Assembly (NCBI GenBank): GCA_049304095.1
Contig: JBAQNU010000010.1
Location: forward strand, 19,311 to 83,310
Reading direction: 5' to 3'
DNA: 64,000 nt
From: Candidatus Moraniibacteriota bacterium
Lineage (GTDB): Bacteria; Patescibacteriota; Minisyncoccia; Moranbacterales; UBA2206
Numbering within the stretch: position 1 is the stretch's first letter; the number at the start of each line of letters is the position of its first letter. The notes under the pieces were generated by a model, which saw nothing but the letters and a program-made list of their open reading frames with translations, had not been told where the DNA came from and made no database searches. Shown one piece after another: positions 1-64,000 of this stretch. The translations under genes and the position numbers were made by a program.

Positions 1-2
1 AG

Positions 3-2216
3 CGAAGCATTAAGCCTGCTAACGTTTTGCCACTTTTGGTGCTAGTTCTTTTTGGATTAAGCTTCGGAAAGGCGGAGGCGTTGACGCTATCTAATACTTT
101 TTATAACAACTGGACTAATGTAGTCTTAAATATTAATTTAAATAAGAGTGTTTATGAGCCAGGAGAGCAAGTCACAACTACCACTACGGGTTATGCGCAA
201 ATAGTGGATTGTGCCAATCACGACAATAACGGAGTTTCTTTGAGCGGAGGAACCGGTTCGTGTTATAAGAATCCGATTTTTTCTTACGGACAGTCTGTTC
301 TTGGCGGTGGATACGTAGGTGTTAATGTTTCAGATAGCACTTGCAGTGCGTCAACTACGCCGGGAACTCAAAGATATAGTTTCAACTTCTCGTTAATAGG
401 GGAGGGTGCTAATCGAGATTCTGGTTCAGGAGATATTTATTACACAGTTGCTGACAATACGCCTGAGCCGACTTGCAATATTTCTTTTGGTAGTGGCACA
501 TATAATGTCGGAGATTGGGGTCCGTTAACTTGGTCAAACACTAACGCGACAGGAGCAAGTCTGTATTGTGCGAATGGAAACAACGTTATTATGAATAGTC
601 CAGTGTACCCAGCTACTGCAGGTAGCTATTCTAATAATGTTTTTGGTGTTCAGCTCACTTCAGCAGGATCGGCTTATTGTGTTTTGACGGTGACTAATGG
701 AGCAAAGTCAAATACTTGCCACACCCCTTCAATAGCAGTAGTCGTTCCAGCTCCTACTCCTACTCCTACTCCCACTCCAACTCCAGAGCCTGAGCTTAAG
801 GGAAAAATTTGGTTTGTGGGCAATAAATTAGTCTATAAGGTTGGCCAATCAGGAATCGTGCAGTGGGAAACGGAAAATGCCACAACGGCTAATTTGCATT
901 GCTGGGGTACTCCAAATGATTCCCCACCAATAGATACGATTGGTCCTGTGGATGTGCCAGTTAAAGGTACGCATAGGATGCAATTTAATCGGGCAGGCTT
1001 TGTCCTTTGCGAACTTGTAATAAGCAACGGTGTCGAGGAGTCTAATTTGGAAATTTCTTCTAATGCGATATCCGATTCTTTGGCCTACTTTGGACGAGGA
1101 AAAACTGCCTTTGCTGCGAGTGGTACAGTTAGGGCAATTGCTCTTAGCGTAACAGTCCAAGTCGCTGAGTGTGTAAACACTTGTTCGGGTAGTTGCGTGA
1201 TAACTAATCCCAACAATGGCATGATACCTACTGCGGGTGAATGTTGTAATGCGGCAACGGCTTGCTATGCTTGTCCACCCAATACTACATGGGATGGAAA
1301 TACTTGCGCTTCTCCAGCTCCAATTCCAATTGCTTCTGGCAATGCTTCTTTCAATCCAAGCTCGCTAACTGCTCCTGGAACAAGCAAGCTTTCTTGGAAC
1401 TCAACTAATGCTGATGAAGTTTGGACATCTTGCACTGGACCATTGCCAATTCCTTATGGCAATTATGGTTTGAGTTATAATACTGCTGGTGGCTTCGACT
1501 TTCCCTTTGCCGCTAACCAAACTGGTGTAGAAACCTGTACTTTTAAGCCATATAAAAATGGAGTTCTCGGCACAATTTTTTCAGCCAGTGTTGTTGTTGG
1601 CGGGCCAACTTGTTCTGGCTGGACACTTTCTTTGCTAGCTAATCCTGCTTCTGGCTCAGTGCCACTAACCTCAATTTTGACTGCGCAAACCAATCAATCT
1701 TTTGGTGGCGAAACATATCTATATTCCAATCAAAGTTGCGGATCCGGGGGGTGGCCGGTGATAAACGGGGAAAAGTTTACTTGCGTATATCCCACGGCAG
1801 GTACATATCAACCATCGGTTCGAGTGACAGCTCAAAGCACTGGTTGCATAAATGATGCCAGTACTATGGTAACAGTTAATAGCGGCAGTTGCTCTCCTGA
1901 TTGCTCTTGTGCTAGTAGCACCTGCGTGAATGAAACTTGCTCTAATGGGTGCCTGGGAACTTGCGCTGGCACAAAAACTGATGGAGCTTGTTGTGTGCCT
2001 GATAACGCTAGCTGTGTGGTGAATATTTGCGAAGATCAAACTTGTTATGATGGATGCAGGAATGTTACCGGAACAAAGTCGAAAATATGCACGACAACAT
2101 GTAACGCCGGAGATTGCGGCACAAAAGCAGGAGAGGGCACCTGTGGAGCAGCTTGTCCAAATCTATATTGCGGCCCATGCAACTCGGGCAACTGGCAGGA
2201 AGTGGCACCAGAATAG
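3..2216 (+). CDS. secreted cysteine-rich surface protein with Pro-Thr linker; 5' end probably upstream of window
   Basis: Frame is open to the window edge and the track start at 27 is TTG. Hydrophobic signal-like segment LLVLVLFGLSFGKAEA. PTPTPTPTPTPEPE linker encoded by the (CCTACT)n repeat at about 752-786. The last ~150 aa contain >30 Cys in CxxC-like spacing. No enzymatic motif recognised. Confidence 0.5.
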   Translation, partial: RSIKPANVLPLLVLVLFGLSFGKAEALTLSNTFYNNWTNVVLNINLNKSVYEPGEQVTTTTTGYAQIVDCANHDNNGVSLSGGTGSCYKNPIFSYGQSVLGGGYVGVNVSDSTCSASTTPGTQRYSFNFSLIGEGANRDSGSGDIYYTVADNTPEPTCNISFGSGTYNVGDWGPLTWSNTNATGASLYCANGNNVIMNSPVYPATAGSYSNNVFGVQLTSAGSAYCVLTVTNGAKSNTCHTPSIAVVVPAPTPTPTPTPTPEPELKGKIWFVGNKLVYKVGQSGIVQWETENATTANLHCWGTPNDSPPIDTIGPVDVPVKGTHRMQFNRAGFVLCELVISNGVEESNLEISSNAISDSLAYFGRGKTAFAASGTVRAIALSVTVQVAECVNTCSGSCVITNPNNGMIPTAGECCNAATACYACPPNTTWDGNTCASPAPIPIASGNASFNPSSLTAPGTSKLSWNSTNADEVWTSCTGPLPIPYGNYGLSYNTAGGFDFPFAANQTGVETCTFKPYKNGVLGTIFSASVVVGGPTCSGWTLSLLANPASGSVPLTSILTAQTNQSFGGETYLYSNQSCGSGGWPVINGEKFTCVYPTAGTYQPSVRVTAQSTGCINDASTMVTVNSGSCSPDCSCASSTCVNETCSNGCLGTCAGTKTDGACCVPDNASCVVNICEDQTCYDGCRNVTGTKSKICTTTCNAGDCGTKAGEGTCGAACPNLYCGPCNSGNWQEVAPE

Positions 2217-2241
2217 AATTTTAATTTTTTATCTAATAAAT

Positions 2242-2685
2242 ATGAACACAAAAAAAGTTGCTATTATTGCGCTTGCGCTAGTCGCGCTAATCGGTGGAGT
2301 TTTTATCATTACCAGAAACATTATTAGCAGAGAATCGATTTCTGAATCTACTCAAAATCCAGCGATAGCAAAGAAAGAACCAGTAAATTTGTTTGGACAA
2401 GGAGCGAATAGCGACGACAAAACTAAGGAAACGACCGAAGTAATTGGAGTGCTAAATATAATTGGTGATAAAACAATTACAGTCAAAAGTTCAGGCGCAG
2501 ACTCGGCTGTAGTTAATATTAATGGTGCCACTCCAGTGATGCTTTTAGGCAATGACAATAAGGCGACTTCTGGTCAGATGGCTGATTTACGAATTGGCAA
2601 TACTGTTCGAGTAGTCTATGAAAAAATAACGAAAAATGCTAGGATGATTTTTGTGACCAAGCCTCAAGAAGCAACAACAAAATAG
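2242..2685 (+). CDS. small membrane-anchored protein (hypothetical)
   Basis: Track ORF 2047-2685 overlaps the upstream gene. The internal ATG at 2242 gives MNTKKVAIIALALVALIGGVFII, an N-terminal TM helix, followed by a soluble domain. Confidence 0.45.
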   Translation: MNTKKVAIIALALVALIGGVFIITRNIISRESISESTQNPAIAKKEPVNLFGQGANSDDKTKETTEVIGVLNIIGDKTITVKSSGADSAVVNINGATPVMLLGNDNKATSGQMADLRIGNTVRVVYEKITKNARMIFVTKPQEATTK

Positions 2686-2799
2686 TAGCTATGGCGGTGA
2701 GTTAGCACAAATAAGCAGAAGCTTGCATCAAAATAACAGATTAGCTATAATGTTGGAAGTGCTGGTTTAATAAATAAATCTAATAAATTATAAACAACT

Positions 2800-3870
2800 A
2801 TGGAAGAAGAAAAAAAAGAGCCGAAGGAGGCTGATTGCTGTGAAAAAGACGCTTGTGGTTGCGAGAAGTATAAAAAACATCTACCCAAAATCATTGCCGT
2901 AGCACTTTTGGTTGTTGCTTTGGGAGCCTTTGGCTACTATAAGCTAATTTGGAGCAAGCATAATCTGACTCAGAAGCAGGCCAAAACGAAAGTAGAAGAT
3001 TTCATTAATAAAAATTTGATGCAAGGTGGAGCGAAAGCTAACATTACTTCTGTAACCAAAGAAAACGGAATGTATAAGGTGATGGTGGAAATCGGCGAAG
3101 GAGCGCAAAAACAAACAATCACTTCCTATCTTTCAGTTGATGGATCAAAGTTCTTTCCCAGCGTGATGGATATTGCTGAAACAGAAAAACAAATGTCTGA
3201 TCAAAAATCAGCAGAAGCTAAGCCAGCAGCAGAAATTCCGAAGACTGACAAGCCAACGGTGGAACTCTTTGTGATGAGTTATTGTCCCTATGGAACTCAG
3301 ATTGAAAAAGGAATCTTGCCGGTAGTTAGTGCACTGGGAGCAAAGATTGATTACAAATTAAAATTTGTTAGTTATGCAATGCATGATAAAAAAGAGCTTG
3401 ATGAGAATTTGAGACAATATTGTATTCAGAAAAACCAACCAGCTAAGCTGAGTGCTTATCTGACTTGTTTTTTGAAAAAAGGCGAAGGAACGGAAGCTGG
3501 TTGCATGACATCGTCTGGTGTGACAGCTACAACAGTCGCAACTTGCATGAAGCAAGCCGATACGCAGTTTAATGTAACGAAAAACTTTGAAGACAAGAGC
3601 ACCTATCAAGGAACCTTTCCACCGTTTGAGGTGGATAAGGCTGATAATGAAAAATATGGTGTAAAGGGTTCCCCAACACTGATTATTAACGGCGTGGAAG
3701 CTTCTTCTGCTGGAAGAGATTCAGCTAGTCTTTTGAAAACCATTTGCTCAGGATTCAAGACTGCACCGAAAGAATGTTCTACTGCACTTTCTTCGACTGC
3801 TCCTGCAGCAGGTTTTGGCGAAGGAACTGCAGCTGCTGGAAGTGCAAGCGATGCAGCTTGCGGGAGCTAA
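2800..3870 (+). CDS. membrane-anchored thioredoxin-fold (DsbA-like) thiol-disulfide oxidoreductase
   Basis: Cys-rich cytoplasmic N-tail, one TM helix (IIAVALLVVALGAFGYY), then FVMSYCPYGTQ (CPYG active-site-like motif) in a thioredoxin-like context. Ala/Gly/Ser-rich C-terminal tail. Confidence 0.5.
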   Translation: MEEEKKEPKEADCCEKDACGCEKYKKHLPKIIAVALLVVALGAFGYYKLIWSKHNLTQKQAKTKVEDFINKNLMQGGAKANITSVTKENGMYKVMVEIGEGAQKQTITSYLSVDGSKFFPSVMDIAETEKQMSDQKSAEAKPAAEIPKTDKPTVELFVMSYCPYGTQIEKGILPVVSALGAKIDYKLKFVSYAMHDKKELDENLRQYCIQKNQPAKLSAYLTCFLKKGEGTEAGCMTSSGVTATTVATCMKQADTQFNVTKNFEDKSTYQGTFPPFEVDKADNEKYGVKGSPTLIINGVEASSAGRDSASLLKTICSGFKTAPKECSTALSSTAPAAGFGEGTAAAGSASDAACGS

Positions 3871-3941
3871 TCTCGAAAATTTAGATATTGCATAGAGTCG
3901 AGTTCGTCAGTTGGCGGACTCGGCTCTCTTTTTTTCAAAAC

Positions 3942-3971
3942 TTGACACGAAAGCCATTTTGTCGCTATTAT
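3942..3971 (+). promoter_or_regulatory. sigma70-like promoter (TTGACA-18-TATTAT) for the 4029 gene
   Basis: TTGACA at 3942-3947 and TATTAT at 3966-3971. The SD-like GGAAAAGGAG lies before ATG 4029. Confidence 0.4.
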
Positions 3972-4028
3972 TTGGCTAGGCAGGGTGGTTTTTAGTATTT
4001 TTCATTTTCTAGGAAAAGGAGAATCAAA

Positions 4029-4310
4029 ATGACGGAAAAAATGCTATTTGAAGAAGAGGATTTTATTGATCATATTACGGTCATAGGATCCAGGCGACTG
4101 GCGGAATTGTTGAAAAAATACGAAAATGCTTGTCCGGAGAAATTCGCCAAGGCCAATGTTGTCGTGGTTGGCAACAGGGTCTATTCTGCCAGGGACGATT
4201 CAAATTGGGGAGTCCCTGTCAAAGAAAGGGATGGCGTGAAACTGTATGCAACTGACATGGAGAGATTGGCAAAATCTTTCTTTGCGAGCACAGAGTACAT
4301 ATTCACTTAA
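4029..4310 (+). CDS. hypothetical protein (93 aa)
   Basis: ATG start with upstream AGGAG. No motif recognised. Confidence 0.35.
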   Translation: MTEKMLFEEEDFIDHITVIGSRRLAELLKKYENACPEKFAKANVVVVGNRVYSARDDSNWGVPVKERDGVKLYATDMERLAKSFFASTEYIFT

Positions 4311-4338
4311 AACGTATATGGTCACCCTACCCCGTAGA

Positions 4339-4370
4339 CAAGCCAATCTTGAGAACTCAAGGTTGGCTTG
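4339..4370. other. near-perfect 15-bp-arm palindrome (CAAGCCAATCTTGAG-AA-CTCAAGGTTGGCTTG)
   Basis: Read directly from sequence: 14 Watson-Crick pairs plus 1 G-U. It lies between the 4029 gene and the lexA promoter with no clean T-run after it. Candidate terminator or operator. Confidence 0.35.
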
Positions 4371-4388
4371 AATCATTTCTGGGGGGGC

Positions 4389-4423
4389 TTGACAGTGTTA
4401 GGGCATCAATGATAAAATAACAC
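4389..4423 (+). promoter_or_regulatory. lexA promoter (TTGACA-18-TAAAAT) overlapped by inverted repeat GTGTTA-N17-TAACAC
   Basis: TTGACA at 4389-4394 and TAAAAT at 4413-4418. GTGTTA at 4395-4400 and TAACAC at 4418-4423 form an inverted repeat across the spacer and -10, a candidate autoregulatory operator. Confidence 0.4.
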
Positions 4424-4446
4424 CATAATCATTAAAAATAAAAAAT

Positions 4447-5106
4447 ATGGTGCTAACAGCCAAACAACAAAACATTCTCGAATCGATTCGAGAGTTGATC
4501 GAGCAAGGGAAACAAAATCCCACCAGCTATCGTTTGCAAAAATTTCTGGAATCGCAGGGCGTGAAAGACAGCTTGAAATCAGTGATGCAGGTGATTGAGT
4601 CGTTGGAGAAAAAAGAGCTTATCAAGAGAGACAAGAATAAAAAGATTTATTTGGTGGAAAATAAAAATTATACTAACTTTAAAAATATTTTTTCCGTTCC
4701 CGTCTATGGATTGGCTTCTTGTGGAGAAGCTTTAGCCTATGCGCAAGATAATGTTGATGGTTTTTTGCAAATTTCCAAAGCCCTTTTTCGTGATAAAGAC
4801 GAATCGCTTCTATTCGCTGTGAAAGCCTTGGGCGATTCAATGGACAAAGAAAAAATTAATGACGGTGATTATGTTATTTTTGAAAAATATGAACAGCAAG
4901 AAGAGTTGGAAGGCAAAATTGTAGTGGCGGTGGTGAATGGTATGGCGACTATTAAGCGTTATAAAAAAGTCAGCGAAGACGTGATTGGACTTTTTCCGAA
5001 ATCGACCAATTCAATTCATCAACCAATTTTCATCCACAAATCCGATTCGTTTATTTTTGCCGGAATTTTTAGAAAAGTTTTGCCAGTGAAGTATGTGAGT
5101 TTGTAG
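4447..5106 (+). CDS. lexA: LexA-family SOS repressor (wHTH + S24 peptidase)
   Basis: Follows the E. coli LexA layout. N-terminal wHTH, a cleavage-site region LASCGEALAY (compare VAAGEPLLA), catalytic Ser in GDSMDKE (compare GMSM) and Lys in IKRYKK (compare KRLKK). Lies 9 nt upstream of uvrA. Confidence 0.8.
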   Translation: MVLTAKQQNILESIRELIEQGKQNPTSYRLQKFLESQGVKDSLKSVMQVIESLEKKELIKRDKNKKIYLVENKNYTNFKNIFSVPVYGLASCGEALAYAQDNVDGFLQISKALFRDKDESLLFAVKALGDSMDKEKINDGDYVIFEKYEQQEELEGKIVVAVVNGMATIKRYKKVSEDVIGLFPKSTNSIHQPIFIHKSDSFIFAGIFRKVLPVKYVSL

Positions 5107-5115
5107 GGTATATTT

Positions 5116-8088
5116 ATGCAAGATGAACTGATCATTCGTGGCGCGAGGGAGCACAATCTAAAAAATGTGAACCTTGATCTACCACGGAATAAATTTATTG
5201 TTTTCACGGGGATTTCCGGCTCTGGCAAGAGTACGTTGGCTTTTGATACCATTTTTGCCGAAGGACAACGGCGCTATTTGGAAAGTTTGTCTAGTTATGC
5301 CCGACAATTTTTGGGTCAGATGGGAAAGCCGGAAGTCGATTCGATTGAGGGGCTCAGTCCCGCGATTTCGATTGATCAAAAAGCCGCTTCGCATAATCCG
5401 CGCTCAACCGTGGGAACGGTGACGGAAATTCATGACTATCTGCGCTTGCTCTATGCCAAAATTGGTATCGCACATTGCCCGATCTGCAACCGAGAAATCG
5501 TAAGGCTTTCCACGGATGAGATTGTGGACAGAATTTTGAATATTTGTGATGCAAAAAATAATTGTGCGATTGAAATTTTTTCTCCGATCGTGCGAGAACG
5601 AAAAGGGGAATACTCGACACTTTTGGAAGAAATGTTTCGACGCGGTTTTTCCACCGCAGTGGTCAATGAAAAAAAATATACGTTGGATGAAAAGATCGGG
5701 ACGCGAGTGAAGTTGGAGCGCTATAAAAAACATAATATTGATATTTTAGTTGATAAGGTGGAAATAAATTCTGAGAATATTTCGCGGATTTTTGAAGGTG
5801 TGGAACAGGCGTTGAAATTGTCGAAAGGAATAGTTCGGGTTAAATTTCAAAATCCAAATTTCCAATTTCAAACAAAATCCAAATTTCAAAATTCTAATGA
5901 CAAAAAGGATAAAAAAACAAACGGCAATAAGGCTGAAGAAAAAAAAGAAACTAGTGAGATGATTTTCAATCAGAATTTTTCTTGTCCGATTCACGAAGTC
6001 GATTTTCCTGAGCTCGAGCCACGATTGTTTTCTTTCAATAGTCCCTTTGGCGCTTGTCCGTCTTGTGAAGGTTTGGGCGTGAAAAAGGAAATTGATCCAG
6101 AACTTGTCGTGCCAGATATGAACAAGACCATCGCCGAAGGTGGAATTATGCCTTGGAGTTACAAAAAAAACAACTGGCAGGGGACGATTTTGCGGGCTGT
6201 CACGAATTTCTATCACATTCGTGATAATGTGCGGTTGCGTGATTTGTCGGATGATGATTTTAATACTTTGCTTTATGGCGGACCCGAAGCGGCTGATATG
6301 ATTGCGGAAGAAGATGCCGATGAAATTCCCGTGACTCTGCGCAGCAAAACTGGGTCAAGTTGGAAATACAATATGCGCTGGCGCGGTGTGGTTGGCTATT
6401 TGCAAGATCGTTATCTTAAAACTGATTCCGAAGGTGTGCGCACAGATATTGAAAAATATATGTCGCAAAATCCTTGTTCGACTTGCCTTGGATCACGCTA
6501 TAAAAAGGAAGTTTTGCTTGTGACTGTGGGAAATAAAAATATTCAAGAAGTTTCTATGATCAGCGTGCGAGAGGCTTTGGATTTTTTTCAAAAAATTAAA
6601 TTTAGCAAACGAGAAGAATTGATTGCGAGCAGAATTCTCAAGGAAATTCAAAACCGTCTGGGATTTTTGCAAGACGTAGGACTTGGCTATCTTTCTCTTG
6701 GTCGGGCCGCCAATACTTTGGCAGGTGGCGAATCTCAACGCATTCGTCTGGCTTCTCAGATTGGCTCACAGCTCGTTGGGGTGCTCTATATTCTCGATGA
6801 ACCATCAATCGGTCTTCATGCGCGCGATAACGCCAAATTGCTTTCTACACTTTTACAACTCAGAGATGTGGGAAATACTTTAATTGTGGTGGAACACGAC
6901 GAAGAAACAATGCGCGCGGCAGACTATTTGGTGGACATTGGACCGGGCGCAGGAAAGCATGGCGGCGAAATTGTGGCGCAAGGTTCGCCCCTGGAAGTGT
7001 TGAAAAGTAAGAAATCTTTGACGGCCAAATATTTGCGAGGGGAAATGCAGATTGAAATCCCGGCATATCGCCGACCACTCAAAAACAAAAAAACGCTCGT
7101 GGTGCGGGGAGCGCGCGAGCATAATTTGCAAAATATTACCGTTTCGTTTCCTTTGAAAGTTTTGACCTGCGTGACGGGCGTGTCTGGTTCAGGGAAATCC
7201 ACCCTAGTAGAAGATATTCTCTATAAATCTCTTTCTGCGAAAATCATGCGTTCACTGGAACGGCCCGGGAAACATAGTGAAATTGTTGGCGATCATTATC
7301 TTAACAAAGTGATCATGATTGATCAATCACCGATCGGACGCACACCCAGATCGAATCCAGCGACCTATACCGGACTGTTCACGGCTATTCGCGAACTGTT
7401 TGCTGAAACGCGCGACGCTAAAGCGAAAGGTTATTCTCCGGGAAGATTTTCCTTCAATGTGAAAGGTGGGAGATGCGATAATTGTCAGGGTGATGGATAT
7501 AACAAAATCGAGATGCAGTTTATGCCGGATGTCTATTTGCCCTGCGATGTTTGTTCCGGAAAGCGCTACAATAGTGAAACGCTCAAAGTGAAATATCGTG
7601 ATAAAAATATTGCCGATGTGCTTTCAATGACCATTTCCGAAGCACGCGAATTTTTTGCCAATTTTCACGACATTGCCGACAAGCTAAAAGTCTTGGAAGA
7701 TGTCGGCTTGGGCTACATTCAACTCGGACAATCCGCGACGACGCTCTCTGGTGGAGAAGCGCAACGCATCAAACTTTCCACTGAACTTTCTCGCCGCGCA
7801 ACGGGGGACACGCTCTATATTCTCGACGAACCAACTACAGGCTTGCATTTCGATGACATCAAAAAACTGTTGGGCATTCTTAATCGTTTGGTTGATGCAG
7901 GCAACACTGTCATTGTCATCGAACATAATTTAGACGTAATCAAAACCGCCGATTGGATTATTGATCTCGGACCGGAAGGAGGCAAAGAAGGTGGAAAAGT
8001 GATTGTTTCTGGTACACCAGAAGAAGTGGCCAAGTGGCATAAGGAGAGTTGGACGGGGAGGTATTTAAAAGAATGTCTGAACCACTGA
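5116..8088 (+). CDS. uvrA: excinuclease ABC subunit A
   Basis: Two ABC ATPase modules (GISGSGKST and GVSGSGKST Walker A; LSGGESQR and LSGGEAQR signatures). Zinc-finger cysteines. Conserved N-terminus IRGAREHNLKN. Carries a low-complexity insert KFQNPNFQFQTKSKFQNSNDKKDKK at about 5850-5950. Confidence 0.95.
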   Translation: MQDELIIRGAREHNLKNVNLDLPRNKFIVFTGISGSGKSTLAFDTIFAEGQRRYLESLSSYARQFLGQMGKPEVDSIEGLSPAISIDQKAASHNPRSTVGTVTEIHDYLRLLYAKIGIAHCPICNREIVRLSTDEIVDRILNICDAKNNCAIEIFSPIVRERKGEYSTLLEEMFRRGFSTAVVNEKKYTLDEKIGTRVKLERYKKHNIDILVDKVEINSENISRIFEGVEQALKLSKGIVRVKFQNPNFQFQTKSKFQNSNDKKDKKTNGNKAEEKKETSEMIFNQNFSCPIHEVDFPELEPRLFSFNSPFGACPSCEGLGVKKEIDPELVVPDMNKTIAEGGIMPWSYKKNNWQGTILRAVTNFYHIRDNVRLRDLSDDDFNTLLYGGPEAADMIAEEDADEIPVTLRSKTGSSWKYNMRWRGVVGYLQDRYLKTDSEGVRTDIEKYMSQNPCSTCLGSRYKKEVLLVTVGNKNIQEVSMISVREALDFFQKIKFSKREELIASRILKEIQNRLGFLQDVGLGYLSLGRAANTLAGGESQRIRLASQIGSQLVGVLYILDEPSIGLHARDNAKLLSTLLQLRDVGNTLIVVEHDEETMRAADYLVDIGPGAGKHGGEIVAQGSPLEVLKSKKSLTAKYLRGEMQIEIPAYRRPLKNKKTLVVRGAREHNLQNITVSFPLKVLTCVTGVSGSGKSTLVEDILYKSLSAKIMRSLERPGKHSEIVGDHYLNKVIMIDQSPIGRTPRSNPATYTGLFTAIRELFAETRDAKAKGYSPGRFSFNVKGGRCDNCQGDGYNKIEMQFMPDVYLPCDVCSGKRYNSETLKVKYRDKNIADVLSMTISEAREFFANFHDIADKLKVLEDVGLGYIQLGQSATTLSGGEAQRIKLSTELSRRATGDTLYILDEPTTGLHFDDIKKLLGILNRLVDAGNTVIVIEHNLDVIKTADWIIDLGPEGGKEGGKVIVSGTPEEVAKWHKESWTGRYLKECLNH

Positions 8089-8135
8089 TTAACACTGATT
8101 AAAATGATTTCACTGATTTTTGGAAATAAAAACAC

Positions 8136-8160
8136 GGTCATGCGAGGTTCTTGCATGACC
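8136..8160. terminator. hairpin GGTCATGC-N9-GCATGACC between convergent genes
   Basis: Perfect 8-bp stem read from sequence. Located between the uvrA stop (8088) and the stop of the minus-strand gene (8191). No strong T-run, so low confidence. Confidence 0.3.
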
Positions 8161-8190
8161 GGTGAGTGAAACTTTTGGCTTCTTGAAATG

Positions 8191-8736
8191 TTAGATTATT
8201 TTTGAAAATTCTTCCGCTACTACCTCATGCCATTTGAGCATGAAAACATCAAAAGGAGTCCCTGGTTTGTTATTAGTGTCTCCTCCATCAACTAACATTA
8301 AACCGTTTTTTGTCTTAATGATATTTTTTCGGTCAAAACAATGTGTCGAAACTTGCCTTCTTTCGTAATTAGTTCGCTTGTCGATTTTGGAAAAAATACT
8401 CCAAAGTTCTTCTTGAGTTGGATGTTCTCCTTCTATGAAGACTTGGATATTAACTATTCCAAGGCTGAAGTGAGTTTTTGGTAAAAATACTGCTTTTAAC
8501 TTTAGCCAAAGAAGGTATTCGTTTATGTTATCCTCGACAGAAGCAATGAATTTTTTCGTTGCATTTCTGAAGAGTTTAGACGTGTATTCATCCAGCTTTT
8601 TCATTCCACGTCCTTTTGCGACAGAAGATGTCATTTTAAAGGCAGTGATAAAAGGAAGTATTCTTGGAAATTTAAAAACTAAATCCCCCAAAATTATTAC
8701 CGTGCGACTTTGACCCTTTTCTATATTCATTGGCAA
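8191..8736 (-). CDS. small atypical protein kinase-like protein (Bud32/RIO/Kdo-kinase-like), hypothetical
   Basis: 181 aa. THCFDRKNIIKTKNGLMLVDGGD resembles the catalytic loop (HxDxxxxN-like) plus a DFG-like LVDGG segment of small RIO/Bud32-type kinases. The N-lobe-like segment ends in VFIEGEH. This is motif-level inference only. Confidence 0.35.
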   Translation of the reverse strand: MPMNIEKGQSRTVIILGDLVFKFPRILPFITAFKMTSSVAKGRGMKKLDEYTSKLFRNATKKFIASVEDNINEYLLWLKLKAVFLPKTHFSLGIVNIQVFIEGEHPTQEELWSIFSKIDKRTNYERRQVSTHCFDRKNIIKTKNGLMLVDGGDTNNKPGTPFDVFMLKWHEVVAEEFSKII

Positions 8737-8746
8737 CCCCTTTCAG

Positions 8747-8929
8747 CTATATTTTTATCGGCCCTCTGATAACTTTACATAAATACGCATCTGACCATTG
8801 TTCGGAAGCTCGGTCGAAATATCTTTCAATTTCTTCGAGAGTGCATTCACTCCCGAAAGGAACAACCTCTGTTATTCCTTCGCGACAAATAACTATAAGA
8901 TATGCATACAACAGTTCTTTTTCTGCCAT
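8747..8929 (-). CDS. small acidic hypothetical protein (about 60 aa), upstream partner of the kinase-like gene
   Basis: Internal start MAEKELLYAYL. Lies 10 nt upstream of the 8736 gene on the same strand. The track ORF extends to 8995, but that N-terminus overlaps the uvrC start region. Confidence 0.3.
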   Translation of the reverse strand: MAEKELLYAYLIVICREGITEVVPFGSECTLEEIERYFDRASEQWSDAYLCKVIRGPIKI

Positions 8930-8989
8930 ATAGCCCCCAATCTGGTTAATTGTATTGTCAAAGAAGATATTGTAATGTAGCTTATATCT

Positions 8990-10267
8990 ATGCAAATGTC
9001 AAGCAAATTAGCGCAAAAATTAAAATCTCTCCCCGCCTCTCCCGGTGTCTATATCTTCAAGAATAAGGCCGGGGCGGTTTTGTATGTGGGAAAAGCGACG
9101 TCGTTGAAGGATCGGGTCGGTTCGTATTTCCAGGGACGTAGTGGTTATGCCCGGCCGATTGAGATGTTTATGGACCAGGTCGCGGATATTGAAGTTCGAA
9201 AAACGGAAACAGTTTTGGAGGCATATATCTTGGAGCAAGAACTGATTAAAAAGTGGCAGCCGAAGTTTAATGCTACAGGGAAAGATGATAAATCATTTTC
9301 TTATGTTGCCATTACAAAAGAAGATTTTCCGCGTATATTATTTTTACGGAAAAGGGAAATGGATCAAGATATTGATATAAAATCAAAATTTAGTAAAATT
9401 TACGGCCCATATGTTTCCAAGAAAAATATTGAAATTGCGCTGAAAATTCTCAGAAAAATTTTTCCCTATCATGCTAAAGTGCAAAAGACAGAGAAGGGTT
9501 GTTTGGATTTTCAGATTGGACTTTGTCCGGGGCCGTATGCTGGAGCAATTTCGAAAGAGGATTATGCCAAAAATATCCGCGGGATTCGGATGATTTTGGA
9601 AGGGAAGAAAAAGACGTTGCTTGCGAAAATGAAAAAAGAAATGTTGGAATTAAGTGAGAAACAGGAATTTGAAAAAGCCGGGAAAGTGCGCAATGCGATT
9701 TTTGCGTTGCAGCATATTCAAGACATAGCACTCATCTCTGAGCGAGATGATAATTTCCAATTTCCAATTTCCAATTTCCAATTTCCAAAAAAATTCAAAA
9801 TTCAAAATTCAAAATTTCGCATCGAGGGTTATGATATTTCGAATATTTCCGGAAAATCCAGCGTGGGGTCGATGGTGGTTTTTGATAATGCAAATGGGGA
9901 AATGCAACCGAACAAAAGCCAGTATCGCAGGTTTAAAATAAAAACTGTGGAAGGTGCGAATGATACAGCGTCGATGGCGGAAGTGCTGGGGCGCAGACTT
10001 GGAAATAATTGGCCGAAACCAGATCTCATAATCTTAGATGGTGGGCAGGGGCATCTGACGGCGGTGCGACGCGTGCTCAAGAATTTTCACCTGGAAATCC
10101 CACTGCTCGCTGTCGCCAAAGGTCCAACGCGCAAAAAACTAGACCGTTATGCTTTTGGCAGTGTGCCGGAAATTTCCGACGAAATTATCGAACGCGTCCG
10201 CGACGAAGCGCATCGTTTTGCGATTACTTATCATAAGAAATTGCGGAAAAAGAGGTTTATGGAGTAG
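8990..10267 (+). CDS. uvrC: excinuclease ABC subunit C, short form lacking the C-terminal (HhH)2 domain
   Basis: GIY-YIG N-terminus (GVYIFKNKAGAVLYVGKATSLKDRV), a UVR domain (LSEKQEFEKAGKVRNAIFALQ), an RNase-H-like endonuclease domain (RIEGYDISNISG...DGGQGHL), then EAHRFAITYHKKLRKKR followed by a stop. Only 425 aa. Contains an in-frame (TTCCAA)4/(AATTCAAA)3 repeat giving NFQFPISNFQFPKKFKIQNSKF. Confidence 0.9.
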   Translation: MQMSSKLAQKLKSLPASPGVYIFKNKAGAVLYVGKATSLKDRVGSYFQGRSGYARPIEMFMDQVADIEVRKTETVLEAYILEQELIKKWQPKFNATGKDDKSFSYVAITKEDFPRILFLRKREMDQDIDIKSKFSKIYGPYVSKKNIEIALKILRKIFPYHAKVQKTEKGCLDFQIGLCPGPYAGAISKEDYAKNIRGIRMILEGKKKTLLAKMKKEMLELSEKQEFEKAGKVRNAIFALQHIQDIALISERDDNFQFPISNFQFPKKFKIQNSKFRIEGYDISNISGKSSVGSMVVFDNANGEMQPNKSQYRRFKIKTVEGANDTASMAEVLGRRLGNNWPKPDLIILDGGQGHLTAVRRVLKNFHLEIPLLAVAKGPTRKKLDRYAFGSVPEISDEIIERVRDEAHRFAITYHKKLRKKRFME

Positions 10268-10590
10268 CGCTTATTTGAAAGCGGACAGTCCGCGAGCTCG
10301 CGGACTGTCCGCTACTGACTGCCTCTTCTCCCTCCGAGAGAGGATGTCACGAGCACGTGACAGGTGAGGGTTCTCACCTATGCAGAAAAAACTAACAGTT
10401 AAGCTAAAGTGTCGCTGTTTCCAAAAGATCCCTCATCCGGCCTTCGGCCACCTTCTCCCGAAGGGAGAAGAGGATATAAATAAAATATTTGCGACGCAAA
10501 AAGACTTATATGCTAAGATAGTTTTGCGACTGGATTCCCGCCTTGCTCCACCGCTAAAGCTAATGCGGCACGCGGTCGCGGGAATGACAA
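10268..10590 (+). other. GC-rich highly structured element, a candidate ncRNA or structured 5' leader of the DUF45 gene
   Basis: In an AT-rich genome this block contains: a perfect 32-nt palindrome at 10281-10312 (GCGGACAGTCCGCGAGCTCGCGGACTGTCCGC); hairpins GTCACG-AGCA-CGTGAC (10346-10361) and GGTGAG-GGTT-CTCACC (10363-10378); CTTCTCCC-GAA-GGGAGAAG (10452-10470) nested inside a CCTC/GAGG outer stem with GGCC-UUC-GGCC; and an 8-bp stem ATTCCCGC/GCGGGAAT (10534-10585). The track ORFs over it are spurious. I could not match it to RNase P, tmRNA, SRP or 6S signatures. Confidence 0.4.
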
Positions 10591-10600
10591 TAATTAATTT

Positions 10601-11275
10601 ATGCCAAAAATCCCAATCTCAAAAATCATCCGTTCCAAGCGAAAAAATATCGCGCTTGTGATTTCGCACGATGCGACTTTGGTTGTGCGCGCGCCGATGC
10701 GTACCCCACTGAGTTATATTGAAAAACTGGTCGAGGAAAAATTTGCTTGGATTGAAAGGAAGATGCGAGAATTTGAAAAGCGTCCCAAGGCGGAGAAAAA
10801 AAATTTTCAAGTTGGCGAAGAATTTCTCTATCTGGGAAAAAAATATAAATTAGAAATAGCGGAAGGGACAAAGATTAGAATTACCCAAGATTTCAAATTA
10901 ATTTTCCCGCGCGTGTTTTTATGGAGAGCAAAAGCCAGGATGCATGATTGGTACAAAAAACAAGCGCAAAAGGAAATCACAGAGCGGACAAAAATAATAG
11001 CCTCTAAATTAAATCTCAAATACTGTTCGCTCAAAATTTCCAATGCCAAAACTAATTGGGGATCATGCGGTCCGAAAAATAGTTTGAATTTCAATTGGCG
11101 CCTCATTATGGCGCCTGAGGGTGTCATCGATTATGTCATCATCCACGAGCTCACACATATTATTGAAAAAAATCATTCCCGTCATTTTTGGAACAAAGTC
11201 GCAGTCGTGATGCCGGATTACAAACAAGCCAGGAAGTGGCTGAGAGAGAATAGCAAGGTTTTGACGTTGGAATAA
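10601..11275 (+). CDS. YgjP/DUF45-family (WLM/SprT-like) zinc-dependent hydrolase
   Basis: HEXXH motif in DYVIIHELTHIIEKNH. Size and organisation are typical of DUF45. Its stop codon lies in the first copy of the tandem 17-nt repeat TTTTGACGTTGGAATAA x2 (11265-11298). Confidence 0.65.
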   Translation: MPKIPISKIIRSKRKNIALVISHDATLVVRAPMRTPLSYIEKLVEEKFAWIERKMREFEKRPKAEKKNFQVGEEFLYLGKKYKLEIAEGTKIRITQDFKLIFPRVFLWRAKARMHDWYKKQAQKEITERTKIIASKLNLKYCSLKISNAKTNWGSCGPKNSLNFNWRLIMAPEGVIDYVIIHELTHIIEKNHSRHFWNKVAVVMPDYKQARKWLRENSKVLTLE

Positions 11276-11407
11276 TTTTGACGTTGGAATAACGGACAAT
11301 CGCACAAGATGTACTCTTCTAATACAACAGCTTGCCAAAAATAAAAAACTAGTGTAAAATTTCTTCCTAGTACGACGTCTTTTTAAAAATGTAACTCTTT
11401 TTTCTTT

Positions 11408-14215
11408 ATGCCAAAAAACAAACCCAAGGATCGGAGCAAAATTATCGTGCGTGGTGCGCGGGTGAATAATTTGAAAAATATCGATGTGGAGATTCCACGA
11501 GACAAATTAGTCGTTATTACTGGGCTTTCTGGATCGGGTAAATCCTCCTTGGCCTTTGATGCGATTTATGCGGAAGGCAATCGGCGCTATCTGGAAGGGA
11601 TGTCGAGCTACGCGACGCAGTTTCTAGATGTTTCAGCCAAACCGGATGTGGACAAAATTGAAAATCTCACTCCGACCATTTCGATTGATCAAAAAAGCAT
11701 CGCGCGCAGTCCGCGTTCGACTGTTGGGACACTGACGGAAATCTATGATTATCTGCGTGTGCTCTATGCCAAAGTTGGCGTGCCACATTGTCCGCATTGT
11801 AAAACGCCTTTGGAAAAAATCACTAACGCAGAAGTTTTGGAGGATATCCTCAATTCTCCCGACAAAACCAATATTGCAATCCTGGCAAAATTAAATGGCA
11901 AGGATCAAAGTCTTCGGGAAAGACTAAAGAGCGTGAGTCAACTAGGTTATGCACGAATTCGTTTGGGTGGAAAAATAATGTCACTTTCGGAAGCTTTGGC
12001 GCAAGACGATATTGAAAGAATGTCTCCATGCAACGCAGAGATTGTGATTGATCGGATTGTGTTGAATCATAAGAACCCCGACCAAGAAAGAATTTTGGAT
12101 TCAATTGAAACTGCTTTCAAATTAGGCAAGGGTATGGCAGTGGTGGTGAAGGACAATGAAACAGAAAAAACATATAATCGTGATTTTGTGTGCAAGAAAT
12201 GTTTTTTTGAAGTGGTGGATATCACGCCGAAACACTTCTCTTTTAATAGCCCGGAAGGAGCTTGCCAGCACTGTTCCGGTCTTGGTGTGATTAAGGAAAT
12301 CGATGAAGATTTGCTCATTCCCAATAAAAATCTTACTCTTGCTGAAGGAGCAATTTTGTCGTGGAATAAATCTGGCGGTCGGTCAAGCGTGACGGCGAGT
12401 GGGAACAATATTCTCAAAATGTTGGGGGATAAATATGGTTTTTCTATCGACATCCCGGTAAAAAAAATCAGTCGTGAACATCTAAATATTGTGCTCTATG
12501 GTTCCAATGATCCTAAGATTATTTTTGAGGGTGTTATTCCGACGATGAAAAAGAGATATGAAGAGTTGAATTCCAACTATCTCAAAAGCGAAATTGAGAA
12601 ATATATGATTGAGAAAATCTGTCCGCTTTGCTTAGGAAAGCGACTGCGAGAAGAATATCTCTCCGTGCTGGTTGCTGGAAAATCAATTGATCAAGTTGTT
12701 GATATGTCTCTCGTTGACTTTACTCAATTTTTGGAAGCATTAGAAAAAGCCAACATTAGCTCAACTAGGAAAAATATAATTTTGCCGCTTATCAAAGAAA
12801 TGAAAGCGCGAAGCGTGGCTCTCGCTAACGTAGGCTTGGGCTATCTGGCTCTTGCGCGTAGTGCCAATTCGATTTCTGGCGGAGAAGGACAACGCATCCG
12901 TCTGGCAACGCAAATTGGTTCAGAACTTTCCGGCATTACCTACGTATTGGATGAGCCATCGATTGGACTACACAACCGCGATACGGAAAAATTGATCTCA
13001 ACAATGGAGGAACTGCGCGAAGCAGGCAATTCTCTTATTACCGTGGAACATGACGAGCAAATTATCCGCTCAGCTGATTGGATTATTGACATGGGGCCAG
13101 GCGCTGGTGAAGATGGCGGAGAGGTGATTTTTTCTGGCGATCTTCCAAAACTTTTGAAATCAAAAACTTTGACGGCGCAGTATTTGAATGGCAAAAAACA
13201 GGTGGGAAATAAAAAGAAAGCGCGCAAAGGTTTGGGGAAAATGATCAAAGTTCAAGGGGCAATGGAACATAACTTGAAAAATATTGATGTGAGTTTTCCG
13301 TTGGGAAAATTCATCTCGCTGACTGGTGTTTCCGGCTCTGGAAAATCAACTTTAGTTTCCGGCATTTTGTCTAAAGCTCTAGCAAAATATTTTTTCAATA
13401 CCAAAGAAGCTCCCGGACGTCACAAGAAAATTAGCGGAATGGAACATATCGACAAAGTGATCAGCATTAACCAAGCACCGATTGGTCGTACGCCCCGATC
13501 GAACGCGGCGACTTACACTGGAGTTTTCTCACTGATTCGCGAATTGTTTGCGGAGATGCAAGAAGCGCAGACGCGTGGCTATGACGCTAGTCGCTTTAGT
13601 TTTAACATGAAAGGTGGGCGTTGCGAGGATTGTCAGGGTGAAGGCAAAAAGAAAATTGAGATGCATCTTTTGCCAGATGTCTATGTGCCTTGCGAAACTT
13701 GTGGTGGCGCGAAATACAATCAAAGAACATTGGAGATTGAATATCGCGGAGTAAACATTGCCGAGGTGCTTGATATGAGCGTCAGCTATGCGCATGTATT
13801 TTTCAAAAATTCCAAATTGGTGATGGAAAAATTAGCCACGCTAGAAAAAGTTGGCTTGGGATATTTGAAACTGGGACAAAGCGCGGTGGATCTTTCTGGC
13901 GGAGAAGCGCAAAGAATCAAGTTAGCCACGGAACTAGCCAGACGTGCAACAGGAAAAACACTCTATATTTTGGATGAGCCAACAATCGGACTGCATTTTG
14001 AAGATATTCGAAAATTGCTGGGAGTGCTTGATGCTCTCGTTGACAAAGGCAACACAGTTTTGGTGGTAGAGCACAATGTGGATGTGATTCGTAATTCCGA
14101 TTGGGTGATTGACTTGGGACCAGAAGGTGGAACTGGGGGCGGAGAAATTGTGTTTGAAGGAACACCCGTGGATCTCAAAAAATGCAAGAGAAGTTGGACG
14201 GGGAAATATTTGTAG
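11408..14215 (+). CDS. uvrA: second full-length UvrA paralog (excinuclease ABC subunit A family)
   Basis: Walker A motifs GLSGSGKSS and [14 protein letters not shown] signatures, and [11 protein letters not shown]-terminus. 935 aa with a UvrB-binding-region equivalent present. Nucleotide-level divergence from the first uvrA argues against an assembly duplicate. Confidence 0.9.
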
Positions 14216-14262
14216 TCTTTGAACTATGATTTGTCTGATTAAATGAAAACTATGATGCGTTT

Positions 14263-15258
14263 TTGTGCATTATCTTTCTTATGCCTAATCCACTTTCTCA
14301 AAATATCTTAGCCACTATTTGTTATTATGATGTCTTGGATTATCCTTTGACTGTTTTTGAATTGTGGAAATATTTGATTAGTGATCCTGCCTACGCTGAA
14401 GCTTCTGCCTACGCTAAAGCTTCGGCAGACAAGCCGGCAGGCAAGTGTGAGACAAAAAAAGTAATACTTGCGGAGGTTGTGTCTGAGTTGGAAAATGAAG
14501 CTTTGCAAAAAAACATTGAAAAACACCTAGGCTTCTATTTTCTAGCTGGTCGCAAAAGTTTGGTGGCGCAAAGATTGGAGCGCAATAAGCTGGCGGAAAA
14601 AAAATATCGCCGAGCGCGAAGAGCCGTTTGGTTTTTGCGCTTCGTTCCTTTTGTGCGCTCGGTGGCTGTGGTGGGGAGACTAGCGATGAAAAATGTGGAA
14701 ACTCAAAGTGATTTGGATTTGCTCATTGTGCTTAAAAGCGGGCATATTTTTACTGGTCGAATGCTGGTAACAGCTTTTTTGCAAGTCTCGGGGATGCGTC
14801 GGCATGGCAGAAAAATTGCTAACCGCATTTGTCTCAATCATTTTTTGACTGATGAATTCAATGTGGGCGTGCAAGATCTTTTTTCAGCGCACGAATATAC
14901 TTTTGCTCGGGTGATTTTCAAGCCGGAAGTTTTTGGGCGCCTCTATCAAAAAAATAATTGGATTGAGAAATATAAGCCAAACTATTTGCCAGAAAAAGAT
15001 AATTTAAAAATTATCAAAGACAGTTTTATTTCTCGATGTAGTAGAAATATTTTGGAAAAATGCTTGGCTTTTCCAGCTCTGGAAAAATTTTTGCAAAAAA
15101 TCCAAACGGAAAAAATTGCCAAAAATGCACTGACAGAGAAAAAAGGCGCCATGATTATTTGCAGTAGTGATGAGCTGGCTTTCTGGCCCAATTTTGAAAA
15201 TCAAGGGCCGCGGGTTTTTGAATTATTTAAAGAGCGGATGGATAGATTACGTAATTAA
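14263..15258 (+). CDS. hypothetical protein with minimal nucleotidyltransferase-like motif
   Basis: VGRLAMKNVETQSDLDLLIV fits the [GS]x9-13 DhDh pattern of Pol-beta-fold NTases. A tandem 18-nt duplication encodes AYAEAS/AYAKAS. Otherwise unrecognised. Confidence 0.35.
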   Translation: MCIIFLMPNPLSQNILATICYYDVLDYPLTVFELWKYLISDPAYAEASAYAKASADKPAGKCETKKVILAEVVSELENEALQKNIEKHLGFYFLAGRKSLVAQRLERNKLAEKKYRRARRAVWFLRFVPFVRSVAVVGRLAMKNVETQSDLDLLIVLKSGHIFTGRMLVTAFLQVSGMRRHGRKIANRICLNHFLTDEFNVGVQDLFSAHEYTFARVIFKPEVFGRLYQKNNWIEKYKPNYLPEKDNLKIIKDSFISRCSRNILEKCLAFPALEKFLQKIQTEKIAKNALTEKKGAMIICSSDELAFWPNFENQGPRVFELFKERMDRLRN

Positions 15259-15364
15259 TTCATTACTTGCATAAAGCAAAAAAACGCCACGATTTTTTTA
15301 AGCGAATGGGATTTTTCTATTCTGAATTATTTCTGATATAATAAAAGAATAAATTTCTTATATT

Positions 15365-15865
15365 ATGTATTTAAGCAAATTTTTCGAAAATTATATCAAG
15401 GGTACGCCACAAAAAGCGATCGTTGCTAATCGTCGGGCACTTTTGTGCAGGCTCACTGAGGCTGTTATAGACGGAATAGAAATTGAAAACTTACCAAGAA
15501 ATGTCTATATTACATCCAGGTGCGTGAAGCATTTATTCGACAAGAGACCAGCAGAAGAGTTTTTATTTATCATCGATCACTTGCATGAGATAGTGAAATG
15601 TCCTGATAAAATATATGAAAATGCAGAAGGAAAAAGAGGCAATTTTTGCTTTACCAAGAAAATGGGTAATGAAGAATATTTTTGTTCCGTTGAAATTTTA
15701 GAAATTTCCAACACAGATAAAGAAATTCAAGTTGCGACAGCATTTCGATTGAGGGATGAAAAATACATAATAAAAAACTACACTCTCTTGTGGGACTGGG
15801 GGAACGGCAACCCCCATCGTAGCGCTTTGGATACTCCAAAGGAGTCTACTAACGCTCCGCAGTAG
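15365..15865 (+). CDS. hypothetical protein (166 aa)
   Basis: ORF with an AT-rich upstream region. No motif recognised. Confidence 0.3.
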   Translation: MYLSKFFENYIKGTPQKAIVANRRALLCRLTEAVIDGIEIENLPRNVYITSRCVKHLFDKRPAEEFLFIIDHLHEIVKCPDKIYENAEGKRGNFCFTKKMGNEEYFCSVEILEISNTDKEIQVATAFRLRDEKYIIKNYTLLWDWGNGNPHRSALDTPKESTNAPQ

Positions 15866-16130
15866 AGCCGAATTTCCTGCATTTCAGCCCCACGAGACAA
15901 TGTAGTTTCTATAGATTTATTATCTGGTGTAATGGATATTTTGTCAAGGGCTGGACAAAACGGCGCTTTGGGTGCATACTATAATATCGTACATTGACAA
16001 TATGAATTGGCAATTTGCCATGGCGGAAAGGATTTTTTTGTTATCAAAATGATGAGAATTTTTTCTGCTGTGGCGAAACATCGGTTAGCCAGAAGCAAAA
16101 AATGGCACATGTGCCAAAAAGGAGGAAGAC

Positions 16131-16703
16131 ATGTCTTCTTATGCCGAAGGTCAGGTTCATCAATTGGCTAATGCGCTCGAGTTGAGAGGGTTGTTTACGT
16201 CTAGTGATATTACCAAACTCGGGCAATTCGAAAATCTTTCTGGCATCCGCGGTCTTTTGCGCGGAACTCATGAGCTGAAATTGATTAAAAAACACATTAT
16301 AGATTGTGACACGAAGCCGTTTGTGCCTAAGGGCTGGAAAGTCGAGTCTCATCTTAAGGGTGGGCAGTGGGAGTGGGATGCGAAAAAAATTTCACTCCAT
16401 CTATTGTATGGAGAACAACAAAGAGGTGTTATTGATGGGGAAAGATTTCGCAAGATGTGCCAAAATATCCCAGTGTTTAATGCTAATGTTCTGGGCTATA
16501 TCCTAAAGAATCCATCCCTCATTCCTAGAGGCTGGAAAGATAAGTCTGTACTTTTTTTAGGAACAACGTATCGCGATTGCGACGGTGATCTCTGCGTTCT
16601 ATACCTTAGATGGCTGGAGTATTGTCGGTGGCATTGGTGCGGCCATTGTCTCGGTAGTAGTTTCCCTTCCGAGGATCATCCCGCAGTGTTGTTTACAAAT
16701 TAG
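16131..16703 (+). CDS. hypothetical protein (190 aa, Cys/Trp-rich C-terminus)
   Basis: Strong SD AAAGGAGGAAGAC before the ATG. A TGGCAA-T-TTGCCA palindrome lies at 16008-16020 upstream. No motif recognised. Confidence 0.35.
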   Translation: MSSYAEGQVHQLANALELRGLFTSSDITKLGQFENLSGIRGLLRGTHELKLIKKHIIDCDTKPFVPKGWKVESHLKGGQWEWDAKKISLHLLYGEQQRGVIDGERFRKMCQNIPVFNANVLGYILKNPSLIPRGWKDKSVLFLGTTYRDCDGDLCVLYLRWLEYCRWHWCGHCLGSSFPSEDHPAVLFTN

Positions 16704-16880
16704 TCTTTGAAGTGCGGAAATTTTTCCGCAACGCTCCCGATTGCGTTTAATCGGAAGCCTCGTGCAATATGTGCGGGGCTTTTAATTTGCAATAAAATCT
16801 TTTGAAGGTCCAGAAGGAATTTAAAAAAGCCAAAAACAGCCTCTTGACTATTTTTCCAATTTTTGCCAAAATAGAGGATG

Positions 16881-16907
16881 TTAGCACTCAACGTGCTTGA
16901 TTGCTAA
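16881..16907 (+). promoter_or_regulatory. CIRCE-like HrcA operator (TTAGCACTC-N9-GATTGCTAA)
   Basis: Matches the CIRCE consensus TTAGCACTC-N9-GAGTGCTAA with one mismatch. Lies 35 nt upstream of the groEL ATG. TTGACT -35-like hexamer at about 16845. Confidence 0.7.
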
Positions 16908-16941
16908 AATAATCTAATAATTTAATTTTTCCAAAAAAACT

Positions 16942-18600
16942 ATGAGTAAAATTATTATGTTTGACGAGGAGGCAAGGCAGAAAATCAAAGCGGGAATCGA
17001 CAAGGTGGCGGACGCGGTTAAAATCACCATTGGACCCCGGGGAAGAAATGTGATTATGGACAAAGGCTTTGGCAGTCCAGTTATCACTAACGATGGCGTT
17101 TCGATTGCCAAAGAAATTGAATTGGAAGACAAATTTGAAAATATTGGAGCGGATTTGATTAAGGAAGTGGCGAACAAAACTAATGATAATGCAGGGGATG
17201 GTACAACCACCGCAACTGTCTTGGCGCAGGCGATTGTGCGGGAAGGTTCAAAGCTGGTGGCAACTGGTATGAATCCGATTAGTATTCGCCATGGCATTGA
17301 AGACGCTAAAAATGATGTTATCGCCGAACTGAAAAAAATCTCCAAAGCGATTGGTTCCAAAGAAGAGATTGCTCAGGTAGCGACAATTTCTGCGGAAAGT
17401 GCTGAAATGGGGACTATGATTTCAGAAGTGATTACGCAGGTGGGAAAAGACGGCGTGATTACTGTTGAGGAATCGCAAACATTTGGTTTGGAATATGAGA
17501 TCGTGGAAGGGATGAATTTTGACAAAGGCTACATTTCGCCCTATATGATCACGAGCAATGAAACACTGAAAGCGGAGCTAAAAGACGCCTACATTATTAT
17601 CGCGGATAAGAAAATTTCAGCGGTGGCAGAAATTTTGCCAATTTTGGAAAAAATTACAGCCAGTGGAAAAAAAGAAATTGTGATTATTGCGGAAGATGTT
17701 GATGGCGAGGCGCTCACAACTCTGGTGGTGAATAAGCTGCGCGGAATTTTGAATGTGCTGGCAATCAAAGCGCCAGAATTTGGGGATAATAAAAAAGCGA
17801 TGCTGGAAGATATTGCCACAATTACCGGCGGGCGTGTGATTTCGCAGGAGCTAGGAATGAAACTGGAAACAGCAGAACTCAATATGCTTGGTCAAGCGTC
17901 GCGAATTATTGCCACCAAGGACACGACAACAATTGTTGGTGGTAAAGGCAAGAAAAAAGAAATTGAAGTGCGTGTGACACAAATCCAAAAACAATTATTG
18001 TCCAGCGAAAGCAAATGGGACAAGGAGAAAATTCAAAAACGCCTGGCCAAGATTTCCGGTGGCGTGGCAGTGATCAAGGTTGGCGCGGCGACAGAAACAG
18101 AGTTGACATATATGAAACATAAAATGGAAGACGCGCTTTCGGCAACACGCGCTGCCTATGCGGAAGGCATTGTGGCTGGTGGTGGCGTGGCGCTTTTGCG
18201 AGTAGCCAACGGACTGTCCGCGAAAAGCAAGGCCGACAAGAAATTTAGCGAAAATAATTTGGAATATGGCGTTGGATACAAAATGCTTTTGCGTGCCCTG
18301 GAAGAGCCGGCAAAACAAATCGTGGCCAATGGAGGACAAGAAGATCCCGGTGTGGTTATCTATGAGATTACCAAAAATAAATTAGCCAACTATGGTTTTG
18401 ATGCCAGCTCTGGGGAATATGTTTCTGATATGCTCAAAAGTGGAATTATTGATCCAATGAAGGTGACGAGAACGGCACTAGAAAACGCCGTCAGCGTGGC
18501 TTCAATTTTCCTCACCACGCAAGTGGCTATTGCGGATAAACCAGAAAAGAAGGAAGCGCCAATGGGCGGAGGGATGCCTGGTATGGGCGGAATGATGTAG
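16942..18600 (+). CDS. groEL: chaperonin GroEL (Cpn60)
   Basis: Full-length Cpn60 motifs (AGDGTTTATVLA, GGGVALL, C-terminal GGM repeat MGGGMPGMGGMM). Confidence 0.95.
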   Translation: MSKIIMFDEEARQKIKAGIDKVADAVKITIGPRGRNVIMDKGFGSPVITNDGVSIAKEIELEDKFENIGADLIKEVANKTNDNAGDGTTTATVLAQAIVREGSKLVATGMNPISIRHGIEDAKNDVIAELKKISKAIGSKEEIAQVATISAESAEMGTMISEVITQVGKDGVITVEESQTFGLEYEIVEGMNFDKGYISPYMITSNETLKAELKDAYIIIADKKISAVAEILPILEKITASGKKEIVIIAEDVDGEALTTLVVNKLRGILNVLAIKAPEFGDNKKAMLEDIATITGGRVISQELGMKLETAELNMLGQASRIIATKDTTTIVGGKGKKKEIEVRVTQIQKQLLSSESKWDKEKIQKRLAKISGGVAVIKVGAATETELTYMKHKMEDALSATRAAYAEGIVAGGGVALLRVANGLSAKSKADKKFSENNLEYGVGYKMLLRALEEPAKQIVANGGQEDPGVVIYEITKNKLANYGFDASSGEYVSDMLKSGIIDPMKVTRTALENAVSVASIFLTTQVAIADKPEKKEAPMGGGMPGMGGMM

Positions 18601-18627
18601 AAATTTTTTAAAAAAAAGCACTAAAAA

Positions 18628-18669
18628 GCGGATATTCTACGCGGGCATAGCTCGGGATATCCGTTTTTT
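18628..18669 (+). terminator. hairpin plus T-run after groEL
   Basis: GCGGATAT...ATATCCG stem followed by TTTTTT. The loop is long, so confidence is moderate. An extended -10 TGcTATAAT follows at 18679-18687, before pgk. Confidence 0.35.
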
Positions 18670-18721
18670 ATTATGATGTGCTATAATTAAATCGTTAAGT
18701 ATTGGCTAAATTGAAAAACCT

Positions 18722-19762
18722 ATGAACTTAAGAAGAATTCAAGACGCCGATGTGGCGGGCAAAAAAGTATTATTGCGGGTGGATTTTAATGTTTCCCTGG
18801 AAAACGGAAGAGCAAAAGAAGTTTTTAAGATTAAAGCGGCGAAAGAATCTCTGGATTATTTATTGAGTAAAAAAGCCAAGGTGGCCTTGCTTTCTTATTT
18901 TGGACGACCAAAAGGAAAAGTTTTGCCAGAGTTTTCTATGGAGCAACTGGTGGCGGATGTGGAAGAGTCGCTTTGCGTTAAGCTAAAATTTGTTTCTGAT
19001 TGTGTGGGAGAAAAAGTGCAAGAAGCGATAGAGAAATGGGAAGAAGGGGAAGTTTTGATGCTGGAAAATGTTAGATTTTATGAAGGAGAAGACAGAAACG
19101 ATGAAGAGTTAGCCAAGCAAATGGCGACAGGTTTTGATATTTTTATTAATGATGCCTTTAGTCAGTCACATCGTAATCAATCTTCAATTACCGGAATAAC
19201 TGAATTTTTGCCAAGTTATGCCGGGTTTCATTTGCAAGAAGAAATTGCGGAGATGACGATTGTGAAAGAGCATCCCGTGCATCCTGCCGTCGCGATTATT
19301 GGTGGGGCGAAAATTGAAACGAAATTGCCGGTGATTAAATTTTTTGAAGAAAAATATGACTATATTTTGGTTGGCGGAATGATTGCTAATGAAGCCTTGG
19401 ATCAAAAAATCGAGTTTAGTGAGAAGGTGATTTTGCCGATTGATTTTATTGATGACCGACTCGACATTGGTCCAAAAACTTTGGAAAAATTCAAGGAAAT
19501 TATTGCAACAGCCAAAACAATTGTCTGGAACGGACCGACGGGAAAATTTGAAGAAGAAAAGTATGCCGTCAGTTCTAATGAAATACTCGAAGCAGTGCTG
19601 GCAAGTGGCGCTTTCACACTAATCGGTGGGGGAGAGACGCTAGAAATTCTAGAACGAACCAACGCAATGGAAAAAGTCGATTTTGTTTCCACTGGTGGAG
19701 GCGCGATGTTGGATTATTTGGGTGGAGGCGCGATGCCGGGAATAGAGACGCTAAGAACATAA
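18722..19762 (+). CDS. pgk: phosphoglycerate kinase (compact, 346 aa)
   Basis: N-terminal KKVLLRVDFNVSLENG (compare R.D.NVP) and C-terminal GGGETLEIL...STGGGAMLDYL (compare GGGAS...EGK.LPGV). Confidence 0.8.
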   Translation: MNLRRIQDADVAGKKVLLRVDFNVSLENGRAKEVFKIKAAKESLDYLLSKKAKVALLSYFGRPKGKVLPEFSMEQLVADVEESLCVKLKFVSDCVGEKVQEAIEKWEEGEVLMLENVRFYEGEDRNDEELAKQMATGFDIFINDAFSQSHRNQSSITGITEFLPSYAGFHLQEEIAEMTIVKEHPVHPAVAIIGGAKIETKLPVIKFFEEKYDYILVGGMIANEALDQKIEFSEKVILPIDFIDDRLDIGPKTLEKFKEIIATAKTIVWNGPTGKFEEEKYAVSSNEILEAVLASGAFTLIGGGETLEILERTNAMEKVDFVSTGGGAMLDYLGGGAMPGIETLRT

Positions 19763-19824
19763 TTATTAATAACCAATCCACAATTTCCAGTAAGTTTATA
19801 ATTAGATAATTCACAGTTTGAAAA

Positions 19825-20184
19825 ATGAAAAGATATACCATCGATAATGTTAAAAATTATAAGCAATACAAGAATTGGATTTGTGGACACTTTTTGCCAG
19901 AAAAATATATCCAAAAAAATTCAGATTTTGAGGTAAAATTTAGCACCAATGTCCCGGGACATACAGAAAAAGAACATTTTCATCCTGAAGGAAAAGAAAT
20001 CTGCATTGTTATAGAAGGAGAACTGAAAATGAAAATTGATGGAAAAGAATCAATTTTGAAGGAAGGAGATTTTTTGTATTCTGAGGGAGGAATATGCGAA
20101 GAAGTTTTAGAAACCATAAAACCATATAAAATAATCACGGTGAGAGTTCCTAGTATTCCAAGTAATAAAAAATATATCAAATAA
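19825..20184 (+). CDS. cupin-fold protein
   Basis: HFHPEGKEICIVIEGELKMKIDGKE is a typical cupin two-motif signature. Confidence 0.5.
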   Translation: MKRYTIDNVKNYKQYKNWICGHFLPEKYIQKNSDFEVKFSTNVPGHTEKEHFHPEGKEICIVIEGELKMKIDGKESILKEGDFLYSEGGICEEVLETIKPYKIITVRVPSIPSNKKYIK

Positions 20185-20188
20185 TTTT

Positions 20189-21442
20189 ATGTCAAAAATC
20201 AAAAAAATCTACGCGCGTGAAATCTTGGATTCGCGTGGTAATCCGACAGTGGAAGTGGAGCTGACACTGGAATCAGGAATAATGGCAATGGCAGCGGTGC
20301 CATCGGGAGCTTCAACCGGAACCTATGAAGCACTAGAGTTGCGGGATAATGATCCTAATCGCTATCATGGACTGGGCGTGCTCACAGCTGTCGAGAATGT
20401 CAACAAAAAAATTGCCAAAGTGCTAACGGGGATGGAAGTGAGTGAACAAAAAGAAATCGACAAAAAAATGCTCGAGCTGGATGGAACGGAGAATAAGACT
20501 AATTTGGGAGCGAATGCGATTTTGGGAGTGTCCTTGGCAGCATGTCGCGCAGCAGCGTTGGAAAATAAACTGCCACTCTATGCATATATTGCCAAAACAT
20601 TTAAGATGCCGAAAAAGTTTAAACTGCCGATTCCGATGTTTAATGTAATTAATGGCGGACAGCACAGTGATTCTGGGCTTTCTATTCAAGAATATAAAGT
20701 GGTGCCGAATGGCATAAAAACATTCAAAGAGCAACTGCGAGCAGGAAGCGAGGTTTTTCATGAACTCAAAAAAATTCTTTCGAGCGAAGGATATTCAATC
20801 GGCGTAGGAGATGAAGGTGGTTTTGCACCGCGCTTGGAGAGCAATGCGCAGGCGATGGAGCTGATTAATCAAGCAATCGGGAAAGCGGGATATCAGGCGG
20901 GGACGCAAGTGAATGTGGGCATTGACGCGGCGGCCAATTCTTTCTATAGCGAAAAAGAAGATCGCTATGTGTTCAAGCCGGAAAATTCCACATTGACTCG
21001 TGAGATGCTAATCAATATATATAACGAATGGATCACGAAGTATCATGAGATTTCGGTCGAAGATGGGCTCAATGAAAACGACTGGGAAGGGTGGCACATG
21101 ATGAATGAAAAATTAGGTAATCGAATTATTCTCATCGGCGATGATCTGCTCGTTACAAATGTTAAAAGACTAAAAATGGCGATTGCTAAAAATGCTTGCA
21201 ACGCGGTTCTCATTAAAGTTAATCAGATTGGAACGCTCTCGGAAACGATTGATTGCATAAAACTGGCCAAGAAAAACAAAATGAAAATTGTTGTTTCGCA
21301 TCGCTCAGGAGAGACGACGGATGATTTCATTTCAGATCTCGCAGTTGGCGTTGGCGCAGATTTCATGAAATCCGGTTCGCTTTCGCGCGGAGAACGAATT
21401 TGCAAATATAATCGATTGTTAAGAATTGAAGAAGAAATATAA
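20189..21442 (+). CDS. eno: enolase
   Basis: SKIKKIYAREILDSRGNPTVEVEL N-terminus, SHRSGETTD and KYNRLLRIEEE motifs. Confidence 0.95.
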   Translation: MSKIKKIYAREILDSRGNPTVEVELTLESGIMAMAAVPSGASTGTYEALELRDNDPNRYHGLGVLTAVENVNKKIAKVLTGMEVSEQKEIDKKMLELDGTENKTNLGANAILGVSLAACRAAALENKLPLYAYIAKTFKMPKKFKLPIPMFNVINGGQHSDSGLSIQEYKVVPNGIKTFKEQLRAGSEVFHELKKILSSEGYSIGVGDEGGFAPRLESNAQAMELINQAIGKAGYQAGTQVNVGIDAAANSFYSEKEDRYVFKPENSTLTREMLINIYNEWITKYHEISVEDGLNENDWEGWHMMNEKLGNRIILIGDDLLVTNVKRLKMAIAKNACNAVLIKVNQIGTLSETIDCIKLAKKNKMKIVVSHRSGETTDDFISDLAVGVGADFMKSGSLSRGERICKYNRLLRIEEEI

Positions 21443-21444
21443 AA

Positions 21445-21560
21445 TTTTATAATTTTTAATTTTGTAATTTTATAAATAAATCTAAATTTTTTAATGTTTA
21501 AAACATTTGGAAATTAGAAAATTATTTAAAAATTGGAAATTAAAAATTAAAAATTTAGAG
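21445..21560. repeat. AT-rich intergenic inverted-repeat element, copy 1
   Basis: Shares AATTTTGTAATTTT-TAAATAAAT-TAAATT, TTAAAACATT and AATTATTTAAAAATT blocks with 32886-32990. Both copies lie between a stop codon and the next start. Confidence 0.4.
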
Positions 21561-21595
21561 AATATCATAAATTTAGAAAAGCTTTTTATTATATT

Positions 21596-23152
21596 ATGAC
21601 TAACAAAAAAACACCTACACTCTTAGTTATCCTCGACGGCTACGGTATCGCTCCACCGGGAAATGGTAATGCGATAACCCTGGCCAAAAAACCGACAATT
21701 GATCGGTTATTTCGCGATTATCCTTCGACGACGCTTTGTGCTACAGGCACTTGCGTTGGCTTGCCTGATCACAAAATGAGTGGATCGGAGGCGGGGCACA
21801 TGAATATCGGAGCGGGCAGAATTGTGCTTCAGGACTCGCGGCACATCACTGATAGTATCAAAGACGGCAGTTTCTTCATGAATCCGGCAATTGTTGGAGC
21901 CGTTAATCATGCAAGAGGCACGAGCGGTGATTTTCATCTGATGGGACTGATGGGCAATGGGGATAGTCCGCATAGTGATCCGGAGCATTTTCGGGCAATT
22001 TTAAAATTAGCCAAAAAAAATAATGTCAAAGAGGTTTATTGTCATTTATTTACCGATGGAAGAGACTCCTATCCAAAAAGTGCTAAAACGCATTTGAAAT
22101 ATTTTCGGCGCATGATGGCCGAAGAAGGAATCGGCAAAATCGCCACTCTGGCCGGTCGGTTTTATGCAATGGACAGGGCTAAGAACTGGAGTCGCTTGAC
22201 TTTGGCCTATGACGCTACCGTTTTTGCGCGGGGCGAAAAAGCGAATAGTGCAGAAGAGGCAATCGAAAAAGCCTATGCGGCAAATTTGACGGACGAATAT
22301 TTATTGCCGACAGTTATTTTGGAAAACGGCGAGCCGGTAGCGAAAATAAAAAAAGATGACGCGGTGGTTTTCTATAACTTTCGTTCTGACAGAGCGCGCC
22401 AGTTTAGTAAGCTATTTATTGCCACAGACGAAAAAAGTATCTTGGATGATGATATGCCGATCATTGATAAACTTAAAAATCTCTATTTTGTCACCCTCAC
22501 CGATTTTGGACCAGGACTGGATGAGCACACGGCTTTTCCTGAATATACAATTCTTTCTACCTTGCCAATGATTTTGGGGAAGCTCAAACAGCTCTATATC
22601 GCCGAGTCGGAAAAATTTGCTCATATTACCTATTTTCTCAATGGTGGCTATTCTGACCCGGTTGATGATGAAGAAAGAATTATGATCAAATCGCCAGTGG
22701 TTGATTCCTATGCTAAAGTCCCGGAAATGTCAGCGCGGGAAATAACGGATGTGGTCTCGCAAAGTGTGCAAAAAGATGTCTATGATTTTATCGCAATAAA
22801 TTATGCTAATGCTGATATGGTTGGACATACTGGTGATTTAGCTGCGACAGTCAAAGCTGTGGAATGTCTGGATAAGCAAATTGAAGTTTTGGAAAAAGTT
22901 GTTTTGGAAAAAGGTGGCAACCTAATCATCACTGCTGATCATGGCAACGCGGATGACATGGTTGATTTTGATAGCGACCAGCCCAATACATATCACACTA
23001 AAAATCCCGTGCCATTTCTCATAGTTTCTGAAAAGTTTAAAGGTGGCAAACTGCGTGATGGGGGAGTTTTGGGCAACATCGCTCCGACTATTCTGGATAT
23101 TTTGGAAATTCCTAAACCAAAATTAATGAATAAAGAATCATTATTAAATTAA
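21596..23152 (+). CDS. gpmI: 2,3-bisphosphoglycerate-independent phosphoglycerate mutase
   Basis: LVILDGYGIAPPGNGNAI N-terminus, and MVGHTGD and ITADHGNAD metal-site motifs. Confidence 0.9.
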   Translation: MTNKKTPTLLVILDGYGIAPPGNGNAITLAKKPTIDRLFRDYPSTTLCATGTCVGLPDHKMSGSEAGHMNIGAGRIVLQDSRHITDSIKDGSFFMNPAIVGAVNHARGTSGDFHLMGLMGNGDSPHSDPEHFRAILKLAKKNNVKEVYCHLFTDGRDSYPKSAKTHLKYFRRMMAEEGIGKIATLAGRFYAMDRAKNWSRLTLAYDATVFARGEKANSAEEAIEKAYAANLTDEYLLPTVILENGEPVAKIKKDDAVVFYNFRSDRARQFSKLFIATDEKSILDDDMPIIDKLKNLYFVTLTDFGPGLDEHTAFPEYTILSTLPMILGKLKQLYIAESEKFAHITYFLNGGYSDPVDDEERIMIKSPVVDSYAKVPEMSAREITDVVSQSVQKDVYDFIAINYANADMVGHTGDLAATVKAVECLDKQIEVLEKVVLEKGGNLIITADHGNADDMVDFDSDQPNTYHTKNPVPFLIVSEKFKGGKLRDGGVLGNIAPTILDILEIPKPKLMNKESLLN

Positions 23153-23160
23153 AAAATAAT

Positions 23161-24141
23161 ATGACAAAAATAATTTGTATTGGTTCGACTTGCAAAGATG
23201 TTTTTTTTCCAACTGCGGAAGGGCGTATAGTTGAAACGCCGGAGGAAATTTTAAGTCAAAGGAAGATTGAGTTTGAATTGGGGGCGAAGTATCGGATTGA
23301 GGAGCGTCATGAAGCATTAGGTGGTTGCGCGGCTAACGTGGCAGTGGGATTGGCTCGTCTTGGTGTGAGTGCGGGGTGCTATTCGCATATTGGCAATGAC
23401 AAAAACGCGGATTGGATCTTAGAGGTGTTGGAAAAAAATAATGTTCGGACGGAGTTGGTTACAAAAGATAATGAGCTGTCTAGTGATATGTCCGCGATTG
23501 TGGTGGATGAAAATTCTGGTGAACGAGTGATTTTTTCTAATCAGAAAGCGAATGCAAAACTAGAAATAATTCCCGAGAAAATCAGTTCCGCGGAGTGGCT
23601 TTTCATTGGTGATTTGCATGGCAATTGGCAAAAAGATTTGGATGCAATTATCACCGTGGCGAAAGAAAACAAGATTAAATTAGCCTACAATCCAAAGCAA
23701 AGTCAGATCCATGATGATGTCAAAAAAATTGTAGAAATTATTGCTGGAACAGCTGTGCTTTTTCTCAACAAAGACGAGGCCTTAGAAATTCTTTCTCAGC
23801 TAGGTGATTTTTCCAAAGAAAATCTCGCGGACGAAAATTTTCTTGTAGGGGAGTTGAAAAAGCTAGGCGCGCAAATTGTAGTGATAACGGACGGTGTGCG
23901 TGGTGCCTGGGCCAGTGATGGCGAGGAAGTCTTTTTTGTGCCTGGCCAAGCAGTGAATGCGGTTGATTCGACTGGTGCTGGCGATGCATTTGCCAGTGGT
24001 TTTCTTGGAGCCTATTTTAAAGAAAAACCGCTCAAGGTTTGCCTAGATTGGGGCATCGCTAATAGTTCTAGCTCAGTGCAATTTTATGGAGCAATTAAAG
24101 GATTGCTTGATGAGGAGAGGATTTTGGATAAGTCAAAATAA
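23161..24141 (+). CDS. PfkB-family carbohydrate kinase (ribokinase-like)
   Basis: DSTGAGDAFASGFL anion-hole/catalytic motif and an N-terminal GG dipeptide context. Confidence 0.75.
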   Translation: MTKIICIGSTCKDVFFPTAEGRIVETPEEILSQRKIEFELGAKYRIEERHEALGGCAANVAVGLARLGVSAGCYSHIGNDKNADWILEVLEKNNVRTELVTKDNELSSDMSAIVVDENSGERVIFSNQKANAKLEIIPEKISSAEWLFIGDLHGNWQKDLDAIITVAKENKIKLAYNPKQSQIHDDVKKIVEIIAGTAVLFLNKDEALEILSQLGDFSKENLADENFLVGELKKLGAQIVVITDGVRGAWASDGEEVFFVPGQAVNAVDSTGAGDAFASGFLGAYFKEKPLKVCLDWGIANSSSSVQFYGAIKGLLDEERILDKSK

Positions 24142-24151
24142 CACAATAACT

Positions 24152-26200
24152 ATGAATCTCGAAAAACTATTTAATCCTGGGTCTATTGCCATTGTTGGCG
24201 CTTCGCAAGAAGAGGGAAAGGTGGGGAATGTGATTGCTAAAAATATTCTAGAGTTGGGTTATGCGGGAAAAGTCTATTTGGTCAATCCGAAGTATGATCA
24301 GATTTTTAACGCTAAATGCTACAAAAAGTTAGCTGATGTTGAAGGCGAGGTTGATTTGGTAGTAATGGCCATTCCAGCCAAGTTTGTGGCTTCTGAAATT
24401 CGTGAAAATGCCAACAAGGCAAAAAATTTCGTGATTGTTTCCGCTGGTTTTTCTGAGATGGGGGAAGATGGAAAAGCGCGCGAAGCGGAACTTTTGCAAC
24501 TAGCCAAGGAAAACAATCTCAATATTCTAGGGCCGAATTGTTTGGGCTTTATTATCCCCAAGCTCAAATTGAATGCCTCTTTCGCTAGTGGCCTGCCAGA
24601 AGCGGGTAATGTGGCTTTTGTGACACAATCTGGCGCGCTGGCGGTGGCACTGACCGATCTTGCCAAGGCAGAAAAAATCAATTTTTCACAAATTGTTTCG
24701 ATTGGCAATAAAATGAATATCTCGGAAACAGAAATGCTGGAATATTTAGAAAAAGATGCGGATACGGTGGTGATTGGGATGTATCTCGAAGGAATCAAGG
24801 ATGGCGTTGAATTTTTGAAAGTGGCCAGTCGAGTTTCCAGGACGAAACCAATTGTAATTTTGAAAGCAGGAAAAACTGAGCGCTCACAAAAAGCGATTGC
24901 TTCTCACACGGGAGCTTTGGCCGGAAGTGATGCGATTATGGACGTCGCCTTTGCCAAAGCGGGGATTTTGCGAGCGCAGGACTTGGAAGAATTTTTCAAT
25001 TTGATCGGCTTTATTTCGCACAATAAAGCAATCGCGTGCAACAAAATCGCCGTCATTACCAATGCAGGAGGCTTGGGCGTGCTTGCGACTGATGCATTTT
25101 TGCAAAAAGAAATAGCTCTCGCAGAGTTTAGCGAAAAAACCAAAACGGCTCTGCGAAAAATTTTGCCAGAAGAATCGTCTGTGGAAAATCCAGTTGATAT
25201 CTTGGGAGATGCGTTGGAAGATCGCTATAAAAAAGTATTGCAGATTATTGACAAAGACAATGAAATTGGCGCGGTCATATGCCTGCTCACTCCGCAAGAT
25301 CAAACGCCGGTGGAAAAAATTGCACGGGTGATTGTGAAGTTTAATGCCAAGAGCACAAAAGCGATCGTGGCTTCTTTTGTGGGTGGCAAGAAAGTGGAAA
25401 AAGGTGTGAAGAAATTACGCATGGAAAATATTTTCAATTTTGCTTTTCCGGAAAGTGCAGTTTCCGTGCTCGATGCGTTCTATCGGTGGAAGTGTAAGGA
25501 AAAAAAATCAACGGAAAATTTAGTTGGCGACATAAACCAGGAAAGAAAAATTAAAGCTGAGTCAATTATTGCTCTCGCAAAAAAAGAAAACAGGCGCGCG
25601 CTTTATTTTTCAGAAAGTCGGGCGCTTTTTGAGCTGTATGGCATAAATACGATAAAATCTTTTGAAACTGGCGAAGCTGGCTTTGATTTTCCGGTTGTGC
25701 TGAAAGTGGATAGCGATGACGTTCTGCATAAAACCGATCGCGGTGGAGTCGTTTTGAATCTAAAAAACCAGTCTGATCTGGACGCTGCAGTGCAAAAAAT
25801 GCAAGCCGATTTTCCTGGAGCAAAACTCATAGTGCAACCAATGCTTGCGAGGGACATGGAACTTATTTTGGGGATTAAAAGAGACGCTAATTTTGGTCCG
25901 GTCGTTGTCTACGGCTTGGGCGGAATTTATACCGAAGTTTTTAAATTAGCCGAAATGCTTATTCCGCCATTTTCCCAAGAAGCCGTGGAAAAATCATTAC
26001 AGACGGGGAAATTGAGCTTTCTTTTCAGAGAGACGCGTGGACAAAAAACCTATAATCTAACAGAAATCACCAAAATTATCCTCGCCCTGGGAGCATTTGC
26101 AATTGAGGCGGAAAGTGTGAAAGAATTCGATATTAATCCGCTTTTGGTCTATAATGATGGAAAAGAGGCTGTGGCAGTGGATGTCAAAGTAATTATTTAA
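24152..26200 (+). CDS. ADP-forming acetyl-CoA synthetase / acyl-CoA synthetase (fused alpha-beta, NDP-forming)
   Basis: CoA-binding N-terminus (SIAIVGASQEEGKVGN), succinyl-CoA-synthetase-like core and an ATP-grasp C-terminal half. The track start at 24086 overlaps the PfkB gene, so ATG 24152 (MNLEKLFNP) is preferred. Confidence 0.7.
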   Translation: MNLEKLFNPGSIAIVGASQEEGKVGNVIAKNILELGYAGKVYLVNPKYDQIFNAKCYKKLADVEGEVDLVVMAIPAKFVASEIRENANKAKNFVIVSAGFSEMGEDGKAREAELLQLAKENNLNILGPNCLGFIIPKLKLNASFASGLPEAGNVAFVTQSGALAVALTDLAKAEKINFSQIVSIGNKMNISETEMLEYLEKDADTVVIGMYLEGIKDGVEFLKVASRVSRTKPIVILKAGKTERSQKAIASHTGALAGSDAIMDVAFAKAGILRAQDLEEFFNLIGFISHNKAIACNKIAVITNAGGLGVLATDAFLQKEIALAEFSEKTKTALRKILPEESSVENPVDILGDALEDRYKKVLQIIDKDNEIGAVICLLTPQDQTPVEKIARVIVKFNAKSTKAIVASFVGGKKVEKGVKKLRMENIFNFAFPESAVSVLDAFYRWKCKEKKSTENLVGDINQERKIKAESIIALAKKENRRALYFSESRALFELYGINTIKSFETGEAGFDFPVVLKVDSDDVLHKTDRGGVVLNLKNQSDLDAAVQKMQADFPGAKLIVQPMLARDMELILGIKRDANFGPVVVYGLGGIYTEVFKLAEMLIPPFSQEAVEKSLQTGKLSFLFRETRGQKTYNLTEITKIILALGAFAIEAESVKEFDINPLLVYNDGKEAVAVDVKVII

Positions 26201-26396
26201 TTTACACGACTTACACGCTTACCCGAGTCAGTCGTATTTTCTAAAAAAATCCTGTCTGAGAATGCCTTTTTTCTTCAAAACTTTCCACCGGATGCCGCCG
26301 AGTGAGGGAAAGTTTTGAAAAGAAAAAAGAGCGTTCGAGTTATTTTTTTAGAAAATACGGCTGCGAGGTTAAACGCGTAACTCCTATTAAAATAAA

Positions 26397-26966
26397 ATGC
26401 CAAAAGAAAAACACAAAATTCTCATTGTGGACGATGACGAGACCATTAAAGGCATCTATGTTGATGTGTTCAAAAATGAAGGTTATGAAGTGATTGAAGC
26501 GAAAGACGGAATCGAAGGGCTGGATAGTGCTACTAAACATTTGCCGGATATCATTTTCACTGGAATTATTATGCCACGGATGGATGGCTTTGCCTTGAAA
26601 GAAGCGCTTTCTAAGAATGTGGCAACTAGCAAGATTCCGGTAATGATGTCTTCACATATGGGACGCGAAGAAGATCGCAAAAAAGCGATTGAAATGGGCA
26701 TCAAGAATTTTTTTGTAGTTGGTCTCATTTCTCCTAAAGCTGTTGTGGCTCAGGTGGATGCTATTTTCAAATCTAATGAATATCGCTTGGAACTTGATGA
26801 CGCCGGAACGGATGCTTTTCGCTTGGCAAGTGATTTGAAATTGGAGGAAGGTTTTATTTGTCCAAAATGCAATGGAAAAGCGCTATTCATTTTGCGTGCA
26901 ACCGATCTGGCGAAAAAAGAATTTAGTGCGAATATAATTTGTCCGAATTGTGATGAAAATAAATAG
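26397..26966 (+). CDS. CheY-like receiver-domain protein (possibly a pseudo-receiver) with C-terminal CxxC...CxxC zinc ribbon
   Basis: ILIVDDDE acidic pocket and conserved Lys region IPVMMSS. The phospho-acceptor position appears as TGIIMP rather than DxxMP. C-terminal CPKCNGK...CPNCDEN. Its stop overlaps the recJ start (TAGATG). Confidence 0.55.
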   Translation: MPKEKHKILIVDDDETIKGIYVDVFKNEGYEVIEAKDGIEGLDSATKHLPDIIFTGIIMPRMDGFALKEALSKNVATSKIPVMMSSHMGREEDRKKAIEMGIKNFFVVGLISPKAVVAQVDAIFKSNEYRLELDDAGTDAFRLASDLKLEEGFICPKCNGKALFILRATDLAKKEFSANIICPNCDENK

Positions 26967-28685
26967 ATGACAAGAAGCTGGAAGCTGAAAGAAAAAGTAG
27001 CAAATGATTTCGAACAGGAGTTGTTGCAAAAATATAATCCGGTCATATTAAAATTGCTTTTTGATCGAGGTCTTTTTTCGCAGGAAAAAATTGAAAATTT
27101 CTTTAGTGCCGATTATGCTGCCTTGTCGGAGGTGGGAAATATTTCCGGAATGTCCGAGGCAGTTTCGCGCATTGTCTTGGCGAAAGCCAATAAAGAGCGC
27201 ATCGCTATTTTTGGCGATTATGACGCAGACGGAGTGACCGCCACGGCACTTTTATTTGAAATTCTTTCTAGTTTAGGTTTTGCTGATTTAACTTACTATA
27301 TTCCTGACCGTCAACTGGAGGGTTATGGAATAAATGAAAGGGCGCTGGAATTTTTGGCGGCTGATGGTGTAAAATTGGTTATCACAGTTGACTCGGGAAT
27401 TACCAATGCAGTCGAAGTGGAAAAAGCGAGAAGTTTAGGATTAGATGTGATTATTACCGATCATCATCATGCGCCAGAGATTTTGCCCAAAGCTGTGGCG
27501 GTGATTAATCCGCACCTAGAAAATTCCGGGTTTGTCTTTACTGATTTGGCTGGAGTGGGTGTGGCTTTCAAGCTGGCGCAAGCTTTGATGCAAAAAATGG
27601 CGCCGGAAAAAATGGATCAACTCAAGTGGCTCTTGGATCTTGTGGCGATTGGAACGGTGGCGGATTGCGTTTCACTTTTGGGCGAGAATAGGATTTTGGT
27701 TAAATATGGCCTGGTGGTTTTGTCCAAAACGCGCCGAATTGGCTTTCAAGAAATGTTCAAGGTGGGACGAATTGAAATTGGGGAAAATAGCCTGCCGGAT
27801 ACGCAAAAAATCGCCTATCAGATTGCGCCCAGAATTAATGCGGCCGGCCGAATGGATCACGCCAGTGTTTCCTATAAATTAATTGTCGAAAAAGACACAG
27901 CGCAGGCGAGACTTCTAGCGCTTGATGTGGAGAGCAAAAATCAAGAAAGACAAAAGATGACGGCGGAAATCGTAAAAGAAATTGAAACTCTCGCGCTGAA
28001 AGATTTTGGTGAAAAAAAATTTATTCACGTGGCAAATCCGCATTGGCCAGTCGGAATTTTGGGGCTCGTGGCTGGAAAGGCGACAGAAAAATTTCAAAAA
28101 CCGATTGTTGTTTTCCAAGAGCAAGAGCAGGAATATGTTGGATCACTCAGGAGTATTCCGGAGATAAATATTATTGAAAAGATTGAGCAGTGTGCGGAGC
28201 TTCTTTCACGTTTTGGCGGGCATTCTCAGGCGGCCGGAGTGCGGGTTTCTAAGGGAAATATGGAAAAATTTTGCGCTAAAATGACCAAGCTCATTGAGGC
28301 GGATCTGGCGGGCAAAGAAATTATTTCCACGCTTTTGGTTGACGCGGAAGTCGGCGTGGGGGAGCTTAGCTGGGAATTTATGGCGGAGCTAAAAAAGATG
28401 GAACCTTTCGGGATGGGGAACAAAGAGCCTGTATTTATGCTTCGCGGGATGCGTATTAGTGATGTGCGGATGGTTGGCAATGGATCGAAACACTTGAAAA
28501 TGAGCCTAAAATCCGATAGTGGTGGCCCGCAAATTTTTGATGCGATTGGTTTCAAATTGGGGGCGGAATTTCCTGACTTGAAAAAGGGCGATTTACTTGA
28601 TGTAGTTTTCAATCTCAGCGAAGACGAATGGAATGGGACAAAAAAAATGCAACTGAAGTTGATTGATTTGAGGTTGGCAAATTAA
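26967..28685 (+). CDS. recJ: single-stranded-DNA-specific exonuclease RecJ
   Basis: DHH motifs (GDYDADGVT, ITDHHH) and a DHHA1 domain (GGHSQAAG). Confidence 0.85.
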   Translation: MTRSWKLKEKVANDFEQELLQKYNPVILKLLFDRGLFSQEKIENFFSADYAALSEVGNISGMSEAVSRIVLAKANKERIAIFGDYDADGVTATALLFEILSSLGFADLTYYIPDRQLEGYGINERALEFLAADGVKLVITVDSGITNAVEVEKARSLGLDVIITDHHHAPEILPKAVAVINPHLENSGFVFTDLAGVGVAFKLAQALMQKMAPEKMDQLKWLLDLVAIGTVADCVSLLGENRILVKYGLVVLSKTRRIGFQEMFKVGRIEIGENSLPDTQKIAYQIAPRINAAGRMDHASVSYKLIVEKDTAQARLLALDVESKNQERQKMTAEIVKEIETLALKDFGEKKFIHVANPHWPVGILGLVAGKATEKFQKPIVVFQEQEQEYVGSLRSIPEINIIEKIEQCAELLSRFGGHSQAAGVRVSKGNMEKFCAKMTKLIEADLAGKEIISTLLVDAEVGVGELSWEFMAELKKMEPFGMGNKEPVFMLRGMRISDVRMVGNGSKHLKMSLKSDSGGPQIFDAIGFKLGAEFPDLKKGDLLDVVFNLSEDEWNGTKKMQLKLIDLRLAN

Positions 28686-28703
28686 CTCTAAATTTTCAAA
28701 TCT

Positions 28704-29135
28704 ATGACAGAAAAAATTGTAATGTTTAGCGATGGTGGGTCGCGGGGCAATCCTGGGCCGGCGGGGATTGGTGTTTGGGTGGAAACATTAGGAAAGAAAT
28801 ATGGTGAGTGCATTGGGATCGCGACGAACAATGTCGCCGAATATGCCGCGCTGATTTTTGGCCTCAAAAAATTAAAACAACTTTTGGGTAAAGATAAGAC
28901 GCGTCAATATGAAATTGAATGCTATCTTGATTCTGAGTTAGTGGTGAAACAGCTCAATCATGAGTATAAGTTAAAAGAAGAATATATCCAGAAAAATTTC
29001 ATTGAAATTTGGAATATCGCGCTTGATTTTAAATCAGTTAAGTTTTATCATATAGCTAGGGAGAAGAACACGATTGCTGACGCGCTTGTGAATGAGGCGT
29101 TGGATGCAGAAAAAGCTCAAAAAGTATTATTATAA
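28704..29135 (+). CDS. rnhA: ribonuclease HI
   Basis: FSDGGSRGNPGPAG and the ...EYAAL... catalytic residues context of RNase H. Confidence 0.85.
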   Translation: MTEKIVMFSDGGSRGNPGPAGIGVWVETLGKKYGECIGIATNNVAEYAALIFGLKKLKQLLGKDKTRQYEIECYLDSELVVKQLNHEYKLKEEYIQKNFIEIWNIALDFKSVKFYHIAREKNTIADALVNEALDAEKAQKVLL

Positions 29136-29140
29136 AGTTT

Positions 29141-30439
29141 ATGTTTAAATACAAAAAAACCATTGCTATTATATTGATTCTGATTATTGCCGGAGGCTAT
29201 TTTTTCTATGCCAAGTCTAAAAAGCCCAAAGTGGAATATACCACGGCGACAGTGGAAAAAGGCCATCTCGCGCAAACAGTTTCAGCGACTGGGGATCTCA
29301 GAGATGATTCGGAAATTGTGCTCAACTTTGAGTTGGGCGGAAGGATTAGCAAGGTTTTCATTAAAAAAGGCAACAAGGTGGCTGCTGGTGATTCGATTGC
29401 GATGCTGGATAATGCCAATCTGTCTGGTCAAGTTGCGGTCGCCAAAGCAACGCTGGACAAAGCGGTGGCTGATGCTGGGGCAAATAATGATGCGGTTCGC
29501 GAAGCGGATGTGGCAGTGGATAATGCTGATGATTTTTTGGATGAAACGGAAAAATTGGAAAAACAAAAAGTGGACGCTGCCGAGACGGCGCTCGATAATG
29601 CCGAGGACTATTATTCTGACGCGCTGGATTTCTATAATGATGATCCGGACACAACTACGAAGTTGACTTTGACAACAGCCCTAAACAGCAAAAAAGCGGC
29701 TGAGGAAGCGTTGGATACTGCCAAAAAATCTCGAGATTTGGCGATTACTTCCGCGGACAACTCTTTGGACGCGGCGAAAGCGAAATTAAAAACGACCCAG
29801 TCGGATTTCACGCTCAATTCCAAGAACGCCTCAGTGGACAATGCCAAAGCCAACTATGACATCGCGCTCAATAATCTTTCCAAGGCCGTCCTCAAAGCGC
29901 CGGTAACTGGTACGATTGTAGAAGTGAACAACAAGGTGGGAGAAATCTTAGGCACTGGCGTGATTAAGGAATCCTTTGCGCGCATCATTGCCGATGACTA
30001 TATTATTGAATCGAATATTCCCGAATCGGATATTGTAAAACTAAAACTGGGTCAAAAGGCCAAGGTTACTTTTGATGCACTGCCAGCCGGAGATGAATTT
30101 GACGCGGAGCTCATTGAAATCAATCCAGCGGAAACGGTTATTCAAGACGTAGTCTATTATGGGATAAAATTAAAACTAACGGCGGTTGATCAAAGACTGA
30201 AAGTGGGAATGAGTGTGAACATTGATGTGGCAACAAACGAAAAGAGTGAAATTCTCATGATCCCGCTTCGGGCGATAAAACTAAACAATGGAGAAAAATC
30301 AGTTGAAATCTTGAAAGCGGACAACACAACCGAAGAAGTGAAAATCACCACCGGACTGGAAGGCGACGGGGGAATGGTGGAAGTGAAATCAGGCGTGAAA
30401 GAAGGGGATAAGGTCGTTACTTTTACAAAAGATATTTAA
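29141..30439 (+). CDS. HlyD/MacA-family periplasmic adaptor (membrane fusion protein)
   Basis: N-terminal TM, long alanine-rich coiled-coil, and beta-barrel/lipoyl-like segments (VTGTIVEVNNKVGE). Precedes the MacB-like ABC genes. Confidence 0.7.
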   Translation: MFKYKKTIAIILILIIAGGYFFYAKSKKPKVEYTTATVEKGHLAQTVSATGDLRDDSEIVLNFELGGRISKVFIKKGNKVAAGDSIAMLDNANLSGQVAVAKATLDKAVADAGANNDAVREADVAVDNADDFLDETEKLEKQKVDAAETALDNAEDYYSDALDFYNDDPDTTTKLTLTTALNSKKAAEEALDTAKKSRDLAITSADNSLDAAKAKLKTTQSDFTLNSKNASVDNAKANYDIALNNLSKAVLKAPVTGTIVEVNNKVGEILGTGVIKESFARIIADDYIIESNIPESDIVKLKLGQKAKVTFDALPAGDEFDAELIEINPAETVIQDVVYYGIKLKLTAVDQRLKVGMSVNIDVATNEKSEILMIPLRAIKLNNGEKSVEILKADNTTEEVKITTGLEGDGGMVEVKSGVKEGDKVVTFTKDI

Positions 30440-30445
30440 TTATCA

Positions 30446-30542
30446 GAACCACTGATTCGCACTGATTTTCCTGATTGCACGTGATTAATGTCAGATTCTA
30501 AGTTCAGTGAAATCAGTGTACTCATGTGATAATCAGTGGTTC
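30446..30542. repeat. iteron-like/MITE-like element: five tandem about 10-nt CACTGATT-type repeats closed by a 12-bp inverted terminal repeat (GAACCACTGATT ... AATCAGTGGTTC)
   Basis: Read directly from sequence. Related partial copies at 8077-8120 (CTGAACCACTGATT AACACTGATT ... CACTGATT spanning the uvrA stop) and 31613-31640 (an inverted copy across the ABC ATPase stop / permease start). Confidence 0.45.
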
Positions 30543-30629
30543 AGACAAATGAAAAAGCACATCTATGTTGTTCGTCGCGATTTTTCGCTGACGCATAAAT
30601 ATGCTTTTTATGGAGACATCAACATAACT

Positions 30630-30800
30630 TTAGCGTCCTTTGATTTTATCAGGTAATGTTAATGGCTCCCCACAAATCACGCAATGCGTGGAAAAATTCT
30701 CGCGATTATTTGTGGGCTCAAAGTTATAACTTAGTTTGTCGGTGCAGTTATTGCACCTTACCATCATTTCTCCTATCGGGACAAATAATTTGTAAGTCAT
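30630..30800 (-). CDS. small zinc-ribbon protein (56 aa), absent from the ORF track
   Basis: Minus strand with a strong SD (AAAGGAGGAAAGCT) 7 nt before the ATG. Translation is MTYKLFVPIGEMMVRCNNCTDKLSYNFEPTNNRENFSTHCVICGEPLTLPDKIKGR, with two CxxC pairs. The local palindromes encode these Cys pairs. Confidence 0.45.
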   Translation of the reverse strand: MTYKLFVPIGEMMVRCNNCTDKLSYNFEPTNNRENFSTHCVICGEPLTLPDKIKGR

Positions 30801-30885
30801 AGCTTTCCTCCTTTACTCTAAATAAGTTGTTGCGAAAAAAGAACTGCCCCTACTTGTTACTTCCATAATAGTCCAACTATTTTCT

Positions 30886-31614
30886 ATGTCAAACCCCCTA
30901 ATCCAAGTCCAAAATTTGTGCAAGACCTATTCTAATGACGGTGTGGACACGCGGGCGCTTTGTGGTGCGACTTTTGACATCCAAAAAGGCGAATTCATTT
31001 CTATTATGGGTCCAAGTGGTTCGGGCAAATCAACTCTCATGCAAATGCTGGGTTTTTTGGACCGGCCGACGGAAGGCAAATATTTTTTTGAAGGTCGCGA
31101 TACCTTCACGTTTGATGATGATACGCTGGCCAAAATTCGCAACAAAAAAATCGGTTTTGTCTTTCAATCTTTCAACCTACTTTCTCGCACAACCGTGTTT
31201 GAAAATGTCGAGTTGCCTTTGCTCTATGACGAGAAGATTGCAAAGAATAATGAAAAAAAAGTGCTGGACGCGCTCTTGGCAGTAGGTATGGAACATCGGG
31301 CCAACTATTTTTCTAATCAACTGTCTGGCGGAGAAAAACAGCGAGTGGCAATAGCGAGAGCTCTAGTTAATGATCCCGAAGTGATTTTTGCTGATGAGCC
31401 AACGGGAAATTTAGATTCCAAATCTGGTCTTCAAGTGATGCGGATTTTGCAAAAATTGAACGACAGTGGTCGCACAGTCATTTTGGTCACGCACGAAACC
31501 TATACCGCTGAGCACGCCAAGAGAATTATCTATGTCAAAGACGGAAAAATTATCGCCGATGATCCGGTCAAAAATCGACGGATTGCGGAGGGGGAGAATG
31601 AGCTTTTGAAATAA
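30886..31614 (+). CDS. ABC transporter ATP-binding protein (MacB/LolD-like)
   Basis: Walker [10 protein letters not shown], signature [15 protein letters not shown], Walker [14 protein letters not shown]-loop VTHE. Confidence 0.9.
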
Positions 31615-31617
31615 TCA

Positions 31618-32883
31618 GTGCGAATCATGTGGTTCAGATTTATGAATATCCTAAACCCCATCAAAATCTCACTAAAAAATCTTCTGGCGGCCAAGCTCCG
31701 CTCTTTTTTGACGATCTTGGGAATTATTATCGGCATTGCTTCAGTGGTGGTGGTAATGGCGATTGGTGGTAGTGCGCAAAAATTAGTGCTCAGTCAGGTT
31801 TCGGGCATCGGATCAAATTTAATTGGAGTGCTTCCTGGCGCGTCAGATGAAAAAGGCCCACCAGCATCAGCGATGGGTATTGTGGTCACAACACTGAAAT
31901 ACGCTGATCTGGTTGCCCTAAAAGAAAAAAAGAATGTGCCCAATTTGGCTGATGTTACGGCCTATGTCAGTGGTTCGGCGACAGTCAAAAACGCCAATGG
32001 TTCATTTCAATCCAGCTATCAAGGAGTGAGTGCCAGTCTTTTGGATGTGGAAGATATCAAGTTGCAATCTGGTCGCTTTTTTCTGAGCGAAGAGGACACA
32101 AACCTGGCGCATGTGGCTGTGCTCGGATCTAATCGCGCAACTGATCTTTTTCCTAATGTTGATCCAATTGGAAAAAGCATCACACTCAAAGATGTCAATT
32201 TCACCGTCGTGGGCGTTCTCTCTGCGCGTGGTTCGGTCGGTTTTTCCAACACAGATGACATGGTCTATGTGCCGCTTTTTAGCGCGCAAAAGCTTTTACT
32301 TGGCATCGATTATCTCAATTTTATGCGCATCAAAGTTGATTCTAAGGACAATCTCGATCGCACCGTGGCGGATGTCAAAGCCACGCTCCGCGAACAGCAC
32401 AAAATCAAAGCCGATGCCAGCGATGACTTTTCTGTGAGAAATAGTGCGCAGGCAATTGAGTTGCTCACAACTGTCACCAATGTGCTCAAATATTTTCTCG
32501 CAGCAGTAGCCGCCATTTCGCTCATTGTTGGCGGAGTGGGGATTATGAATATTATGCTCATTTCCGTCAATCAGCGGATCAGGGAAGTGGGACTGCGAAA
32601 AGCGGTGGGAGCCAAGAATATCCATATTATCTCCCAGTTTCTTATTGAAGCGATTTTCATCACACTTATTGGTGGAATTTTGGGCATAATTTTGGGAATT
32701 GTCGTCGCGTTTTTGGCTGCGATAATTATCAAGGGCCTTGGCTATGATTGGGAGTTTATCATAACTTTCAGCTCAATGCTTCTGGCCACATCTGTTTCTG
32801 TCGCCATTGGTATTATTTTTGGAATATATCCTGCCCGCAAAGCTTCAAAGATAAGCCCGATGGAAGCTCTTAGATATGAATAA
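31618..32883 (+). CDS. ABC transporter permease, FtsX/MacB-type
   Basis: N-terminal TM, large periplasmic MacB-PCD-like domain, C-terminal FtsX 3-TM bundle (GGVGIMNIMLISVNQRIREVGLRKAVGA). Confidence 0.85.
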   Translation: MRIMWFRFMNILNPIKISLKNLLAAKLRSFLTILGIIIGIASVVVVMAIGGSAQKLVLSQVSGIGSNLIGVLPGASDEKGPPASAMGIVVTTLKYADLVALKEKKNVPNLADVTAYVSGSATVKNANGSFQSSYQGVSASLLDVEDIKLQSGRFFLSEEDTNLAHVAVLGSNRATDLFPNVDPIGKSITLKDVNFTVVGVLSARGSVGFSNTDDMVYVPLFSAQKLLLGIDYLNFMRIKVDSKDNLDRTVADVKATLREQHKIKADASDDFSVRNSAQAIELLTTVTNVLKYFLAAVAAISLIVGGVGIMNIMLISVNQRIREVGLRKAVGAKNIHIISQFLIEAIFITLIGGILGIILGIVVAFLAAIIIKGLGYDWEFIITFSSMLLATSVSVAIGIIFGIYPARKASKISPMEALRYE

Positions 32884-32885
32884 TT

Positions 32886-32990
32886 TTTAAATTTTGTAAT
32901 TTTTAAATAAATATAAATTTCTAATTTTTAAAAATTAAAACATTAAAAAAATTATTTAAAAATTATAAAATTACAAAATTACAAAATTTT
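32886..32990. repeat. AT-rich intergenic inverted-repeat element, copy 2
   Basis: Homologous to 21445-21560. Terminal inverted arms AAATTTTGTAATTT / AAATTACAAAATTT. Confidence 0.4.
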
Positions 32991-32996
32991 TCTGTT

Positions 32997-34250
32997 ATGC
33001 ATGAACTAATCATTTCAATCAAACTGGCTTTCAAGAATCTTCGTTCCAATTTGGGACGGACGATTTTGACTTTGGTTGGCGTGGTAATTGGCGTAATTGC
33101 GGTAATTTTGGTGAGCTCATTGGGACAAGGTGTGAAGGATTTTATTTTGAACCAAGTCGGCACTTTTGGCACAGATCTTATTCAGATTGAAGTGAAGGTG
33201 CCGGCGACTGGCAAGGCCTCGACACAAAATGCGGTTGGTCAAGCAACAGGCATTCAAATCACAACTATGACAATTGCGGACGCAAAAAATATCAGCAAGT
33301 TGCCCAACGTGGCGGCGACTGCCCCGGGCACAATGACGCAGGAATTAGCTAGCTATCAAAATACCAACAAGCGCGTTTTTCTGTTTGGAGTCGGGGCGGG
33401 GTACAGTCAAATTGATCAAAGCACGAAATTGTCAGAAGGCGCATTTTTTTCCGCTAGTGATGATGAGAGTTTGGCGCAAGTGGCGGTGATTGGCAGTAAT
33501 ATCCGCGATGCTTTTTTCGGCGACGATGACCCGGTGGGAAAAAGCATTAAAATTAAAAATCAAAACTATAAAATAGTCGGACTGGCCAGCGAGCGGGGCG
33601 CAGTGGCCGGATTCAACTATGATGACCTGATCTACATTCCGGTGCAAACGATGCAAAAAAAGATTTTGGGTATTGATTATATTCGTTTTATTATGGTTAA
33701 GGTGAAAGATGAAAAAAAGATTGATGTGACGGCATCTGATCTCATGGCGGAGATGCGACGACTGCATAAAATTACTGATCCAAGCAAGGATGATTTTGGT
33801 GTCACTTCCATTAAAGAAGCCCAAGCGACGATTGAAAATGTTTTTGCCACAATCAATATTTTGCTTCTCGCTTTGACTTCCATTTCGCTCATTGTTGGCG
33901 GAGTGGGGATTATGAATGTGATGTATGTGGCCGTGGCGGAACGAACATTTGAGATTGGCCTGCGCAAAGCCGTTGGCGCGAAGTCAAAAAATATTTTGCG
34001 TCAGTTTCTCTGGGAAGCAATCTTCATCACTTTTTTTGGCGGAATGGTGGGAATAATTTTGGGCTATCTTTTGCTTTTCGTGCTTTCCTATTTCGTGGCC
34101 TCTTTTGGTTATCCAATCCGTTTTGGGTTAAGTGCCAGTTCGATTAGTCTGGCTGTCGGTTTTTCTGTCGCCACTGGCGTTATTTTTGGCTATTATCCAG
34201 CCCGCGCAGCTTCGAGACTTAGCCCGATGGAAGCATTGCGAAAGGACTAG
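32997..34250 (+). CDS. ABC transporter permease, FtsX/MacB-type (second paralog)
   Basis: Same architecture as the previous gene (GGVGIMNVMYVAVAERTFEIGLRKAVGA). Confidence 0.85.
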   Translation: MHELIISIKLAFKNLRSNLGRTILTLVGVVIGVIAVILVSSLGQGVKDFILNQVGTFGTDLIQIEVKVPATGKASTQNAVGQATGIQITTMTIADAKNISKLPNVAATAPGTMTQELASYQNTNKRVFLFGVGAGYSQIDQSTKLSEGAFFSASDDESLAQVAVIGSNIRDAFFGDDDPVGKSIKIKNQNYKIVGLASERGAVAGFNYDDLIYIPVQTMQKKILGIDYIRFIMVKVKDEKKIDVTASDLMAEMRRLHKITDPSKDDFGVTSIKEAQATIENVFATINILLLALTSISLIVGGVGIMNVMYVAVAERTFEIGLRKAVGAKSKNILRQFLWEAIFITFFGGMVGIILGYLLLFVLSYFVASFGYPIRFGLSASSISLAVGFSVATGVIFGYYPARAASRLSPMEALRKD

Positions 34251-34352
34251 GTTAGAATTACGCAATAAATCCAAAAAAGCGCAAGTTGTAGCGCTTTTTT
34301 GTTTGTGATAAGCTAGAAATAATTTAAATAGCAAACATAAGTAGCAAAATAT

Positions 34353-34901
34353 ATGGAAGAAAAAAAGGAAGAATGGAAAGAGCTATTGGAAGAGGCGACA
34401 TTGGAAGACTCGCCAAAAAAAGAAACTCAGGAAATCCAAAGTGGTGTAGTTGGCGAACCAATAGCGAAGGCAACTACTTCGACAGTCGAAAAAGACAAGT
34501 CGGAAATTGAATCTATACCAAAGGAGGAAGAGGTGATGCAGGAAGTGAATGACCAGGAGGAAGAGGTGATGCAGGAAATGAATGACCAGGAGGAGGAAGA
34601 AGCATATGAGAAAAAGAATAAAAAAGAATTTTTGTCGCGCCTGGTGATGATTTTTGTCTTAGGATTTCTGATCGGCATTGCGTTCAAAACTGAAGCACTC
34701 AAAAAAGTGACAGTTGGTTATAACGATTACCTCGTGAAAACCAAGTCACAAGATTATGATATTAATCAGGCGCAAAAAGAACTAAATAAAGCACGAGACG
34801 CAGCCAGTGAAGCGCAGACGCCAGAAAATCCTGACGATTCCAGCGTGGATGCAAATCCAGCGGTGGGCGGCGGAGAGCAAAATAACCAAACGCAAAATTA
34901 A
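34353..34901 (+). CDS. acidic repeat-containing membrane protein (hypothetical)
   Basis: A tandem 36-nt repeat encodes EEEVMQE(V/M)NDQE. One TM helix (LVMIFVLGFLIGIAF). Confidence 0.4.
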   Translation: MEEKKEEWKELLEEATLEDSPKKETQEIQSGVVGEPIAKATTSTVEKDKSEIESIPKEEEVMQEVNDQEEEVMQEMNDQEEEEAYEKKNKKEFLSRLVMIFVLGFLIGIAFKTEALKKVTVGYNDYLVKTKSQDYDINQAQKELNKARDAASEAQTPENPDDSSVDANPAVGGGEQNNQTQN

Positions 34902-34920
34902 TTTTTTTATTACTAATCCT

Positions 34921-35976
34921 ATGGAAGATAATATGCAAAAATGGAGTGATGACGTTTTGAGAAAAAAACAGACGGAAAATAAAATAAAAAATTTAATCTC
35001 GGCTTTGATTTTGATTTCCGGTATGTTCCTAGGTAGTCTCTTTATCGATCTTTCGCAAATGCTGCAAAAAAGCGGTTTTTCGGGAAAGAAGTTGAACCAG
35101 TCAGACATTTTCGAGGCGAACGGCAAGACCTGGGTGGCTTATGGCGAACCAGCAGTTGGCGTGAAGGTGATTAGCGATGAAACTTGCAAAGAGTGCAAGG
35201 TAGATGAAATTTTGGTTTGGATGCGACGGATTTTGCCAACAGTCGCGACAGAAAAAGTGGAATATACTTCAGATGAAGGCAAGCAATTGATTGAAAAATT
35301 TGGCATCAAAACTTTGCCAGCGTTTGTTTTTGGCGCGGAAATCAAAAGCACTGATTTCTATGCGGAGGCCGGAACGCTTTTTGATGAGAAAGATGGAGAG
35401 TTAGCGATGCGTACCGGGGATATTGGTATTCCAGTGGGAAAATATGTTGAATTGCCCAAGATTAATGATGGCGATGCTACTTTTGGAGCAATTGATGCCA
35501 AGGTTAAGGTGGTGGTTTTCTCTGATTTTCAGTGTCCCTATTGCAAGCTTTTCCACACAGCCCTTCGCTCGGCGATGAAAAATTATGCGGACAATGTTGC
35601 CTTTGATTATAAATTTTTTCCTCTTAGCATTCATGCCGAGGCTAATGATGCGGCGCTGGCCGCTGGATGCGCTTTGGATCAAGGAAAATTTTGGGAATAT
35701 GCGGATAAGCTCTATGGTGATCAGGCCAACTGGGCAAATAAAAATGATTTGGCGAAATTCAAGGAATATGCCAGAACGTTGGGACTCAACGCCACTCAAT
35801 TTAATCAATGCTTGGATGATAAAAAATATCAAACCAAGATTGATAAGGACACCAAGGAGGCTGATGGTTTTGGTATCTCTGGAACGCCGGGCGTGTTTGT
35901 GAACGATCAATTCCAAACCGGAGCAATTTCCGTCGATCAATTAAAATCAGCTATTGATGGAGAGTTGGCGAAATAG
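34921..35976 (+). CDS. membrane-anchored DsbA-family thiol:disulfide oxidoreductase
   Basis: VVFSDFQCPYCKLF (CPYC thioredoxin active site). An N-terminal TM helix after ATG 34921. The track start at 34807 overlaps the upstream gene. Confidence 0.6.
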   Translation: MEDNMQKWSDDVLRKKQTENKIKNLISALILISGMFLGSLFIDLSQMLQKSGFSGKKLNQSDIFEANGKTWVAYGEPAVGVKVISDETCKECKVDEILVWMRRILPTVATEKVEYTSDEGKQLIEKFGIKTLPAFVFGAEIKSTDFYAEAGTLFDEKDGELAMRTGDIGIPVGKYVELPKINDGDATFGAIDAKVKVVVFSDFQCPYCKLFHTALRSAMKNYADNVAFDYKFFPLSIHAEANDAALAAGCALDQGKFWEYADKLYGDQANWANKNDLAKFKEYARTLGLNATQFNQCLDDKKYQTKIDKDTKEADGFGISGTPGVFVNDQFQTGAISVDQLKSAIDGELAK

Positions 35977-35995
35977 GATTTAAAAAATATTTTCC

Positions 35996-36094
35996 CGTAG
36001 AGACGTGTTCGCCTAGGCGGACACGTCTTTTTTGTGTTGTTGGTTTTGTGCGGGTATTGTTGAACGCCTAGACGAGGCAGTGCCTCGTCTCTAC
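35996..36094 (+). terminator. composite hairpin element containing a rho-independent terminator (36001-36034) and a second 9-bp-stem hairpin (36070-36090)
   Basis: AGACGTGTTCGCC-TA-GGCGGACACGTCT followed by TTTTTT. The second hairpin is AGACGAGGC-AGT-GCCTCGTCT. Both are enclosed by an outer inverted repeat GTAGAGACG (35996) / CGTCTCTAC (36086). Confidence 0.55.
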
Positions 36095-36160
36095 AATATC
36101 AATTCAAAATTCACAAACTCCCTCATAAACACCCCCGAATTTTGGCTTAGAATATACCCC

Positions 36161-36215
36161 TTGCCAAGAATTCTCCTTGTGGTATAATCGAAGATAGTTA
36201 CACTATATGTAGTAT
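36161..36215 (+). promoter_or_regulatory. nrdR-nrdD promoter (TTGCCA-16-TGgTATAAT) with an NrdR-box-like palindrome ACACTATATGTAGTAT just downstream
   Basis: -35 at 36161-36166 and extended -10 at 36180-36188. The sequence 36200-36215 resembles the published NrdR box consensus acaCwAtATaTwGtgt. Confidence 0.5.
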
Positions 36216-36230
36216 AAAACAGCAAAAATT

Positions 36231-36680
36231 ATGAATTGTCCCTTTTGCAACAACACGGAAACTAAGGTGGTTGATTCGCGTGAAACCAATGAAGGCAAAA
36301 TCACGCGCCGTCGTCGCGAATGTCCAAAATGTGAGTCGCGTTTCAGTACCTATGAAGAAGTTGAACTCTTGCGACTGAGTGTGATTAAAAAAAATGGCGC
36401 GAAAGTCGATTATGATAAAACCAAGATTGAAACCGGCGTAAGAAAAGCTCTAGAAAAACGGCCGGTAACGGAAGAAAAAATCATTGCGTTTATTGGAGAG
36501 GTGGAATATGAAATTCGTTCCAAGGAAAAACCGGAAGTGAGCACGAGGGAAATTGGTCGAATCATTCTCAAAAAAATGCGCGAGCTAGATGAAGTCGCTT
36601 ATGTCAGATTTGCCAGCGTCTATAAATCATTTTGCAGTATTGAGAGTTTCAAGAAAGAATTGGATACGTTTGATAAATAA
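36231..36680 (+). CDS. nrdR: transcriptional repressor NrdR
   Basis: MNCPFCNNTETKVVDSRE...RRRRECPKCESRF zinc ribbon plus an ATP-cone. Confidence 0.9.
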   Translation: MNCPFCNNTETKVVDSRETNEGKITRRRRECPKCESRFSTYEEVELLRLSVIKKNGAKVDYDKTKIETGVRKALEKRPVTEEKIIAFIGEVEYEIRSKEKPEVSTREIGRIILKKMRELDEVAYVRFASVYKSFCSIESFKKELDTFDK

Positions 36681-36727
36681 TTTTTCAAAAGGGGGAATAA
36701 TTCGAAATAAAAATAACAAAAAACTGT

Positions 36728-38965
36728 ATGGCAAAAAAAGTGAAAAAAGGGGGAAAAAAGGTGAGTGCGAAAAAAAAGGCAGTAGCACCGAAAAAAAGTG
36801 TTGCTTTGAAAGTGGCTAGCAAAAAAAATGTAGCCAAGGCAGAGGGAATTAAAATTAAAAAAGTTATCAAACGTGATGGGAAACTGGTTAGCTTTGATGA
36901 GAGCAAAATTACGAAAGGTGTGACGAAAGCTTTGGCATCAACCAAAGAAGGGACAGCGCAAGACGCCAAAAAAGTGACCGAAAAAGTTACGAAGCTTTTG
37001 GGGCGAAAACATAAAGAAGGCTATGTGCCAGAAATTGAAGAAATTCAAGACCTCGTGGAAAGAGTGCTCATGATTTTGGATTTTGAAGAAACGGCCAAAG
37101 CCTATATTCTCTATCGCGAGCAACACCGCAAAAATCGTGAAGCGGAAAAGTCGCTGGATGAGGCGGTGAATCTGGTGGATAAATACATTCAAGAAATCGA
37201 CTGGAAGGTGAAAGAAAATGCCAACATGGCCTATTCGCTCCAAGGACTCAACAACTACATTTCTTCGATTGTGAGCGCTAAATATTGGATGAATCGTGTT
37301 TACACAAAAGCGATTCGCGAAGCGCACGAAGGCGGGGATTTTCACATTCATGATTTGCAACTCTTGGCTGCCTATTGTTGCGGATGGGACCTGCAAGATC
37401 TCTTGCGAAGAGGATTTACGGGTGTGCCGGGAAAAGTGGCTTGCAAGCCAGCGAAACACCTAGGTTCAATTTTGGGTCAAATGGTTAATTTTACCTATAC
37501 CACGCAAGGCGAAGTAGCAGGCGCGCAGGCATTTTCTAATTTTGACACACTGCTCGCTCCATTCGTGCGTTATGACAAATTGACCTATGATCAAGTGAAG
37601 CAAGAGATTCAATCCTACGTGTTTAATATGAATGTTTCCACGCGCGTGGGATTCCAGACGCCTTTTTCCAATATCACCATGGACATCACTTGTCCGAAAA
37701 ATCTCAAAAACGAAGCCGTGATTTTTGGTGGCTTGCCTCAGAAGGAAACTTATGGTGAGTTTCAGGAAGAAATGAACTTGATTAATCGCGCCTTTGCGGA
37801 AGTGATGACAGAAGGGGACGCGGCTGGACGCATTTTCACTTTTCCTATTCCGACCTATAACATTGGCAAAGATTTTGATTGGAAAGATAAGCGTTTTGAT
37901 GCGATTTGGGAGATGACGGCTAAATATGGCATTCCTTACTTTGCAAATTTTGTGAATTCCGACATGGATCCAGATGACGCGCGTTCAATGTGTTGCCGAT
38001 TGCGTCTTGATAATCGGGAATTGCACAAACGCGGAGGCGGACTGTTTGGGGCGAACCCAATGACTGGATCAATTGGCGTGGTAACCATTAATATGCCTCG
38101 CATTGGACATGTTGCCAAGAATAAAAAAGAATTCATGAGACAACTAAACTATCTGATGGATCTGGCGCGCGAAAGTTTGGAAACCAAAAGAACAATGGTA
38201 GAAAAACTGACCGAAGGTGGTCTCTATCCCTACACGAAATTTTATCTAGCTCCGATCAAAATGCGTCGTGGACAGTATTGGGCTAATCACTTCTCAACAA
38301 TTGGTCTGGTGGGCATGAATGAAGCGCTTTTAAACTTAATTGGCAAGGACATTACCACGTCAGCTGGACAAAAACTGGCGGAAGAAATTCTTGTGCATAT
38401 GCGAGAAAGAATTATTGGCTATCAAAAAGAAACCGGCAATCTCTATAACTTGGAAGCCACGCCGGCTGAAGGCACATCATATCGCTTGGCTAGGATGGAT
38501 CAAAAGAAATATCCAGAAATCATTTTTGCCAACAGCGATAAGGTGAATAAAAAAGAAGCGGAGCCCTACTATACTAATTCTTCTCAACTGCCCGTGCAAC
38601 ATACCGAAGATATTTTTGAAGCACTAGATTTGCAAGATAAATTGCAGACCAAGTATACCGGTGGAACGGTGTTGCATGGATTCTTAGGCGAGCGAATTTG
38701 GGATATTGAAACTACCAAAAAGCTGGTGCGCAAAATTGCCGAAAACTATGCTCTGCCATATTTCACTCTTACGCCAACTTTCAGTATTTGTCCGGTGCAT
38801 GGTTACATCAATGGTGAGCATCCCTATTGTCCCAAGTGTGTCATGGAACAAAAAACCGAAATTTATTCGCGCGTAGTGGGTTATATCCGACCAGTGGAAC
38901 AATGGAACAACGGCAAAAAAGCTGAGTTCGAAGATCGCAAAGAGTTTAAAGTAAAAAGCAAATAA
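36728..38965 (+). CDS. nrdD: anaerobic ribonucleoside-triphosphate reductase (class III), with Lys-rich N-terminal tail
   Basis: ATP-cone (VIKRDGKLVSFDESKI) and C-terminal zinc site (CPVHG...CPKC). Glycyl-radical motif SRVVGYIRP. First 45 aa are a histone-H1-like K/A-rich tail (MAKKVKKGGKKVSAKKKAVAPKK...). Confidence 0.85.
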   Translation: MAKKVKKGGKKVSAKKKAVAPKKSVALKVASKKNVAKAEGIKIKKVIKRDGKLVSFDESKITKGVTKALASTKEGTAQDAKKVTEKVTKLLGRKHKEGYVPEIEEIQDLVERVLMILDFEETAKAYILYREQHRKNREAEKSLDEAVNLVDKYIQEIDWKVKENANMAYSLQGLNNYISSIVSAKYWMNRVYTKAIREAHEGGDFHIHDLQLLAAYCCGWDLQDLLRRGFTGVPGKVACKPAKHLGSILGQMVNFTYTTQGEVAGAQAFSNFDTLLAPFVRYDKLTYDQVKQEIQSYVFNMNVSTRVGFQTPFSNITMDITCPKNLKNEAVIFGGLPQKETYGEFQEEMNLINRAFAEVMTEGDAAGRIFTFPIPTYNIGKDFDWKDKRFDAIWEMTAKYGIPYFANFVNSDMDPDDARSMCCRLRLDNRELHKRGGGLFGANPMTGSIGVVTINMPRIGHVAKNKKEFMRQLNYLMDLARESLETKRTMVEKLTEGGLYPYTKFYLAPIKMRRGQYWANHFSTIGLVGMNEALLNLIGKDITTSAGQKLAEEILVHMRERIIGYQKETGNLYNLEATPAEGTSYRLARMDQKKYPEIIFANSDKVNKKEAEPYYTNSSQLPVQHTEDIFEALDLQDKLQTKYTGGTVLHGFLGERIWDIETTKKLVRKIAENYALPYFTLTPTFSICPVHGYINGEHPYCPKCVMEQKTEIYSRVVGYIRPVEQWNNGKKAEFEDRKEFKVKSK

Positions 38966-39001
38966 AAAATTTAAATATAAATAACAATTAAAAAAAATAA
39001 T

Positions 39002-39262
39002 ATGCAAAAACAAATTTGCCACGACTGTGGCCGAGAGCTTAAAAACAATGAAGAATATATGAACTATGTGATGGAAAGCGGAGAATTTTGCAAGTGCAAA
39101 AGTTGCCACGAAACCGATCCGGTGCTGCGTAATTTTCAAAGAACGGAAGTTTATTCCCGCGTGGTGGGCTACATTCGTCCAGTAGCACAGTGGAACAATG
39201 GAAAGCAAGCCGAATTTGATGATCGCAAAGAGTTCAAACTAGAAGGCGCAGCTTGCTGCTAA
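39002..39262 (+). CDS. stand-alone zinc-ribbon + glycyl-radical-motif mini-protein duplicating the NrdD C-terminus (candidate autonomous glycyl-radical spare part)
   Basis: CHDCGRE...CKCKSCHE followed by EVYSRVVGYIRPVAQWNNGKQAEFDDRKEFK. Compare the NrdD end EIYSRVVGYIRPVEQWNNGKKAEFEDRKEFK. The nucleotide sequences differ at many synonymous sites. Confidence 0.6.
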   Translation: MQKQICHDCGRELKNNEEYMNYVMESGEFCKCKSCHETDPVLRNFQRTEVYSRVVGYIRPVAQWNNGKQAEFDDRKEFKLEGAACC

Positions 39263-39276
39263 CTCAAGAAAGATAG

Positions 39277-39318
39277 CGGGGCAATCTTGTTTATCGCGGG
39301 ATTGCCCCGAATTTTACT
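39277..39318 (+). terminator. hairpin CGGGGCAATC-N13-GATTGCCCCG followed by a T-rich tract
   Basis: Perfect 10-bp stem read from sequence, after the 39002 gene. Confidence 0.5.
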
Positions 39319-39378
39319 AAATCATGTAGCATATAACATGTAACATATAACATGCAACCCGTGGCTAAGTAGAGATAG

Positions 39379-40131
39379 TTGCGAATGTCATATGCTTCAT
39401 GCTTCATGCTTCATGCTTCATGCTTCATGAACATAGGCGGTTATCAAAAATTAACGCTGATTGATTTTCCCGGCACTATCGCGACGACTATTTTCACGGT
39501 CGGCTGTAATTTTCGTTGTCCCTTTTGTCATAATCCGGAATTAGTTTTGGGCGCTGGGCAACTTGCGTCGGGGATGGAAAATAAAACAGAACAAGAATTT
39601 TTCGCGTTTTTAAAAAAACGTCAAGGAAAAATCGAAGGCGTTTGCATTACGGGTGGTGAGCCGACCTTACAACCAGATCTCATTGAGTTTGTGAAAAAAG
39701 TGCGCGCGCTGGGCTATCTGGTTAAGTTAGATACTAATGGAGCGCGACCGGATATTTTGAAAAAAATGCTTGATTTGAAACTTTTGGATTTTGTGGCGAT
39801 GGATATTAAAAATCAACTAAAAAATTATAGCAAAACCGTTGGTGTGAAAGTGGATATTGAGCGGATAAAATTAAGTATCGATTTAATTCGCAATAGTCGC
39901 GTGCCCTATGAATTTCGCACCACGGTTGTGCCGGGCATCCATACGGAAAAGGATTTTCTAGAAATTGCTAAGTGGCTCTCTGGCGCAAAGGCATATTATC
40001 TCCAAGAATATCGGGAAGCAGTAATTTTGGATAAAAACTTGAAAAAGAAAACGAAAGGAAAAAAGATTGATCTGGAAAAGATTCAGACGCAAATCGAGAA
40101 AAATTTCGGAAAAATGGGGATTAGACGCTAA
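39379..40131 (+). CDS. nrdG: anaerobic ribonucleotide reductase activating protein (radical SAM); start uncertain (TTG 39379 or ATG 39427)
   Basis: GCNFRCPFCHNP CxxxCxxC cluster motif and GGEPTLQ SAM-binding motif. N-terminal ASCFMLHASCFM is encoded by the 7-nt repeat and may be non-native. Confidence 0.85.
   Translation: MRMSYASCFMLHASCFMNIGGYQKLTLIDFPGTIATTIFTVGCNFRCPFCHNPELVLGAGQLASGMENKTEQEFFAFLKKRQGKIEGVCITGGEPTLQPDLIEFVKKVRALGYLVKLDTNGARPDILKKMLDLKLLDFVAMDIKNQLKNYSKTVGVKVDIERIKLSIDLIRNSRVPYEFRTTVVPGIHTEKDFLEIAKWLSGAKAYYLQEYREAVILDKNLKKKTKGKKIDLEKIQTQIEKNFGKMGIRR
39393..39428 (+). repeat. heptanucleotide microsatellite (TGCTTCA)x5 at the 5' end of nrdG
   Basis: Five perfect 7-nt units ending at the ATG 39427. 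Not a multiple of 3. Confidence 0.7.
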
Positions 40132-40191
40132 AGTTTTTTTGTGTTATGCTTTTTTAAAGGTTCATTTGATTTTCTAAAAAAGTTTATTTGT

Positions 40192-40488
40192 ATGAAAAAA
40201 CATCTCAATAAAATCCTTTTTTTCACCATAAACATCCTTTTGGTTGTGATTGTCGCGTTGATAATCAAGGGGCAGGATCAAAAAAATAAACTTGATAACG
40301 CTTCCGTTATGATTGAAAATTCGCCAGTTCCGACTGATTCTGTGGGCGAAAATGCTCCCGTGCCAGTGCCAACTTCTGCTTCGCCAACCGCCACTCCGCC
40401 AGTAGCTGCTACCAAGCCAATAGCAACAACTCCCACAACAACTGCTAACACACAACCCAAGGCCACGCGCACGACTAAGAAATCATAA
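40192..40488 (+). CDS. small membrane protein with Pro/Thr/Ala-rich tail
   Basis: ATG 40192 (MKKHLNKILFFTINILLVVIVALII) TM, then PVPTDS...ATPPVAATKPIATTPTTTANT. The track start is GTG 40141. Confidence 0.4.
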   Translation: MKKHLNKILFFTINILLVVIVALIIKGQDQKNKLDNASVMIENSPVPTDSVGENAPVPVPTSASPTATPPVAATKPIATTPTTTANTQPKATRTTKKS

Positions 40489-40489
40489 T

Positions 40490-41422
40490 ATGCCAAAAAG
40501 CCAAGAAAAAGCGGAGCTGGAATTTAAAGCGCTGGGAACGGATATCTATTTTCAATTGGTTTTTGAAAAAGAGGCGCTTGATGCCAAAAAAGACTTGGCT
40601 GACTTGCAAGCATTCTATTTATTACAAGAAAAAATATTTAGTCGTTTTGACGTGGAAAGCGAGTTGAGTTTTTTGAATGCTAATTTGGGAAAATTTCACC
40701 CGGTTTCGGCAGATTTTTTGCAAGTAGCAAAAAAAAGTCTAGACTACAATCAGATGACTCGTGGACTGTTCGATCCGCGAATTATTGAAACGCTGGAAAA
40801 AATTGGTTATCAAAAAGATTTTAAGACGCTTGATTTGGCAGATATAGAAATTGAAGACACAAAGCGAGAGACACTTGGTGAACTAGAAAAAGACTTAATA
40901 ATCAAAGATGATAAAATAAAATTTTTACAGCGAATGGATTTTTCTGGTATTGCTAAGGGCTACATCACTGATCGAGCCGGTGCGATTTTGCAAGCAAAAA
41001 AATATACCAATTTTTTGCTTGATTCTGGCGGAGATATGTTAGCTTCAGGCATGAATCAGGAAAGCGCAACCTGGAAAATTGATATTGAAGGCGTTGCGGA
41101 AAGAAGATTGTTGCTAGGCTTAAAAAACGAAGCAATTGCCACTTCCGGTATTGGCAAAAGAAAGTGGGAAAGTGGCGGAAAAAGATTTCATCACTTGATC
41201 AACCCTAGGGATTTAGAAAAGTTCTCTTTTGATTTGCAATCTGTGACGGTAGTCGCGTCGAATGTTACCGAAGCGGATATTTGGGCAAAAGTTTTATTTC
41301 TCATGGGCAAAGAAAATGGACAAAAGCTGGCGCAAGAGAAAGAGCTCAAAAGTATTTTTTTGGATTATCGTGGAAATGCTTGGATTTCTAGTGAGTTGAA
41401 ACGGAATAATTTTGAACTATGA
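40490..41422 (+). CDS. apbE: FAD:protein FMN transferase (ApbE family)
   Basis: FSGIAKGYITDRAG and LLDSGGDMLASG motifs typical of ApbE. Confidence 0.7.
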   Translation: MPKSQEKAELEFKALGTDIYFQLVFEKEALDAKKDLADLQAFYLLQEKIFSRFDVESELSFLNANLGKFHPVSADFLQVAKKSLDYNQMTRGLFDPRIIETLEKIGYQKDFKTLDLADIEIEDTKRETLGELEKDLIIKDDKIKFLQRMDFSGIAKGYITDRAGAILQAKKYTNFLLDSGGDMLASGMNQESATWKIDIEGVAERRLLLGLKNEAIATSGIGKRKWESGGKRFHHLINPRDLEKFSFDLQSVTVVASNVTEADIWAKVLFLMGKENGQKLAQEKELKSIFLDYRGNAWISSELKRNNFEL

Positions 41423-41454
41423 TTTAGCTGATTAAAGGATTAATATGATTAATA

Positions 41455-42057
41455 ATGCAAAATATGGGTCTTGATAGTGCAGGTCAAATAGTGCAAGCGG
41501 TTCCTTGGGCGTGGTATTTTGCCAGAGCGGGGGGTCTCGTGGCATTTTTGTTACTCTATTTTTCCATTTTTTTTGGTCTGGCAATTCGACTTCCAATACT
41601 AAAAAAAATCATCGCACCGGGCGATTCTTTTTCTCTGCATCGGACACTTTCCGCGCAAGTTTTCATTTTTGTTCTTTTGCATGGACTATTTTTTCTGGGA
41701 GATATCTATCTCAATTTTGGTTTAAAGGAAATTTTTGTGCCGTTCGCTTCCACCTTTGAACCGCAATTGGTGGCGATGGGGGTTATCGGGATGTATTTAA
41801 TGTTGATATTGCTTATTACATCATATTTTCGCCGATTCATTTCCTATCGCGCTTGGCGCGCAGTGCATTTTCTCAACATCGCACTCTACGGCGCAGGTTT
41901 TTTTCATGCCTACTATCTTGGCACTGATTTGAAGTCTGGCCTCATTCGAGAAATTTTCCTGGGAATGAACATCTTGCTTTTTGGACTGATGATTGCGAGT
42001 CTGCTTTTGAAGCTAAAAAATACTTTTACGTCGAAATCAAATGCGAATTTATCTTAA
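41455..42057 (+). CDS. polytopic membrane protein with conserved TM histidines (ferric-reductase/MsrQ-like heme-b domain candidate)
   Basis: About 6 TM helices. His residues in TMs (LHRTLSAQVFIFVLLHG, AVHFLNIALYGAGFFHAYY). Adjacent to apbE. Confidence 0.4.
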   Translation: MQNMGLDSAGQIVQAVPWAWYFARAGGLVAFLLLYFSIFFGLAIRLPILKKIIAPGDSFSLHRTLSAQVFIFVLLHGLFFLGDIYLNFGLKEIFVPFASTFEPQLVAMGVIGMYLMLILLITSYFRRFISYRAWRAVHFLNIALYGAGFFHAYYLGTDLKSGLIREIFLGMNILLFGLMIASLLLKLKNTFTSKSNANLS

Positions 42058-42274
42058 AGTTATTCCGCGTTCATCACGGAATCTTGTCGAAAAAATTAGC
42101 GTTGGCGAATATCGCGTGCACCTCACTGCGCCACCAGTGGACGGCAAAGCCAACGAAGCATTGATTAAGCTTTTGGCAGAGCATTTTAACGTTTCCAAGA
42201 GTGCTATTGAAATTGTTGGTGGAAAAAGTTCTTCGAGGAAGATGGTGGATATCTTAGGAAGGAATCTGCTATAA
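42041..42274 (+). CDS. DUF167 (YggU-like) protein
   Basis: IYLKVIPRSSRN...LTAPPVDGKANEALIKLLAEHF is the characteristic YggU pattern. Confidence 0.6.
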   Translation: MRIYLKVIPRSSRNLVEKISVGEYRVHLTAPPVDGKANEALIKLLAEHFNVSKSAIEIVGGKSSSRKMVDILGRNLL

Positions 42275-42281
42275 TATCCCC

Positions 42282-43793
42282 ATGAACAAGGCGAAAATAT
42301 TTTTGTTATTTTCTTTGAGTTTTATTTTGGGAATTTTTCTGGCGTCATTTTTTTATCCCATTTTTTTGCCATCGATTTCCTTGTGTTTAGTGATGCTTTT
42401 GGCCATAATTATCTTTTTTGTTTTCTATAAAAATAAAATCGCAACACTGGTTTCTTTGGCGCTTTTGATGTTTGCTTTTGGTTTTTATCTTACTCAGAAA
42501 AAACTGGATAAAATAAACTCATTTAAAGATGCGCCGGAGGAGGTAGAATTTTCCGGTCGGGGGATAATTGTAGCGGAGCCGAAAATAAAAGATAGTAAAC
42601 AGGATTTAATTTTCTCTGCCTACGCTAAGGCTTCGGTAGATAAATCGTCTGATAATATAAACTACAGCATTCTCATTCAAGAAAGCGCTTTTGAAAATTT
42701 TGCTTATGGCGAAGAAATTGATTTGAAATGCAAGTTGGAGTTGCCGAAAAATATGGCGGACAGCGATTTTGACTATAAGGCCTATTTGGCCAGGCAAGAT
42801 ATTTTTTATCTTTGTCAAAAACCTAGCATTGAAAAGACGGGTAAAAATTTGGGCAATCGTTTTTATGGCGCGGTCGTGGCGCTCAAAAATAAATTTAGCG
42901 CGAACATCTATGCGCTCATTCCTTCGCCGGAAGCGGCACTACTCGAAGGCCTCATTATTGGCGGAAGCGGAAATTTGTCCAAGGAAATTCAAGCCAATTT
43001 TTCGCGCACCGGAATGACGCACATCGTGGCGGTTTCTGGATATAACATAACAATTGTGGCGCAGTATCTGATGCTCATCGGACTTTTTTTGGGTCTTTGG
43101 CGGCGACAAGCGTTTTGGTTTGCCCTCATTGGCATTTGGATTTTCATTCTCATGACGGGTTTTCCGGCGTCGGCAATTCGCGCTGGGGTGATGGGCACAC
43201 TGCTTCTTTATGCGATGAAAAATGGGCGGCTGGCGAACGCCGGTAATGCCATTCTTTTTTCCGCTGTCGTGATGCTTTTTTGGAATCCACTGCTTCTCCG
43301 CTATGACGTCGGATTTCAACTGTCTTTTTTGGCCACTCTTGGCATTGTCTATTTCTATCCAATATTTGAAAAATATTTTGGTGAAAAGTTGAAAAAATAT
43401 CCCGATATTTTTTCGTTCGTGGGAGAAATTCTGTTTATGTCGCTCTCAGCTCAGATTCTAGTTTTGCCGATAATTCTGTTTAATTTTCAAACGCTTTCGC
43501 TTATTTCTCCTGTGACGAATATCTTAGTCCTGCCAATTTTACCCATCACAATGCTTATTGGCTTTCTGGCTGTTGCCACCAGTTTTATCTTTCAGCCACT
43601 TGCTATTTTCTTTTCTTGGCTAAGTTATCTTCCGTTACGCTATGAAATTTCTGTTATCAACTATTTTGCTAATCTCAAGTTTTCTGCTCTTGTAGTCGGC
43701 CTTTCGTGGCAAGGAATGGTGGTTTGGTATATAATTATAGTAGGCGCGATTTATAAGTCTAAAAAAATCCAAACCAAGAAATATGATGAATAA
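42282..43793 (+). CDS. comEC: ComEC/Rec2 competence channel protein, N-terminal (DUF4131 + competence domain) part only
   Basis: Multi-TM protein with the MTHIVAVSGYNITIV and LSFLAT motifs of the ComEC competence domain. No MBL domain; it ends at 503 aa. Confidence 0.75.
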   Translation: MNKAKIFLLFSLSFILGIFLASFFYPIFLPSISLCLVMLLAIIIFFVFYKNKIATLVSLALLMFAFGFYLTQKKLDKINSFKDAPEEVEFSGRGIIVAEPKIKDSKQDLIFSAYAKASVDKSSDNINYSILIQESAFENFAYGEEIDLKCKLELPKNMADSDFDYKAYLARQDIFYLCQKPSIEKTGKNLGNRFYGAVVALKNKFSANIYALIPSPEAALLEGLIIGGSGNLSKEIQANFSRTGMTHIVAVSGYNITIVAQYLMLIGLFLGLWRRQAFWFALIGIWIFILMTGFPASAIRAGVMGTLLLYAMKNGRLANAGNAILFSAVVMLFWNPLLLRYDVGFQLSFLATLGIVYFYPIFEKYFGEKLKKYPDIFSFVGEILFMSLSAQILVLPIILFNFQTLSLISPVTNILVLPILPITMLIGFLAVATSFIFQPLAIFFSWLSYLPLRYEISVINYFANLKFSALVVGLSWQGMVVWYIIIVGAIYKSKKIQTKKYDE

Positions 43794-43953
43794 TATTAAA
43801 GAAGAGACAAAAAAAGAAATAGAAGAGCTCTATACTCAATGTGAAAAAGAATTGGGTGAAATTGAAAAAGAAAAACAAGCGATCTTGGATCGCTTGAGAA
43901 AAAAGGTGGCGCAGAAAAAACTTAATCAAGCATTTGAAAAAAAACATGAATAA
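43783..43953 (+). CDS. small K/E-rich helical protein (56 aa), absent from the track, overlapping the start of the next gene
   Basis: MMNNIKEETKKEIEELYTQCEKELGEIEKEKQAILDRLRKKVAQKKLNQAFEKKHE. Its stop overlaps the ATG 43946 of the downstream gene (CATGAATAA). Confidence 0.3.
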   Translation: MMNNIKEETKKEIEELYTQCEKELGEIEKEKQAILDRLRKKVAQKKLNQAFEKKHE

Positions 43954-45346
43954 AAAAGAGTCTTTTTTAAAACCAGATCTTTTGTCAGAGCAATCTATCG
44001 AAGGGCAGGAGGAAAAAAATAAGGATATCTCGCAAGAGAAACTAACCCAGTCAGACCTAGCTGAGCTTTATAAATTTGCGAATAAGAAAATAAAAGAGAT
44101 GGGCGATCGGGTAACTGGCGTGGAGGCTGATGCTGATGGCGAAGAAATAGCGAAAATTAAGCAGGAATTATCTAATCCACTAGCTAATGACCAAGAAGTA
44201 GTCAGTGAGGATTTTGAAAGATTGAGTCGGTTGTCTCTTAAATCAAAACAGGTTCTGGAAAGTTTTAAAAAAGGAGTCAAAAAGGCTGTGGCGATTGGGG
44301 TTTTGATGGCTTCTCTTTCTATGCCCAATTTTTCTTCTGAGGCGCGGGCGGATGTGGTTGTTGACGAACAGGCTATCGAGCGACAGATTGAAACTGGAAA
44401 ATTGGAGATTAGAGAATTGCGCCCAGGGATGATTGTTGATCGAAAAGAATTGAAAAAGTGTCTACATGAAGCTTCTCACAATGAACCAAATGAATGGATA
44501 GTCGTGATTGCCTGGAAAAAAGGTGCCGATGAAAAACAGGGACGAATTTTGGAGATAAGTGGTGGCGGTCAAGCGAGCGCCTTTTCCGATTTAAACTTGA
44601 CATTAGACTCGCTCAAGGAAGGGGAAGAAATTGAAAGTATTCACACGCACTCAAGAAAAACTGGGGAACAAGAATTTAAAAAAACAAGCGCTGTTCCATA
44701 TGATTCAGAAAAATTCGCTTGTCCACCAAGTTTTGGTGATTTAGCTTCTGCGTATTCCAATTTAGAATTTTATAAAGGAAAAGGATTAGAACATCAAGCT
44801 TTGTCAAAAAGGAGGGAGCTTGTTGTGGATGTGGATAGAGAGTGGGAATATGGAATTGAAGAGGAAAACAATCCTTTCATGAAAAAATTCTCCAGCTTTA
44901 TCAATAGCTGGCGCGATAAACGCAACGAAGCGGGAAAAGCGATAGTTTTTAGCCAGGAAGAAGTGCAGACAGTAAATAATTTTGCTGATGAAATAAAAAA
45001 TAATAGAGGCTTTGATCACGAATTTACTCAAACACTGCAACTTTTTTTTGAATCTAGGGCAAGAGAAGTTGATGATGAAAAAATCAAAGCGCAGTGTCTA
45101 AATATTGCCGACAAGGCAAAACAGGCTACAAATGAAGCGTGCAGAAGCGCTCTCAAAGAAAATAATATAAGCCAAGAAGAGCTTGATTTAATTGTCAAAA
45201 GTGAGGGCTTGGCGCTAGAAATTTATGGCGTGAAGAATGCGGAAAAGGCTTCTCACGAGAGCAGGGAACAAAAAATTGAAGAACTAAAAGCATGCTACAA
45301 AAAGTTTGGAGTTTTTTTGAAATATACGGAAAATAAGAAAAAATGA
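43946..45346 (+). CDS. large hypothetical protein with internal hydrophobic segment
   Basis: ATG 43946 preferred over track TTG 43934. IHTHS...PSFGD is a loose JAMM-like pattern, but the spacing is non-canonical, so no confident assignment. Confidence 0.4.
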   Translation: MNKKESFLKPDLLSEQSIEGQEEKNKDISQEKLTQSDLAELYKFANKKIKEMGDRVTGVEADADGEEIAKIKQELSNPLANDQEVVSEDFERLSRLSLKSKQVLESFKKGVKKAVAIGVLMASLSMPNFSSEARADVVVDEQAIERQIETGKLEIRELRPGMIVDRKELKKCLHEASHNEPNEWIVVIAWKKGADEKQGRILEISGGGQASAFSDLNLTLDSLKEGEEIESIHTHSRKTGEQEFKKTSAVPYDSEKFACPPSFGDLASAYSNLEFYKGKGLEHQALSKRRELVVDVDREWEYGIEEENNPFMKKFSSFINSWRDKRNEAGKAIVFSQEEVQTVNNFADEIKNNRGFDHEFTQTLQLFFESRAREVDDEKIKAQCLNIADKAKQATNEACRSALKENNISQEELDLIVKSEGLALEIYGVKNAEKASHESREQKIEELKACYKKFGVFLKYTENKKK

Positions 45347-45390
45347 TATAATTATGCTAGGCAGACGTTTAGGTTTTAAAAAATATTTTT

Positions 45391-45537
45391 ATGGACGAAA
45401 AGCAAAAACAAGCATGGGAAACATTTCAAAATAAAATGGCCGATCTCAGAAAAAGGCAAGCTGCTGTTTTAGCGTCGATTAGTAAGAAACTAGACCAACA
45501 AAAAATAGACAGTATAATTAAAAAACTGAAAAAATAA
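45391..45537 (+). CDS. small K-rich helical protein (48 aa), absent from the track, stop overlapping the next start
   Basis: MDEKQKQAWETFQNKMADLRKRQAAVLASISKKLDQQKIDSIIKKLKK. TAAATG junction with the 45538 gene. Same small-then-large arrangement as 43783/43946. Confidence 0.3.
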   Translation: MDEKQKQAWETFQNKMADLRKRQAAVLASISKKLDQQKIDSIIKKLKK

Positions 45538-47415
45538 ATGGGAAACGAACAGGCTAAAATTGAACAAGCTGGAGTGCGGGAAGCACAAGAAATGCCACTA
45601 ACGCAAGAATCTCAGGAGACTTTTATGCAAGAGGCGTTGATTAAATCTGAGGAGGCAGTGGTGAGTTTTGAATCTGAAGGCGCCCAAAGCATGGCTTCTC
45701 TTGAGCAAAGGGCTGTAGAGGATGGGCTGGAGATTGATGCGGTAAATAAAGATGAGTTAGCTGCTCTAAATCAAGAGGCAAAAGTTGAAGTAGAAAGGTT
45801 AAGGAAAAATTTACAGCCTGGGTTTATAAAAGAATTTTCAGGAAAAAGAAGAAGTGAGCTAGCAAAAGAAATAATAGGAAAAAGGAAGAATCGTAGAATT
45901 GAACAAGAGAAAAAAAGAGAAGAATTGGAGAGCTTAAGCGAGTTGAAGCAGGAGCTTGAAAAATTATCAAGTACTGCCGTCGGGAGTTTTCTTAATTATT
46001 TTAAACGGAAGAAGCTAAAAACTGAAATAGCTCAGAAAGAAAATTCTCAAGAAATAGTAGGGTTTTTTGACGAGCATAATTTGGACAGGACAGCATTTAA
46101 TTCAAAAATGGAAAAAGATATTGCAATTTTTTGCGATGCTGAAAAGCGCAGATGGGAATCATCACCCTATAACAAGGATGATATTATAAAATTATTTTCC
46201 GAGGAACATCTCTCAGCGCTTTCCCTAGAAGATTATGCCTTATTATTAAAGAGGTTTCCTGGTGAGATGGTGACTCATGTAACTAGGCAGGGAGTGAGGG
46301 ATCATACTGGGCAAATGTGGCATACCGCTGGAACAGGCATGTATCATGAAGGCTTCAATGAGCTTATTTCTGATGGAAAGTTGCGTTCTCATTGGGGAAG
46401 GCATTTTGAGCAGTACGAAAAAAAGAAAGCGATTACTGAAGCCCTAAAGAAAATAGGCCTTGGGGAGAAATGGAAAACAAAAGAAGATGCATTGAGGAGT
46501 CTGGACGAACTGACTGATACGAGTGGAAGAATCCGTTACCTAGAGAGTTATTCTGACTACAATGCCATACATGTTGCGGCTGAAGAAGTGGCTGATGAAT
46601 TTTATGGTGCCGAGAGGGGTAATGAAATTTTTTTCGCTTTCTCTTCAAATCAGATTGCTTCTCAATATTATTTTAATGGAAGGCTGGATAAAAAAGATTT
46701 TTCCGTCCCTAACGATCAATGGATTTGGACCAATGAAGATAACGGGATAGATTTGAATTCTGGTATCGTGTTTATCCCTAGAGATGCCGAGGTGGATCCA
46801 GTTACTGGCTCAAAATATGAAATAGGGGAAAATGGGGAAGCTATTGAGGATGGTGAGCAGAGGCAGGTTGTTGGTGATTTCATCATGTCTGATGATTTTG
46901 ATGACTTTATTAAAAAAGCATCGGAAAGTTTGACTGATTCAAGTGATGTTGAATCTCGAGCCAAGACGAAATCTTTAATCGAAGAATTGGAAGAAAAATA
47001 CAACATAAAAAGTCGACAGTTAAGAGAGAATATTCTAAACAGCAGTTTTATTCAGAAAGCCGTGAAGAATCTCGGTTCAAAGCAGAACATAATTATAGAG
47101 GAGAAGTGGTTATTTTATAAAAAAGCGAAAAAAACAATATCATCTCAGGAATTTTGGGAAAATAAATTCAAAAATCAACCAAATAAAAAACCATCCAAAA
47201 TAGTCTATTACGAAGGCGGCAACCCAACGGAAGCGCTTGCTAGATGGAAAGAGCAAAATGGCTTGACGAAAAGTCAGTGGAAGGAAGACATGGGATTTCC
47301 TGAGAAAAATAAGGATAAACTTTCCACGGAAGCAAATCAAGGAATTGAAAGATTTAGATCTTTAGCTAAGGAAGCAATAGGAGACTATTTTGCGAAGGAT
47401 GAGGATGTCATATAG
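45538..47415 (+). CDS. large acidic hypothetical protein (625 aa)
   Basis: ORF with no recognised domain. Conserved-looking HVTRQGVRDHTGQMWHTAGTGMYHEGF block. Confidence 0.4.
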   Translation: MGNEQAKIEQAGVREAQEMPLTQESQETFMQEALIKSEEAVVSFESEGAQSMASLEQRAVEDGLEIDAVNKDELAALNQEAKVEVERLRKNLQPGFIKEFSGKRRSELAKEIIGKRKNRRIEQEKKREELESLSELKQELEKLSSTAVGSFLNYFKRKKLKTEIAQKENSQEIVGFFDEHNLDRTAFNSKMEKDIAIFCDAEKRRWESSPYNKDDIIKLFSEEHLSALSLEDYALLLKRFPGEMVTHVTRQGVRDHTGQMWHTAGTGMYHEGFNELISDGKLRSHWGRHFEQYEKKKAITEALKKIGLGEKWKTKEDALRSLDELTDTSGRIRYLESYSDYNAIHVAAEEVADEFYGAERGNEIFFAFSSNQIASQYYFNGRLDKKDFSVPNDQWIWTNEDNGIDLNSGIVFIPRDAEVDPVTGSKYEIGENGEAIEDGEQRQVVGDFIMSDDFDDFIKKASESLTDSSDVESRAKTKSLIEELEEKYNIKSRQLRENILNSSFIQKAVKNLGSKQNIIIEEKWLFYKKAKKTISSQEFWENKFKNQPNKKPSKIVYYEGGNPTEALARWKEQNGLTKSQWKEDMGFPEKNKDKLSTEANQGIERFRSLAKEAIGDYFAKDEDVI

Positions 47416-47451
47416 AAAAGGCAATAAGTTTAATTTATAACCAAAAACAAT

Positions 47452-47985
47452 ATGAGCAAGGAAGGGAAAGTCTTAGAATTTAAACGACCCGTCAAGAAAT
47501 TATCAGAAGCGGAAATGATAGAAGCTTCAATGGCGACGTCTTATGGGGATGAAGAAATTGATGCAATAGAGAAAGAACAGCTTGAAATAGATGAGCAATG
47601 GGGAGGGTTGAGAAAAAAAATAGCCGAACTCAATTTAAAATTTGCAGGAAAAAAATTAAAACTAGTGTCATCAGAATCCGTTGATCAAATTGAGCAGCGA
47701 AACGGTCTAATGGGGGAGCTTAATTCGTGCGAAGAAAGAATGCGACGGCTCATTGGCAGAACAGAAAGTAAGCTTGCTCTGGAAAAAGAAAGGCAAGATT
47801 CGCATAGGCAGAAATATCTATATTTGGCGAAAGGCCAGGAAAAAGAAATGAAAATTGAGGCGAAAGAAAAATATGGATCCGAACTCAGGGGTTTCAGTTC
47901 TAATATAGGAAATCTCGACGCGATATTGGTCAGCTTGCGGCATATGAGAATGATTATTCAGAAATTGAAAAAAGAATTTTTTTAA
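47452..47985 (+). CDS. coiled-coil hypothetical protein (177 aa)
   Basis: Heptad-rich E/K sequence. No motif recognised. Confidence 0.35.
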   Translation: MSKEGKVLEFKRPVKKLSEAEMIEASMATSYGDEEIDAIEKEQLEIDEQWGGLRKKIAELNLKFAGKKLKLVSSESVDQIEQRNGLMGELNSCEERMRRLIGRTESKLALEKERQDSHRQKYLYLAKGQEKEMKIEAKEKYGSELRGFSSNIGNLDAILVSLRHMRMIIQKLKKEFF

Positions 47986-47986
47986 T

Positions 47987-48859
47987 ATGCCAAACCGAAA
48001 ACTAATCTATTCTTTTCTTGGAATCCTTTTGACTTTTGGTTTGATTTTTTTTGGTGTTTCTTCCAATGCGCAGAGTCAAAAATTGCAAGTTGTTTTTTTG
48101 GATGTCGGACAGGGGGATGCCATTTTGATTTCCGAGGGTGAAAAACAAATCCTCATTGATGGCGGAGTGAGTGGGCAAAATCTTTTGGAAAAACTGGGAG
48201 AATATGTCCCTTTTTGGGATCGCAAAATTGACATTGTGATTGCCACGCATCCGGACGCGGATCATATTTCCGGGTTGGTTTCGGTGCTCAAAAATTATTC
48301 TGTTGATCAAGTGATTGAGAGTGGCGCCGAGAGTCAGTCGCAAGTTTTTGGGGCAATGGAAAAAATAATCTCTGAAAAAAAAGTGGAAAAGCAAATCGCA
48401 AGAAGAGGGATGAAAATAAAATTGTCTGATGATGCCAGTTTAGAAATTTTTAGTCCGACAGATACAATTGTTGCGGGTTTGAAAAAAGATGACACTAATT
48501 CGGCGAGTATCGTGGCAAGACTGACATATGGAGAAAATAGTTTTCTTTTCACGGGAGATTTTCCGCTGGAATTGGAAAATCAATTAGTCAGCGCAGGCTT
48601 ACCTTTGAGTTCTGAAGTACTCAAGGTTTCTCATCACGGATCAAAATCCGCCACAAGCGTGCAGTTTTTGGATTATGTTAATCCGAAGGTTGCGGTCATC
48701 TCCGTGGGAAAAAATAATCGCTATGGTCATCCGACGGCAGAAGTTTTGGATCGGCTAAAAAGCAAGCAACTTAAAATTTTACGCACAGACATTTTGGGCG
48801 ATGTGGTTTATGCTTGTGCGGGCGCACGTGAACAATGCGTGCAGGAAAATACGCAATAA
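47987..48859 (+). CDS. secreted metallo-beta-lactamase-fold protein homologous to the ComEC C-terminal (nuclease) domain
   Basis: Signal/TM N-terminus. FLDVGQGDAILI, HPDADHISG and VSHHGSKSA motifs as in the ComEC MBL domain. Confidence 0.7.
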   Translation: MPNRKLIYSFLGILLTFGLIFFGVSSNAQSQKLQVVFLDVGQGDAILISEGEKQILIDGGVSGQNLLEKLGEYVPFWDRKIDIVIATHPDADHISGLVSVLKNYSVDQVIESGAESQSQVFGAMEKIISEKKVEKQIARRGMKIKLSDDASLEIFSPTDTIVAGLKKDDTNSASIVARLTYGENSFLFTGDFPLELENQLVSAGLPLSSEVLKVSHHGSKSATSVQFLDYVNPKVAVISVGKNNRYGHPTAEVLDRLKSKQLKILRTDILGDVVYACAGAREQCVQENTQ

Positions 48860-49020
48860 TTTAGCTTTTGTGCATATCCTGGGGATAACTTTTTTACTCT
48901 TGGCTTATAACAGCCATTTTTTTGTGTGAAAAAATAGCTCTAAAAAGTGTTGACGAATAAACTCAAGTGGGGTAAAATAGATTTATCGTCAATAAGAGTG
49001 GAGCTAAGTGGGGAAATATT

Positions 49021-49455
49021 ATGTTTATTGGAGAATACCAACATGCGATTGATCCTAAGAAAAGATTGGCCGTGCCGAGCAAATTTCGCGTTGAATTGAA
49101 AAATAAGGTAGTGGTGACGCGCGGGCTAGATAAATGTCTTTTTATCTATCCGATGAAAGTGTGGCAAGAGTTGGCAGAGAAGTTGGGTTCTATTCCAGTG
49201 GGAGAATCAGCGACACGCAGTTTTGTGCGCTTGATGCTGGCTGGAGCGACGGATGTGGAAATTGACAAACAAGGTCGCGTGCTTATTCCAGATTATTTGA
49301 AAGAATATGCAAGCCTTAATCGCAATGTGGTTATTGCTGGAATCTATAATCGTTTGGAAATTTGGGATGAGTTGAAATGGAATGAATACAAAAAAAGCGC
49401 TGAGAAAAATAGTGATGAGATTGCGGAACAATTAGGAAAATTAGGGGTATATTAA
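49021..49455 (+). CDS. mraZ: transcriptional regulator MraZ
   Basis: MFIGEYQHAIDPKKRLAVPSKFR with two SpoVT/AbrB-like repeats. Starts the dcw cluster. Confidence 0.85.
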   Translation: MFIGEYQHAIDPKKRLAVPSKFRVELKNKVVVTRGLDKCLFIYPMKVWQELAEKLGSIPVGESATRSFVRLMLAGATDVEIDKQGRVLIPDYLKEYASLNRNVVIAGIYNRLEIWDELKWNEYKKSAEKNSDEIAEQLGKLGVY

Positions 49456-49458
49456 AAT

Positions 49459-50436
49459 ATGACTATTCATAAATCTGTTTTACTGAAAGAAAGCATAGAA
49501 GCGCTAAACTTAAAAGAAGGAATGATTGTGGTGGATGCAACGTTGGGTGGCGGCGGACATAGTCGCGAGATATTAAAGATAATTGGAGATAGCAGCCTGC
49601 CTGCCGCCTGCCTGTCCGGTAGGCAGGGTAGGCAGGGAAAATTGATTGCTTTTGATGCGGATGCGCTGGCGATAGAAAAATTTCAAGCAAGCATAAAAAA
49701 AGAAGATAAGAAAAATGTTATTTTAGTAAATGCAAATTTCAGAAATTTAGAAAAAGAATTAGAAAAGCTAGGGATTGAAAAAGTAGATGCAATTTTGGCA
49801 GACATTGGTTATTCTTCGGATCAACTGGAAGGCGCCGAACGGGGAATTAGTTTTCAGTTGGACTCTCCTTTGGACATGCGCTTTGATCAAAACCAAGAAT
49901 TGACAGCCAGAAAAATCGTGAACGAATATAGCGAAGAAGAACTGGAGAGGGTGTTGCGAGAATTTGGAGAGGAAAAATTTGCCAGAAATATTGTCAGAGG
50001 AATTTTGAAATATAGAGAGAAAAAGAGCATTGAAAATACGAAAGAGTTGGCGGAGATTGTTTCTGCGCATGTGCCGGGAAAATATCGGAGCGGAAAAATC
50101 AGCCCTGCCACAAAAACATTTCAGGCCATTCGAATTGAAGTTAATAGAGAATTGGAAAGTTTAGAGATATTTGTGCCAAGTGCACTGGGTGCGCTAAGGA
50201 GTGGCGGACGACTGGCGATAATTTCCTTTCACTCATTGGAAGATCGCATTGTGAAAGAAAAATTCCGGGAAAATGCAAGGGGATGCATTTGCCCGAAAGA
50301 CTTTCCAGTTTGTCTTTGTCAAAAAACGGCAAAAGTGAAAATAATCACGAAAAGGCCACTCACTTCCGGCGCAACTGAGTTAGCGGAAAATCCCAGAGCC
50401 AGAAGCGCAAAGTTGCGAGTTTGCGAAGTAATATAG
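49459..50436 (+). CDS. rsmH: 16S rRNA (cytosine1402-N4)-methyltransferase RsmH with in-frame GC-rich hairpin insert
   Basis: VDATLGGGGHS SAM motif. Insert DSSLPAACLSGRQGRQ encoded by the GC-rich imperfect inverted repeat at 49594-49637 (CCTGCCTGCCGCCTGCCTG-TCCGGT-AGGCAGGGTAGGCAGGG). Confidence 0.9.
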   Translation: MTIHKSVLLKESIEALNLKEGMIVVDATLGGGGHSREILKIIGDSSLPAACLSGRQGRQGKLIAFDADALAIEKFQASIKKEDKKNVILVNANFRNLEKELEKLGIEKVDAILADIGYSSDQLEGAERGISFQLDSPLDMRFDQNQELTARKIVNEYSEEELERVLREFGEEKFARNIVRGILKYREKKSIENTKELAEIVSAHVPGKYRSGKISPATKTFQAIRIEVNRELESLEIFVPSALGALRSGGRLAIISFHSLEDRIVKEKFRENARGCICPKDFPVCLCQKTAKVKIITKRPLTSGATELAENPRARSAKLRVCEVI

Positions 50437-50500
50437 GATTGGGCTTACACGTAAGTCACCTAAAAATAAAAATAAAAATCCCGCACGGGACAGAAAAAAA

Positions 50501-50863
50501 ATGGCAAAAGTAATTTTCATCAACAATAAGCGCAACAGCGAAAAAACGACCAGAGTTGAAGCTGGAAAGCGGGGAAGTATCAGGATTGGTTTGGCTTGGT
50601 CTGGTTTTCTTACCATCCTTTTTGTTGTTTTTTTCAGCGCATTCTATCTATTCCAAGTTAACGATTTGGCGGTGAAAGGCTATGAAATACGTGATTTGGA
50701 AAATCGGATTGCTAAACTGCAAAAAGATAATAAAAAAATGCAGATTCGCGAAATGGAGTTGCGTTCGATGTATGCGGTGGAAAAAGCCGCACCGAATTTC
50801 AATTTAGTGAGTCCCGTAGGCGTGTCTTATCTGGAGCTTGATGGTCCGGTGGCACTAAGATAG
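50501..50863 (+). CDS. ftsL: FtsL-like cell-division protein (single TM + coiled coil)
   Basis: Position between rsmH and ftsI. TM (GFLTILFVVFFSAFYLF) followed by a coiled-coil (LENRIAKLQKDNKKMQIREMEL). Confidence 0.5.
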   Translation: MAKVIFINNKRNSEKTTRVEAGKRGSIRIGLAWSGFLTILFVVFFSAFYLFQVNDLAVKGYEIRDLENRIAKLQKDNKKMQIREMELRSMYAVEKAAPNFNLVSPVGVSYLELDGPVALR

Positions 50864-50885
50864 TAAAGACTCTAAAAAACTAACA

Positions 50886-52793
50886 ATGACAAATGCACAA
50901 AGACAGAAAAAATATAAAATTGGTAGTCGTTGCGAGGTTAATGCGGGAGTGAATGATTCCCGGATCTACGTCTTGGCTTTTGCTGTCTCGCTAATTTCTT
51001 TGGCGATTTTTTTTCGCCTGTATTCCTTGCAAGTCAGTGCGCATGCCTCCTATTTAGCTTTGGCAGAAAATCAACACTCATTGTTCAAAAATTTAATTCC
51101 CACTCGCGGGGAAATTTTTCTGAGAGACAGAGACGCACTCTATCCAATTGCCGTGAATAAAGAAATGAACATGGCCTATGCTGTGCCGAAAGAAATTGAA
51201 AATCCGGCTGATGCGAGCGACAAGGTGGCTGGCGCGCTGGAACTTTCACGGGATGAACTTTTTGCCAAGTTTAGCAAAGAGAATGATATGTATGAAGTTT
51301 TAAAGCATAAGCTGAGTGATGAGGAAGCGGACAATCTAAAAAAACTAAAATTGAAAGGCGTCTATCTCACCGATGAAGCCTTGCGCTATTATCCAGCTGG
51401 AGAATTGGCGGCGCATATTTTGGGTTTTGTTGGCTGGAGAAACAATGAATTTGGTGGGCGCTATGGCACAGAGTTGTTTTTTGATGAGAAGTTGAAAGGT
51501 CAAGAGGGAAAGCTCTTTCAAAATAAGGATAATGCTGGTCGCTGGATTTCTACGGGAGAAAAAGAAATTGCCTATGCTAAAAATGGAGATAATCTTGTTT
51601 TGTCGATTGATCACATTGTCCAATATGAAACGGAAAAGATGCTTCGCGCCGCGGTGGAAAAATATGAAGCGGACAGAGGCACAATTATTGTGATGGAATC
51701 TGCCACTGGAAAAATTCTTTCCATGGCCAATTATCCTACCTTTAATCCGAATGATTATGCTAAGACGGACAATATGGAAGCTTTTCGCAATCTGGCAGTG
51801 AGCGATCCCTATGAGTGCGGAAGCGTTTTTAAAACCTTCACAATCGCTTCTGCAATTGATGCGGGAAAAATCAGTCCAGGTACGACCTATTCTGACACGG
51901 GCACGGTGACAGAAGCAGGCTATTCAATTCATAATTCTGACCTAAAAGCCAATGGCACACAAACGATGACGCAAGTCTTGGAAAAATCTCTCAATACCGG
52001 TGTGATTTTTGCTGAAAAATTGATGGGCAATGTTGCTTTTGCCGACTATATGCACAAATTTGGTTTTGGCGAAGTGACTGGCGCGGATGTTTTTGGTGAG
52101 GCAGCGGGTAATGTGCGCAATCTGGGTAACTTGAAAAGTAATATCCAATTTTTCACTGCCTCTTTCGGACAAGGCATCACAGTCACGCCTTTGCAACTCA
52201 TTTCTGCCTACAATGCCATTGCCAATGGCGGAGTGCTTTTAAAACCTCAAATTATAGACAAAATAATTCATGCCGATGGAACAGAAACTGATAACTCTCC
52301 CGAGGAGGTGCGTCGGGTAATCTCTGAAGATTCCGCAAAATTGGTAGCGCAGATGCTACGTAGCGTTGTGACGGATGGGCATGGAAAGCAAGCCGACGTG
52401 CCGGGATATTTGGTGGGCGGAAAAACTGGCACGGCTCAAGTTGCCAGTAGTAGTGCTAAGGGCTATGCTGAAGGAGAAAGCATTGGTTCCTTTGCTGGTT
52501 TTGCTCCAACGGATAATCCGCGCTTTACTATTCTCGTGCGTCTGGACGATCCAAAAACCGTCCAATGGGCGGAATCAAGCGCCGCTCCGACATTTGGAGA
52601 ATTGATGAAATTTTTGCTAAGCTATTATCATGTCGAGCCGACTGAAAGCTATCCTTCGAATGCTTGGGATAAGTTTAATCAAATGCATACACTCGAGAAT
52701 GATTTTTTGAAAACGAAACCAGAAGAAGAAATTGAAGCGGAAAAACCTAAAAATGATTTAATTATTGAAACTGAAAAAAAAGATGCTCAATAA
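50886..52793 (+). CDS. ftsI: penicillin-binding protein (FtsI/PBP2-type transpeptidase)
   Basis: N-terminal TM and PBP dimerisation domain. Transpeptidase motifs SVFK (GSVFKTF), SLN (EKSLNTG) and KTGT (GGKTGTAQ). Confidence 0.85.
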   Translation: MTNAQRQKKYKIGSRCEVNAGVNDSRIYVLAFAVSLISLAIFFRLYSLQVSAHASYLALAENQHSLFKNLIPTRGEIFLRDRDALYPIAVNKEMNMAYAVPKEIENPADASDKVAGALELSRDELFAKFSKENDMYEVLKHKLSDEEADNLKKLKLKGVYLTDEALRYYPAGELAAHILGFVGWRNNEFGGRYGTELFFDEKLKGQEGKLFQNKDNAGRWISTGEKEIAYAKNGDNLVLSIDHIVQYETEKMLRAAVEKYEADRGTIIVMESATGKILSMANYPTFNPNDYAKTDNMEAFRNLAVSDPYECGSVFKTFTIASAIDAGKISPGTTYSDTGTVTEAGYSIHNSDLKANGTQTMTQVLEKSLNTGVIFAEKLMGNVAFADYMHKFGFGEVTGADVFGEAAGNVRNLGNLKSNIQFFTASFGQGITVTPLQLISAYNAIANGGVLLKPQIIDKIIHADGTETDNSPEEVRRVISEDSAKLVAQMLRSVVTDGHGKQADVPGYLVGGKTGTAQVASSSAKGYAEGESIGSFAGFAPTDNPRFTILVRLDDPKTVQWAESSAAPTFGELMKFLLSYYHVEPTESYPSNAWDKFNQMHTLENDFLKTKPEEEIEAEKPKNDLIIETEKKDAQ

Positions 52794-54120
52794 CCAAAAA
52801 AATAAATCTAGTGCTGGAGGAGAAGTCGGCAAGTTTTCCAAGAAAAGATTGGCGGAATGGCCACTTCGTTTTATGGCGCGCGCAATTTTGCGAAAATATC
52901 GGCCACGGATTGTGGCTATCACAGGATCCGTGGGGAAGACTTCTGCTAAGGAGGCGATTTTTTCCGTGCTTTCAGGGAGCTATCGCACAAGAAAGAGCGA
53001 GAAAAATTATAACAACGAAATTGGAGTTCCTCTGACTATTTTAGGTGTTGAGAGTGGTGGCAGTTCTCTTTTTGGCTGGCTCGTGGTTTTTTTGAAATGG
53101 CTTGGCAGTCTCATTTTTTCAGTTAAGTATCCAGAAATTCTTATCCTTGAGATGGCGGCGGATCACCCGGGAGATTTAGCCTATCTGGTTGATTTTGCTC
53201 ATCCAGATATTTCTGTCATTACGGAAATTTCTGCTAGTCACTTGGAATATTTCAAAACACTGGAAGGTGTACTGAAAGAAAAAGCCACGCTGGTAAGAGC
53301 ATTGGATGAAAAAGGTCTTGCTATTATTAATATTGATAATCCGCAATTGGCTAAATTGAAAACGAGTTTGAAGTCAAATGTTTTGACGTTCGGATTTTCC
53401 GATGAAGCTGACGCAAAAGCGACTGATGTTCTCTTGAGTGGTAAGGAGATGAGAGGGCTAAGCTTCAAGTTGAACTATAAAGGCACAACTATGCCGATGC
53501 GCTTAAATAACGCTCTAGCCAAAGAACATGTCTATGCGGCGCTAGCCGGCATTTCTGTCGGCATTGGATTAGGCATGAATCTGGTGGAAATCGGGACTAA
53601 TTTGGAAAATTTTTCTTTACCACCATCTAGGTTGAATCTACTATCTGGTATTAAAGATACCTATATCATTGATGACACCTACAACTCTTCGCTTAAATCT
53701 GTGGAAGCTGCGCTGGCTACGCTTGTTCAGTTAGGTGAGGGCAAGAGAAAAATTGCCGTTTTAGGTGACATGCTGGAATTGGGCACTCAGATGGAAGAAT
53801 CGCATGTTGCACTAGCGCGGAAATTTCTGGAAACCAAGAGCGATATTTTCATTTCCGTCGGACGCAGAATGCAATTTGCCGTTTCCGAGCTTCGCAAACA
53901 AAAATTTTCCGGTGAAATTCATGCTTTTCGCAGTCCACTGGAAGCGGGGAAAAAACTGCAAGAAATTTTGCGCGCCGGGGATGTGGTTTTGGTTAAGGGC
54001 TCACAAGGCATGCGGATGGAAAAAGTGGTGGAGGAGGTCATGGCTGAACCAGAAAAAGCCGAAAAATTACTTTGTCGTCAAAATGAAGAGTGGAAAAATA
54101 TTCCTTGGACGGAGGTTTAA
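52783..54120 (+). CDS. murF: UDP-N-acetylmuramoyl-tripeptide--D-alanyl-D-alanine ligase
   Basis: Mur ligase P-loop ITGSVGKTS. DDTYNSS and GDMLELG motifs. ATG 52783 preferred over track TTG 52765. Confidence 0.85.
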   Translation: MLNNQKNKSSAGGEVGKFSKKRLAEWPLRFMARAILRKYRPRIVAITGSVGKTSAKEAIFSVLSGSYRTRKSEKNYNNEIGVPLTILGVESGGSSLFGWLVVFLKWLGSLIFSVKYPEILILEMAADHPGDLAYLVDFAHPDISVITEISASHLEYFKTLEGVLKEKATLVRALDEKGLAIINIDNPQLAKLKTSLKSNVLTFGFSDEADAKATDVLLSGKEMRGLSFKLNYKGTTMPMRLNNALAKEHVYAALAGISVGIGLGMNLVEIGTNLENFSLPPSRLNLLSGIKDTYIIDDTYNSSLKSVEAALATLVQLGEGKRKIAVLGDMLELGTQMEESHVALARKFLETKSDIFISVGRRMQFAVSELRKQKFSGEIHAFRSPLEAGKKLQEILRAGDVVLVKGSQGMRMEKVVEEVMAEPEKAEKLLCRQNEEWKNIPWTEV

Positions 54121-54138
54121 TTGATTAAATATTTTTTT

Positions 54139-54741
54139 ATGAAATATAAGGCAGTGGGTTTTGATTATGGTGGGGTTATTGCTGGCATTCCAAGTTCAGA
54201 GTTTAATCGACGAATTACAGAATTACTTGGCGTAAGCATCGAAACGTATAAAACAGTTTATTTTAGAAATAACCACTTATTAAACCACGACACACTATCA
54301 ACAGATAAATTTTGGAGCAAAGTGTTAAGTGAAATGAATAAATCCGACAAGCTTGATGATTTGTTAAAATTTCTCAAGTCACTAAATCAGCACGAAATAA
54401 ATAATGATATTTTAGAATTAGCTAGGCACTTAAAAACTCTTGGTTATAGAATTGGGATATTAAGTAATAATACGTTAGAGGGGGTGGATAAAATGAAAGA
54501 TGCTGGCTTGATGGAATTATTTGATGTTGTGGCTGTGTCTACAGAAATTGGTTTTAGTAAGCCAAATCCAAAAGCGTTTGATATCTTCATAGAAAAGCTT
54601 GATGTATCACCACAAGAGCTTGTTTTCATAGATGATACAGCGAAAAGCTTAGAATCGGCAAAAGAAATTGGTTATCAACCTGTCATATACACTGAATTGA
54701 AAAAGTTACAGAATGACTTAGGCGAGCTGGGAGTTTTATGA
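54139..54741 (+). CDS. HAD-superfamily hydrolase
   Basis: FDYGGVI (DxG motif I variant), ILSNN (motif II) and a FIDD region (motif IV). ATG 54139 preferred over TTG 54121. Confidence 0.65.
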   Translation: MKYKAVGFDYGGVIAGIPSSEFNRRITELLGVSIETYKTVYFRNNHLLNHDTLSTDKFWSKVLSEMNKSDKLDDLLKFLKSLNQHEINNDILELARHLKTLGYRIGILSNNTLEGVDKMKDAGLMELFDVVAVSTEIGFSKPNPKAFDIFIEKLDVSPQELVFIDDTAKSLESAKEIGYQPVIYTELKKLQNDLGELGVL

Positions 54742-54793
54742 TGCAAATAAGGAGTTTTGTTTCAAAAAAATCACCGAGCACTAATACATTTGC

Positions 54794-54821
54794 TTGACTA
54801 GAAGTTTTTGGGTGCTATAAT
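54794..54821 (+). promoter_or_regulatory. strong sigma70-type promoter (TTGACT-16-TGcTATAAT) upstream of the tRNA/GIY-YIG unit
   Basis: -35 at 54794-54799 and extended -10 at 54813-54821. The predicted +1 is about 22 nt before tRNA-like copy A. Confidence 0.55.
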
Positions 54822-54849
54822 AGCAAAGTTATCGAAAAATGAAAAATAT

Positions 54850-54902
54850 GCGCCTATAGCTCAGTCTGGTAGATCCGCCAGCTGGCGGACTATTAAGCAA
54901 AC
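54850..54902 (+). pseudogene. tRNA-derived 5' fragment (copy A): acceptor 5' strand + D-arm + palindromic hairpin CCGCCAGCTGGCGG replacing the 5' strand of the anticodon stem
   Basis: The first 25 nt are near-identical to tRNA-Lys (GCGCCTATAGCTCAGTCTGGTAGA). The fragment ends ...CTATTAAGCAAAC and runs directly into the SD AGGGAGGA of the GIY-YIG gene. Cannot fold as a tRNA. Confidence 0.5.
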
Positions 54903-54921
54903 AGGGAGGATAAATGTGGGT

Positions 54922-55176
54922 ATGTTCAAAACTTACGCAATTTACAATAAAGAAAAAGATACAATATACATAGGACAGACCGCTGATCTTGAAAGTAGGC
55001 TATTGAGGCATAACGGAGTACTTAGGAATAAAGAAAAATCATTTACGAGTAAAAATAGCGGAAATTGGAAATTGATTTACGAAGAAAGTTTCGAAAGCAG
55101 ACAAGATGCAATGAAAAGAGAAAAGGAATTAAAAAGTTGCCAAGGCAGAAAGTTTATTAGAAGTTTGACAAAATAA
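54922..55176 (+). CDS. GIY-YIG nuclease family protein (small URI-domain, YhbQ/COG2827-like)
   Basis: FKTYAIYNKEKDTIYIGQTADLESRLLRHNG...NWKLIYEESFESRQDAMKREKELKSCQGRKFIRSL is a full GIY-YIG motif set (GIY, YIG, Arg, Glu). SD AGGGAGGA lies 7 nt upstream. The track ORF start 54808 reads through the tRNA-like copy A and is rejected. Confidence 0.75.
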   Translation: MFKTYAIYNKEKDTIYIGQTADLESRLLRHNGVLRNKEKSFTSKNSGNWKLIYEESFESRQDAMKREKELKSCQGRKFIRSLTK

Positions 55177-55184
55177 TATATAAT

Positions 55185-55258
55185 GCGCCTATAGCTCAGT
55201 CCGGTAGAGCAGTTGCCTTTTAAGCAAACGGTCCCAGGTTCGAATCCTGGTGGGCGCA
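55185..55258 (+). tRNA. tRNA-Lys (anticodon UUU), CCA not encoded
   Basis: Folded by hand. Acceptor GCGCCTA/TGGGCGC, D-arm GCTC-AGTCCGGTA-GAGC, anticodon arm GTTGC-CTTTTAA-GCAAA (one terminal G-A mismatch), T-arm CCAGG-TTCGAAT-CCTGG, discriminator A. Confidence 0.8.
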
Positions 55259-55269
55259 CAAATAAAAAA

Positions 55270-55344
55270 CTCAGTCCGGTTGATCCGCCAGCCGGCGGAC
55301 TTTTAAGCAAACGGTCCCAGGTTCGAATCCTGGTGGGCGCACCA
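55270..55344 (+). pseudogene. tRNA-derived 3' partial copy (copy C) with hairpin CCGCCAGCCGGCGG and intact T-arm, acceptor 3' strand and encoded CCA
   Basis: Starts 11 nt after tRNA-Lys. Lacks the 5' acceptor strand. Shares the hairpin-bearing 43-nt variant segment with copy A (4 mismatches) and the 3' 35 nt with the intact tRNA. Confidence 0.5.
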
Positions 55345-55421
55345 TAGGGGATTTATCAGAATCACAAGTCTTATTAATCTCATAGATAACCCCCAATCGG
55401 GTGGTTCGAAAACCTTCTTTT
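55339..55421 (+). repeat. direct repeat R1, copy a (begins with the tRNA-like 3' GCACCA)
   Basis: 83 nt identical to 61537-61619 (GCACCATAGGGGATTTATCAGAATCACAAGTCTTATTAATCTCATAGATAACCCCCAATCGGGTGGTTCGAAAACCTTCTTTT). Confidence 0.8.
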
Positions 55422-55613
55422 TTTGGTATAAAACTCATTCAGGGGACATGAAAAGCTTTTCCCGAAGCCTCTTGCTCTTTTTCCTTTCATCCAGATGACA
55501 AGTCATGGCATTCCTTGAATTATCCCTATTCACACCAGTAGGATATTTGAGCTTTTTGTGCTACAATAAATTCATCGAAGTGGGGAATATAATAAAAAAT
55601 ATAAACCAAAAAA

Positions 55614-55652
55614 ATGAACAAGAATCTGCTCTCTCTCGAAATAGCGAACTAA
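55614..55652 (+). other. 12-codon upstream ORF (MNKNLLSLEIAN) in a leader region homologous to 57800-57910
   Basis: The leader of the KilA-N gene is about 70-75% identical to the leader of the 57940 gene. Both contain a 12-codon ORF starting MNK and a CT-rich tract. Confidence 0.3.
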
Positions 55653-55678
55653 AATTATTTTCCCATATCTAGCAAGTT

Positions 55679-56524
55679 ATGAAACAAAAAATAAATGTAA
55701 AAAATATCGAAATTGTCCTATTTCAAAAAAGTCAAGCGGACTATATTTCATTGACTGACATTGCCAAATACAAAAATGCTGAATTTCCCGCCGATGTTGT
55801 GAAAAACTGGACAAGAACAAAAAGCACGGTGGAATTTCTTGGTTTATGGGAAAGGCTGAATAATTCTAATTTTAAACTGGTCGAATTCGACGGGTTTAAA
55901 AACGAAGCGGGCAGCAATGCTTTCGTATTATCTCCTCAAAAATGGATTGAGAAAACAAATGCCATTGGCATCATTTCCAAGTCAGGCCGTTATGGCGGAA
56001 CCTATGCCCACAAGGACATTGCTTTTGAATTTGCTTCTTGGATTTCAGCCGAATTCAAGCTCTATCTCATCAAGGAATTTCAACGGCTCAAAGAAGAAGA
56101 AAATGAAAGAAAATCACTGGGCTGGGATCTGCGAAGAAATTTAGCTAAAATAAATTATCGAATTCATACCAATGCCATCAAGGAAAACTTGATTCCCGCA
56201 AAAATCAGAAAGAATCAGGAAAACATAATTTATGCCAACGAAGCCGATGTGCTGAATGTGGCGTTGTTTGGAATAACGGCTAAAGACTGGCGAGATAAAA
56301 ATCCTGGAAAAGAGGGAAATGTAAGGGACTATTCTTCAGTTGAGCAGTTAGTGTGTCTAACTAATCTGGAAAGTATGAACGCGATACTGATTAAACAAGG
56401 CATAGCACAAAAACAAAGGCTGCAAGCGTTGAATGAGATGGCAATTGATCAGATGAAAATACTTTTAGGACAAAGCAATGGGGCGATTAAGAAAGGCTCT
56501 TTAACAAATAGTGTGTTGAATTAG
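55679..56524 (+). CDS. KilA-N domain protein, C-terminus altered by IS insertion
   Basis: KilA-N hallmarks ADYISLTDIAKY...NWTRTKSTVEFL and GGTYAHKDIAFEFASWISAEFKLYLIKEF. The last 9 codons (GSLTNSVLN) are encoded by the IS left end. The pre-insertion C-terminus is reconstructed as ...AIKKLQE. Confidence 0.7.
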   Translation: MKQKINVKNIEIVLFQKSQADYISLTDIAKYKNAEFPADVVKNWTRTKSTVEFLGLWERLNNSNFKLVEFDGFKNEAGSNAFVLSPQKWIEKTNAIGIISKSGRYGGTYAHKDIAFEFASWISAEFKLYLIKEFQRLKEEENERKSLGWDLRRNLAKINYRIHTNAIKENLIPAKIRKNQENIIYANEADVLNVALFGITAKDWRDKNPGKEGNVRDYSSVEQLVCLTNLESMNAILIKQGIAQKQRLQALNEMAIDQMKILLGQSNGAIKKGSLTNSVLN

Positions 56525-57774
56525 TATTAGAAATGGAATAAAAGCGAGCGTTACTTTTGCAATATAATTATCAATATTTCTAAATCCAAAGGAAACTCTT
56601 TTAATCATCTTGATTTTTGTGTGCACCCCTTCGGTAAAAGCATTGGTGGAATAATTATCAAAGTAATTCAGAATATTTTCCTTCCAACGAAACAAAGTTT
56701 TTCCAAAGCTTTTCATATACCGAGAATGTGAATTTTCGCAAAACATAATGATCGTATTCAATTTCTTCCTGGCTTCTTTTTTATCTTTCAAACAATAAAA
56801 ATCTCGCAGTTTTTCTTTGATGAAGTAGGCTTGGTAGAGCGAGGGAAACTTTTCCAACTTTTTAAACAGCAATTCCAATTTGATTTTCTCTTTCTCATTT
56901 AGTTTCTCTTTCCCTTTAAATAGTATCTGCCGGATATGGTAGCCCTTGTTAACCATAATCGATCTGACTTCATCCAAATTTTTGTTGGCATAAGCAATGA
57001 CATGAAATTTATCCACCGTCACCTTCACTTTAGGCAACTCTCTTTTGATTGTATTGAGATAGCCTCGTTGCATATCAATGCAGACCTCAGAAATACGCTT
57101 CTGGTCGGCTTTTTGCAAGAATTCAGTTAATGTTGCCAGTCTGTCATCTTTGCCCACCATCAGCAGTTTCTTTTTGGTGATATTAGTCGCCGTCAACACC
57201 AATTTTCTTCCGCGATAGCTATGTTCATCAATACCCAGCACGAACTTTTCACCCTGCTCCTCCCAATCAATCTCTTTGAATTTCTCATGATTTTCTTGCA
57301 ATACTGCATACAAAACCGGCGGAGAAATATCGGTAGTTTGTTTCACGTAGCTCAAGCTATTCCGAGCCAGATCTTTTAAAAGTACTCTTCTGAAATTTTC
57401 TGTTGTACTTCGCTTGTCGATGCCAACCACATGTTCCATAAAAGCTTTCTTGCAATGATTGCAGTAGAACCGTCTAACCCTCAAACGCAAGATTACCTTT
57501 CGACTTTGCCATACGGAGTGCAATATCTTTCTGGACTTGTACTGGTGAACCCTCTTGACCGAACAGGTGCAGTGCGGACAGATACAATACTTGCGGGGGT
57601 TTCTAACTTTAACGGTAACTTCCTCATCTGTTATCTCCCAGCCGTCAACCCAGACATTTTGCAAATTTAGCAGTTTTTTGATATCTTGTTTCATAGGAGT
57701 GGTGTGAATTTATGTTTAAGCGCTTAAATTCTACCACTTCTTTAGTTATCCACCACACTAATTATTATAGAGCC
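56495..57774 (-). mobile_element. ISL3-family insertion sequence (about 1.28 kb) with 8-bp target-site duplication TTAAGAAA
   Basis: Terminal inverted repeats GGCTCTTTAACAAATAGTGTG (56495-) and the reverse complement of CACACTAATTATTATAGAGCC (-57774). Identical flanking TTAAGAAA at 56487-56494 and 57775-57782. Confidence 0.8.
56501..57694 (-). CDS. ISL3-family DDE transposase
   Basis: N-terminal zinc-finger-like CxxC...CxxC (CICPHCTC ... CNHCKK), HTH region, and the DDE core typical of ISL3 (GIDEHSYRG..., VCIDMQRGY...). Confidence 0.85.
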   Translation of the reverse strand: MKQDIKKLLNLQNVWVDGWEITDEEVTVKVRNPRKYCICPHCTCSVKRVHQYKSRKILHSVWQSRKVILRLRVRRFYCNHCKKAFMEHVVGIDKRSTTENFRRVLLKDLARNSLSYVKQTTDISPPVLYAVLQENHEKFKEIDWEEQGEKFVLGIDEHSYRGRKLVLTATNITKKKLLMVGKDDRLATLTEFLQKADQKRISEVCIDMQRGYLNTIKRELPKVKVTVDKFHVIAYANKNLDEVRSIMVNKGYHIRQILFKGKEKLNEKEKIKLELLFKKLEKFPSLYQAYFIKEKLRDFYCLKDKKEARKKLNTIIMFCENSHSRYMKSFGKTLFRWKENILNYFDNYSTNAFTEGVHTKIKMIKRVSFGFRNIDNYIAKVTLAFIPFLILIQHTIC

Positions 57775-57857
57775 TTAAGAAATTGCAAGAATAGTTTTTT
57801 GTGTTACAATGAATTTATTAAAAAAAGTAGATATAAATTTTCTCAAAAACCAAAAAA

Positions 57858-57896
57858 ATGAATAAAATTTTTACTCTCTCTCTCTCTCTCGAATAA
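57858..57896 (+). other. 12-codon upstream ORF (MNKIFTLSLSLE) containing a (CT)8-9 microsatellite
   Basis: Homolog of the 55614 uORF. CT repeat at 57874-57890. Confidence 0.3.
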
Positions 57897-57939
57897 ACTA
57901 CTAAAATCTTTATTTTTTAATAAAGCATATTTTCGACTG

Positions 57940-60900
57940 GTGCTGTTTATTTTCTGTGCCGGTTTTTTTGTGTTTGGGTTTGGAGCGAAGGCGGGTGCGG
58001 CGACGTATTATGTGGACCAATCAATTGGTAATGACTCTAACCAAGGAAGTTCAGATTCCCAGTGGAAGAATATTTGGTATGCTGATGAAAAAATGACCGA
58101 TGGCGACACGCTTAATATAAAAGCTATGGCTAATAATCCTCATCGTGGTAACATGAACACTTCCACGAATAATTTGACAGTGCAAGGAACTGATGGTGAG
58201 ACAGCCTACATATTGGGCTCTCGTGATGTTTCGAGTGGGGCTAATATTGGGAGTCTCGCGTATAATACCGATTTGGATAGCTGGACTTCTTCAACCATTC
58301 CAACAAGGCTCGCAGTTACTTTGACAGGAGACTCTTTAATTACGCAACAAACCGGAGATTTTGTTCAATCAGGGAGTTCTGCAAAATTTGCAAGAACGTC
58401 TACGGGAACGGGTTCTTTAACGCAAGTGGTTTATTTACCGGCGAATACTGAATTTAGCATTAATTTTGATCATTTTGAAACAGCAGGATCGTATAGATTT
58501 AAATATAATGTGCGTGAAGATTTAGTTACAGATAATTATCTCCAGTCTGATGGATCTTGGTCTTCTTCTGGCTACACCTTTGACGATGTTGGAAACTCAA
58601 ATGGGCATTGGGCTAGCTATTCTAAAACATTTACGACGAACGGATCGAGTACTTATTATGTAACCGTTAATATGGGATACTCAACAACATCTTATCTTGA
58701 TAATTTTACTATTATTCCTACCGAAAATAATTATTCCTGGTCTGTTTATAGTGGGGATATATATAAACTTGACCAGATATTACCAGATCAGATAAAAACG
58801 CTAACAAAATGTACTAGCGCAGTATGGACATCATTAGGGGCAAGCGCGCTTTCTAATATTTTACAAGGATCAAGCAAAGACGAATTATTTCCCGGACAAT
58901 GGACATGGGAAAGCGGAACACTTTATTATCGTCTTTCCGCTAATGAATCCGATATTACAGGTATTCATTTCGAGGCTGGTATGATACATGAAAAGATCGG
59001 CTCAATAGGTAGTACACTTATTTTTGGTGGCAATGGAATTGCCTTGAATGATTTGTCATTACTTGTTGCTAATAATAATGGTCTTGCTATCTCCTCTGGT
59101 GGTAGCGCAATAGCCAGTAGAGTACATAGTTTTTTTTCGAATTATGTTAATGGTAGTTCTTTTAGCTCAGACGGAGATCTTGTGGCTAATAATTGTACTG
59201 GATCTGACAGTTATATAGGTTTTTTGGCATCAGGCAGTGATGCTTCTTTGGTTGTAAATAGAAGCCTTGCTTCAAATAATTATAACAAGGGTATCGTTTG
59301 GACGAGTGGAGCGGATGGAGCTGCTAATTATTCGATTGCCTCTGGAAATGGATTGGAAGAAGCTGCTAATAATACAGGAATTGCTGTTCATGTAGGAGGA
59401 GAGTCTGATGTTAATATGTATAACAATACCTCTCAGGGTAACTATGGAAGAGGCATAGGTGTATCTGGCTCTGGTTTAATAATTACTAAAAACAATATCG
59501 CGTATAATACTGAGTATGGCGCATCGAGTGATTTCCATATTGCTGATTTTTCAGGATCGTTAACTCATACAAATAATATTGGAGGAGGTTATTATTCGGG
59601 ATGGTCTCCTTTGACTAGTGAACAATTAACTAATCCTCTTTTTATTGATTCTATTTCTCATGATTTTACCATCCAATCTACCTCTCCTGCCATCGATGCC
59701 GGCACCGATGTCGGACTGGCTACCGACTACGCCGGCAACCCTATCTATGGCCTCCCTGACATCGGCGCCTATGAATATCAGCCGCCATATACCATGGGTT
59801 CTAACCAAGTGGACGTTGCAGCTGATGTGCGAGTCTATGGAAACGGAAAATTTAGAAACACCGAAACTCCCAACGGAACGGACGCCGATCTCTCAGTTGA
59901 TCCGGCTTCCGACAACATCACCCAGTATTTGGATATCGACATTGCCACTTGGGAAACTTCAGGAGACTATGAAAAACAATGGACAGAAAGCTCCACCACC
60001 ATAACAGGAAACACCTTGCATACAGTTGGCGATTTGGAAGCGGGAAAATACTACAACATTACTGCTGACGATGCTGTCACGGGTCTTTCCAGCGCCACTT
60101 GCGATGCAGTCGATTCCAATTTCGTCTGCCAGGCCGATTCCAACGGACAAATCGTGTTCACTTGGACCGGCGGATATTCTACACACACTTTCACAGTGAC
60201 CGAGGGGGATAACCTTGATCCAACGGTAACCAACGGAACCAGTGCCAAATTTCACACTGATACAACTTCCGTCACACTGTCTCTGGTCACTTCTGAAAAC
60301 TCCACCTGCAAATATTCGACAGAAAATACCACCTATGACAACATGACCACTTTTACTAATACGGGTGGAACTACTCACACCACGATAGTAAATAGCCTTA
60401 CTCCCAGTAACTACTCCTACTATGCCATCTGCCGTGATACCGTAGGCAACGATACCAGCTATACACTTACATTTGAAATTGCTCAAAGAGAAAATGATAC
60501 TGGAATCAGTGACGCCAAACTAAAAATCAACGGAAACAATGAAACCCTAGACAAGGACAAGAAAATCTACTTTGATGAGGACGAAGGCCGACTGAAAGGT
60601 CAGGATGATACCATCGCCAACGGAACAGTTAAAATATACAAAGAAGGCAAGAGAATTGCTACGGTTGATGTTGGTAGCGATGGCAGTTGGAGCAAGAGGC
60701 TATCTTTCGGTCACAACAAAACTTACACACTGAAACTTAAATTCTATGACCAGTATGGAACACTCAGGGACGAGAAAGAGCATGATGTTAAAGTGGATAC
60801 TGAAAAACCAGTTTTCATCAATCCCTTTTCTCAAACACTCTCTATTCAAAAAGACGATAAAATAAATTTTGAAGCGACTGATGACACAGGCATCGATTAT

Positions 60901-61449
60901 TACAAAATTCAAATTTTGGATAAATTAGGTCATATTGCAAGAGCCTGGAGAAAACAAATCAAAAGTTTCTATCTTATTCCAGAAAACATCTTAGAGCAGG
61001 CGGATACTATTATGGTCAGAGCTTATGACAAGGCGGGGAACTACGCCGAAGAAAAAGCTGTCTTAAATATCACCAATGCCAGTAATGATACGCTAGCAGA
61101 TAATTCTGGCAATGAATCGTCAAAGCAGGAGGCGAGCAATGCAAGTAAGCCCAATGTTTGCAATTACACCGTGCAAGCCGGTGATACTCTGTGGAGCATT
61201 GCCAAGACAGTCTATGGCGACGCTACGGAGTATCAAAAAATTATTGATTTAAATAAGGATAAATATCTTGATATTGAATCCAAGCTTAGTATCGGACAAG
61301 AATTAAATTTTGGTTGTGAGAATAATAATGCTGTCCAGGGAGTGAGTGATGAGAAAAGCAATACAAATGACGCTAATAATCAACCAGGGCAAGCGCAATC
61401 AGAAGCACGAGAAACATTTAAGTGGTGGAATCCGTTTTCGTGGTTTTAG
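57940..61449 (+). CDS. large secreted parallel-beta-helix repeat protein with C-terminal LysM domain
   Basis: GTG start. Signal-like N-terminus. PbH1-type repeats (NNCTGSDSYIGF..., GIAVHVGGESDVNMYNNTSQGNYGRGIGVSGSGLIITKNNIAYN). C-terminal LysM (YTVQAGDTLWSIAKTVYGDATEYQKIIDLN). A marked shift to C-ending codons and higher GC between about 59690 and 60480. Confidence 0.7.
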   Translation: MLFIFCAGFFVFGFGAKAGAATYYVDQSIGNDSNQGSSDSQWKNIWYADEKMTDGDTLNIKAMANNPHRGNMNTSTNNLTVQGTDGETAYILGSRDVSSGANIGSLAYNTDLDSWTSSTIPTRLAVTLTGDSLITQQTGDFVQSGSSAKFARTSTGTGSLTQVVYLPANTEFSINFDHFETAGSYRFKYNVREDLVTDNYLQSDGSWSSSGYTFDDVGNSNGHWASYSKTFTTNGSSTYYVTVNMGYSTTSYLDNFTIIPTENNYSWSVYSGDIYKLDQILPDQIKTLTKCTSAVWTSLGASALSNILQGSSKDELFPGQWTWESGTLYYRLSANESDITGIHFEAGMIHEKIGSIGSTLIFGGNGIALNDLSLLVANNNGLAISSGGSAIASRVHSFFSNYVNGSSFSSDGDLVANNCTGSDSYIGFLASGSDASLVVNRSLASNNYNKGIVWTSGADGAANYSIASGNGLEEAANNTGIAVHVGGESDVNMYNNTSQGNYGRGIGVSGSGLIITKNNIAYNTEYGASSDFHIADFSGSLTHTNNIGGGYYSGWSPLTSEQLTNPLFIDSISHDFTIQSTSPAIDAGTDVGLATDYAGNPIYGLPDIGAYEYQPPYTMGSNQVDVAADVRVYGNGKFRNTETPNGTDADLSVDPASDNITQYLDIDIATWETSGDYEKQWTESSTTITGNTLHTVGDLEAGKYYNITADDAVTGLSSATCDAVDSNFVCQADSNGQIVFTWTGGYSTHTFTVTEGDNLDPTVTNGTSAKFHTDTTSVTLSLVTSENSTCKYSTENTTYDNMTTFTNTGGTTHTTIVNSLTPSNYSYYAICRDTVGNDTSYTLTFEIAQRENDTGISDAKLKINGNNETLDKDKKIYFDEDEGRLKGQDDTIANGTVKIYKEGKRIATVDVGSDGSWSKRLSFGHNKTYTLKLKFYDQYGTLRDEKEHDVKVDTEKPVFINPFSQTLSIQKDDKINFEATDDTGIDYYKIQILDKLGHIARAWRKQIKSFYLIPENILEQADTIMVRAYDKAGNYAEEKAVLNITNASNDTLADNSGNESSKQEASNASKPNVCNYTVQAGDTLWSIAKTVYGDATEYQKIIDLNKDKYLDIESKLSIGQELNFGCENNNAVQGVSDEKSNTNDANNQPGQAQSEARETFKWWNPFSWF

Positions 61450-61474
61450 CTTATAGAATCACAGTAGAATCCTT

Positions 61475-61542
61475 CATTAATTTCTGCCACTGGATCAATT
61501 CAGCAACAATTTGGTTCCAACTGGCGCGTAAGTGCTGCACCA
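61475..61542 (+). repeat. direct repeat R2, copy a (ends GCTGCACCA), immediately followed by R1 copy b
   Basis: 68 nt, 3 mismatches to 63481-63548 (CATTAATTTCTGCCAyTGGAkCAATTCAGCAACAATTTGGTTCCAAyTGGCGCGTAAGTGCTGCACCA). Confidence 0.8.
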
Positions 61543-61619
61543 TAGGGGATTTATCAGAATCACAAGTCTTATTAATCTCATAGATAACCCCCAATCGGGT
61601 GGTTCGAAAACCTTCTTTT
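61537..61619 (+). repeat. direct repeat R1, copy b
   Basis: Identical to 55339-55421. Overlaps R2a by the shared GCACCA. Confidence 0.8.
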
Positions 61620-61725
61620 CGTCGATACGAAATTCCTTCGGGAAATACCATTTTTTGGAACCCTTTGTTTGTTGTGTAATTGGCTTATATCACAAGCAAA
61701 TTGGAAATAATTTTCATAATCAACA

Positions 61726-62610
61726 ATGAATAAAGACTTTGATATAAATTTATATTTAAACCACATCGCACGAGAATTAATAAGTAATTATTCTTTCGCT
61801 GGTGATGCAACAACTCCAGCCTTAGTGGGGGGAGCAAGGGAAAGGGAGATTAGAAAAAAACTATCTTCTTTTTTGCCATCTAGCGTTGGTATTGGTACTG
61901 GATGTGTAATAGATAGTTATGGCAACACCAGTAATCAAATAGACATAGTTATCTATGAAAAACAACTGTGTCCTGTTTTTTCAATAAACGATAGCCCAGA
62001 AACAACTTATTTCCCATGCGAAGGCGTTATTGCTGTCGGTGAAGTTAAAAGTACTTTAAATGGTGACGAGTTGGAAGATATTTTTAAAAAAATAAACTCT
62101 GTAAAAAGCTTAGAGCGATTTGCAAATCCCTCTAAAAACAAGCTCACTAATGAATTAAGCGTATCTTTCAGAAATTATGGAAACTCCATTTCATGGGACG
62201 CTACAAAATCCGAGGAGTTTGATCAGAAAAATAAAAGAACAGATCAGATCTTTGGTTTTGCTTTTTGTGGAAACGTAGACTTAAAACCACAAACCCTACT
62301 AGATAAATATTGCACGCTTTTGAAATCATTCGAAAAATGCAATACTCCTAATTTGATATCAATTTTGAATTACGGACTCGTACTATATATGAACAGGAAG
62401 CTTAATGAAATAAGATATTGGCCAGGAGATGACGCTGATTCTATATATATAACTTCAAAAAGAGAAAATAATTTTCAGTTTTTATTGGCCAGATTGACCG
62501 AGGTAATTCGTTCATATAGGACAGTAGAGTTGAGCGTGTTTGCTAGTAGATATATTTCACCATCTGTGGGCGATATATTACTAGACGGAACCTTCAAAAA
62601 AATCGATTAA
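61726..62610 (+). CDS. hypothetical protein with PD-(D/E)xK-nuclease-like motif
   Basis: IDIVIYEK ... EGVIAVGEVKS fits a D...(D/E)xK core. Motif-level inference only. Confidence 0.35.
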   Translation: MNKDFDINLYLNHIARELISNYSFAGDATTPALVGGAREREIRKKLSSFLPSSVGIGTGCVIDSYGNTSNQIDIVIYEKQLCPVFSINDSPETTYFPCEGVIAVGEVKSTLNGDELEDIFKKINSVKSLERFANPSKNKLTNELSVSFRNYGNSISWDATKSEEFDQKNKRTDQIFGFAFCGNVDLKPQTLLDKYCTLLKSFEKCNTPNLISILNYGLVLYMNRKLNEIRYWPGDDADSIYITSKRENNFQFLLARLTEVIRSYRTVELSVFASRYISPSVGDILLDGTFKKID

Positions 62611-62735
62611 CAAGATGCCGTAGATACTTTTTATGTTCTATCAACTAGGCCGTTTCCATTTTTTGTAATACAATATAGACATAGGTAACTTTAATATTCT
62701 AACTTCAATTTTCAAAACTAGCCGCTCGGCGCGTT

Positions 62736-63440
62736 TTGAGAATTACCCGCCATATGTCACCAGAGATGTTCAACCCCTATGATCCCAAATATAAAAAAGT
62801 TGAAGATTTGCCCAAGGAAATGCAGCCCAAGTTTGCTGATTATAAAGACGGATTTGTCACCAAGGCTGCGCGGGAAGAAGAGGCTGAGGCTGAAAAAATA
62901 ATCCAATTAGCTAATCAATTGAAAGAGGCGGGAGTAGACGCGAAAAAGATCTTGAGATACGACAGATCGGGAAGAATGAAAGAAATAGGAGAGGCTATGC
63001 AAAATGATCAGACGGAAATAGATGTTTTGAGAGAAAGAGCCGTCAAAGAAGAATCTGAACCGACTTCGTTGGATGTTTTGCATGAAGAAGCGAACGAGAT
63101 GCACTTCAAAAAATTTCCTGAGATTTTCTATATCGAAAGGCTAAAAAGCAATCCTGATATATTGACAGGCATACCAAAGCATGTCTGGGGCAATAAAAAG
63201 TTTGCTCTAGAAGCCGTTAAATTGAACGCAAAGGCTCTACACAAGATCCGGGGAAAGGGGTACGATAAAGAAGTTGTGCTGGAAGCGGTAAGGCACGACG
63301 GACTTGCTCTTCAATATGCGCCATCTTATAGTAATGACAAAGACGTGGTTCTTGAAGCCACTAAACAGAATCCAATTGCCATCAAGTATGCATCGAAAGA
63401 TATCAAGAAGGCGGTTGGAAAGATTATGGAGGGGGCATAA
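62736..63440 (+). CDS. DUF4116 repeat protein
   Basis: Tandem about 37-aa repeats of the form ALEAVKLNAKALHKI.../VLEAVRHDGLALQYAPSYSNDKDVVLEATKQNPIAIKYAS, typical of DUF4116. Confidence 0.55.
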   Translation: MRITRHMSPEMFNPYDPKYKKVEDLPKEMQPKFADYKDGFVTKAAREEEAEAEKIIQLANQLKEAGVDAKKILRYDRSGRMKEIGEAMQNDQTEIDVLRERAVKEESEPTSLDVLHEEANEMHFKKFPEIFYIERLKSNPDILTGIPKHVWGNKKFALEAVKLNAKALHKIRGKGYDKEVVLEAVRHDGLALQYAPSYSNDKDVVLEATKQNPIAIKYASKDIKKAVGKIMEGA

Positions 63441-63480
63441 ACGGTAGCTATTTGCATAATTCGTCAGTTCTTTCAGATTG

Positions 63481-63548
63481 CATTAATTTCTGCCATTGGA
63501 GCAATTCAGCAACAATTTGGTTCCAATTGGCGCGTAAGTGCTGCACCA
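63481..63548 (+). repeat. direct repeat R2, copy b (ends GCTGCACCA)
   Basis: See R2 copy a. Marks the right boundary of the second cassette. Confidence 0.8.
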
Positions 63549-63551
63549 AAG

Positions 63552-63578
63552 AAAAAAATCCATCCAGTGGATTTTTTT
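63552..63578. terminator. bidirectional-type terminator hairpin flanked by A-run and T-run (AAAAAAATCCA-TCCAG-TGGATTTTTTT)
   Basis: Read from sequence, immediately after R2 copy b. Confidence 0.5.
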
Positions 63579-63641
63579 TCGTTTTGTGGTGTATAATATT
63601 ATAATAAAAATATGATCTAAAAAATGTAAAAAGAATTTTTT

Positions 63642-64000
63642 ATGCTAGTTTTTATTGATGACTCAGGTTGCGCCGGGTTTAAATTCGATAAAGGATCGAG
63701 CCGATTTTTTATTATCAGTGCAGTTATTTTTGATGATAATTTAGATGCGGAAAAAACAGCTATTTCAATAAAAGAATTAAGAAGAGAGCTATTTGGACGG
63801 GATGATGTCGAATTTAAATTTCACAAATCAAAAGATGAAAAAAGGGTAAAGTTTCTAGAATGCATCAAGAAACATAAGTTTAGGATAAGATGTGTAGTCG
63901 TGGACAAAAATCTGCTTTATAGCCCGGAACTAAAAAGCAATAAAAATTCTTTTTATAGCTATATAATCAAGATGATGCTCAAACATAGCAATGAAACTAT
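63642..64000 (+). CDS. DUF3800-family protein, 3' end beyond window
   Basis: MLVFIDDSGCAGFKFDKGSSRFFIISAVIF carries the FIDDSG hallmark of DUF3800. Open frame to the window end. Confidence 0.6.
   Translation, partial: MLVFIDDSGCAGFKFDKGSSRFFIISAVIFDDNLDAEKTAISIKELRRELFGRDDVEFKFHKSKDEKRVKFLECIKKHKFRIRCVVVDKNLLYSPELKSNKNSFYSYIIKMMLKHSNET

What the first reader, a model, noticed from the sequence alone, without database searches (positions are those of the whole stretch)
30440..30545. Iteron-like array of CACTGATT repeats with 12-bp terminal inverted repeats; related half-copies at the 3' ends of uvrA and the ABC ATPase gene
What the sequence shows:
- 30446-30542 reads GAACCACTGATT CGCACTGATT TTCCTGATT GCACGTGATT AATGTCAGATT ... 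AATCAGTG ... AATCAGTGGTTC.
- That is five direct approximately 10-nt repeats in helical register, closed by an inverted copy of the first 12 nt. The architecture is MITE-like or iteron/operator-like.
- The same 14-mer CTGAACCACTGATT followed by two more ACTGATT units spans the uvrA stop codon (8077-8120).
- An inverted 24-nt copy spans the ABC ATPase stop / permease start (31613-31640).

These are either a small mobile repeat family that inserts at gene ends, or binding sites of one DNA-binding protein placed at three operon junctions.
Basis: seen in the sequence. Interest (0 to 1): 0.55.

Follow-up and report, generated by a model that had tools for sequence, protein, structure and literature searches.

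The report
Gene-less relic of a nuclease-carrying repeat
The 103-base palindrome is a gene-less copy of a widespread, apparently undescribed repeat family whose complete copies carry a small nuclease gene of unknown function (GxxExxY) between the same two arms, which hints that this large protein family belongs to a new kind of selfish DNA element.

Summary
Window 30443-30545 is a 103-nt palindrome made of two inverted ~45-nt arms. Each arm starts TCWGAACCACTGATT and holds four phased ~10-nt units with a (CAC)TGATT core. Single arms lie at the uvrA stop (8076-8120) and in the ATPase/permease gap (31613-31638).

It is not a local operator. The same arms occur in many Moranbacteria/Parcubacteria genomes and in other phyla, as palindromes, single arms and wider pairs.

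The key result is that complete copies (~0.5 kb) carry a 128-aa GxxExxY / PF13366 gene, a Cas4/RecB-like PD-(D/E)XK nuclease, between the arms:
- All 15 metagenome loci chosen by protein similarity alone (>=74% identity) have both arms.
- More distant homologues, including Bacteroides finegoldii, have arms of the same design with different unit sequences that follow the protein tree.
- The source contig carries its own complete copy.
- A relative has a complete copy exactly where the window keeps a truncated arm.

Best reading: a non-autonomous (MITE/REPIN-like) derivative whose arms are binding arrays for the element's nuclease. Binding, cleavage and the mode of movement are inferred, and no target duplication was found. 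I found no description of this association in the searchable literature.

The parts
30443..30545 (.). Gene-less palindromic element (103 nt), TCAGAACC...GGTTCAGA. It lies between the MacA-like gene (stop 30437-30439) and a convergent small ORF, upstream of the ABC ATPase gene.
   Evidence: It has the same architecture as 20-30 palindromes of 85-110 nt in other genomes.
30443..30487 (+). Left arm, 'D' type: TCAGAACCACTGATT cg CACTGATT tt CCTGATT g CACGTGATT
   Evidence: nhmmer E 5e-13.
30488..30500 (.). Loop (ATGTCAGATTCTA). This is the position that the GxxExxY gene occupies in complete copies.
30501..30545 (-). Right arm, 'G' type, read on the minus strand: TCTGAACCACTGATT at CACATGAGTA CACTGATT t CACTGAAC
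   Evidence: nhmmer E 6e-15. The D+G pairing is the same as in L005, L045, L082 and L106.
8076..8120 (+). Single four-unit arm ('U' type) that overlaps the end of uvrA. It encodes the last codons L-N-H and the TGA stop (8086-8088), and is followed by a hairpin at 8137-8161.
   Evidence: An arm sits at the same junction in L037 and L097.
31613..31638 (-). Truncated single arm (terminus plus two units) that fills the gap between the ABC ATPase stop and the MacB-type permease start (ATG 31642).
   Evidence: It is orthologous to the permease-side arm of a complete GxxExxY element in L041 (1550-2051).

Best explanation
The 103-nt palindrome and the two single arms are gene-less derivatives of a compact element, about 0.5 kb long. 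Its complete form is: arm, then a 128-aa GxxExxY (PF13366, Cas4/RecB-like PD-(D/E)XK nuclease) gene, then an inverted arm.

Shown here:
- Family membership of the window's arms.
- The gene-arm unit.
- Matching divergence of protein and arm units.
- A complete cognate copy on the same contig.
- A series at orthologous sites running from complete element to gene-less pair to single arm.
- Near-identical copies at unrelated sites within one genome.

Inferred:
- Each arm is an array of four binding sites, one per helical turn, for the element-encoded nuclease.
- The nuclease acts at the invariant terminus TCWGA|ACC or between the arms.
- Gene-less copies are moved or kept uniform in trans by resident GxxExxY proteins, much as MITEs depend on a transposase or REPINs on a RAYT.
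- Whether movement is by cut-or-copy transposition or by homing-type gene conversion is open.

In the window the copies are probably passive passengers. They fill intergenic gaps and supply a stop codon to uvrA.
For: Observation:
- Chance is excluded.

Dispersed family:
Most were Moranbacteria/Parcubacteria, and 113 of 163 core matches carry the full four-unit arm, with positions outside the search pattern 95-100% conserved.

Gene association:
- 6 of 7 GxxExxY genes in those loci abut arms.
- The complete units in L033 and L068 can be read base by base.
- Independent test: of 80 metagenome loci chosen by protein alone, all 15 with >=74% identity have a + arm upstream and a - arm downstream at E 1e-5 to 1e-14.
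- 83 of 89 distinct homologues have a terminus-like motif on at least one side, and 66 on both.
- Inverted-flank alignment scores have a median of 39.5, against about 22 in two controls.

Matching divergence of protein and arms:
- Unit cores change together in all units of both arms (TGATT, CAGAT, CTGAA, GGATT) and follow the protein tree. 59 of 65 nearest neighbours share the class, and 0 of 2000 permutations reach the observed difference.
- Bacteroides finegoldii and Bernardetia genes (37% identity) are flanked by CACAGAGG-type arrays.

Same genome:
- The source contig carries a complete copy with CACTGATT arms at positions 5637-6152.

Orthologous sites:
- L041 has the complete element where the window has the truncated arm.
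- In six species the site after a PilB-like gene holds a complete element, a gene-less pair or a single arm.

Recent copying:
- 97% and 94% identical palindromes sit at different loci with unrelated flanks.

Protein:
- It passes the curated HMM cut-offs.
- Residues E35, D74, K86 and Q98xxxY102 are invariant and E84 nearly so.
- The AlphaFold model has pLDDT 90.9, and its best PDB matches are Cas4, AddAB/AdnAB and other PD-(D/E)XK nucleases.

Protein sites rather than a hairpin:
- There are no compensatory pairs in 22 palindromes.
- The two arms of a palindrome are of different conserved types.
Against: - No target-site duplication was found. The apparent duplication of the central W of TCWGA goes with arm type.
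- No clean empty site was found.
- Binding and cleavage are untested. A 128-aa RecB/Cas4-like domain has no evident separate DNA-binding module, and no transposase of this type is known.
- Single arms at orthologous sites keep a perfect 15-nt terminus in species whose flanking genes are only 67-83% identical. This suggests selection or continual homogenisation rather than simple decay, and would also fit a host function.
- Copy number in the source genome is modest: 6 arms in about 96 kb.
- The gene could be cargo, or a homing gene that invades pre-existing palindromes, rather than their mobiliser.
Confidence: 0.6

Rival explanations
1. Homing model. The gene-less palindromes are the natural target site. 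GxxExxY is a homing-type endonuclease gene that cuts between the arms and is copied into the loop by repair. The palindromes themselves spread or persist by some other means.
For: - The gene always sits exactly where the loop is, tightly abutted by both arms.
- The same site occurs with and without the gene.
- No target duplication was found.
- Protein and arm specificity diverge together.
- Homing enzymes with a PD-(D/E)XK fold exist (own knowledge: I-Ssp6803I).
Against: - It does not explain how palindromes and single arms reach new sites.
- It does not explain why single arms stay conserved.
- The arms offer only about 45 nt of imperfect homology.
- The two arms are of unlike types, so the target is not a true symmetric site.
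Confidence: 0.17
2. Host-exapted protein-binding arrays. The arms now serve the cell, for example as roadblocks or 3'-end and operon-junction signals bound by a GxxExxY or another protein, and are kept by selection at particular gene ends.
For: - Arms sit at the same junction in three species (uvrA) and six species (PilB-like gene), with termini better conserved than the adjacent coding DNA.
- There is a strong bias to the 3' ends of genes: 63% against 17% at random positions, and single arms show 47 stop-side against 17 start-side.
- The repeats have helical phasing.
Against: - The junctions share no common function (DNA repair, efflux, glycolysis, secretion).
- Occupancy varies between relatives.
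- Arm types differ at the same orthologous site.
- Arms flank a selfish-looking gene in every close homologue.
- The bias to gene ends is also expected from tolerance of insertions in compact genomes, because arms carry TGA stops in several frames.
Confidence: 0.15
3. RNA-level element. The palindrome acts as a transcript hairpin, either a bidirectional terminator or an mRNA stabiliser, between the convergent MacA-like and small-ORF genes.
For: - The predicted hairpin is much more stable than shuffled sequence (z -4.3 and -5.5).
- It lies between convergent genes.
- Many single arms are followed by terminator-like hairpins.
Against: - Rfam gives no match.
- There is no T-tract terminator call in the element.
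- RNAalifold on 22 palindromes gives a covariation term of +0.3, and none of the 23 pairs shows a compensatory change. Variable spacers are not complementary.
- Partner arms are only 70% alike, less than same-type arms in other genomes at 83%.
- Single arms and arms 400 nt apart cannot form the hairpin.
Confidence: 0.06
4. Chance similarity or low-complexity sequence.
For: The window has many AT-rich low-complexity intergenic stretches.
Against: - Exact 12-mers occur 3 times against 0 expected.
- HMM hits reach E of about 1e-13 to 1e-15.
- The family recurs in more than 100 loci.
Confidence: 0.01

Closest known systems
MITEs of bacteria (e.g. Correia/CREE elements of Neisseria, RUP of Streptococcus pneumoniae, ERIC/IRU) (own knowledge)
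   Same: - About 100-nt non-coding elements with terminal inverted repeats.
- Dispersed in intergenic DNA at gene ends, and able to overlap stop or start codons.
- Related to longer gene-carrying copies with the same ends.
- Present or absent at a given site in different relatives.
   Different: - The arms are arrays of four phased direct repeats rather than a simple inverted repeat.
- The two arms are of distinct conserved types.
- No target-site duplication was found.
- The gene-carrying partner encodes a 128-aa PD-(D/E)XK nuclease, not a DDE, HUH, serine or tyrosine transposase.
REP/REPIN sequences with their RAYT gene (own knowledge: Nunvar et al. 2010; Bertels & Rainey 2011)
   Same: - A small gene flanked by inverted copies of the repeat.
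- Many gene-less doublets and singlets near the 3' ends of genes.
- No target duplication.
- Repeat and protein diverge together.
- Long persistence at orthologous sites.
   Different: - RAYT is an HUH/Y1 enzyme related to IS200/IS605, whereas here the gene is PF13366.
- REPs are 20-40-nt hairpins with a GTAG head that act as single-stranded DNA. These arms show no selection for pairing and look like double-strand binding arrays.
Ends of Tn7 and phage Mu (own knowledge)
   Same: - Several direct-repeat binding sites for the element's protein inside each end.
- Left and right ends differ.
- There is a distinct conserved terminal sequence.
- Tn7 also uses a PD-(D/E)XK nuclease (TnsA).
   Different: - No DDE transposase (TnsB or MuA) is present.
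- There is no 5-bp duplication.
- The element is 0.5 kb rather than 14-37 kb.
- The units are 9-11 nt rather than about 22 nt.
Rpn/YhgA (Transposase_31) and PDDEXK_2 'putative transposase' PD-(D/E)XK families (PMC3424549 table; own knowledge)
   Same: PD-(D/E)XK nucleases in many copies per genome, suspected of promoting DNA rearrangement.
   Different: - They are a different family and about 300 aa long.
- No defined inverted-repeat ends or gene-less derivatives have been described for them.
- PMC3424549 lists PF13366 itself as function 'Unknown'.
Iterons and ParR/parC-type centromeres (own knowledge)
   Same: Helically phased 10-11-bp direct repeats that are bound cooperatively.
   Different: - There is no replication or partition gene context.
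- There are dozens of copies per genome at unrelated junctions.
- The arrays come as an inverted pair around a nuclease gene.

Membership tests
MITE (miniature inverted-repeat transposable element) | Short, non-coding element with terminal inverted repeats | tested here: met
   It is 103 nt long with termini TCAGAACCACTGATT / AATCAGTGGTTCAGA. Only spurious ORFs of <=29 aa lie wholly inside it (a 49-aa GTG ORF, 30507-30656, merely starts inside the right arm).
MITE (miniature inverted-repeat transposable element) | Many dispersed copies, with copies at unrelated sites in one genome | tested here: met
   There are 4 arms in the window plus 2 elsewhere on the contig, and more than 100 loci in other genomes. 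Copies 97% and 94% identical have unrelated flanks.
MITE (miniature inverted-repeat transposable element) | Target-site duplication flanking the element | tested here: not met
   The only candidate is the central W of TCWGA. It is the same on both sides in 24 pairs and complementary in 23, and it goes with arm type. No longer direct repeat was seen.
MITE (miniature inverted-repeat transposable element) | Longer autonomous relative with the same ends that encodes a transposase | tested here: inconclusive
   A longer relative with the same ends exists, including on the same contig. Its only gene is a PD-(D/E)XK nuclease whose transposase activity is unknown.
MITE (miniature inverted-repeat transposable element) | Presence/absence polymorphism at orthologous sites | tested here: met
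   At the ATPase/permease junction there is a truncated arm (window), a complete element (L041) and no arm (L073). At the enolase/iPGM junction L045 has a palindrome and the window has none. A clean empty site was not recovered.
REPIN-RAYT system | Associated gene is a RAYT (HUH/Y1 transposase of the IS200/IS605 type) | tested here: not met
   The gene between the arms is TIGR04256 / PF13366 (E 2e-39 and 9e-38) and has a Cas4/RecB-like fold.
REPIN-RAYT system | Gene flanked by inverted repeat copies, with gene-less doublets and singlets dispersed in the genome | tested here: met
REPIN-RAYT system | Repeat is a short hairpin whose pairing is maintained | tested here: not met
   None of 23 pairs shows a compensatory change. 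The arms of one palindrome are 70% alike and of different types.
Replication iterons | Array lies in an origin next to a rep gene, with an AT-rich unwinding region, and is unique per replicon | tested here: not met
   The neighbours are efflux, DNA-repair and glycolysis genes. There are several copies per contig.
Tn7/Mu-like transposon ends | Multiple internal binding repeats per end, and unlike left and right ends | tested here: met
   There are four units per arm. The D, G and U arm types pair unlike with unlike.
Tn7/Mu-like transposon ends | DDE transposase encoded between the ends | tested here: not met
   The only gene between the ends is the 128-aa PF13366 protein.
GxxExxY / PDDEXK_3 protein family (gene of the complete copies) | Passes the curated HMM cut-offs, has conserved nuclease residues and has a PD-(D/E)XK fold | tested here: met
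   Scores are 134.7 bits (cut-off 35) and 129.7 bits (cut-off 22). E35, D74, K86, Q98 and Y102 are invariant and E84 is >=90% conserved. The model has pLDDT 90.9 and its top PDB matches are Cas4 and other PD-(D/E)XK nucleases, with weak E-values of >=1e-3.
Known RNA families / intrinsic terminators | Match to a curated RNA model, or a GC stem followed by a T-tract, with covariation | tested here: not met
   Rfam matches only a tRNA elsewhere in the window. There is no terminator call in 30443-30545 and no covariation.

The most novel reading that the evidence does not exclude
GxxExxY (PF13366/TIGR04256) proteins are a family of about 13,000 clusters at 50% identity with no known function. They may be the enzymes of a new class of minimal mobile or self-maintaining element, about 0.5 kb long: one Cas4/RecB-like nuclease gene between two unlike arrays of phased 9-11-nt repeats. 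These elements would seed genomes across many phyla with gene-less palindromes and single arms. That would make them the smallest autonomous prokaryotic elements, working by a mechanism (PD-(D/E)XK nuclease only, no target duplication) unlike any known transposase. A parallel architecture around a 23S_rRNA_IVP four-helix-bundle gene on the same contig hints at a wider class.
Probability: 0.45. Interest if true: 0.88.

Novelty: new variant of a known kind. Interest (0 to 1): 0.76.

Why it matters
- It gives a concrete, testable role to a very large protein family of unknown function. The family has 12,892 clusters at 50% identity, is labelled 'Unknown' in the PD-(D/E)XK survey, and is mentioned only in passing in 3 papers of the searchable library.
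- It explains a class of conserved intergenic palindromes in streamlined CPR (candidate phyla radiation) genomes, where almost every base is expected to matter.
- If the nuclease mobilises or homogenises the arms, this is a new way for DNA to spread within genomes, and a possible source of sequence-programmable small nucleases.
- For annotation, the arms rewrite gene ends: uvrA here ends in three arm-encoded codons and an arm-encoded stop. They also fill operon junctions, so they affect gene calling and possibly expression.

Tried and rejected
- **Outward promoter in the arms.** The termini often lie 3-8 nt from an outward ATG (27% against 18% at random). The consensus scan found nothing convincing in the element, so I dropped this.
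- **Target duplication.** I took the central W of TCWGA as a candidate 1-5-nt duplication. It is the same in 24 pairs and complementary in 23, and it goes with arm type. Rejected.
- **Clean empty site.** The L004/L013/L047 alignment was not alignable at the insertion point. All-against-all synteny gave occupied or variant sites only.
- **Known RNA family.** Rfam returned nothing. RNAalifold showed no covariation.
- **TIGR-Tas or CRISPR-like array.** This was prompted by a literature hit. The variable stretches are 1-4 nt, too short for guides. Rejected by inspection.
- **Viral contigs.** No relatives of this GxxExxY subfamily were found.
- **Solved structure by sequence.** None was found.
- **Literature.** I searched for the motif strings, for GxxExxY/PDDEXK_3/PF13366/TIGR04256, for CPR palindromic repeats and for the 23S rRNA IVS protein. 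Nothing describes the association.
- **TGA recoding.** I considered an alternative genetic code for the uvrA 'stop'. It is not supported: the paralogue ends three codons earlier with TAG, and the orthologues end at the same arm-encoded TGA.
- **Abutting termini.** I looked for circle-junction-like GGTTC..GAACC. The only case is within a Desulfonema tandem array.

Full report
**1. The observation**

- The exact 12-mer GAACCACTGATT occurs three times in the window, at 8079+, 30446+ and 30531-. None of 100 dinucleotide-preserving shuffles contains it.
- The phased TGATT-N5-TGATT-N4-TGATT pattern occurs twice, against 0.07 expected.
- The window is contig JBAQRM010000004.1 (173 kb) of assembly GCA_049295935.1. 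NCBI labels this genome Candidatus Moraniibacteriota, a member of the candidate phyla radiation (CPR).

The element spans 30443-30545 and consists of two inverted arms of about 45 nt around a 13-nt loop.
- Each arm begins TCWGAACCACTGATT.
- Three further units follow at 9-11-nt spacing, each with the core (CAC)nTGATT.
- Both strands fold into a long imperfect hairpin (z -4.3 and -5.5).
- One single full arm overlaps the end of uvrA (8076-8120). The uvrA stop TGA at 8086-8088 is the TGA of CAC-TGA-TT.
- One truncated two-unit arm (31613-31638, minus strand) fills the 27-nt gap between the ABC ATPase stop and the MacB-type permease start (gene calls).

**2. A dispersed family, not a local operator**

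I scanned one representative genome per species for CWGAACCACTGATTNNCAC.
- Most hits are in Moranbacteria, Parcubacteria and Paceibacteria genomes assembled from metagenomes, often several contigs per genome.
- Other hits are in Desulfonema magnum, Saprospiraceae, Cloacimonadota, Ignavibacteria, LCP-89 and bins labelled Bdellovibrionales.
- Of 163 exact core matches, 113 continue into the full four-unit arm. Columns outside the search pattern are 95-100% conserved (third-unit TGATT, fourth-unit CAC), while the 1-3-nt spacers are nearly random.
- An HMM of these arms finds exactly four arms in the window.

The arms occur in three forms: palindromes of 85-110 nt, pairs 120-500 nt apart, and single arms (49 pairs and 80 single arms).

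**3. Complete copies carry a GxxExxY nuclease gene**

Several single arms sat just upstream of an ORF starting M..Y...KYYKSD. This ORF is a GxxExxY protein:
- TIGR04256, 134.7 bits against a cut-off of 35.
- PF13366 PDDEXK_3, 129.7 bits against a cut-off of 22.

In the motif-selected loci, 6 of 7 GxxExxY genes abut arms. In L033 and L068 the whole unit can be read: TCWGAACC arm, ATG, 128 codons, stop, inverted arm ending GGTTCWGA, about 480-500 bp in total.

Those loci had been chosen by the motif, so I made an independent test. I chose 80 metagenome loci by protein similarity alone.
- All 15 with at least 74% identity have a + arm 37-111 nt upstream and a - arm 47-142 nt downstream, at nhmmer E-values of 1e-5 to 1e-14.
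- Background arm density in the source contig is about one per 16 kb, so this cannot be coincidence.

**4. Protein and arms diverge together**

More distant homologues (59-73% identity) match the arm HMM weakly or not at all. Read directly, though, they are flanked by inverted arms of the same design.
- The outer terminus is conserved: (T)GTCTGAACC, GTCAGAACC or GTCTTAACC.
- Three or four units follow at 9-11-nt spacing, and their cores differ between lineages: CACAGAT, CACTGAA, CAGGATT, or ATGATT with AGGATT.
- Within one element, all units of both arms carry the same variant.
- 83 of 89 distinct genes have a terminus-like motif within 220 nt on at least one side, and 66 on both.
- The unit class follows the protein tree. 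59 of 65 nearest protein neighbours share the class, and no label permutation in 2000 reaches the observed within- versus between-class difference.
- In cultured bacteria at 37% protein identity the design persists with other units. Bacteroides finegoldii has TTCACCACAGAGGACGCAGAGGACACGGAGGA against TTCACCACAGAGGACACAGAGGTCACAGAG, and Bernardetia has CACAGAGA units.

A concerted change of eight sites that tracks the protein is what one expects if the element's own protein reads them. This step is inference.

**5. Link to the window**

The source contig has its own complete copy at contig positions 5637-6152 (protein P0006, 84% identical to the L041 protein).
- Its left arm reads TCAGAACCACTGATTCTCACTGATTATACTGATTACACTGAT.
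- Its right arm is interrupted by a 21-nt GC hairpin.

Synteny with relatives places the window's copies in context.
- **ATPase/permease junction.** Moranbacteria UBA4824 (L041) has a complete GxxExxY element (TAA-TCAGAACC ... GGTTCTG-ATG). The window keeps only the permease-side arm, truncated at a TAATCAG microhomology. L073 has no arm there.
- **MacA/ATPase junction.** L073 has a single arm that fills the 52 nt from stop to start, and L041 has an arm pair. The window has the palindrome plus about 340 extra nt that carry a convergent small ORF.
- **uvrA.** The window, L037 and L097 (81-83% amino-acid identity) all end ...L-N-H-TGA, encoded by CTGAACCACTGA. The paralogue ends three codons earlier.
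- **Enolase/iPGM junction.** L045 has a palindrome where the window has a different AT-rich palindromic array.
- **After a PilB-like gene.** In six species the stop codon is followed at once by the terminus. Two species have the complete element, two have a gene-less pair, and two have a single arm followed by the host terminator. This looks like a decay series.

**6. Signs of movement, and what is missing**

- Within single genomes, palindromes at different loci are 97% (L104) and 94% (L047) identical, including loop and spacers. Their flanks are unrelated.
- Arms sit at gene ends. 63% have an inward-reading ORF whose stop lies at or in the terminus, against 17% at random positions. The peaks fall at the arm's own TGAs (+10, +2) and at -3/-4.
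- Single arms face a stop codon 47 times and a start side 17 times.
- I found no target-site duplication. The central W of TCWGA looked duplicated in short palindromes (20 same, 9 complementary) but showed the reverse in long pairs (4 against 14). W goes with arm type: G arms are mostly TCT, D and U arms mostly TCA.
- I did not recover a clean empty site.

**7. Protein sites rather than a hairpin**

- RNAalifold on 22 palindromes gives a covariation term of +0.3. None of the 23 predicted pairs shows a compensatory change, and all pairs lie in invariant cores.
- The two arms of a palindrome belong to different conserved types. Among 20 palindromes there are D+G and G+U pairs but never D+D or G+G. 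Partner arms are 70% alike, while arms of the same type in other genomes are 83% alike.
- Upstream and downstream arms of gene-carrying copies also differ systematically.
- Rfam and the terminator scan find nothing in the element.

**8. The protein**

- No solved structure matches by sequence.
- An AlphaFold model of P0006 is confident (pLDDT 90.9).
- Its best PDB neighbours are Cas4 (4ic1), TT1808, AddAB/AdnAB nuclease domains, an alkaline exonuclease and other PD-(D/E)XK proteins, though all with weak E-values of 1e-3 or higher.
- E35, D74, K86, Q98 and Y102 are invariant and E84 is nearly so in 49 sequences. These are the E, D, ExK and QxxxY motifs of RecB-family nucleases (own knowledge), so the enzyme is probably active.
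- The genes are mostly co-oriented with their neighbours (50:13 upstream, 49:15 downstream), which is consistent with expression by read-through.
- The family is large: 12,892 clusters at 50% identity at E<=1e-3.

**9. Interpretation**

The best-supported reading is that the window's palindrome and single arms are non-autonomous remnants of GxxExxY elements. The arms would be phased binding arrays for the element's nuclease.

The remaining uncertainty is mechanistic.
- The system may work by transposition-like movement, by homing into palindromes, or by REPIN-like maintenance.
- Single arms at orthologous sites keep perfect termini in species whose flanking genes are only 67-83% identical. This points to continual homogenisation or to a host function.

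**10. Known or new**

Full-text searches found only passing mentions, and PF13366 is listed as 'Unknown'. The searches covered:
- GxxExxY, PDDEXK_3, PF13366 and TIGR04256
- the motif strings
- CPR palindromic repeats
- the 23S rRNA IVS protein

Within the limits of that library the association appears undescribed. The closest known systems are bacterial MITEs, REPIN-RAYT and Tn7/Mu-type ends. The element fails a defining feature of each: target duplication and a recognised transposase for MITEs, an HUH enzyme and a maintained hairpin for REPIN-RAYT, and a DDE transposase for Tn7/Mu.

Noticed in passing
L200:4793-5309 (source contig JBAQRM010000004.1, outside the window): A 23S_rRNA_IVP (four-helix-bundle) gene at 4869-5228 is flanked by inverted arrays of 8-nt units, (AGAGTTAG)n upstream and (CTAACTCT)n downstream. 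This is the same 'small gene between inverted repeat arrays' design with a different gene family and different units.
   Followed up: partly
window 21443-21556, 32876-33002, 9759-9821, 5843-5897: AT-rich palindromic or direct arrays of about 8-nt units (AATTTTGTA, AATTTCCA) fill intergenic gaps. At the enolase/iPGM junction the window has such an array where relative L045 has a CACTGATT palindrome. They may be gene-less relatives of another array family.
   Followed up: partly
window 30630-30800 (-): A 56-aa CxxC...CxxC (zinc-ribbon-like) ORF converges on the palindrome. It has a near-consensus promoter (TTGACA-16-TATTAT, 30892-30865) and an AGGAGG ribosome site. The whole ~340-nt segment is absent from relatives L041 and L073, where the arm abuts the ATPase start.
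   Followed up: partly
L200:6113-6133; window 14386-14432 and 42615-42643; also L021, L073, L127: A small GC-rich hairpin repeat (CCTGCCTACCGGCAGGCAGG and variants) is inserted inside the terminal unit of the right arm of the source contig's GxxExxY element. Similar hairpins occur in arms of other genomes and at two places in the window.
   Followed up: no
window 14213-14258 (+): Directly after the TAG stop of the second uvrA paralogue comes GTCTTTGAACTATGATTTGTCTGATTAAATGAAAACTATGAT. It resembles a degenerate arm of another subfamily (compare L184: TGTCTTGAACATGATTTGTATGATT). This is weak and is not detected by the HMM.
   Followed up: partly
window 55185-61619: A tRNA gene (55185-55258) is followed by an exact 43-nt copy of its 3' half (55300-55342). 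An exact 83-nt direct repeat (55339-55421 and 61537-61619) brackets about 6 kb that holds KilA-N, an ISL3 transposase and a 1145-aa LysM protein. This looks like an integrated element with attachment-site repeats.
   Followed up: no
L040:3222-4300 (Desulfonema magnum chromosome): Palindromes of the same family (CACTGATT/CACGGATT/CACAGATT units) form a head-to-tail tandem array with a period of about 192 nt.
   Followed up: no
window 8076-8120 versus L037 and L097; also L024, L123, L098, L103, L010, L054: Arms at the same orthologous junction are of different arm types in different species: U, G and D at the uvrA stop. Meanwhile the 15-nt terminus stays identical. This suggests replacement or gene conversion rather than simple vertical decay.
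   Followed up: partly

Follow-up and report, generated by a model that had tools for sequence, protein, structure and literature searches.

A candidate selfish element of Patescibacteria in which a minimal GIY-YIG nuclease gene, partial tRNA copies and a 16-nt palindrome are joined at tRNA genes

Introduction

GC-rich palindromes that spread in AT-rich genomes, where they settle in frame in protein-coding genes and in RNA genes, are represented by the Rickettsia palindromic elements and the GC clusters of yeast mitochondria; these measure 30–150 nt, and we know of no nuclease gene dedicated to them. In the mitochondria of Allomyces, a mobile free-standing GIY-YIG ORF at the 3′ end of atp6 brings along a replacement for part of that gene, and the displaced native part is left behind as a pseudo-copy. 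Small GIY-YIG proteins of the UPF0213 type are widespread, yet to our knowledge neither a cellular role nor a genomic syntax has been established for them. The phage GIY-YIG enzyme SegB cuts inside tRNA genes and drives the recombination-dependent tandem amplification of tRNA segments (PMC13096335; PMC2330249). Together with the SegB work, the nearest report describes insertions in the rRNA genes of Patescibacteria that are not introns and contain GIY-YIG genes (PMC11270868). Our literature search found neither a description of the module and palindrome presented below nor a connection between UPF0213 proteins and either tRNA genes or a cognate palindrome.

Here, we analyze a tRNA-Lys locus from a Candidatus Moraniibacteriota bacterium and its counterparts in related genomes. 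The reading that we favor, with moderate confidence, is that the locus is a selfish insertion-type element of Patescibacteria whose sole gene encodes a minimal GIY-YIG endonuclease of the UPF0213/SLX1 type and which rides on the transcription of a tRNA. The hairpin that recurs in the locus is probably the cognate DNA structure of the element and its border.

Results

Organization of the locus

Within the 64,000-nt stretch of DNA that was analyzed (the window), the element is located in the transcription unit of a tRNA-Lys(UUU) gene. A partial copy (A) now follows the resident promoter and starts with the first 24 nt of the tRNA, a second partial copy (C) represents the resident 3′ end and its CCA, and the two enclose the nuclease gene as well as a complete tRNA-Lys (B) (Table 1). 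A first-pass annotation made from the same letters had placed the promoter, copy A, the Shine-Dalgarno sequence, the ORF, the intact tRNA and copy C exactly where we find them; the distance that it gave between stop codon and tRNA, 9 nt, is in fact 8 nt. The promoter is strong: it matches 11 of 12 consensus positions plus the TG and is the top-scoring site of the region in a promoter scan. A conserved AGCAAAGTT follows it, and relatives have a homologous promoter in front of their bare tRNA-Lys gene.

Table 1. Features of the tRNA-Lys locus (positions of the whole stretch).
Feature	Position	Strand	Remarks
Sigma-70-type promoter	54794–54821	+	TTGACT at 54794–54799, 16-nt spacer, TG-n-TATAAT ending at 54821
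Copy A, 53-nt tRNA-Lys 5′ fragment	54850–54902	+	Non-functional partial tRNA; left border of the insert
Palindrome/hairpin TCCGCCAGCTGGCGGA in copy A	54874–54889	.	Stands in place of GCAGTTGC of the tRNA
Shine-Dalgarno sequence AGGGAGGA	54903–54910	+	Read from sequence; ATG 11 nt further on
Stand-alone GIY-YIG nuclease gene (UPF0213/SLX1-like), 84 aa	54922–55176	+	Intact ORF with ATG start
Copy B, intact tRNA-Lys(UUU)	55185–55258	+	ARAGORN; Rfam tRNA, 70.2 bits
Spacer AAATAAAAAA	55260–55269	+	Conserved with L001 and L007
Copy C, tRNA-Lys 3′ fragment with encoded CCA	55270–55344	+	Non-functional partial tRNA; right border of the insert
Hairpin TCCGCCAGCCGGCGGA in copy C	55284–55299	.	Stem identical to that of copy A; loop AGCC

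Copy A consists of tRNA-Lys positions 1–24, the hairpin and positions 33–45 (anticodon loop and 3′ strand of the anticodon stem), and copy C of positions 11–24, the hairpin, positions 33–76 and CCA. In both, TCCGCC-N4-GGCGGA takes the place of tRNA positions ∼25–32, and the predicted fold of copy A contains the hairpin. Copy B does not encode CCA. Repeat comparison aligned A with C over 43 nt at 91% identity, confirming the shared segment of the first-pass annotation, B with C over 43 nt at 100%, and A with B over 26 nt at 96%. In line with the further claim of that annotation that neither A nor C folds into a tRNA, ARAGORN and Rfam call neither of them. The palindrome accounts for six strand-matches in the window against 0.17 expected, a number that none of 100 shuffles attained.

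Over positions 54500–55700, the intact tRNA is the sole Rfam match at E ≤ 10, with no intron, tRNA-like element or described leader motif. A group I intron carrying an endonuclease was rejected on the lack of an intron match and the uninterrupted copy B. A split, permuted or intron-containing tRNA assembled from A and C, the outcome that the first-pass annotation had set against its own reading, is likewise ruled out: the two copies overlap over 43 nt, both are without positions 25–32, and an intact copy is present. No terminator was detected 3′ of copy C by the terminator scan; at 55403–55424 there is only a weak hairpin, GGTT-CGAA-AACC, with a T-run behind it. A GTG at 54916 lies upstream of the ATG of the nuclease ORF and in frame with it.

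The GIY-YIG protein

The 84-residue product matches the Pfam GIY-YIG family (PF01541, E = 2.5e-15) and displays the motifs, catalytic residues and α/β fold of the superfamily. Tyr5, Tyr16 and Gly18 of the GIY-YIG motifs, together with His30 and Glu67, are invariant in 43 homologs, and Arg26 and Asn31 are nearly so. An AF2 model (pLDDT 95) matches GIY-YIG domains. The nearest solved structures by sequence are the UPF0213 entries 1YWL and 1ZG2 (E = 1e-7 and 3e-7), and UPF0213 also ranks first in a Foldseek search with the model; SLX1/HIGLE are among the closest solved structures as well, their nuclease domain aligning with a TM-score of 0.65–0.71 (normalized to the query). As a single domain within the ∼80–100 aa range of UPF0213, to which it shows ∼25% identity, the protein is a member of a distant subfamily. 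It comprises the catalytic domain only, and both Pfam and the model lack a DNA-binding domain for a long target such as homing endonucleases possess. No structural or sequence feature of RNA-binding proteins was found in the 84 residues, and searches of PADLOC and PHROGs returned just weak matches to "homing endonuclease".

A recurring layout in related genomes

Relatives of the protein are encoded in at least 532 species-representative genomes, nearly all of them Patescibacteria. A scan of viral contigs recovered seven relatives only, all distant, and the element is not typically phage-borne. We compared the layout of 83 loci from 80 related genomes. In 76 of these loci, a perfect 6-bp hairpin is located ≤120 nt upstream or ≤60 nt downstream of the gene, and in most relatives it is the 16-mer itself that adjoins the gene. 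An intact tRNA is adjacent in 62 of the 83 loci (23 Lys-UUU, 18 Lys-CUU, 19 Asn, 1 His and 1 Arg), and the flanks of the hairpin correspond to the neighboring tRNA. The modules follow two layouts, A-ORF-tRNA(-C)n and (A)n-tRNA-ORF-C, both of which place the gene between an intact tRNA and a hairpin-bearing copy. The gene tree resolves cleanly into one clade for Asn and one for Lys, a division that, judged from the sequences, appears to reflect target specialization. Group I introns do occur in the tRNA-Asn genes of L079 and L085, with the ORF located outside them.

The first-pass annotation had proposed comparing the orthologous tRNA-Lys site in relatives for presence or absence of the module, and both are found. 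In related Moranbacteria, a single orthologous site, which always adjoins the same gene for a 166-aa neighbor and the same promoter, exists in four states: empty, full, with a decayed gene, and with the gene lost and a remnant left. The empty site (L094) has the same promoter and leader followed by a bare tRNA-Lys that is identical to copy B of L001. L001, L004 and L007 are full; in L098, only the C-terminal codons of the gene remain, and in L096, only a degenerate copy A. The promoter TTGAC...TATAAT/TATACT-(A/G)GCAAAGTT is common to L001, L004, L007, L096 and the empty L094, and the corresponding element of L098 has diverged to AGCGAAAGG. A serine recombinase abuts the tRNA in L098. The site thus shows the presence/absence polymorphism with degenerate copies by which free-standing homing endonucleases are recognized, and the series of states describes the life cycle of a selfish insertion and not a host operon. 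Because copy B, unlike A and C, retains positions 25–32 and is identical to the empty-site tRNA, these sequences do not establish the classical form of immunity, in which insertion destroys the target.

The window itself shares nothing with L001 past the ∼60-nt promoter, so that it cannot by itself demonstrate transposition; the different contexts could stem from genome rearrangement instead. Mobile-element genes (KilA-N and ISL3) are located downstream of the module at 55679–57694.

The insert is bordered by two copies of the GC-rich T-CCGCC-N4-GGCGG-A, each of which takes the place of the anticodon-stem 5′ strand in a partial copy, and the A and C hairpins of any one locus carry the same stem variant. 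Differences among A, B and C that bear on which copy came with the element are informative in L072 and L013 only, where the segment 3′ of the hairpin is mixed. In L072, the hairpins lie exactly at the insert borders, and the 5′ acceptor strand of A (GGGCCCG) pairs with the 3′ acceptor strand of C (CGGGCTC), whereas the acceptor strands of B are GGGCGGC and GCCGCTC; A and C are the two halves of a tRNA other than B. Segment 11–23 of C agrees with B. A differs from B also in L055 and L035.

A dispersed palindrome

The first-pass annotation had taken the hairpin for a local rebuilding of the anticodon stem. Instead, the same 16-mer is dispersed over low-GC metagenome contigs, in some cases in frame inside housekeeping genes, and the palindrome is itself a dispersed mini-element. 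In-frame copies in essential protein genes add PPAGG, SASWR or RQLA. Its copy number is low, roughly one per 50–130 kb, and its density is ∼50-fold higher around the gene than elsewhere in the same loci (1.07 vs 0.021 per kb). Four of the six stem pairs have changed on both sides and 99.3% of cells are paired, values reached by none of 500 shuffles, with the stem variants that entered this count partly chosen for pairing. Short direct repeats flank the dispersed palindromes in excess.

Contrary to our expectation of many hits beside the gene, an unbiased metagenome scan for the 16-mer placed none of 124 within ∼100 nt of it. Any GIY-YIG gene was present in the examined sequence of only 3 of 120 palindrome loci, and a profile search for hidden ones in those loci recovered only a UPF0213-type gene in L147. 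This scarcity led us to reinterpret the hairpin as a dispersed element rather than a part of the locus. Hairpin-bearing pseudo-tRNA copies also stand beside tRNA-Gln, Asn, Ile and Val genes with no nuclease gene in the examined sequence. With most palindromes far from GIY-YIG genes, something else could mobilize the hairpin.

Discussion

A model for the selfish insertion can be drawn from the arrangement of its parts. The entire array would be transcribed from the tRNA promoter, and copy B released by the normal tRNA-processing enzymes. What the nuclease recognizes may be the palindrome in extruded form, as a hairpin or a cruciform, or else the duplex, bound by a dimer, and the resulting breaks would be repaired by recombination via the tRNA-homologous flanks. 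Such repair could copy the element into further tRNA-Lys or tRNA-Asn genes and yield the tandem partial copies. With the sole working tRNA carried on the element, deletion between A and C would be lethal, which would stabilize the insertion. Several observations weigh against this account. If the tRNA gene itself were the target, an occupied allele would lack immunity, since B equals the empty-site tRNA. The 84-aa domain has no obvious DNA-binding module, and hairpin and gene do not form one contiguous foreign piece, as tRNA-derived sequence that varies in length intervenes between them. The first-pass annotation had also suggested a mobile GIY-YIG element that supplies its own working tRNA. 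That part fits the empty, decayed and remnant sites and the tRNA halves of L072. The protein, however, is a bare catalytic domain nearest to SLX1 and UPF0213 and not a homing enzyme of the I-TevI type with a DNA-binding domain.

The findings admit other explanations. A SegB-like nuclease might cut intact tRNA genes at a conserved tRNA motif, with repair producing the partial tandem copies, in which case the palindromes would be an unrelated selfish mini-element that accumulates in dispensable pseudo-tRNAs and goes unrecognized by the nuclease. SegB does cut within tRNA genes and causes segmental amplification, and both the remoteness of most dispersed hairpins from GIY-YIG genes and the nuclease-free pseudo-tRNA copies fit this scheme. 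We nevertheless consider it unlikely, given that nearly every gene copy has a hairpin within the narrow distances given above, that the local enrichment is 50-fold, and that from phylum to phylum the stem is maintained or covaries, whereas the nearby non-tRNA sequence has wholly diverged; the position of the L072 hairpins exactly at the insert borders and a protein fold nearest to structure-specific nucleases also argue against it. More distant from the evidence is a domesticated host operon. Its nuclease would have a cellular task, such as repairing DNA or maintaining tRNA genes, and the tRNA-like leader with the hairpin would govern how the nuclease mRNA is expressed or processed. In its favor, the gene invariably has the orientation of a tRNA and appears to share the transcript that starts at the tRNA promoter, purifying selection acts on the family, and in many loci the stop codon falls within the tRNA, coupling translation to tRNA processing. 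Such an operon is hard to reconcile with a single orthologous site that is empty, decayed or reduced to a remnant among genomes of equal relatedness, with an architecture so variable that it includes arrays of partial copies, or with a hairpin that occurs also as plain insertions in protein-coding genes, and we regard it as improbable. The tRNA-like leader for processing or expression had been the second suggestion of the first-pass annotation; the dependence of the gene on the tRNA promoter is borne out, but the leader gains no positive support, copy A being tRNA-like to none of the detectors.

That A and C are functional RNAs of an RNA-guided GIY-YIG system, in which the hairpin is a protein-binding handle and the tRNA-sense flanks guide the nuclease by base pairing, seems to us very improbable. 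The match to the local tRNA on both sides of the hairpin, the conserved hairpin in the 5′ untranslated region of the nuclease gene, reminiscent of the guide RNAs of some mobile elements, and the C copies in which the hairpin replaces every 5′ strand of the tRNA helices could be read in this way. The tRNA-derived flanks, however, are highly variable in length, and short in Asn loci; A is unlike B in some loci, as noted for L055, L035 and L072; the same hairpin occurs inside genes with unrelated flanks; and the 84 residues offer no RNA-binding feature. Hardly any credence can be given to A and C as att duplications left by an integrase-driven island at the tRNA gene, with an incidental hairpin, an origin that the relatives already contradict. 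The KilA-N and ISL3 genes that follow the module and the recombinase in L098 would suit it, but copy C begins 10 nt after B and not at the far end of an island, copy A is upstream of the tRNA, where such duplications do not arise, and the A-ORF-B-C layout is also found in loci without integrase or transposase, most loci having no integrase.

The selfish-insertion reading leaves room for a bolder one, which we hold only tentatively and judge to fall well short of even chances. The GIY-YIG nuclease and the 16-nt palindrome may constitute a two-component mobile system with the logic of RAYT/REP and a different enzyme, in which the tRNA-embedded copy is the autonomous master and the nuclease, by cutting hairpin or cruciform DNA, pastes bare palindromes throughout the genome. 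If true, no smaller mobile DNA would be known, and its chemistry of transposition would be new.

Thus, a large UPF0213-type subfamily has a repeatable genomic syntax of a tRNA gene, partial tRNA copies and one conserved hairpin, and this syntax together with the selfish-element behavior provides a directly testable substrate. The element shows how an insertion may become hard to lose, by breaking the resident tRNA gene and providing the sole functional one itself. The hairpin accounts for some lineage-specific short insertions in housekeeping proteins of Patescibacteria and is a candidate mobile DNA of unusually small size. In practical terms, the repeats of the module cause metagenome assemblies to break off at tRNA loci (contigs L002, L003 and L086 terminate within it), and the module yields pseudo-tRNA fragments that annotation should not call as genes.

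Comparison with known systems places the element between several of them. Like T4/T6 SegB and other free-standing GIY-YIG homing endonucleases of tRNA gene clusters, it has a nuclease gene that resides among tRNA genes and that some relatives possess and others lack, and the tandem amplification caused by SegB parallels the arrays of A and C. SegB has a C-terminal DNA-binding part, whereas the Patescibacteria protein is a catalytic domain only; moreover, its gene is chromosomal, rare in viral contigs, and bracketed by a conserved palindrome and hairpin-substituted partial tRNAs. The Allomyces atp6 ORF targets an organelle protein gene and lacks border hairpins. Rickettsia palindromic elements and yeast GC clusters belong to unrelated hosts, and in contrast to them the present palindrome is 16 nt long and tightly tied to one nuclease family. 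As in REP/RAYT systems, a dispersed short palindrome is found with a nuclease gene flanked by palindrome copies, but RAYTs are HUH/Y1 enzymes and the protein described here is a GIY-YIG enzyme, and REPs are extragenic and far more numerous, whereas this palindrome has few copies, some inside genes. By sequence and fold, I-TevI is farther from the protein than UPF0213 and SLX1. The UPF0213/YhbQ/YazA proteins (PDB 1ZG2, 1YWL) are of equal size and domain content and give the best sequence and fold matches, although the identity is only about 25%. SLX1 and HIGLE are eukaryotic, larger, equipped with a RING or zinc domain and partner proteins, and not mobile, but their nuclease domain has a matching fold, and they cleave DNA with branches and stem-loops, as we propose that the present nuclease does at the hairpin.

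The tRNA-Lys module in the window

The first-pass annotation had laid out a promoter, a partial tRNA-Lys copy carrying a hairpin (copy A), a Shine-Dalgarno sequence, a GIY-YIG nuclease gene, an intact tRNA-Lys (copy B) and a second hairpin-bearing partial copy (copy C), and re-reading the sequence bears this arrangement out. Its order of gene and tRNA also stands, but the gap between stop codon and tRNA is 8 nt rather than 9 nt. The promoter ends 28 nt before A, and a 10-nt A-rich spacer separates B from C. A repeat finder aligns A with C over 43 nt at 91% identity, B with C over 43 nt at 100%, and A with B over 26 nt at 96%. As had been proposed, A and C are not tRNAs: ARAGORN and Rfam accept only copy B, a comparison of 54500-55700 with Rfam returned no family other than this intact tRNA, and the predicted fold of A contains the hairpin and lacks a cloverleaf. 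The hairpin is a 16-nt palindrome (T-CCGCC-N4-GGCGG-A) that has six matches in the window versus 0.17 expected, a count reached in none of 100 shuffles; the nuclease gene is present once.

Features of the tRNA-Lys module and their positions in the window
Feature	Position	Content	Remarks
Promoter	54794-54821	TTGACT, 16 nt, TG-n-TATAAT	11/12 consensus positions; top site of the region
Copy A	54850-54902	tRNA-Lys positions 1-24, palindrome, anticodon loop and 3' strand of anticodon stem	
Palindrome in A	54874-54889	TCCGCCAGCTGGCGGA	perfect
Shine-Dalgarno	54903-54910	AGGGAGGA	
GIY-YIG ORF	54922-55176	84 codons	Pfam E = 2.5e-15
tRNA-Lys(UUU), copy B	55185-55258		ARAGORN and Rfam
Copy C	55270-55344	tRNA positions 11-24, palindrome, remainder of tRNA, encoded CCA	
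Palindrome in C	55284-55299		one loop change versus palindrome in A

The anticodon T-run is often broken in A copies of Lys(UUU) modules (CTATT or CATTT), and most C copies retain CTTTT (window 54890-54896 versus 55300-55306; also L001, L005, L007, L009, L022, L052 and L067, all loci of relatives); hairpin plus T-run would look like an intrinsic terminator ahead of the nuclease gene. Immediately 3' of the module lie a KilA-N domain gene and an ISL3-family transposase (minus strand; 55679-57694), which points to the tRNA-Lys locus as a site that receives mobile DNA in general. The tRNA 3' end of the related locus L098 borders directly on a gene for a large serine recombinase. Elsewhere in the window, just 3' of an ORF ending at 10267, a 32-nt perfect palindrome (10281-10312; GCGGACAG-TCCGCGAGCTCGCGGA-CTGTCCGC) has CCGCG/CGCGG at its core, which differs from the module hairpin by compensatory changes.

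The nuclease

Tyr5, Tyr16, Gly18, His30 and Glu67 are invariant in the alignment of the protein family, and Arg26 and Asn31 nearly so. The protein is a bare catalytic domain that carries no DNA-binding module. Among solved structures, the UPF0213 proteins EF2693 and BH0048 are nearest by sequence; the I-TevI catalytic domain and SLX1 come next. The structure model is confident (pLDDT 95), and by fold BH0048, the nuclease domains of SLX1 and HIGLE from plants are better matches than I-TevI or UvrC; the modelled fold resembles structure-specific nucleases.

Module layouts in relatives

The nuclease has 79 close cluster representatives, and those named belong to Moranbacteria, Parcubacteria or Patescibacteria. 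At least 532 loci encode a relative in a one-genome-per-species scan; the best 80 of these, retained for comparison, are nearly all from Patescibacteria of many classes, with two from Bacteroidota. The family hardly occurs in viral contigs, which gave only seven distant matches. Of 83 non-redundant loci, 76 have a perfect 6-bp GC-rich hairpin starting with T no more than 120 nt before or 60 nt after the gene, and most of the others show imperfect variants, sequence gaps or contig ends there; exact TCCGCC/GGCGGA occurs upstream in 59 of 82. An intact co-oriented tRNA directly adjoins the gene in 62 loci (23 Lys-UUU, 18 Lys-CUU, 19 Asn-GUU, 1 His and 1 Arg), and both flanks of the hairpin are a partial copy of that tRNA. 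The hairpin replaces tRNA positions ~24-31 in Lys loci and sits inside the D-loop or in place of the D-arm in Asn loci; additional hairpins substitute for the 5' strand of the T-stem in some C copies.

Two layouts recur, A-ORF-tRNA-(C)n and (A)n-tRNA-ORF-C, and in each the gene has the intact tRNA on one side and a partial copy with the hairpin on the other. Partial copies are often arrayed in tandem (L001, L007, L013, L029, L031). The closest relatives of the window read A-ORF-B-C-C (L001), A-ORF-A'-B-C-C (L007) and A-ORF-A'-B (L004), A' being a further hairpin-bearing partial copy; these differences indicate that partial copies turn over fast while gene and hairpin persist. The gene tree splits cleanly into Asn- and Lys-associated clades, with Lys-UUU and Lys-CUU loci intermixed in the latter, as expected if movement depends on similarity between tRNA genes.

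In many loci the nuclease stop codon is formed by U8-A9-G10 of the downstream tRNA (for example L013, L016, L028 and L072), so that RNase P cleavage would deprive the mRNA of its stop codon; where the order is tRNA-ORF-C, the ATG follows the tRNA 3' end with no gap (L029, L073). Group I introns (Rfam RF00028) interrupt the anticodon loop of an intact tRNA-Asn(GUU) adjoining the nuclease gene in L079 (2784-3025; 91.9 bits) and L085 (2766-2998; 65.3 bits), the gene lying outside the intron. The two Bacteroidota loci (L074 and L075; Saprospiraceae and Flammeovirgaceae bins) carry the same hairpin and gene family with partial tRNA-Met copies, and, provided the bins are correct, the pair seems to have crossed between phyla.

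Gain and loss at one tRNA-Lys site

The same 166-aa gene precedes the module in L001, L004/L006 and L007, and we searched for homologs of this neighbour and inspected their contigs for the tRNA-Lys site. Comparison of this orthologous site, which the first-pass annotation had recommended, found it empty (L094), full (L001, L004, L007), decayed (L098) and remnant (L096). L094 and L001 derive from one sample, and the L094 neighbour protein shows 80% identity, as do those of L004 and L007; the shared promoter and leader run into a bare tRNA-Lys(UUU), identical to B of L001, with ORF, hairpin and partial copy all absent. L098 retains only the final codons of the nuclease gene (ELKSFKGREFIRSLITN*) with a hairpin-bearing A' copy and the tRNA; L096 lacks the ORF and has a degenerate A-like copy, rich in other GC palindromes, before the tRNA. 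Such states at one site are expected of a selfish endonuclease life cycle and speak against a host operon under conservation. Set against the empty site, the gains of L001 are a segment (hairpin, tRNA 32-43, leader, ORF, spacer, tRNA -2..23) at tRNA position 23/24, and C copies 3' of the tRNA.

The earlier suggestion of an element with its own replacement tRNA finds support in L072, where the acceptor strands of A (GGGCCCG) and C (CGGGCTC) pair with each other and B has its own pair (GGGCGGC/GCCGCTC); the 11-23 segment of C is of B type. The A/C pairing, distinct from B, indicates that the hairpin...ORF-B...hairpin segment interrupts an older tRNA gene. Copy A is likewise distinct from B in L004, L035, L051 and L055, consistent with movement from lineage to lineage. 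The window's own three copies are too alike for a decision; a D-loop difference (T in A versus C in B and C) and the CCA on C only run in the same direction as L072. Between promoter and A, L004 (2830-2890) and L006 hold a tRNA 5' copy that is older and much decayed and contains a variant of the hairpin (TCCCGCCAGGGCGGGA), and their A and A' acceptor (GCGCTCA) departs from that of B (GCGCCTA); by sequence comparison, this suggests repeated invasion of one site.

The hairpin as a dispersed palindrome

The stem is conserved or altered on both sides (CCGTC/GACGG, CCGGC/GCCGG, TCGCC/GGCGA, CCCGCC/GGCGGG) and the loop drifts. Double changes occur at 4 of 6 stem pairs and 99.3% of cells pair, which none of 500 shuffles reached, some variants having been picked by a pairing-favouring search, though homologously placed between the same tRNA flanks. 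Either a hairpin or a palindromic dimer-binding site would account for the pattern.

Exact matching of the 16-mer against metagenome contigs found it at no fewer than 120 loci. Among the 120 matches listed, 82 are in low-GC loci (<46% G+C), where such a GC-rich word should be very rare, and almost none adjoins a GIY-YIG gene; density is roughly one per 50-130 kb. Many copies lie within long ORFs, translated PPAGG, SASWR or RQLA; from sequence motifs we take several of these ORFs to be housekeeping genes, among them those for ribosomal protein L6, topoisomerase I, TsaD, a RecG-like helicase and a class I aminoacyl-tRNA synthetase. In-frame TCCGCCAGCTGGCGGA occurs in the metagenome loci L100-L219 (for example L137:487, L208:2101, L130:2527 and L104:2687) and at L005:440, and the genes also include FemAB. 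The L6 gene with the 16-mer is from Patescibacteria, and its closest homologs (82% identical) lack the segment (VKIN-PPAGG-EKIG versus VKIN-A----QDAG), a lineage-specific net gain of 12 nt (4 aa). At the flanks, T is rare at -1 and A at +1, and short direct repeats of 2-5 nt are in excess (25 of 84 with at least 2 nt versus 7.8 ± 2.6 in shuffles, maximum 19 in 2000). About 8% of the listed matches sit in pseudo-tRNA copies beside intact tRNA-Gln, Gly, Asn, Ile or Val (L145, L147, L154, L181, L213, L150), mostly with no nuclease gene on the stretches examined; in one of them, L147, a UPF0213-type GIY-YIG gene follows the partial copy. Pseudo-tRNA copies and other places in these genomes also hold another family of GC-rich palindromes, CCTGCCTGCCGGCAGGCAGG with its variants (L011, L012, L015, L027, L061, L108, L128).

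A model for spread and its main rival

The in-gene and pseudo-tRNA copies away from a nuclease gene mark the hairpin as a low-copy mobile element in its own right, and the main rival explanation takes palindromes to be independent passengers in dispensable copies, the nuclease cutting tRNA genes as the phage GIY-YIG enzyme SegB does. We consider this rival unlikely. In gene-family loci the hairpin occurs at 1.07 per kb around the gene versus 0.021 per kb elsewhere (50 times), marks the borders of the insert, and is retained beside the gene across phyla while all other non-tRNA sequence has diverged; A and C hairpins of one locus have a common stem variant and differing loops (L062, L072).

Architecture, spread, insertion polymorphism, intact catalytic residues, a fold like that of structure-specific nucleases, the conservation and dispersal of the hairpin and its enrichment at the gene are what the data show, and the probable explanation is a selfish insertion that carries a GIY-YIG gene and in which the hairpin has a functional role. 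That the nuclease cuts the hairpin is more tentative, at slightly less than an even chance. The whole array would be a single transcript from the tRNA promoter, from which RNase P and 3' processing would free B, with the ORF translated from its own ribosome-binding site. The nuclease may recognise the palindrome once it is extruded as a hairpin or cruciform, or may bind it in duplex form as a dimer, and would break the DNA there; repair via tRNA-homologous flanks would spread the element to other tRNA-Lys or tRNA-Asn genes and make tandem partial copies. Such copying and amplification has been demonstrated experimentally for SegB and phage tRNA segments (PMC13096335). Because B is the tRNA that works, losing it by deletion between A and C would kill the cell; together with a hairpin that would trim A/B homology to ~24 nt, this may stabilise the element. 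On the sequences compared, the equality of B with the naive target is a difficulty for any homing model.

Comparison with known systems

Our literature searches turned up no description of the module or the palindrome. GIY-YIG genes are documented in non-intron insertions of Patescibacteria rRNA genes (PMC11270868). That nuclease and palindrome form a new type of mobile system is possible, if rather doubtful. The nearest kinds are SegB-like free-standing GIY-YIG homing endonucleases in tRNA clusters, UPF0213, SLX1-type structure-specific nucleases and REP/RAYT pairs; palindromic elements inserting into genes in Rickettsia and yeast mitochondria are a further near kind. None of these combines a domain-only GIY-YIG protein, obligatory embedding in a tRNA locus whose partial tRNAs carry hairpin substitutions, and a dispersed palindrome of 16 nt.

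Follow-up and report, generated by a model that had tools for sequence, protein, structure and literature searches.

Two islands of 6,198 and 2,006 nt lie behind the GCACCA of a pseudo-tRNA-Lys in the window, the stretch of 64,000 nt of Candidatus Moraniibacteriota DNA analysed here, and are in all likelihood (a probability of about 0.8) two decayed, related serine-integrase elements arranged in tandem. The repeats that bound them point to serine integrases using tRNA genes in a way for which documentation is scant.

Direct sequence comparison found the repeats described in the initial annotation at exactly the positions reported there: R1 (83 nt; 55339-55421 and 61537-61619) without a mismatch and R2 (68 nt; 61475-61542 and 63481-63548) with three, at 61490, 61495 and 61521. 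Each occurs twice within the window; a shuffle control gave no match in 100 shuffles, and at the DNA level neither repeat was present in any other genome searched. All three junctions contain GCACCA followed by (T/A)AG: J1 reads GGGC-GCACCA-TAGGGG, J2 TGCT-GCACCA-TAGGGG and J3 TGCT-GCACCA-AAGAAA. J2 combines the left side of J3 with the right side of J1, so that the order from J1 to J3 is B-O-P', P-O-P' and P-O-B', with GCACCA common to all.

The point of insertion is seen from a relative with an empty site (L092, L093 and L094, which represent one relative). Its flanks match at 96.8% identity along 10.1 kb on the upstream side and at 95.7% along 6.4 kb on the downstream side. There the GCACCA of the same pseudo-tRNA-Lys (copy C; 11553-11645 in L092) passes into AAGAAG, the terminator and then directly the next core gene (BNR), the sequence reading GGGCGCACCA followed by AAGAAGAAAAAATCCTCCAGTGGATTTTTTTT. 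In other words, the left side of J1 is joined to the right side of J3. Because this site is empty, positions 55345-63548 (8,204 nt) represent an insertion after GCACCA; of the attB used by the island, copy C forms the left half and the native tRNA trailer the right half. A short common core, hybrid attL and attR sites and an empty attB in relatives make up the geometry of a simple attP x attB reaction, the stretch common to attB and attP being just 6-9 nt. The initial annotation had proposed integration at tRNA-Lys and suggested looking for an empty site in relatives. With that site found, the GCACCA 3' end stands as the point of entry, but the target is a pseudo-tRNA copy and not the functional gene.

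The locus holds further copies of the tRNA (Table 1). Copy B is the sole intact tRNA-Lys(UUU), and its CCA is not encoded (GCGCAC AAATAAAAAA). Copy A, in which positions 24-31 are swapped for a 16-nt GC hairpin (TCCGCCAGCTGGCGGA), forms the left flank of a GIY-YIG cassette; the promoter ahead of it is conserved with L003 and L092, and the GIY-YIG ORF is missing from L092. Neither ARAGORN nor Rfam gave a score for copy C as a tRNA; its 3' end at the junction reads GCGCACCA.

Table 1. Features of the tRNA-Lys locus and the tandem islands, in window coordinates
Feature	Position	Strand	Details
Pseudo-tRNA-Lys copy A	54848..54915	+	tRNA 5' part behind native promoter
GIY-YIG nuclease ORF	54916..55176	+	stand-alone, 86 aa; Pfam GIY-YIG, E 2.7e-15
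Intact tRNA-Lys(UUU), copy B	55185..55259	+	ARAGORN; Rfam tRNA, 70.2 bits
Pseudo-tRNA-Lys copy C	55270..55344	+	D-loop, hairpin and 3' half; ends GGGCGCACCA
R1a, junction J1 (attL-like)	55339..55421	-	encodes KEGFRTTRLGVIYEINKTCDSDKSPMV of serine-integrase tail
Cargo 1 KilA-N protein	55679..56524	+	Pfam E 9e-23; PADLOC candidate PDC-S22, E 6.8e-135
ISL3-family IS	56493..57776	-	34-nt terminal inverted repeats; 8-bp target duplication (TTAAGAAA)
Cargo 1 surface protein	57940..61449	+	1169 aa; choice-of-anchor Q domain and LysM
J2 (attP-like), contiguous large serine recombinase gene remnant	61451..61681	-	last 76 codons and stop
Cargo 2 DUF6602, NucC-like PD-(D/E)xK nuclease	61726..62610	+	Pfam E 2.7e-26
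Cargo 2 DUF4116 protein	62754..63440	+	Pfam
R2b, junction J3 (attR-like)	63448..63548	-	detached last 32 codons and stop; from a different but related integrase allele
Native tRNA trailer	63549..63600	+	terminator-like hairpin and -10 box (AAGAAAAAAATCCATCCAGTGGATTTTTTTTCGTTTTGTGGTGTATAAT); contiguous with GCACCA in empty site
DUF3800 gene	63642..64000	+	runs past window end; separate module of ~840 nt

The repeats themselves are the remains of an integrase gene. Read on the minus strand across J2, R1 and R2 translate into the C-terminal tail that is conserved among large serine recombinases (LSRs), ending in GFQKMVFPEGISYRRKEGFRTTRLGVIYEINKTCDSDKSPMVQHLRASWNQIVAELIQWQKLMKDSTVIL and a stop codon; within this stretch, R2a spans 61475-61542 and R1b 61537-61619, with the core GCACCA at 61537-61542. 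A phmmer search with the J2 tail gave 37 matches at E <= 1e-3 among 1.84 billion proteins, the best with E 1.3e-13. The tail aligns with residues 468-533 of P0310, a protein of 552 aa with Resolvase (E 1e-26) and Zn_ribbon_recom domains, and the homologues P0311, P0316 and P0320 also have the LSR zinc-ribbon region. The tail alignment has no gaps and shows P8, T21, V42, W49, N50 and L56 as invariant. These matches, the domains of P0310 and the gap-free alignment place the tail among LSR elements by sequence homology. V42 is the GTG codon within the core: GCACCA is the antisense of the codons xTG-GTG with their invariant Val, and the attP therefore lies inside the integrase ORF.

Searched with tblastn, the three junctions share this tail out between them: its N-terminal part matched J1 (55438->55340), the complete tail J2 (61681->61454, E 5e-19) and its C-terminal part J3 (63552->63475). 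The last 76 integrase codons survive at J2, about 33 at J1 and 32 at J3. At J1 the minus-strand tail of R1a is joined at the Val (CAC, 55340-55342) to antisense tRNA (RPPGFEPG...), and beyond R1a a frame-broken remnant runs to about 55494. R2b translates as VQHLRANWNQIVAELLQWQKLMQSERTDELCK and a stop codon and ends at the core (63543-63548). Of its three differences from R2a, two change residues (S>N and I>L) and the third is synonymous, a pattern that fits coding sequence.

The same split, at the same codon, is found in other members of the family. At least seven tail homologues (DNA was examined for one) are broken directly after the Val by antisense tRNA. P0306 continues from KSLVV into GDRGLEPRTSSLS and P0322 from DLV into DPVGFEPTTSALQ, both antisense-tRNA peptides, and P0327, P0328 and P0329 likewise switch right after the Val. 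The DNA of L102 runs from KKSLIV through DCAGLEPATSAV into a tRNA-Ala at 436-509(-). In other Moraniibacteriota, distantly related LSRs of full length run in antisense direction into a tRNA, which is tRNA-Trp in L016 and tRNA-Gln in L032 and L035. No full-length member of the tail family with both element ends was seen among the homologues.

The body of the integrase is gone from the locus. As the initial annotation had stated, the window contains no tyrosine or serine recombinase: no window ORF matched a serine or tyrosine recombinase family in Pfam, and none was called in the 9 kb downstream. Nor did the window and these 9 kb contain an LSR body, as an ORF or as a fragment (Resolvase, recombinase or zinc-ribbon), and no candidate recombination directionality factor (RDF) was identified. 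Since no ORF with a catalytic domain is left, the locus is a remnant of an LSR element and not an active member. The enzyme had been thought to be either elsewhere or lost; loss in situ, with the att-spanning tail left behind, fits the sequence of the window better than a location elsewhere. Flanked by att sites and devoid of recombination genes, the islands have the composition of cis-mobilizable elements.

A model for their origin can be drawn up as follows. The LSR gene of the element family would lie at the tRNA-proximal end, on the opposite strand, reading towards the tRNA. Its 3' coding region would contain the attP core, in which xTG-GTG is the reverse complement of CACCA, the end of the tRNA (C72-A73-C74-C75-A76). 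Because the core would be inside the integrase ORF, integration would split the ORF: the body up to KSPMV would stay beside the tRNA and continue into antisense tRNA, and the last ~27 codons with the stop would end up at the element's other end. R1 would then be the residue of the gene portion preceding the crossover, R2 the detached tail, and the middle junction R2-GCACCA-R1 an unsplit copy of the attP type. Both elements would later have lost the integrase body and become immobile remnants.

Judging from the relatives, the first insertion was probably catalysed by an LSR. The second poses a difficulty. Serine integrases normally pair attP only with attB, so a second LSR-catalysed insertion beside attL or attR is not expected, and the tandem state calls for homologous recombination or for some unusual event. 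Most simply, a circular copy of the second element may have recombined with the resident one through their common integrase/att region, and the integrase bodies would have been deleted later. The serial integration at a tRNA 3' end put forward in the initial annotation, with an attP of the form R2-CACCA-R1, is supported by the empty site and the split LSR tail.

It could be argued that the integrase-tail DNA is real but that host recombination, not an integrase, built the layout, by natural transformation followed either by microhomology at GCACCA or by a RecA-mediated Campbell event through the 68-83-nt repeats. This is unlikely. In its favour, ComEC is encoded in the window (42282-43793), the GIY-YIG (D8, D4) and DUF3800 (R3) modules are also flanked by direct repeats, of 26-50 nt, attL and attR are by established knowledge of the family not usual serine-integrase targets, and R1 is 100% identical over its 83 nt, with a sharp fall to ~60% just outside. 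This boundary also speaks against the main reading; gene conversion may account for it. Microhomology, however, would not reproduce an insertion point that falls, to the base, on the codon at which at least seven other family members are joined to tRNAs; 6 nt are below the needs of RecA, and a site-specific step would still be required for the first event.

An assembly artefact, in which one chromosomal element and another from a circle or a different strain were threaded through the common R1, is very improbable. In the k=31 graph two paths lead into R1 and two lead out, Logan contigs break inside it, and a circle of cargo 1 would yield the same J2 k-mers. Against this, the MAG contig covers both tRNA-R1-cargo 1 and R2a-R1-cargo 2, R1 with its 83 nt fits within k=127, the value to which contig names of sister MAGs in the same study point, and the same proteins with their neighbours recur on three long contigs, filed at NCBI under four accessions. 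J2 and J3 are also present in independent k=31 Logan contigs of run SRR28062512, in which R2a continues only into R1 and R2b only into the trailer; because these contigs carry J2, the adjacency of R2 to R1 is real in the reads.

There is even less reason to assume integrase-less elements of the tyrosine-recombinase type (CIMEs or tycheposon remnants) moved in trans, with the likeness to LSR tails irrelevant. Tandem tRNA arrays are characteristic of islands with tyrosine integrases (bioRxiv 10.1101/2020.12.28.424599), and the recombinase search covered the window and the 9 kb downstream. Yet R2 does not match the 3' half of the tRNA better than shuffled sequence does (469-1646 of 5000 shuffles reached the observed score) and shares only GCACCA with it, unlike the att sites of tyrosine-integrase tRNA islands, and the homology to LSR tails is strong and split exactly at the core. 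An Islander-type island was rejected, with no displaced fragment of the target tRNA at the far end and no Phage_integrase match in any window ORF. Least probable of all is an integron-like cassette array, an alternative raised in the initial annotation, or a non-autonomous transposon (HUH/IS200-IS605-like or DDE) targeting CACCA: there are repeats between the cassettes, small hairpins in R1 and R2 and a flanking 6-nt repeat readable as a target duplication, but the repeats are recombinase coding sequence, no IntI or attI was found beside the array in the window or the 9 kb downstream, the R2-R1 fold (-30.2 kcal/mol) is no more attC-like than that of shuffles (z = -1.0), terminal inverted repeats are lacking, as are inverted repeats between R1 and R2, and TnpA and DDE transposases are absent from the window apart from that of the separate ISL3, an element with inverted repeats and a target duplication of its own. 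A promoter or terminator module, also considered earlier, found no support.

Known serine integrases mostly use protein-coding or intergenic sites as targets. The islands resemble large serine integrase elements (phages Bxb1, phiC31, A118 and TP901-1; SPbeta/skin-type) in the tail of Resolvase and zinc-ribbon proteins, in the short identity of attB and attP and in having no long target duplication; they differ in the tRNA CACCA end as target and in an attP inside the integrase ORF. For target sites of known serine integrases we refer to Hudson et al.; Mageeney et al. 2020 count no more than 14 among 297 computed cases and call for experimental proof (PMC7192596). A close parallel is offered by the 'suicidal' archaeal tyrosine integrases of the SSV1 type, which likewise have attP in the integrase gene, a gene partitioned by integration and a tRNA target. 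Here, by contrast, a serine recombinase of a bacterium (Patescibacteria) is concerned, and what becomes detached is just the last ~27 codons. The tyrosine recombinase IntP/IntX of Myxococcus phage Mx8 also has attP within its gene, is altered by integration and uses a tRNA target. A 2021 review describes suicidal integrases as exclusive to archaea (PMC8371274). Tandem accretion at tRNA genes is described for tycheposons and CIMEs (bioRxiv 10.1101/2020.12.28.424599; PMC5704250); as here, successive elements occupy one tRNA with the older pushed inwards, and degenerate, integrase-less remnants keep their cargo. Those elements, however, use tyrosine recombinases and have partial tRNA copies as separators, whereas the separator here is an integrase gene tail and the tRNA-derived identity is limited to GCACCA.

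It is conceivable, though doubtful, that the tail homologues represent a bacterial LSR family, common in Patescibacteria, which has its attP core in its own last exposed helix, enters tRNA genes and uses the tail swap as a switch. If so, entry into many tRNA genes could follow from a core antisense to the universal tRNA end CACCA (xTG-GTG); Lys, Ala and other tRNA genes were seen joined to the family. The last ~27 residues would be exchanged upon integration for residues encoded antisense to the tRNA, which might act as a built-in switch of activity or directionality in the integrated state, and the family would be a bacterial serine-recombinase counterpart of the archaeal suicidal integrases.

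The genes annotated initially (KilA-N, ISL3, the 1169-aa LysM protein, the PD-(D/E)xK-like protein, which is DUF6602, DUF4116 and DUF3800) were confirmed. The last ~7 codons of the KilA-N gene were replaced through the insertion of the IS, which is a later, independent event; homologues have 274-275 aa, and nucleotide homology stops at 56478. DUF6602 (PADLOC: PD_DExK E 2e-35, NucC E 1e-20) has a GC content of 0.34 against 0.41 ± 0.025 in the core, and its pair with DUF4116 was seen again on an unrelated contig. This GC content and the PADLOC candidate matches (PDC-S22, NucC-like PD-DExK nuclease, PDC-M04A) mark the cargo as foreign in character. Going by such matches, the elements appear to keep candidate phage-defence genes, KilA-N/PDC-S22 in one and the NucC-like DUF6602 with DUF4116 in the other. 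The locus is in this respect similar to defence islands at integration hot spots, also in that its content differs between close relatives; it differs in that its cargo is a candidate by sequence and its host has an ultra-small Moraniibacteriota genome. ComEC, at 42282-43793, is a further gene of the window. The DUF3800 module lies outside the bounds of R1 and R2 and has its own duplicated flank (R3), in which the trailer is duplicated once more 3' of the module.

Two decayed integrative elements make up the island beside tRNA-Lys in this member of the Patescibacteria (CPR). The island lies in the order ftsI - murF - HAD - tRNA-Lys region - island - BNR-repeat gene - frr - rseP - mreBCD and is organised by two direct repeats, R1 and R2, whose lengths and agreement were as initially annotated. 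Neither had a further copy in the window, and none was found in shuffled sequence. The three junctions at the GCACCA core (J1, left; J2, middle; J3, right) shared GCACCA(T/A)AG. Coordinates are collected in the table.

Features of the locus and of related loci (window coordinates unless a fetched locus, L, is named; L001 is a locus that continues past the window's end)
Feature	Location	Description
HAD hydrolase gene	54121-54741	between murF and the tRNA promoter
Copy A	54848-54915	5' part of the tRNA, hairpin as in copy C; then GIY-YIG ORF
tRNA-Lys(UUU)	55185-55259	sole intact copy; CCA not encoded
Pseudo-tRNA copy C	55270-55344	starts at D loop; 16-nt GC hairpin replaces positions 24-31; 3' end GGGCGCACCA
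R1	55339-55421; 61537-61619	83 nt, copies identical
R2	61475-61542; 63481-63548	68 nt, copies differ at three positions
J1		tRNA-Lys fragment joined to R1
J2		R2 joined to R1
J3		R2 joined to A-rich trailer and terminator-like hairpin
KilA-N gene	55679-56492	PDC-S22
ISL3-family IS	56493-57776	34-nt terminal inverted repeats; 8-bp target duplication TTAAGAAA
DUF6602 and DUF4116 genes	61726-63440	
DUF3800 module	63591-64000, on into L001 11866-12704	about 840 nt; DUF3800 gene and DUF3800-IX RNA
DUF3800-IX RNA	L001 12570-12638, minus	RF02968, 52.8 bits
R3	L001 11832-11885; 12739-12791	duplication flanking the DUF3800 module
Serine integrase reading into tRNA-Trp	L016 16602-18260(-)	ORF ends within antisense tRNA
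Serine integrases reading into tRNA-Gln	L032 81-1598; L035 114-1661	ORFs end within antisense tRNA
Further full-length serine integrase genes	L011 1272-2426; L048 12222-13704(-)	adjoin tRNA-Trp or tRNA-Gln
GIY-YIG/tRNA cassettes	54848-55345; L007 1410-1925(-); L008; L036 1-400; L067 12012-12499; L071 3077-3500; L048 11883-12300	
GC-rich hairpins	54874-54889; 55284-55299; 10289-10304; L092 11606-11625; L018; L062; L069; L070	

Relatives were sought by a cluster look-up of core proteins (variants of at least 90% identity) and retrieval of their contigs. Three of these, L092 (JGI 3300037810, 79.9 kb), L093 and L094, matched the window at 96.8% identity across 10.1 kb on the upstream side and at 95.7% across 6.4 kb on the downstream side. 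They showed the order murF - promoter - tRNA-Lys - 10 nt - pseudo-copy C, ending in GGGCGCACCA and directly followed by AAGAAGAAAAAATCCTCCAGTGGATTTTTTTTGTTTTGTGGTATATAATGTAAATATG (BNR start). This is the empty site that had been predicted: what lies to the left in J1 meets what lies to the right in J3, with a single GCACCA. Because the relatives join these two sides, 55345-63548 (8,204 nt) is an insertion exactly after GCACCA. The relative also lacked the HAD gene at the locus, the GIY-YIG cassette and the DUF3800 module. The more distant L003 (71% MurF identity) kept murF - tRNA-Lys - ... - BNR - frr, an order in which two other genes intervene. The insertion spot is a variable one. The close relative's own HAD gene, 94% identical, lies at another locus beside a paralogue (L095 9997-10601), and no flanking repeats were seen at the HAD insertion of the window.

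The nature of the repeats became apparent from the minus strand of J2, where one ORF runs through R1, the core and R2 to a stop (...GFQKMVFPEGISYRRKEGFRTTRLGVIYEINKTCDSDKSPMVQHLRASWNQIVAELIQWQKLMKDSTVIL). Pfam assigned no family to the 66-aa J2 peptide and a word-indexed protein search with the tail gave no homologue; homology was revealed by exhaustive phmmer only. Against 1.84 billion representatives it returned 37 proteins at E <= 1e-3 (best 1.3e-13), two of them low-complexity artefacts (P0299, P0302). The matches fall at the C terminus in each case, and the proteins range in length from 70 to 552 aa. One of these, P0310 (552 aa), possesses a Resolvase domain (E 1e-26) and a recombinase zinc ribbon, with the tail match at residues 468-533; the zinc-ribbon region is also present in P0311, P0316 and P0320. 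Fourteen tails aligned without gaps (consensus RFQKLVFPEGIxYxRGxGFGTAKLGLIYELN..KSxLVxL....WNQIxxELxxW), with P8, T21, V42, W49, N50 and L56 invariant. The codon of V42 is GTG, and its complement CAC lies inside the core at 55340-55342, 61538-61540 and 63544-63546. By tblastn, J1 holds the first part of the tail (55438->55340), and past ...KSPMV the frame enters the antisense tRNA (RPPGFEPGTVCLK); J2 holds the whole tail (E 5e-19) and J3 the last part, VQHLRANWNQIVAELLQWQKLMQSERTDELCK and a stop. The tail is thus split between J1 and J3 and whole at J2, and therefore R1 is the stretch of a serine-integrase gene immediately before the crossover, R2 the stretch after it and J2 the unsplit form. 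Of the three differences between the R2 copies, two alter the residue (S>N and I>L) and the third is synonymous.

As the initial annotation had noted, no window ORF matched a tyrosine or serine recombinase family, nor did any called gene of the next 9 kb. Of its two suggestions, that the mobilising enzyme was elsewhere or lost, loss appears to be the right one: the tail persists in R1 and R2, and no integrase body is left in the window. The integrase remnants end near 55494 (frame-broken) and near 61681. The two R1 copies agree fully (100% over 83 nt), but directly outside them identity drops to about 60%. Other readings of the repeats were rejected. R1 and R2 had no Rfam match even at E <= 10 and did not fold better than shuffles, which removes a structured RNA, and local and semi-global alignments of R2 as a decayed tRNA 3' half were not significant. 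At the DNA level both repeats were absent from IMG/VR, JGI metagenomes, phage and plasmid collections, 80 syntenic Moraniibacteriota loci and about 100 kb of the close relative.

The same split was observed in other integrases. P0306, P0322, P0327, P0328 and P0329 match only as far as the Val, beyond which they consist of translated antisense tRNA; P0306 reads ...KSLVV followed by GDRGLEPRTSSLS..., with a second antisense tRNA later, and P0322 reads ...SDLV followed by DPVGFEPTTSALQMRRSTN. In the single IMG/VR locus found with the tail profile (L102) the DNA reads ...KKSLIV followed by DCAGLEPATSAV, overlapping tRNA-Ala(UGC) at 436-509 on the opposite strand, and the profile match ends at residue 42. 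Counting the window, a tRNA 3' end follows this Val directly in the ORF in seven or more independent cases. In standard tRNA numbering, xTG-GTG, the antisense of CAC-CAx, would represent C72-A73-C74-C75-A76 where the tRNA pairs G1 with C72 and has A73 as its discriminator. Distantly related full-length serine integrases (Resolvase, Recombinase, Zn ribbon) in syntenic Moraniibacteriota loci also read antisense into a tRNA and end inside it. With three such loci, serine integrases reading into tRNA 3' ends seem common in the phylum; the tRNA-adjacent full-length proteins of L016, L032, L035, L011 and L048 belong to other subfamilies. A search of 3 kb for the far end of the intact L016 element revealed no tRNA-end repeat.

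These observations support the main model put forward initially, serial integration of related elements at a tRNA 3' end. A circular element of this family, with attP within its integrase ORF, would have recombined with the CACCA end of pseudo-copy C. The proposed target thus holds for the end of the tRNA-Lys sequence but not for the intact gene. In this first integration the integrase body would have stayed beside the tRNA, while its last 27 codons went to the opposite end of the element. A second, related element (R2 96% identical) would have joined afterwards. Because serine integrases normally pair only attP with attB, its likeliest route would be homologous recombination between a circular copy and the resident element via the shared integrase or att region, which yields the order found: cargo 1, J2, cargo 2. 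Both integrase bodies would have been lost later. Host recombination alone might be invoked for the layout, but it gives no reason for a junction on the split codon of the family. An assembly artefact as the source of the tandem order is unlikely, since contigs span the 83-nt repeat and the independent k=31 contigs (run SRR28062512), in which J2 and J3 are both present, are concordant at the contig level. Tyrosine-integrase, integron and transposon models each fail because the locus lacks their defining features, and with them falls the integron-like cassette array considered earlier.

Tyrosine-integrase elements, among them tycheposons, are already known to form tandem arrays and leave degenerate remnants at tRNA genes (bioRxiv 10.1101/2020.12.28.424599). 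In 2015 serine integrases were stated not to be known to target tRNA genes (PMC4383910); in 2020 only 14 computed cases were reported, and proof was called for (PMC7192596). An att site inside the integrase gene has been described as an archaeal, tyrosine-recombinase feature (PMC8371274). In the literature, of which our coverage was incomplete so that absence is not proven, we found no description of serine integrases splitting at the tRNA CCA end. What looked like an integrase-less cassette array becomes a familiar kind of object, a set of decayed integrative elements whose history can be told in concrete terms. More generally, the locus points to serine integrases that target tRNA CCA ends and split their own gene on integration, and it exposes a little-documented, experimentally testable variant of serine-integrase integration. 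Enzymes of this class are in wide use for genome engineering. Synthetic genes, together with the sites identified in this analysis, allow a direct test of a family whose target is short and near-universal and whose C-terminus is self-altering.

The tRNA region itself contains a second module. A cassette of a tRNA 5' part with GC-rich hairpin(s), a small stand-alone GIY-YIG ORF and an intact copy of the same tRNA recurs in different Moraniibacteriota at tRNA-Lys, tRNA-Gln and tRNA-Glu. In the 5' part the hairpin(s) are found either in the D loop or in place of the anticodon arm, and in several loci a further partial tRNA copy with the same hairpin(s) follows the intact tRNA. It has the look of a mobile cassette with tRNA genes as its target and a replacement tRNA on board; we found no description of it in the literature. 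L092 possesses the tRNA and the partial copy only, as expected if the GIY-YIG part had been deleted between duplicated 5' parts or had newly inserted in the lineage of the window. Intergenic DNA of several Moraniibacteriota is dotted with perfect hairpins that are short and rich in GC (TCCGCCAGCYGGCGGA and similar), and such hairpins are also inserted in pseudo-tRNAs. The T loop of copy C in L092 carries an extra 20-nt hairpin (CCTGCCTGCCGGTAGGCAGG) that the window lacks.

The earlier annotation of the cargo agreed with the Pfam results. In PADLOC comparisons the match to candidate PDC-S22 covered the whole KilA-N protein (E 7e-135), DUF6602 proved to be a PD-(D/E)xK nuclease related to NucC, and DUF3800, outside the bounds of R1 and R2, matched PDC-M04A. 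The locus illustrates how candidate defence-type genes become fixed beside tRNA genes in Patescibacteria, whose genomes are very small. The G+C content of DUF6602 and DUF3800 (0.33-0.34) was lower than that of the core genome (0.41 +/- 0.025). The ISL3 IS sits in the last codons of KilA-N, a later insertion that cut the gene end. A cryptic recombinase among the cargo was rejected, as PADLOC, NCBIfam and PHROGs gave defence- or regulator-type matches only. The idea that the repeats travel with the cargo genes was also rejected: homologues of KilA-N and of DUF6602 are solitary at unrelated sites, with homology stopping at the ORF ends. A protein-based metagenome scan for DUF6602 gave nothing, and the fetched loci held no relatives of the surface protein or DUF4116.

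The KilA-N/PDC-S22 family is very large and unusually conserved, with more than 8000 matches and 66-89% identity among the 120 listed; named sources include Patescibacteria, Peregrinibacteria, archaea (Euryarchaeota, archaeon GW2011_AR17) and Syntrophus. In all three contexts examined the gene stood alone between unrelated genes. DUF6602 and DUF4116 are also neighbours on an unrelated JGI contig (DUF6602 80% identical), which suggests a two-gene unit; a 76% identical DUF6602 was found alone elsewhere. The DUF3800 module is 89% identical to L099 7949-8787, an unrelated site in another Moraniibacteriota MAG, and is flanked by R3, in which about 46 nt of the BNR gene's native terminator and promoter are duplicated. 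Elsewhere in the window, a 111-nt direct repeat of 78% identity (38849-38959 and 39137-39247) lies between an nrdD-type reductase gene and its activase.
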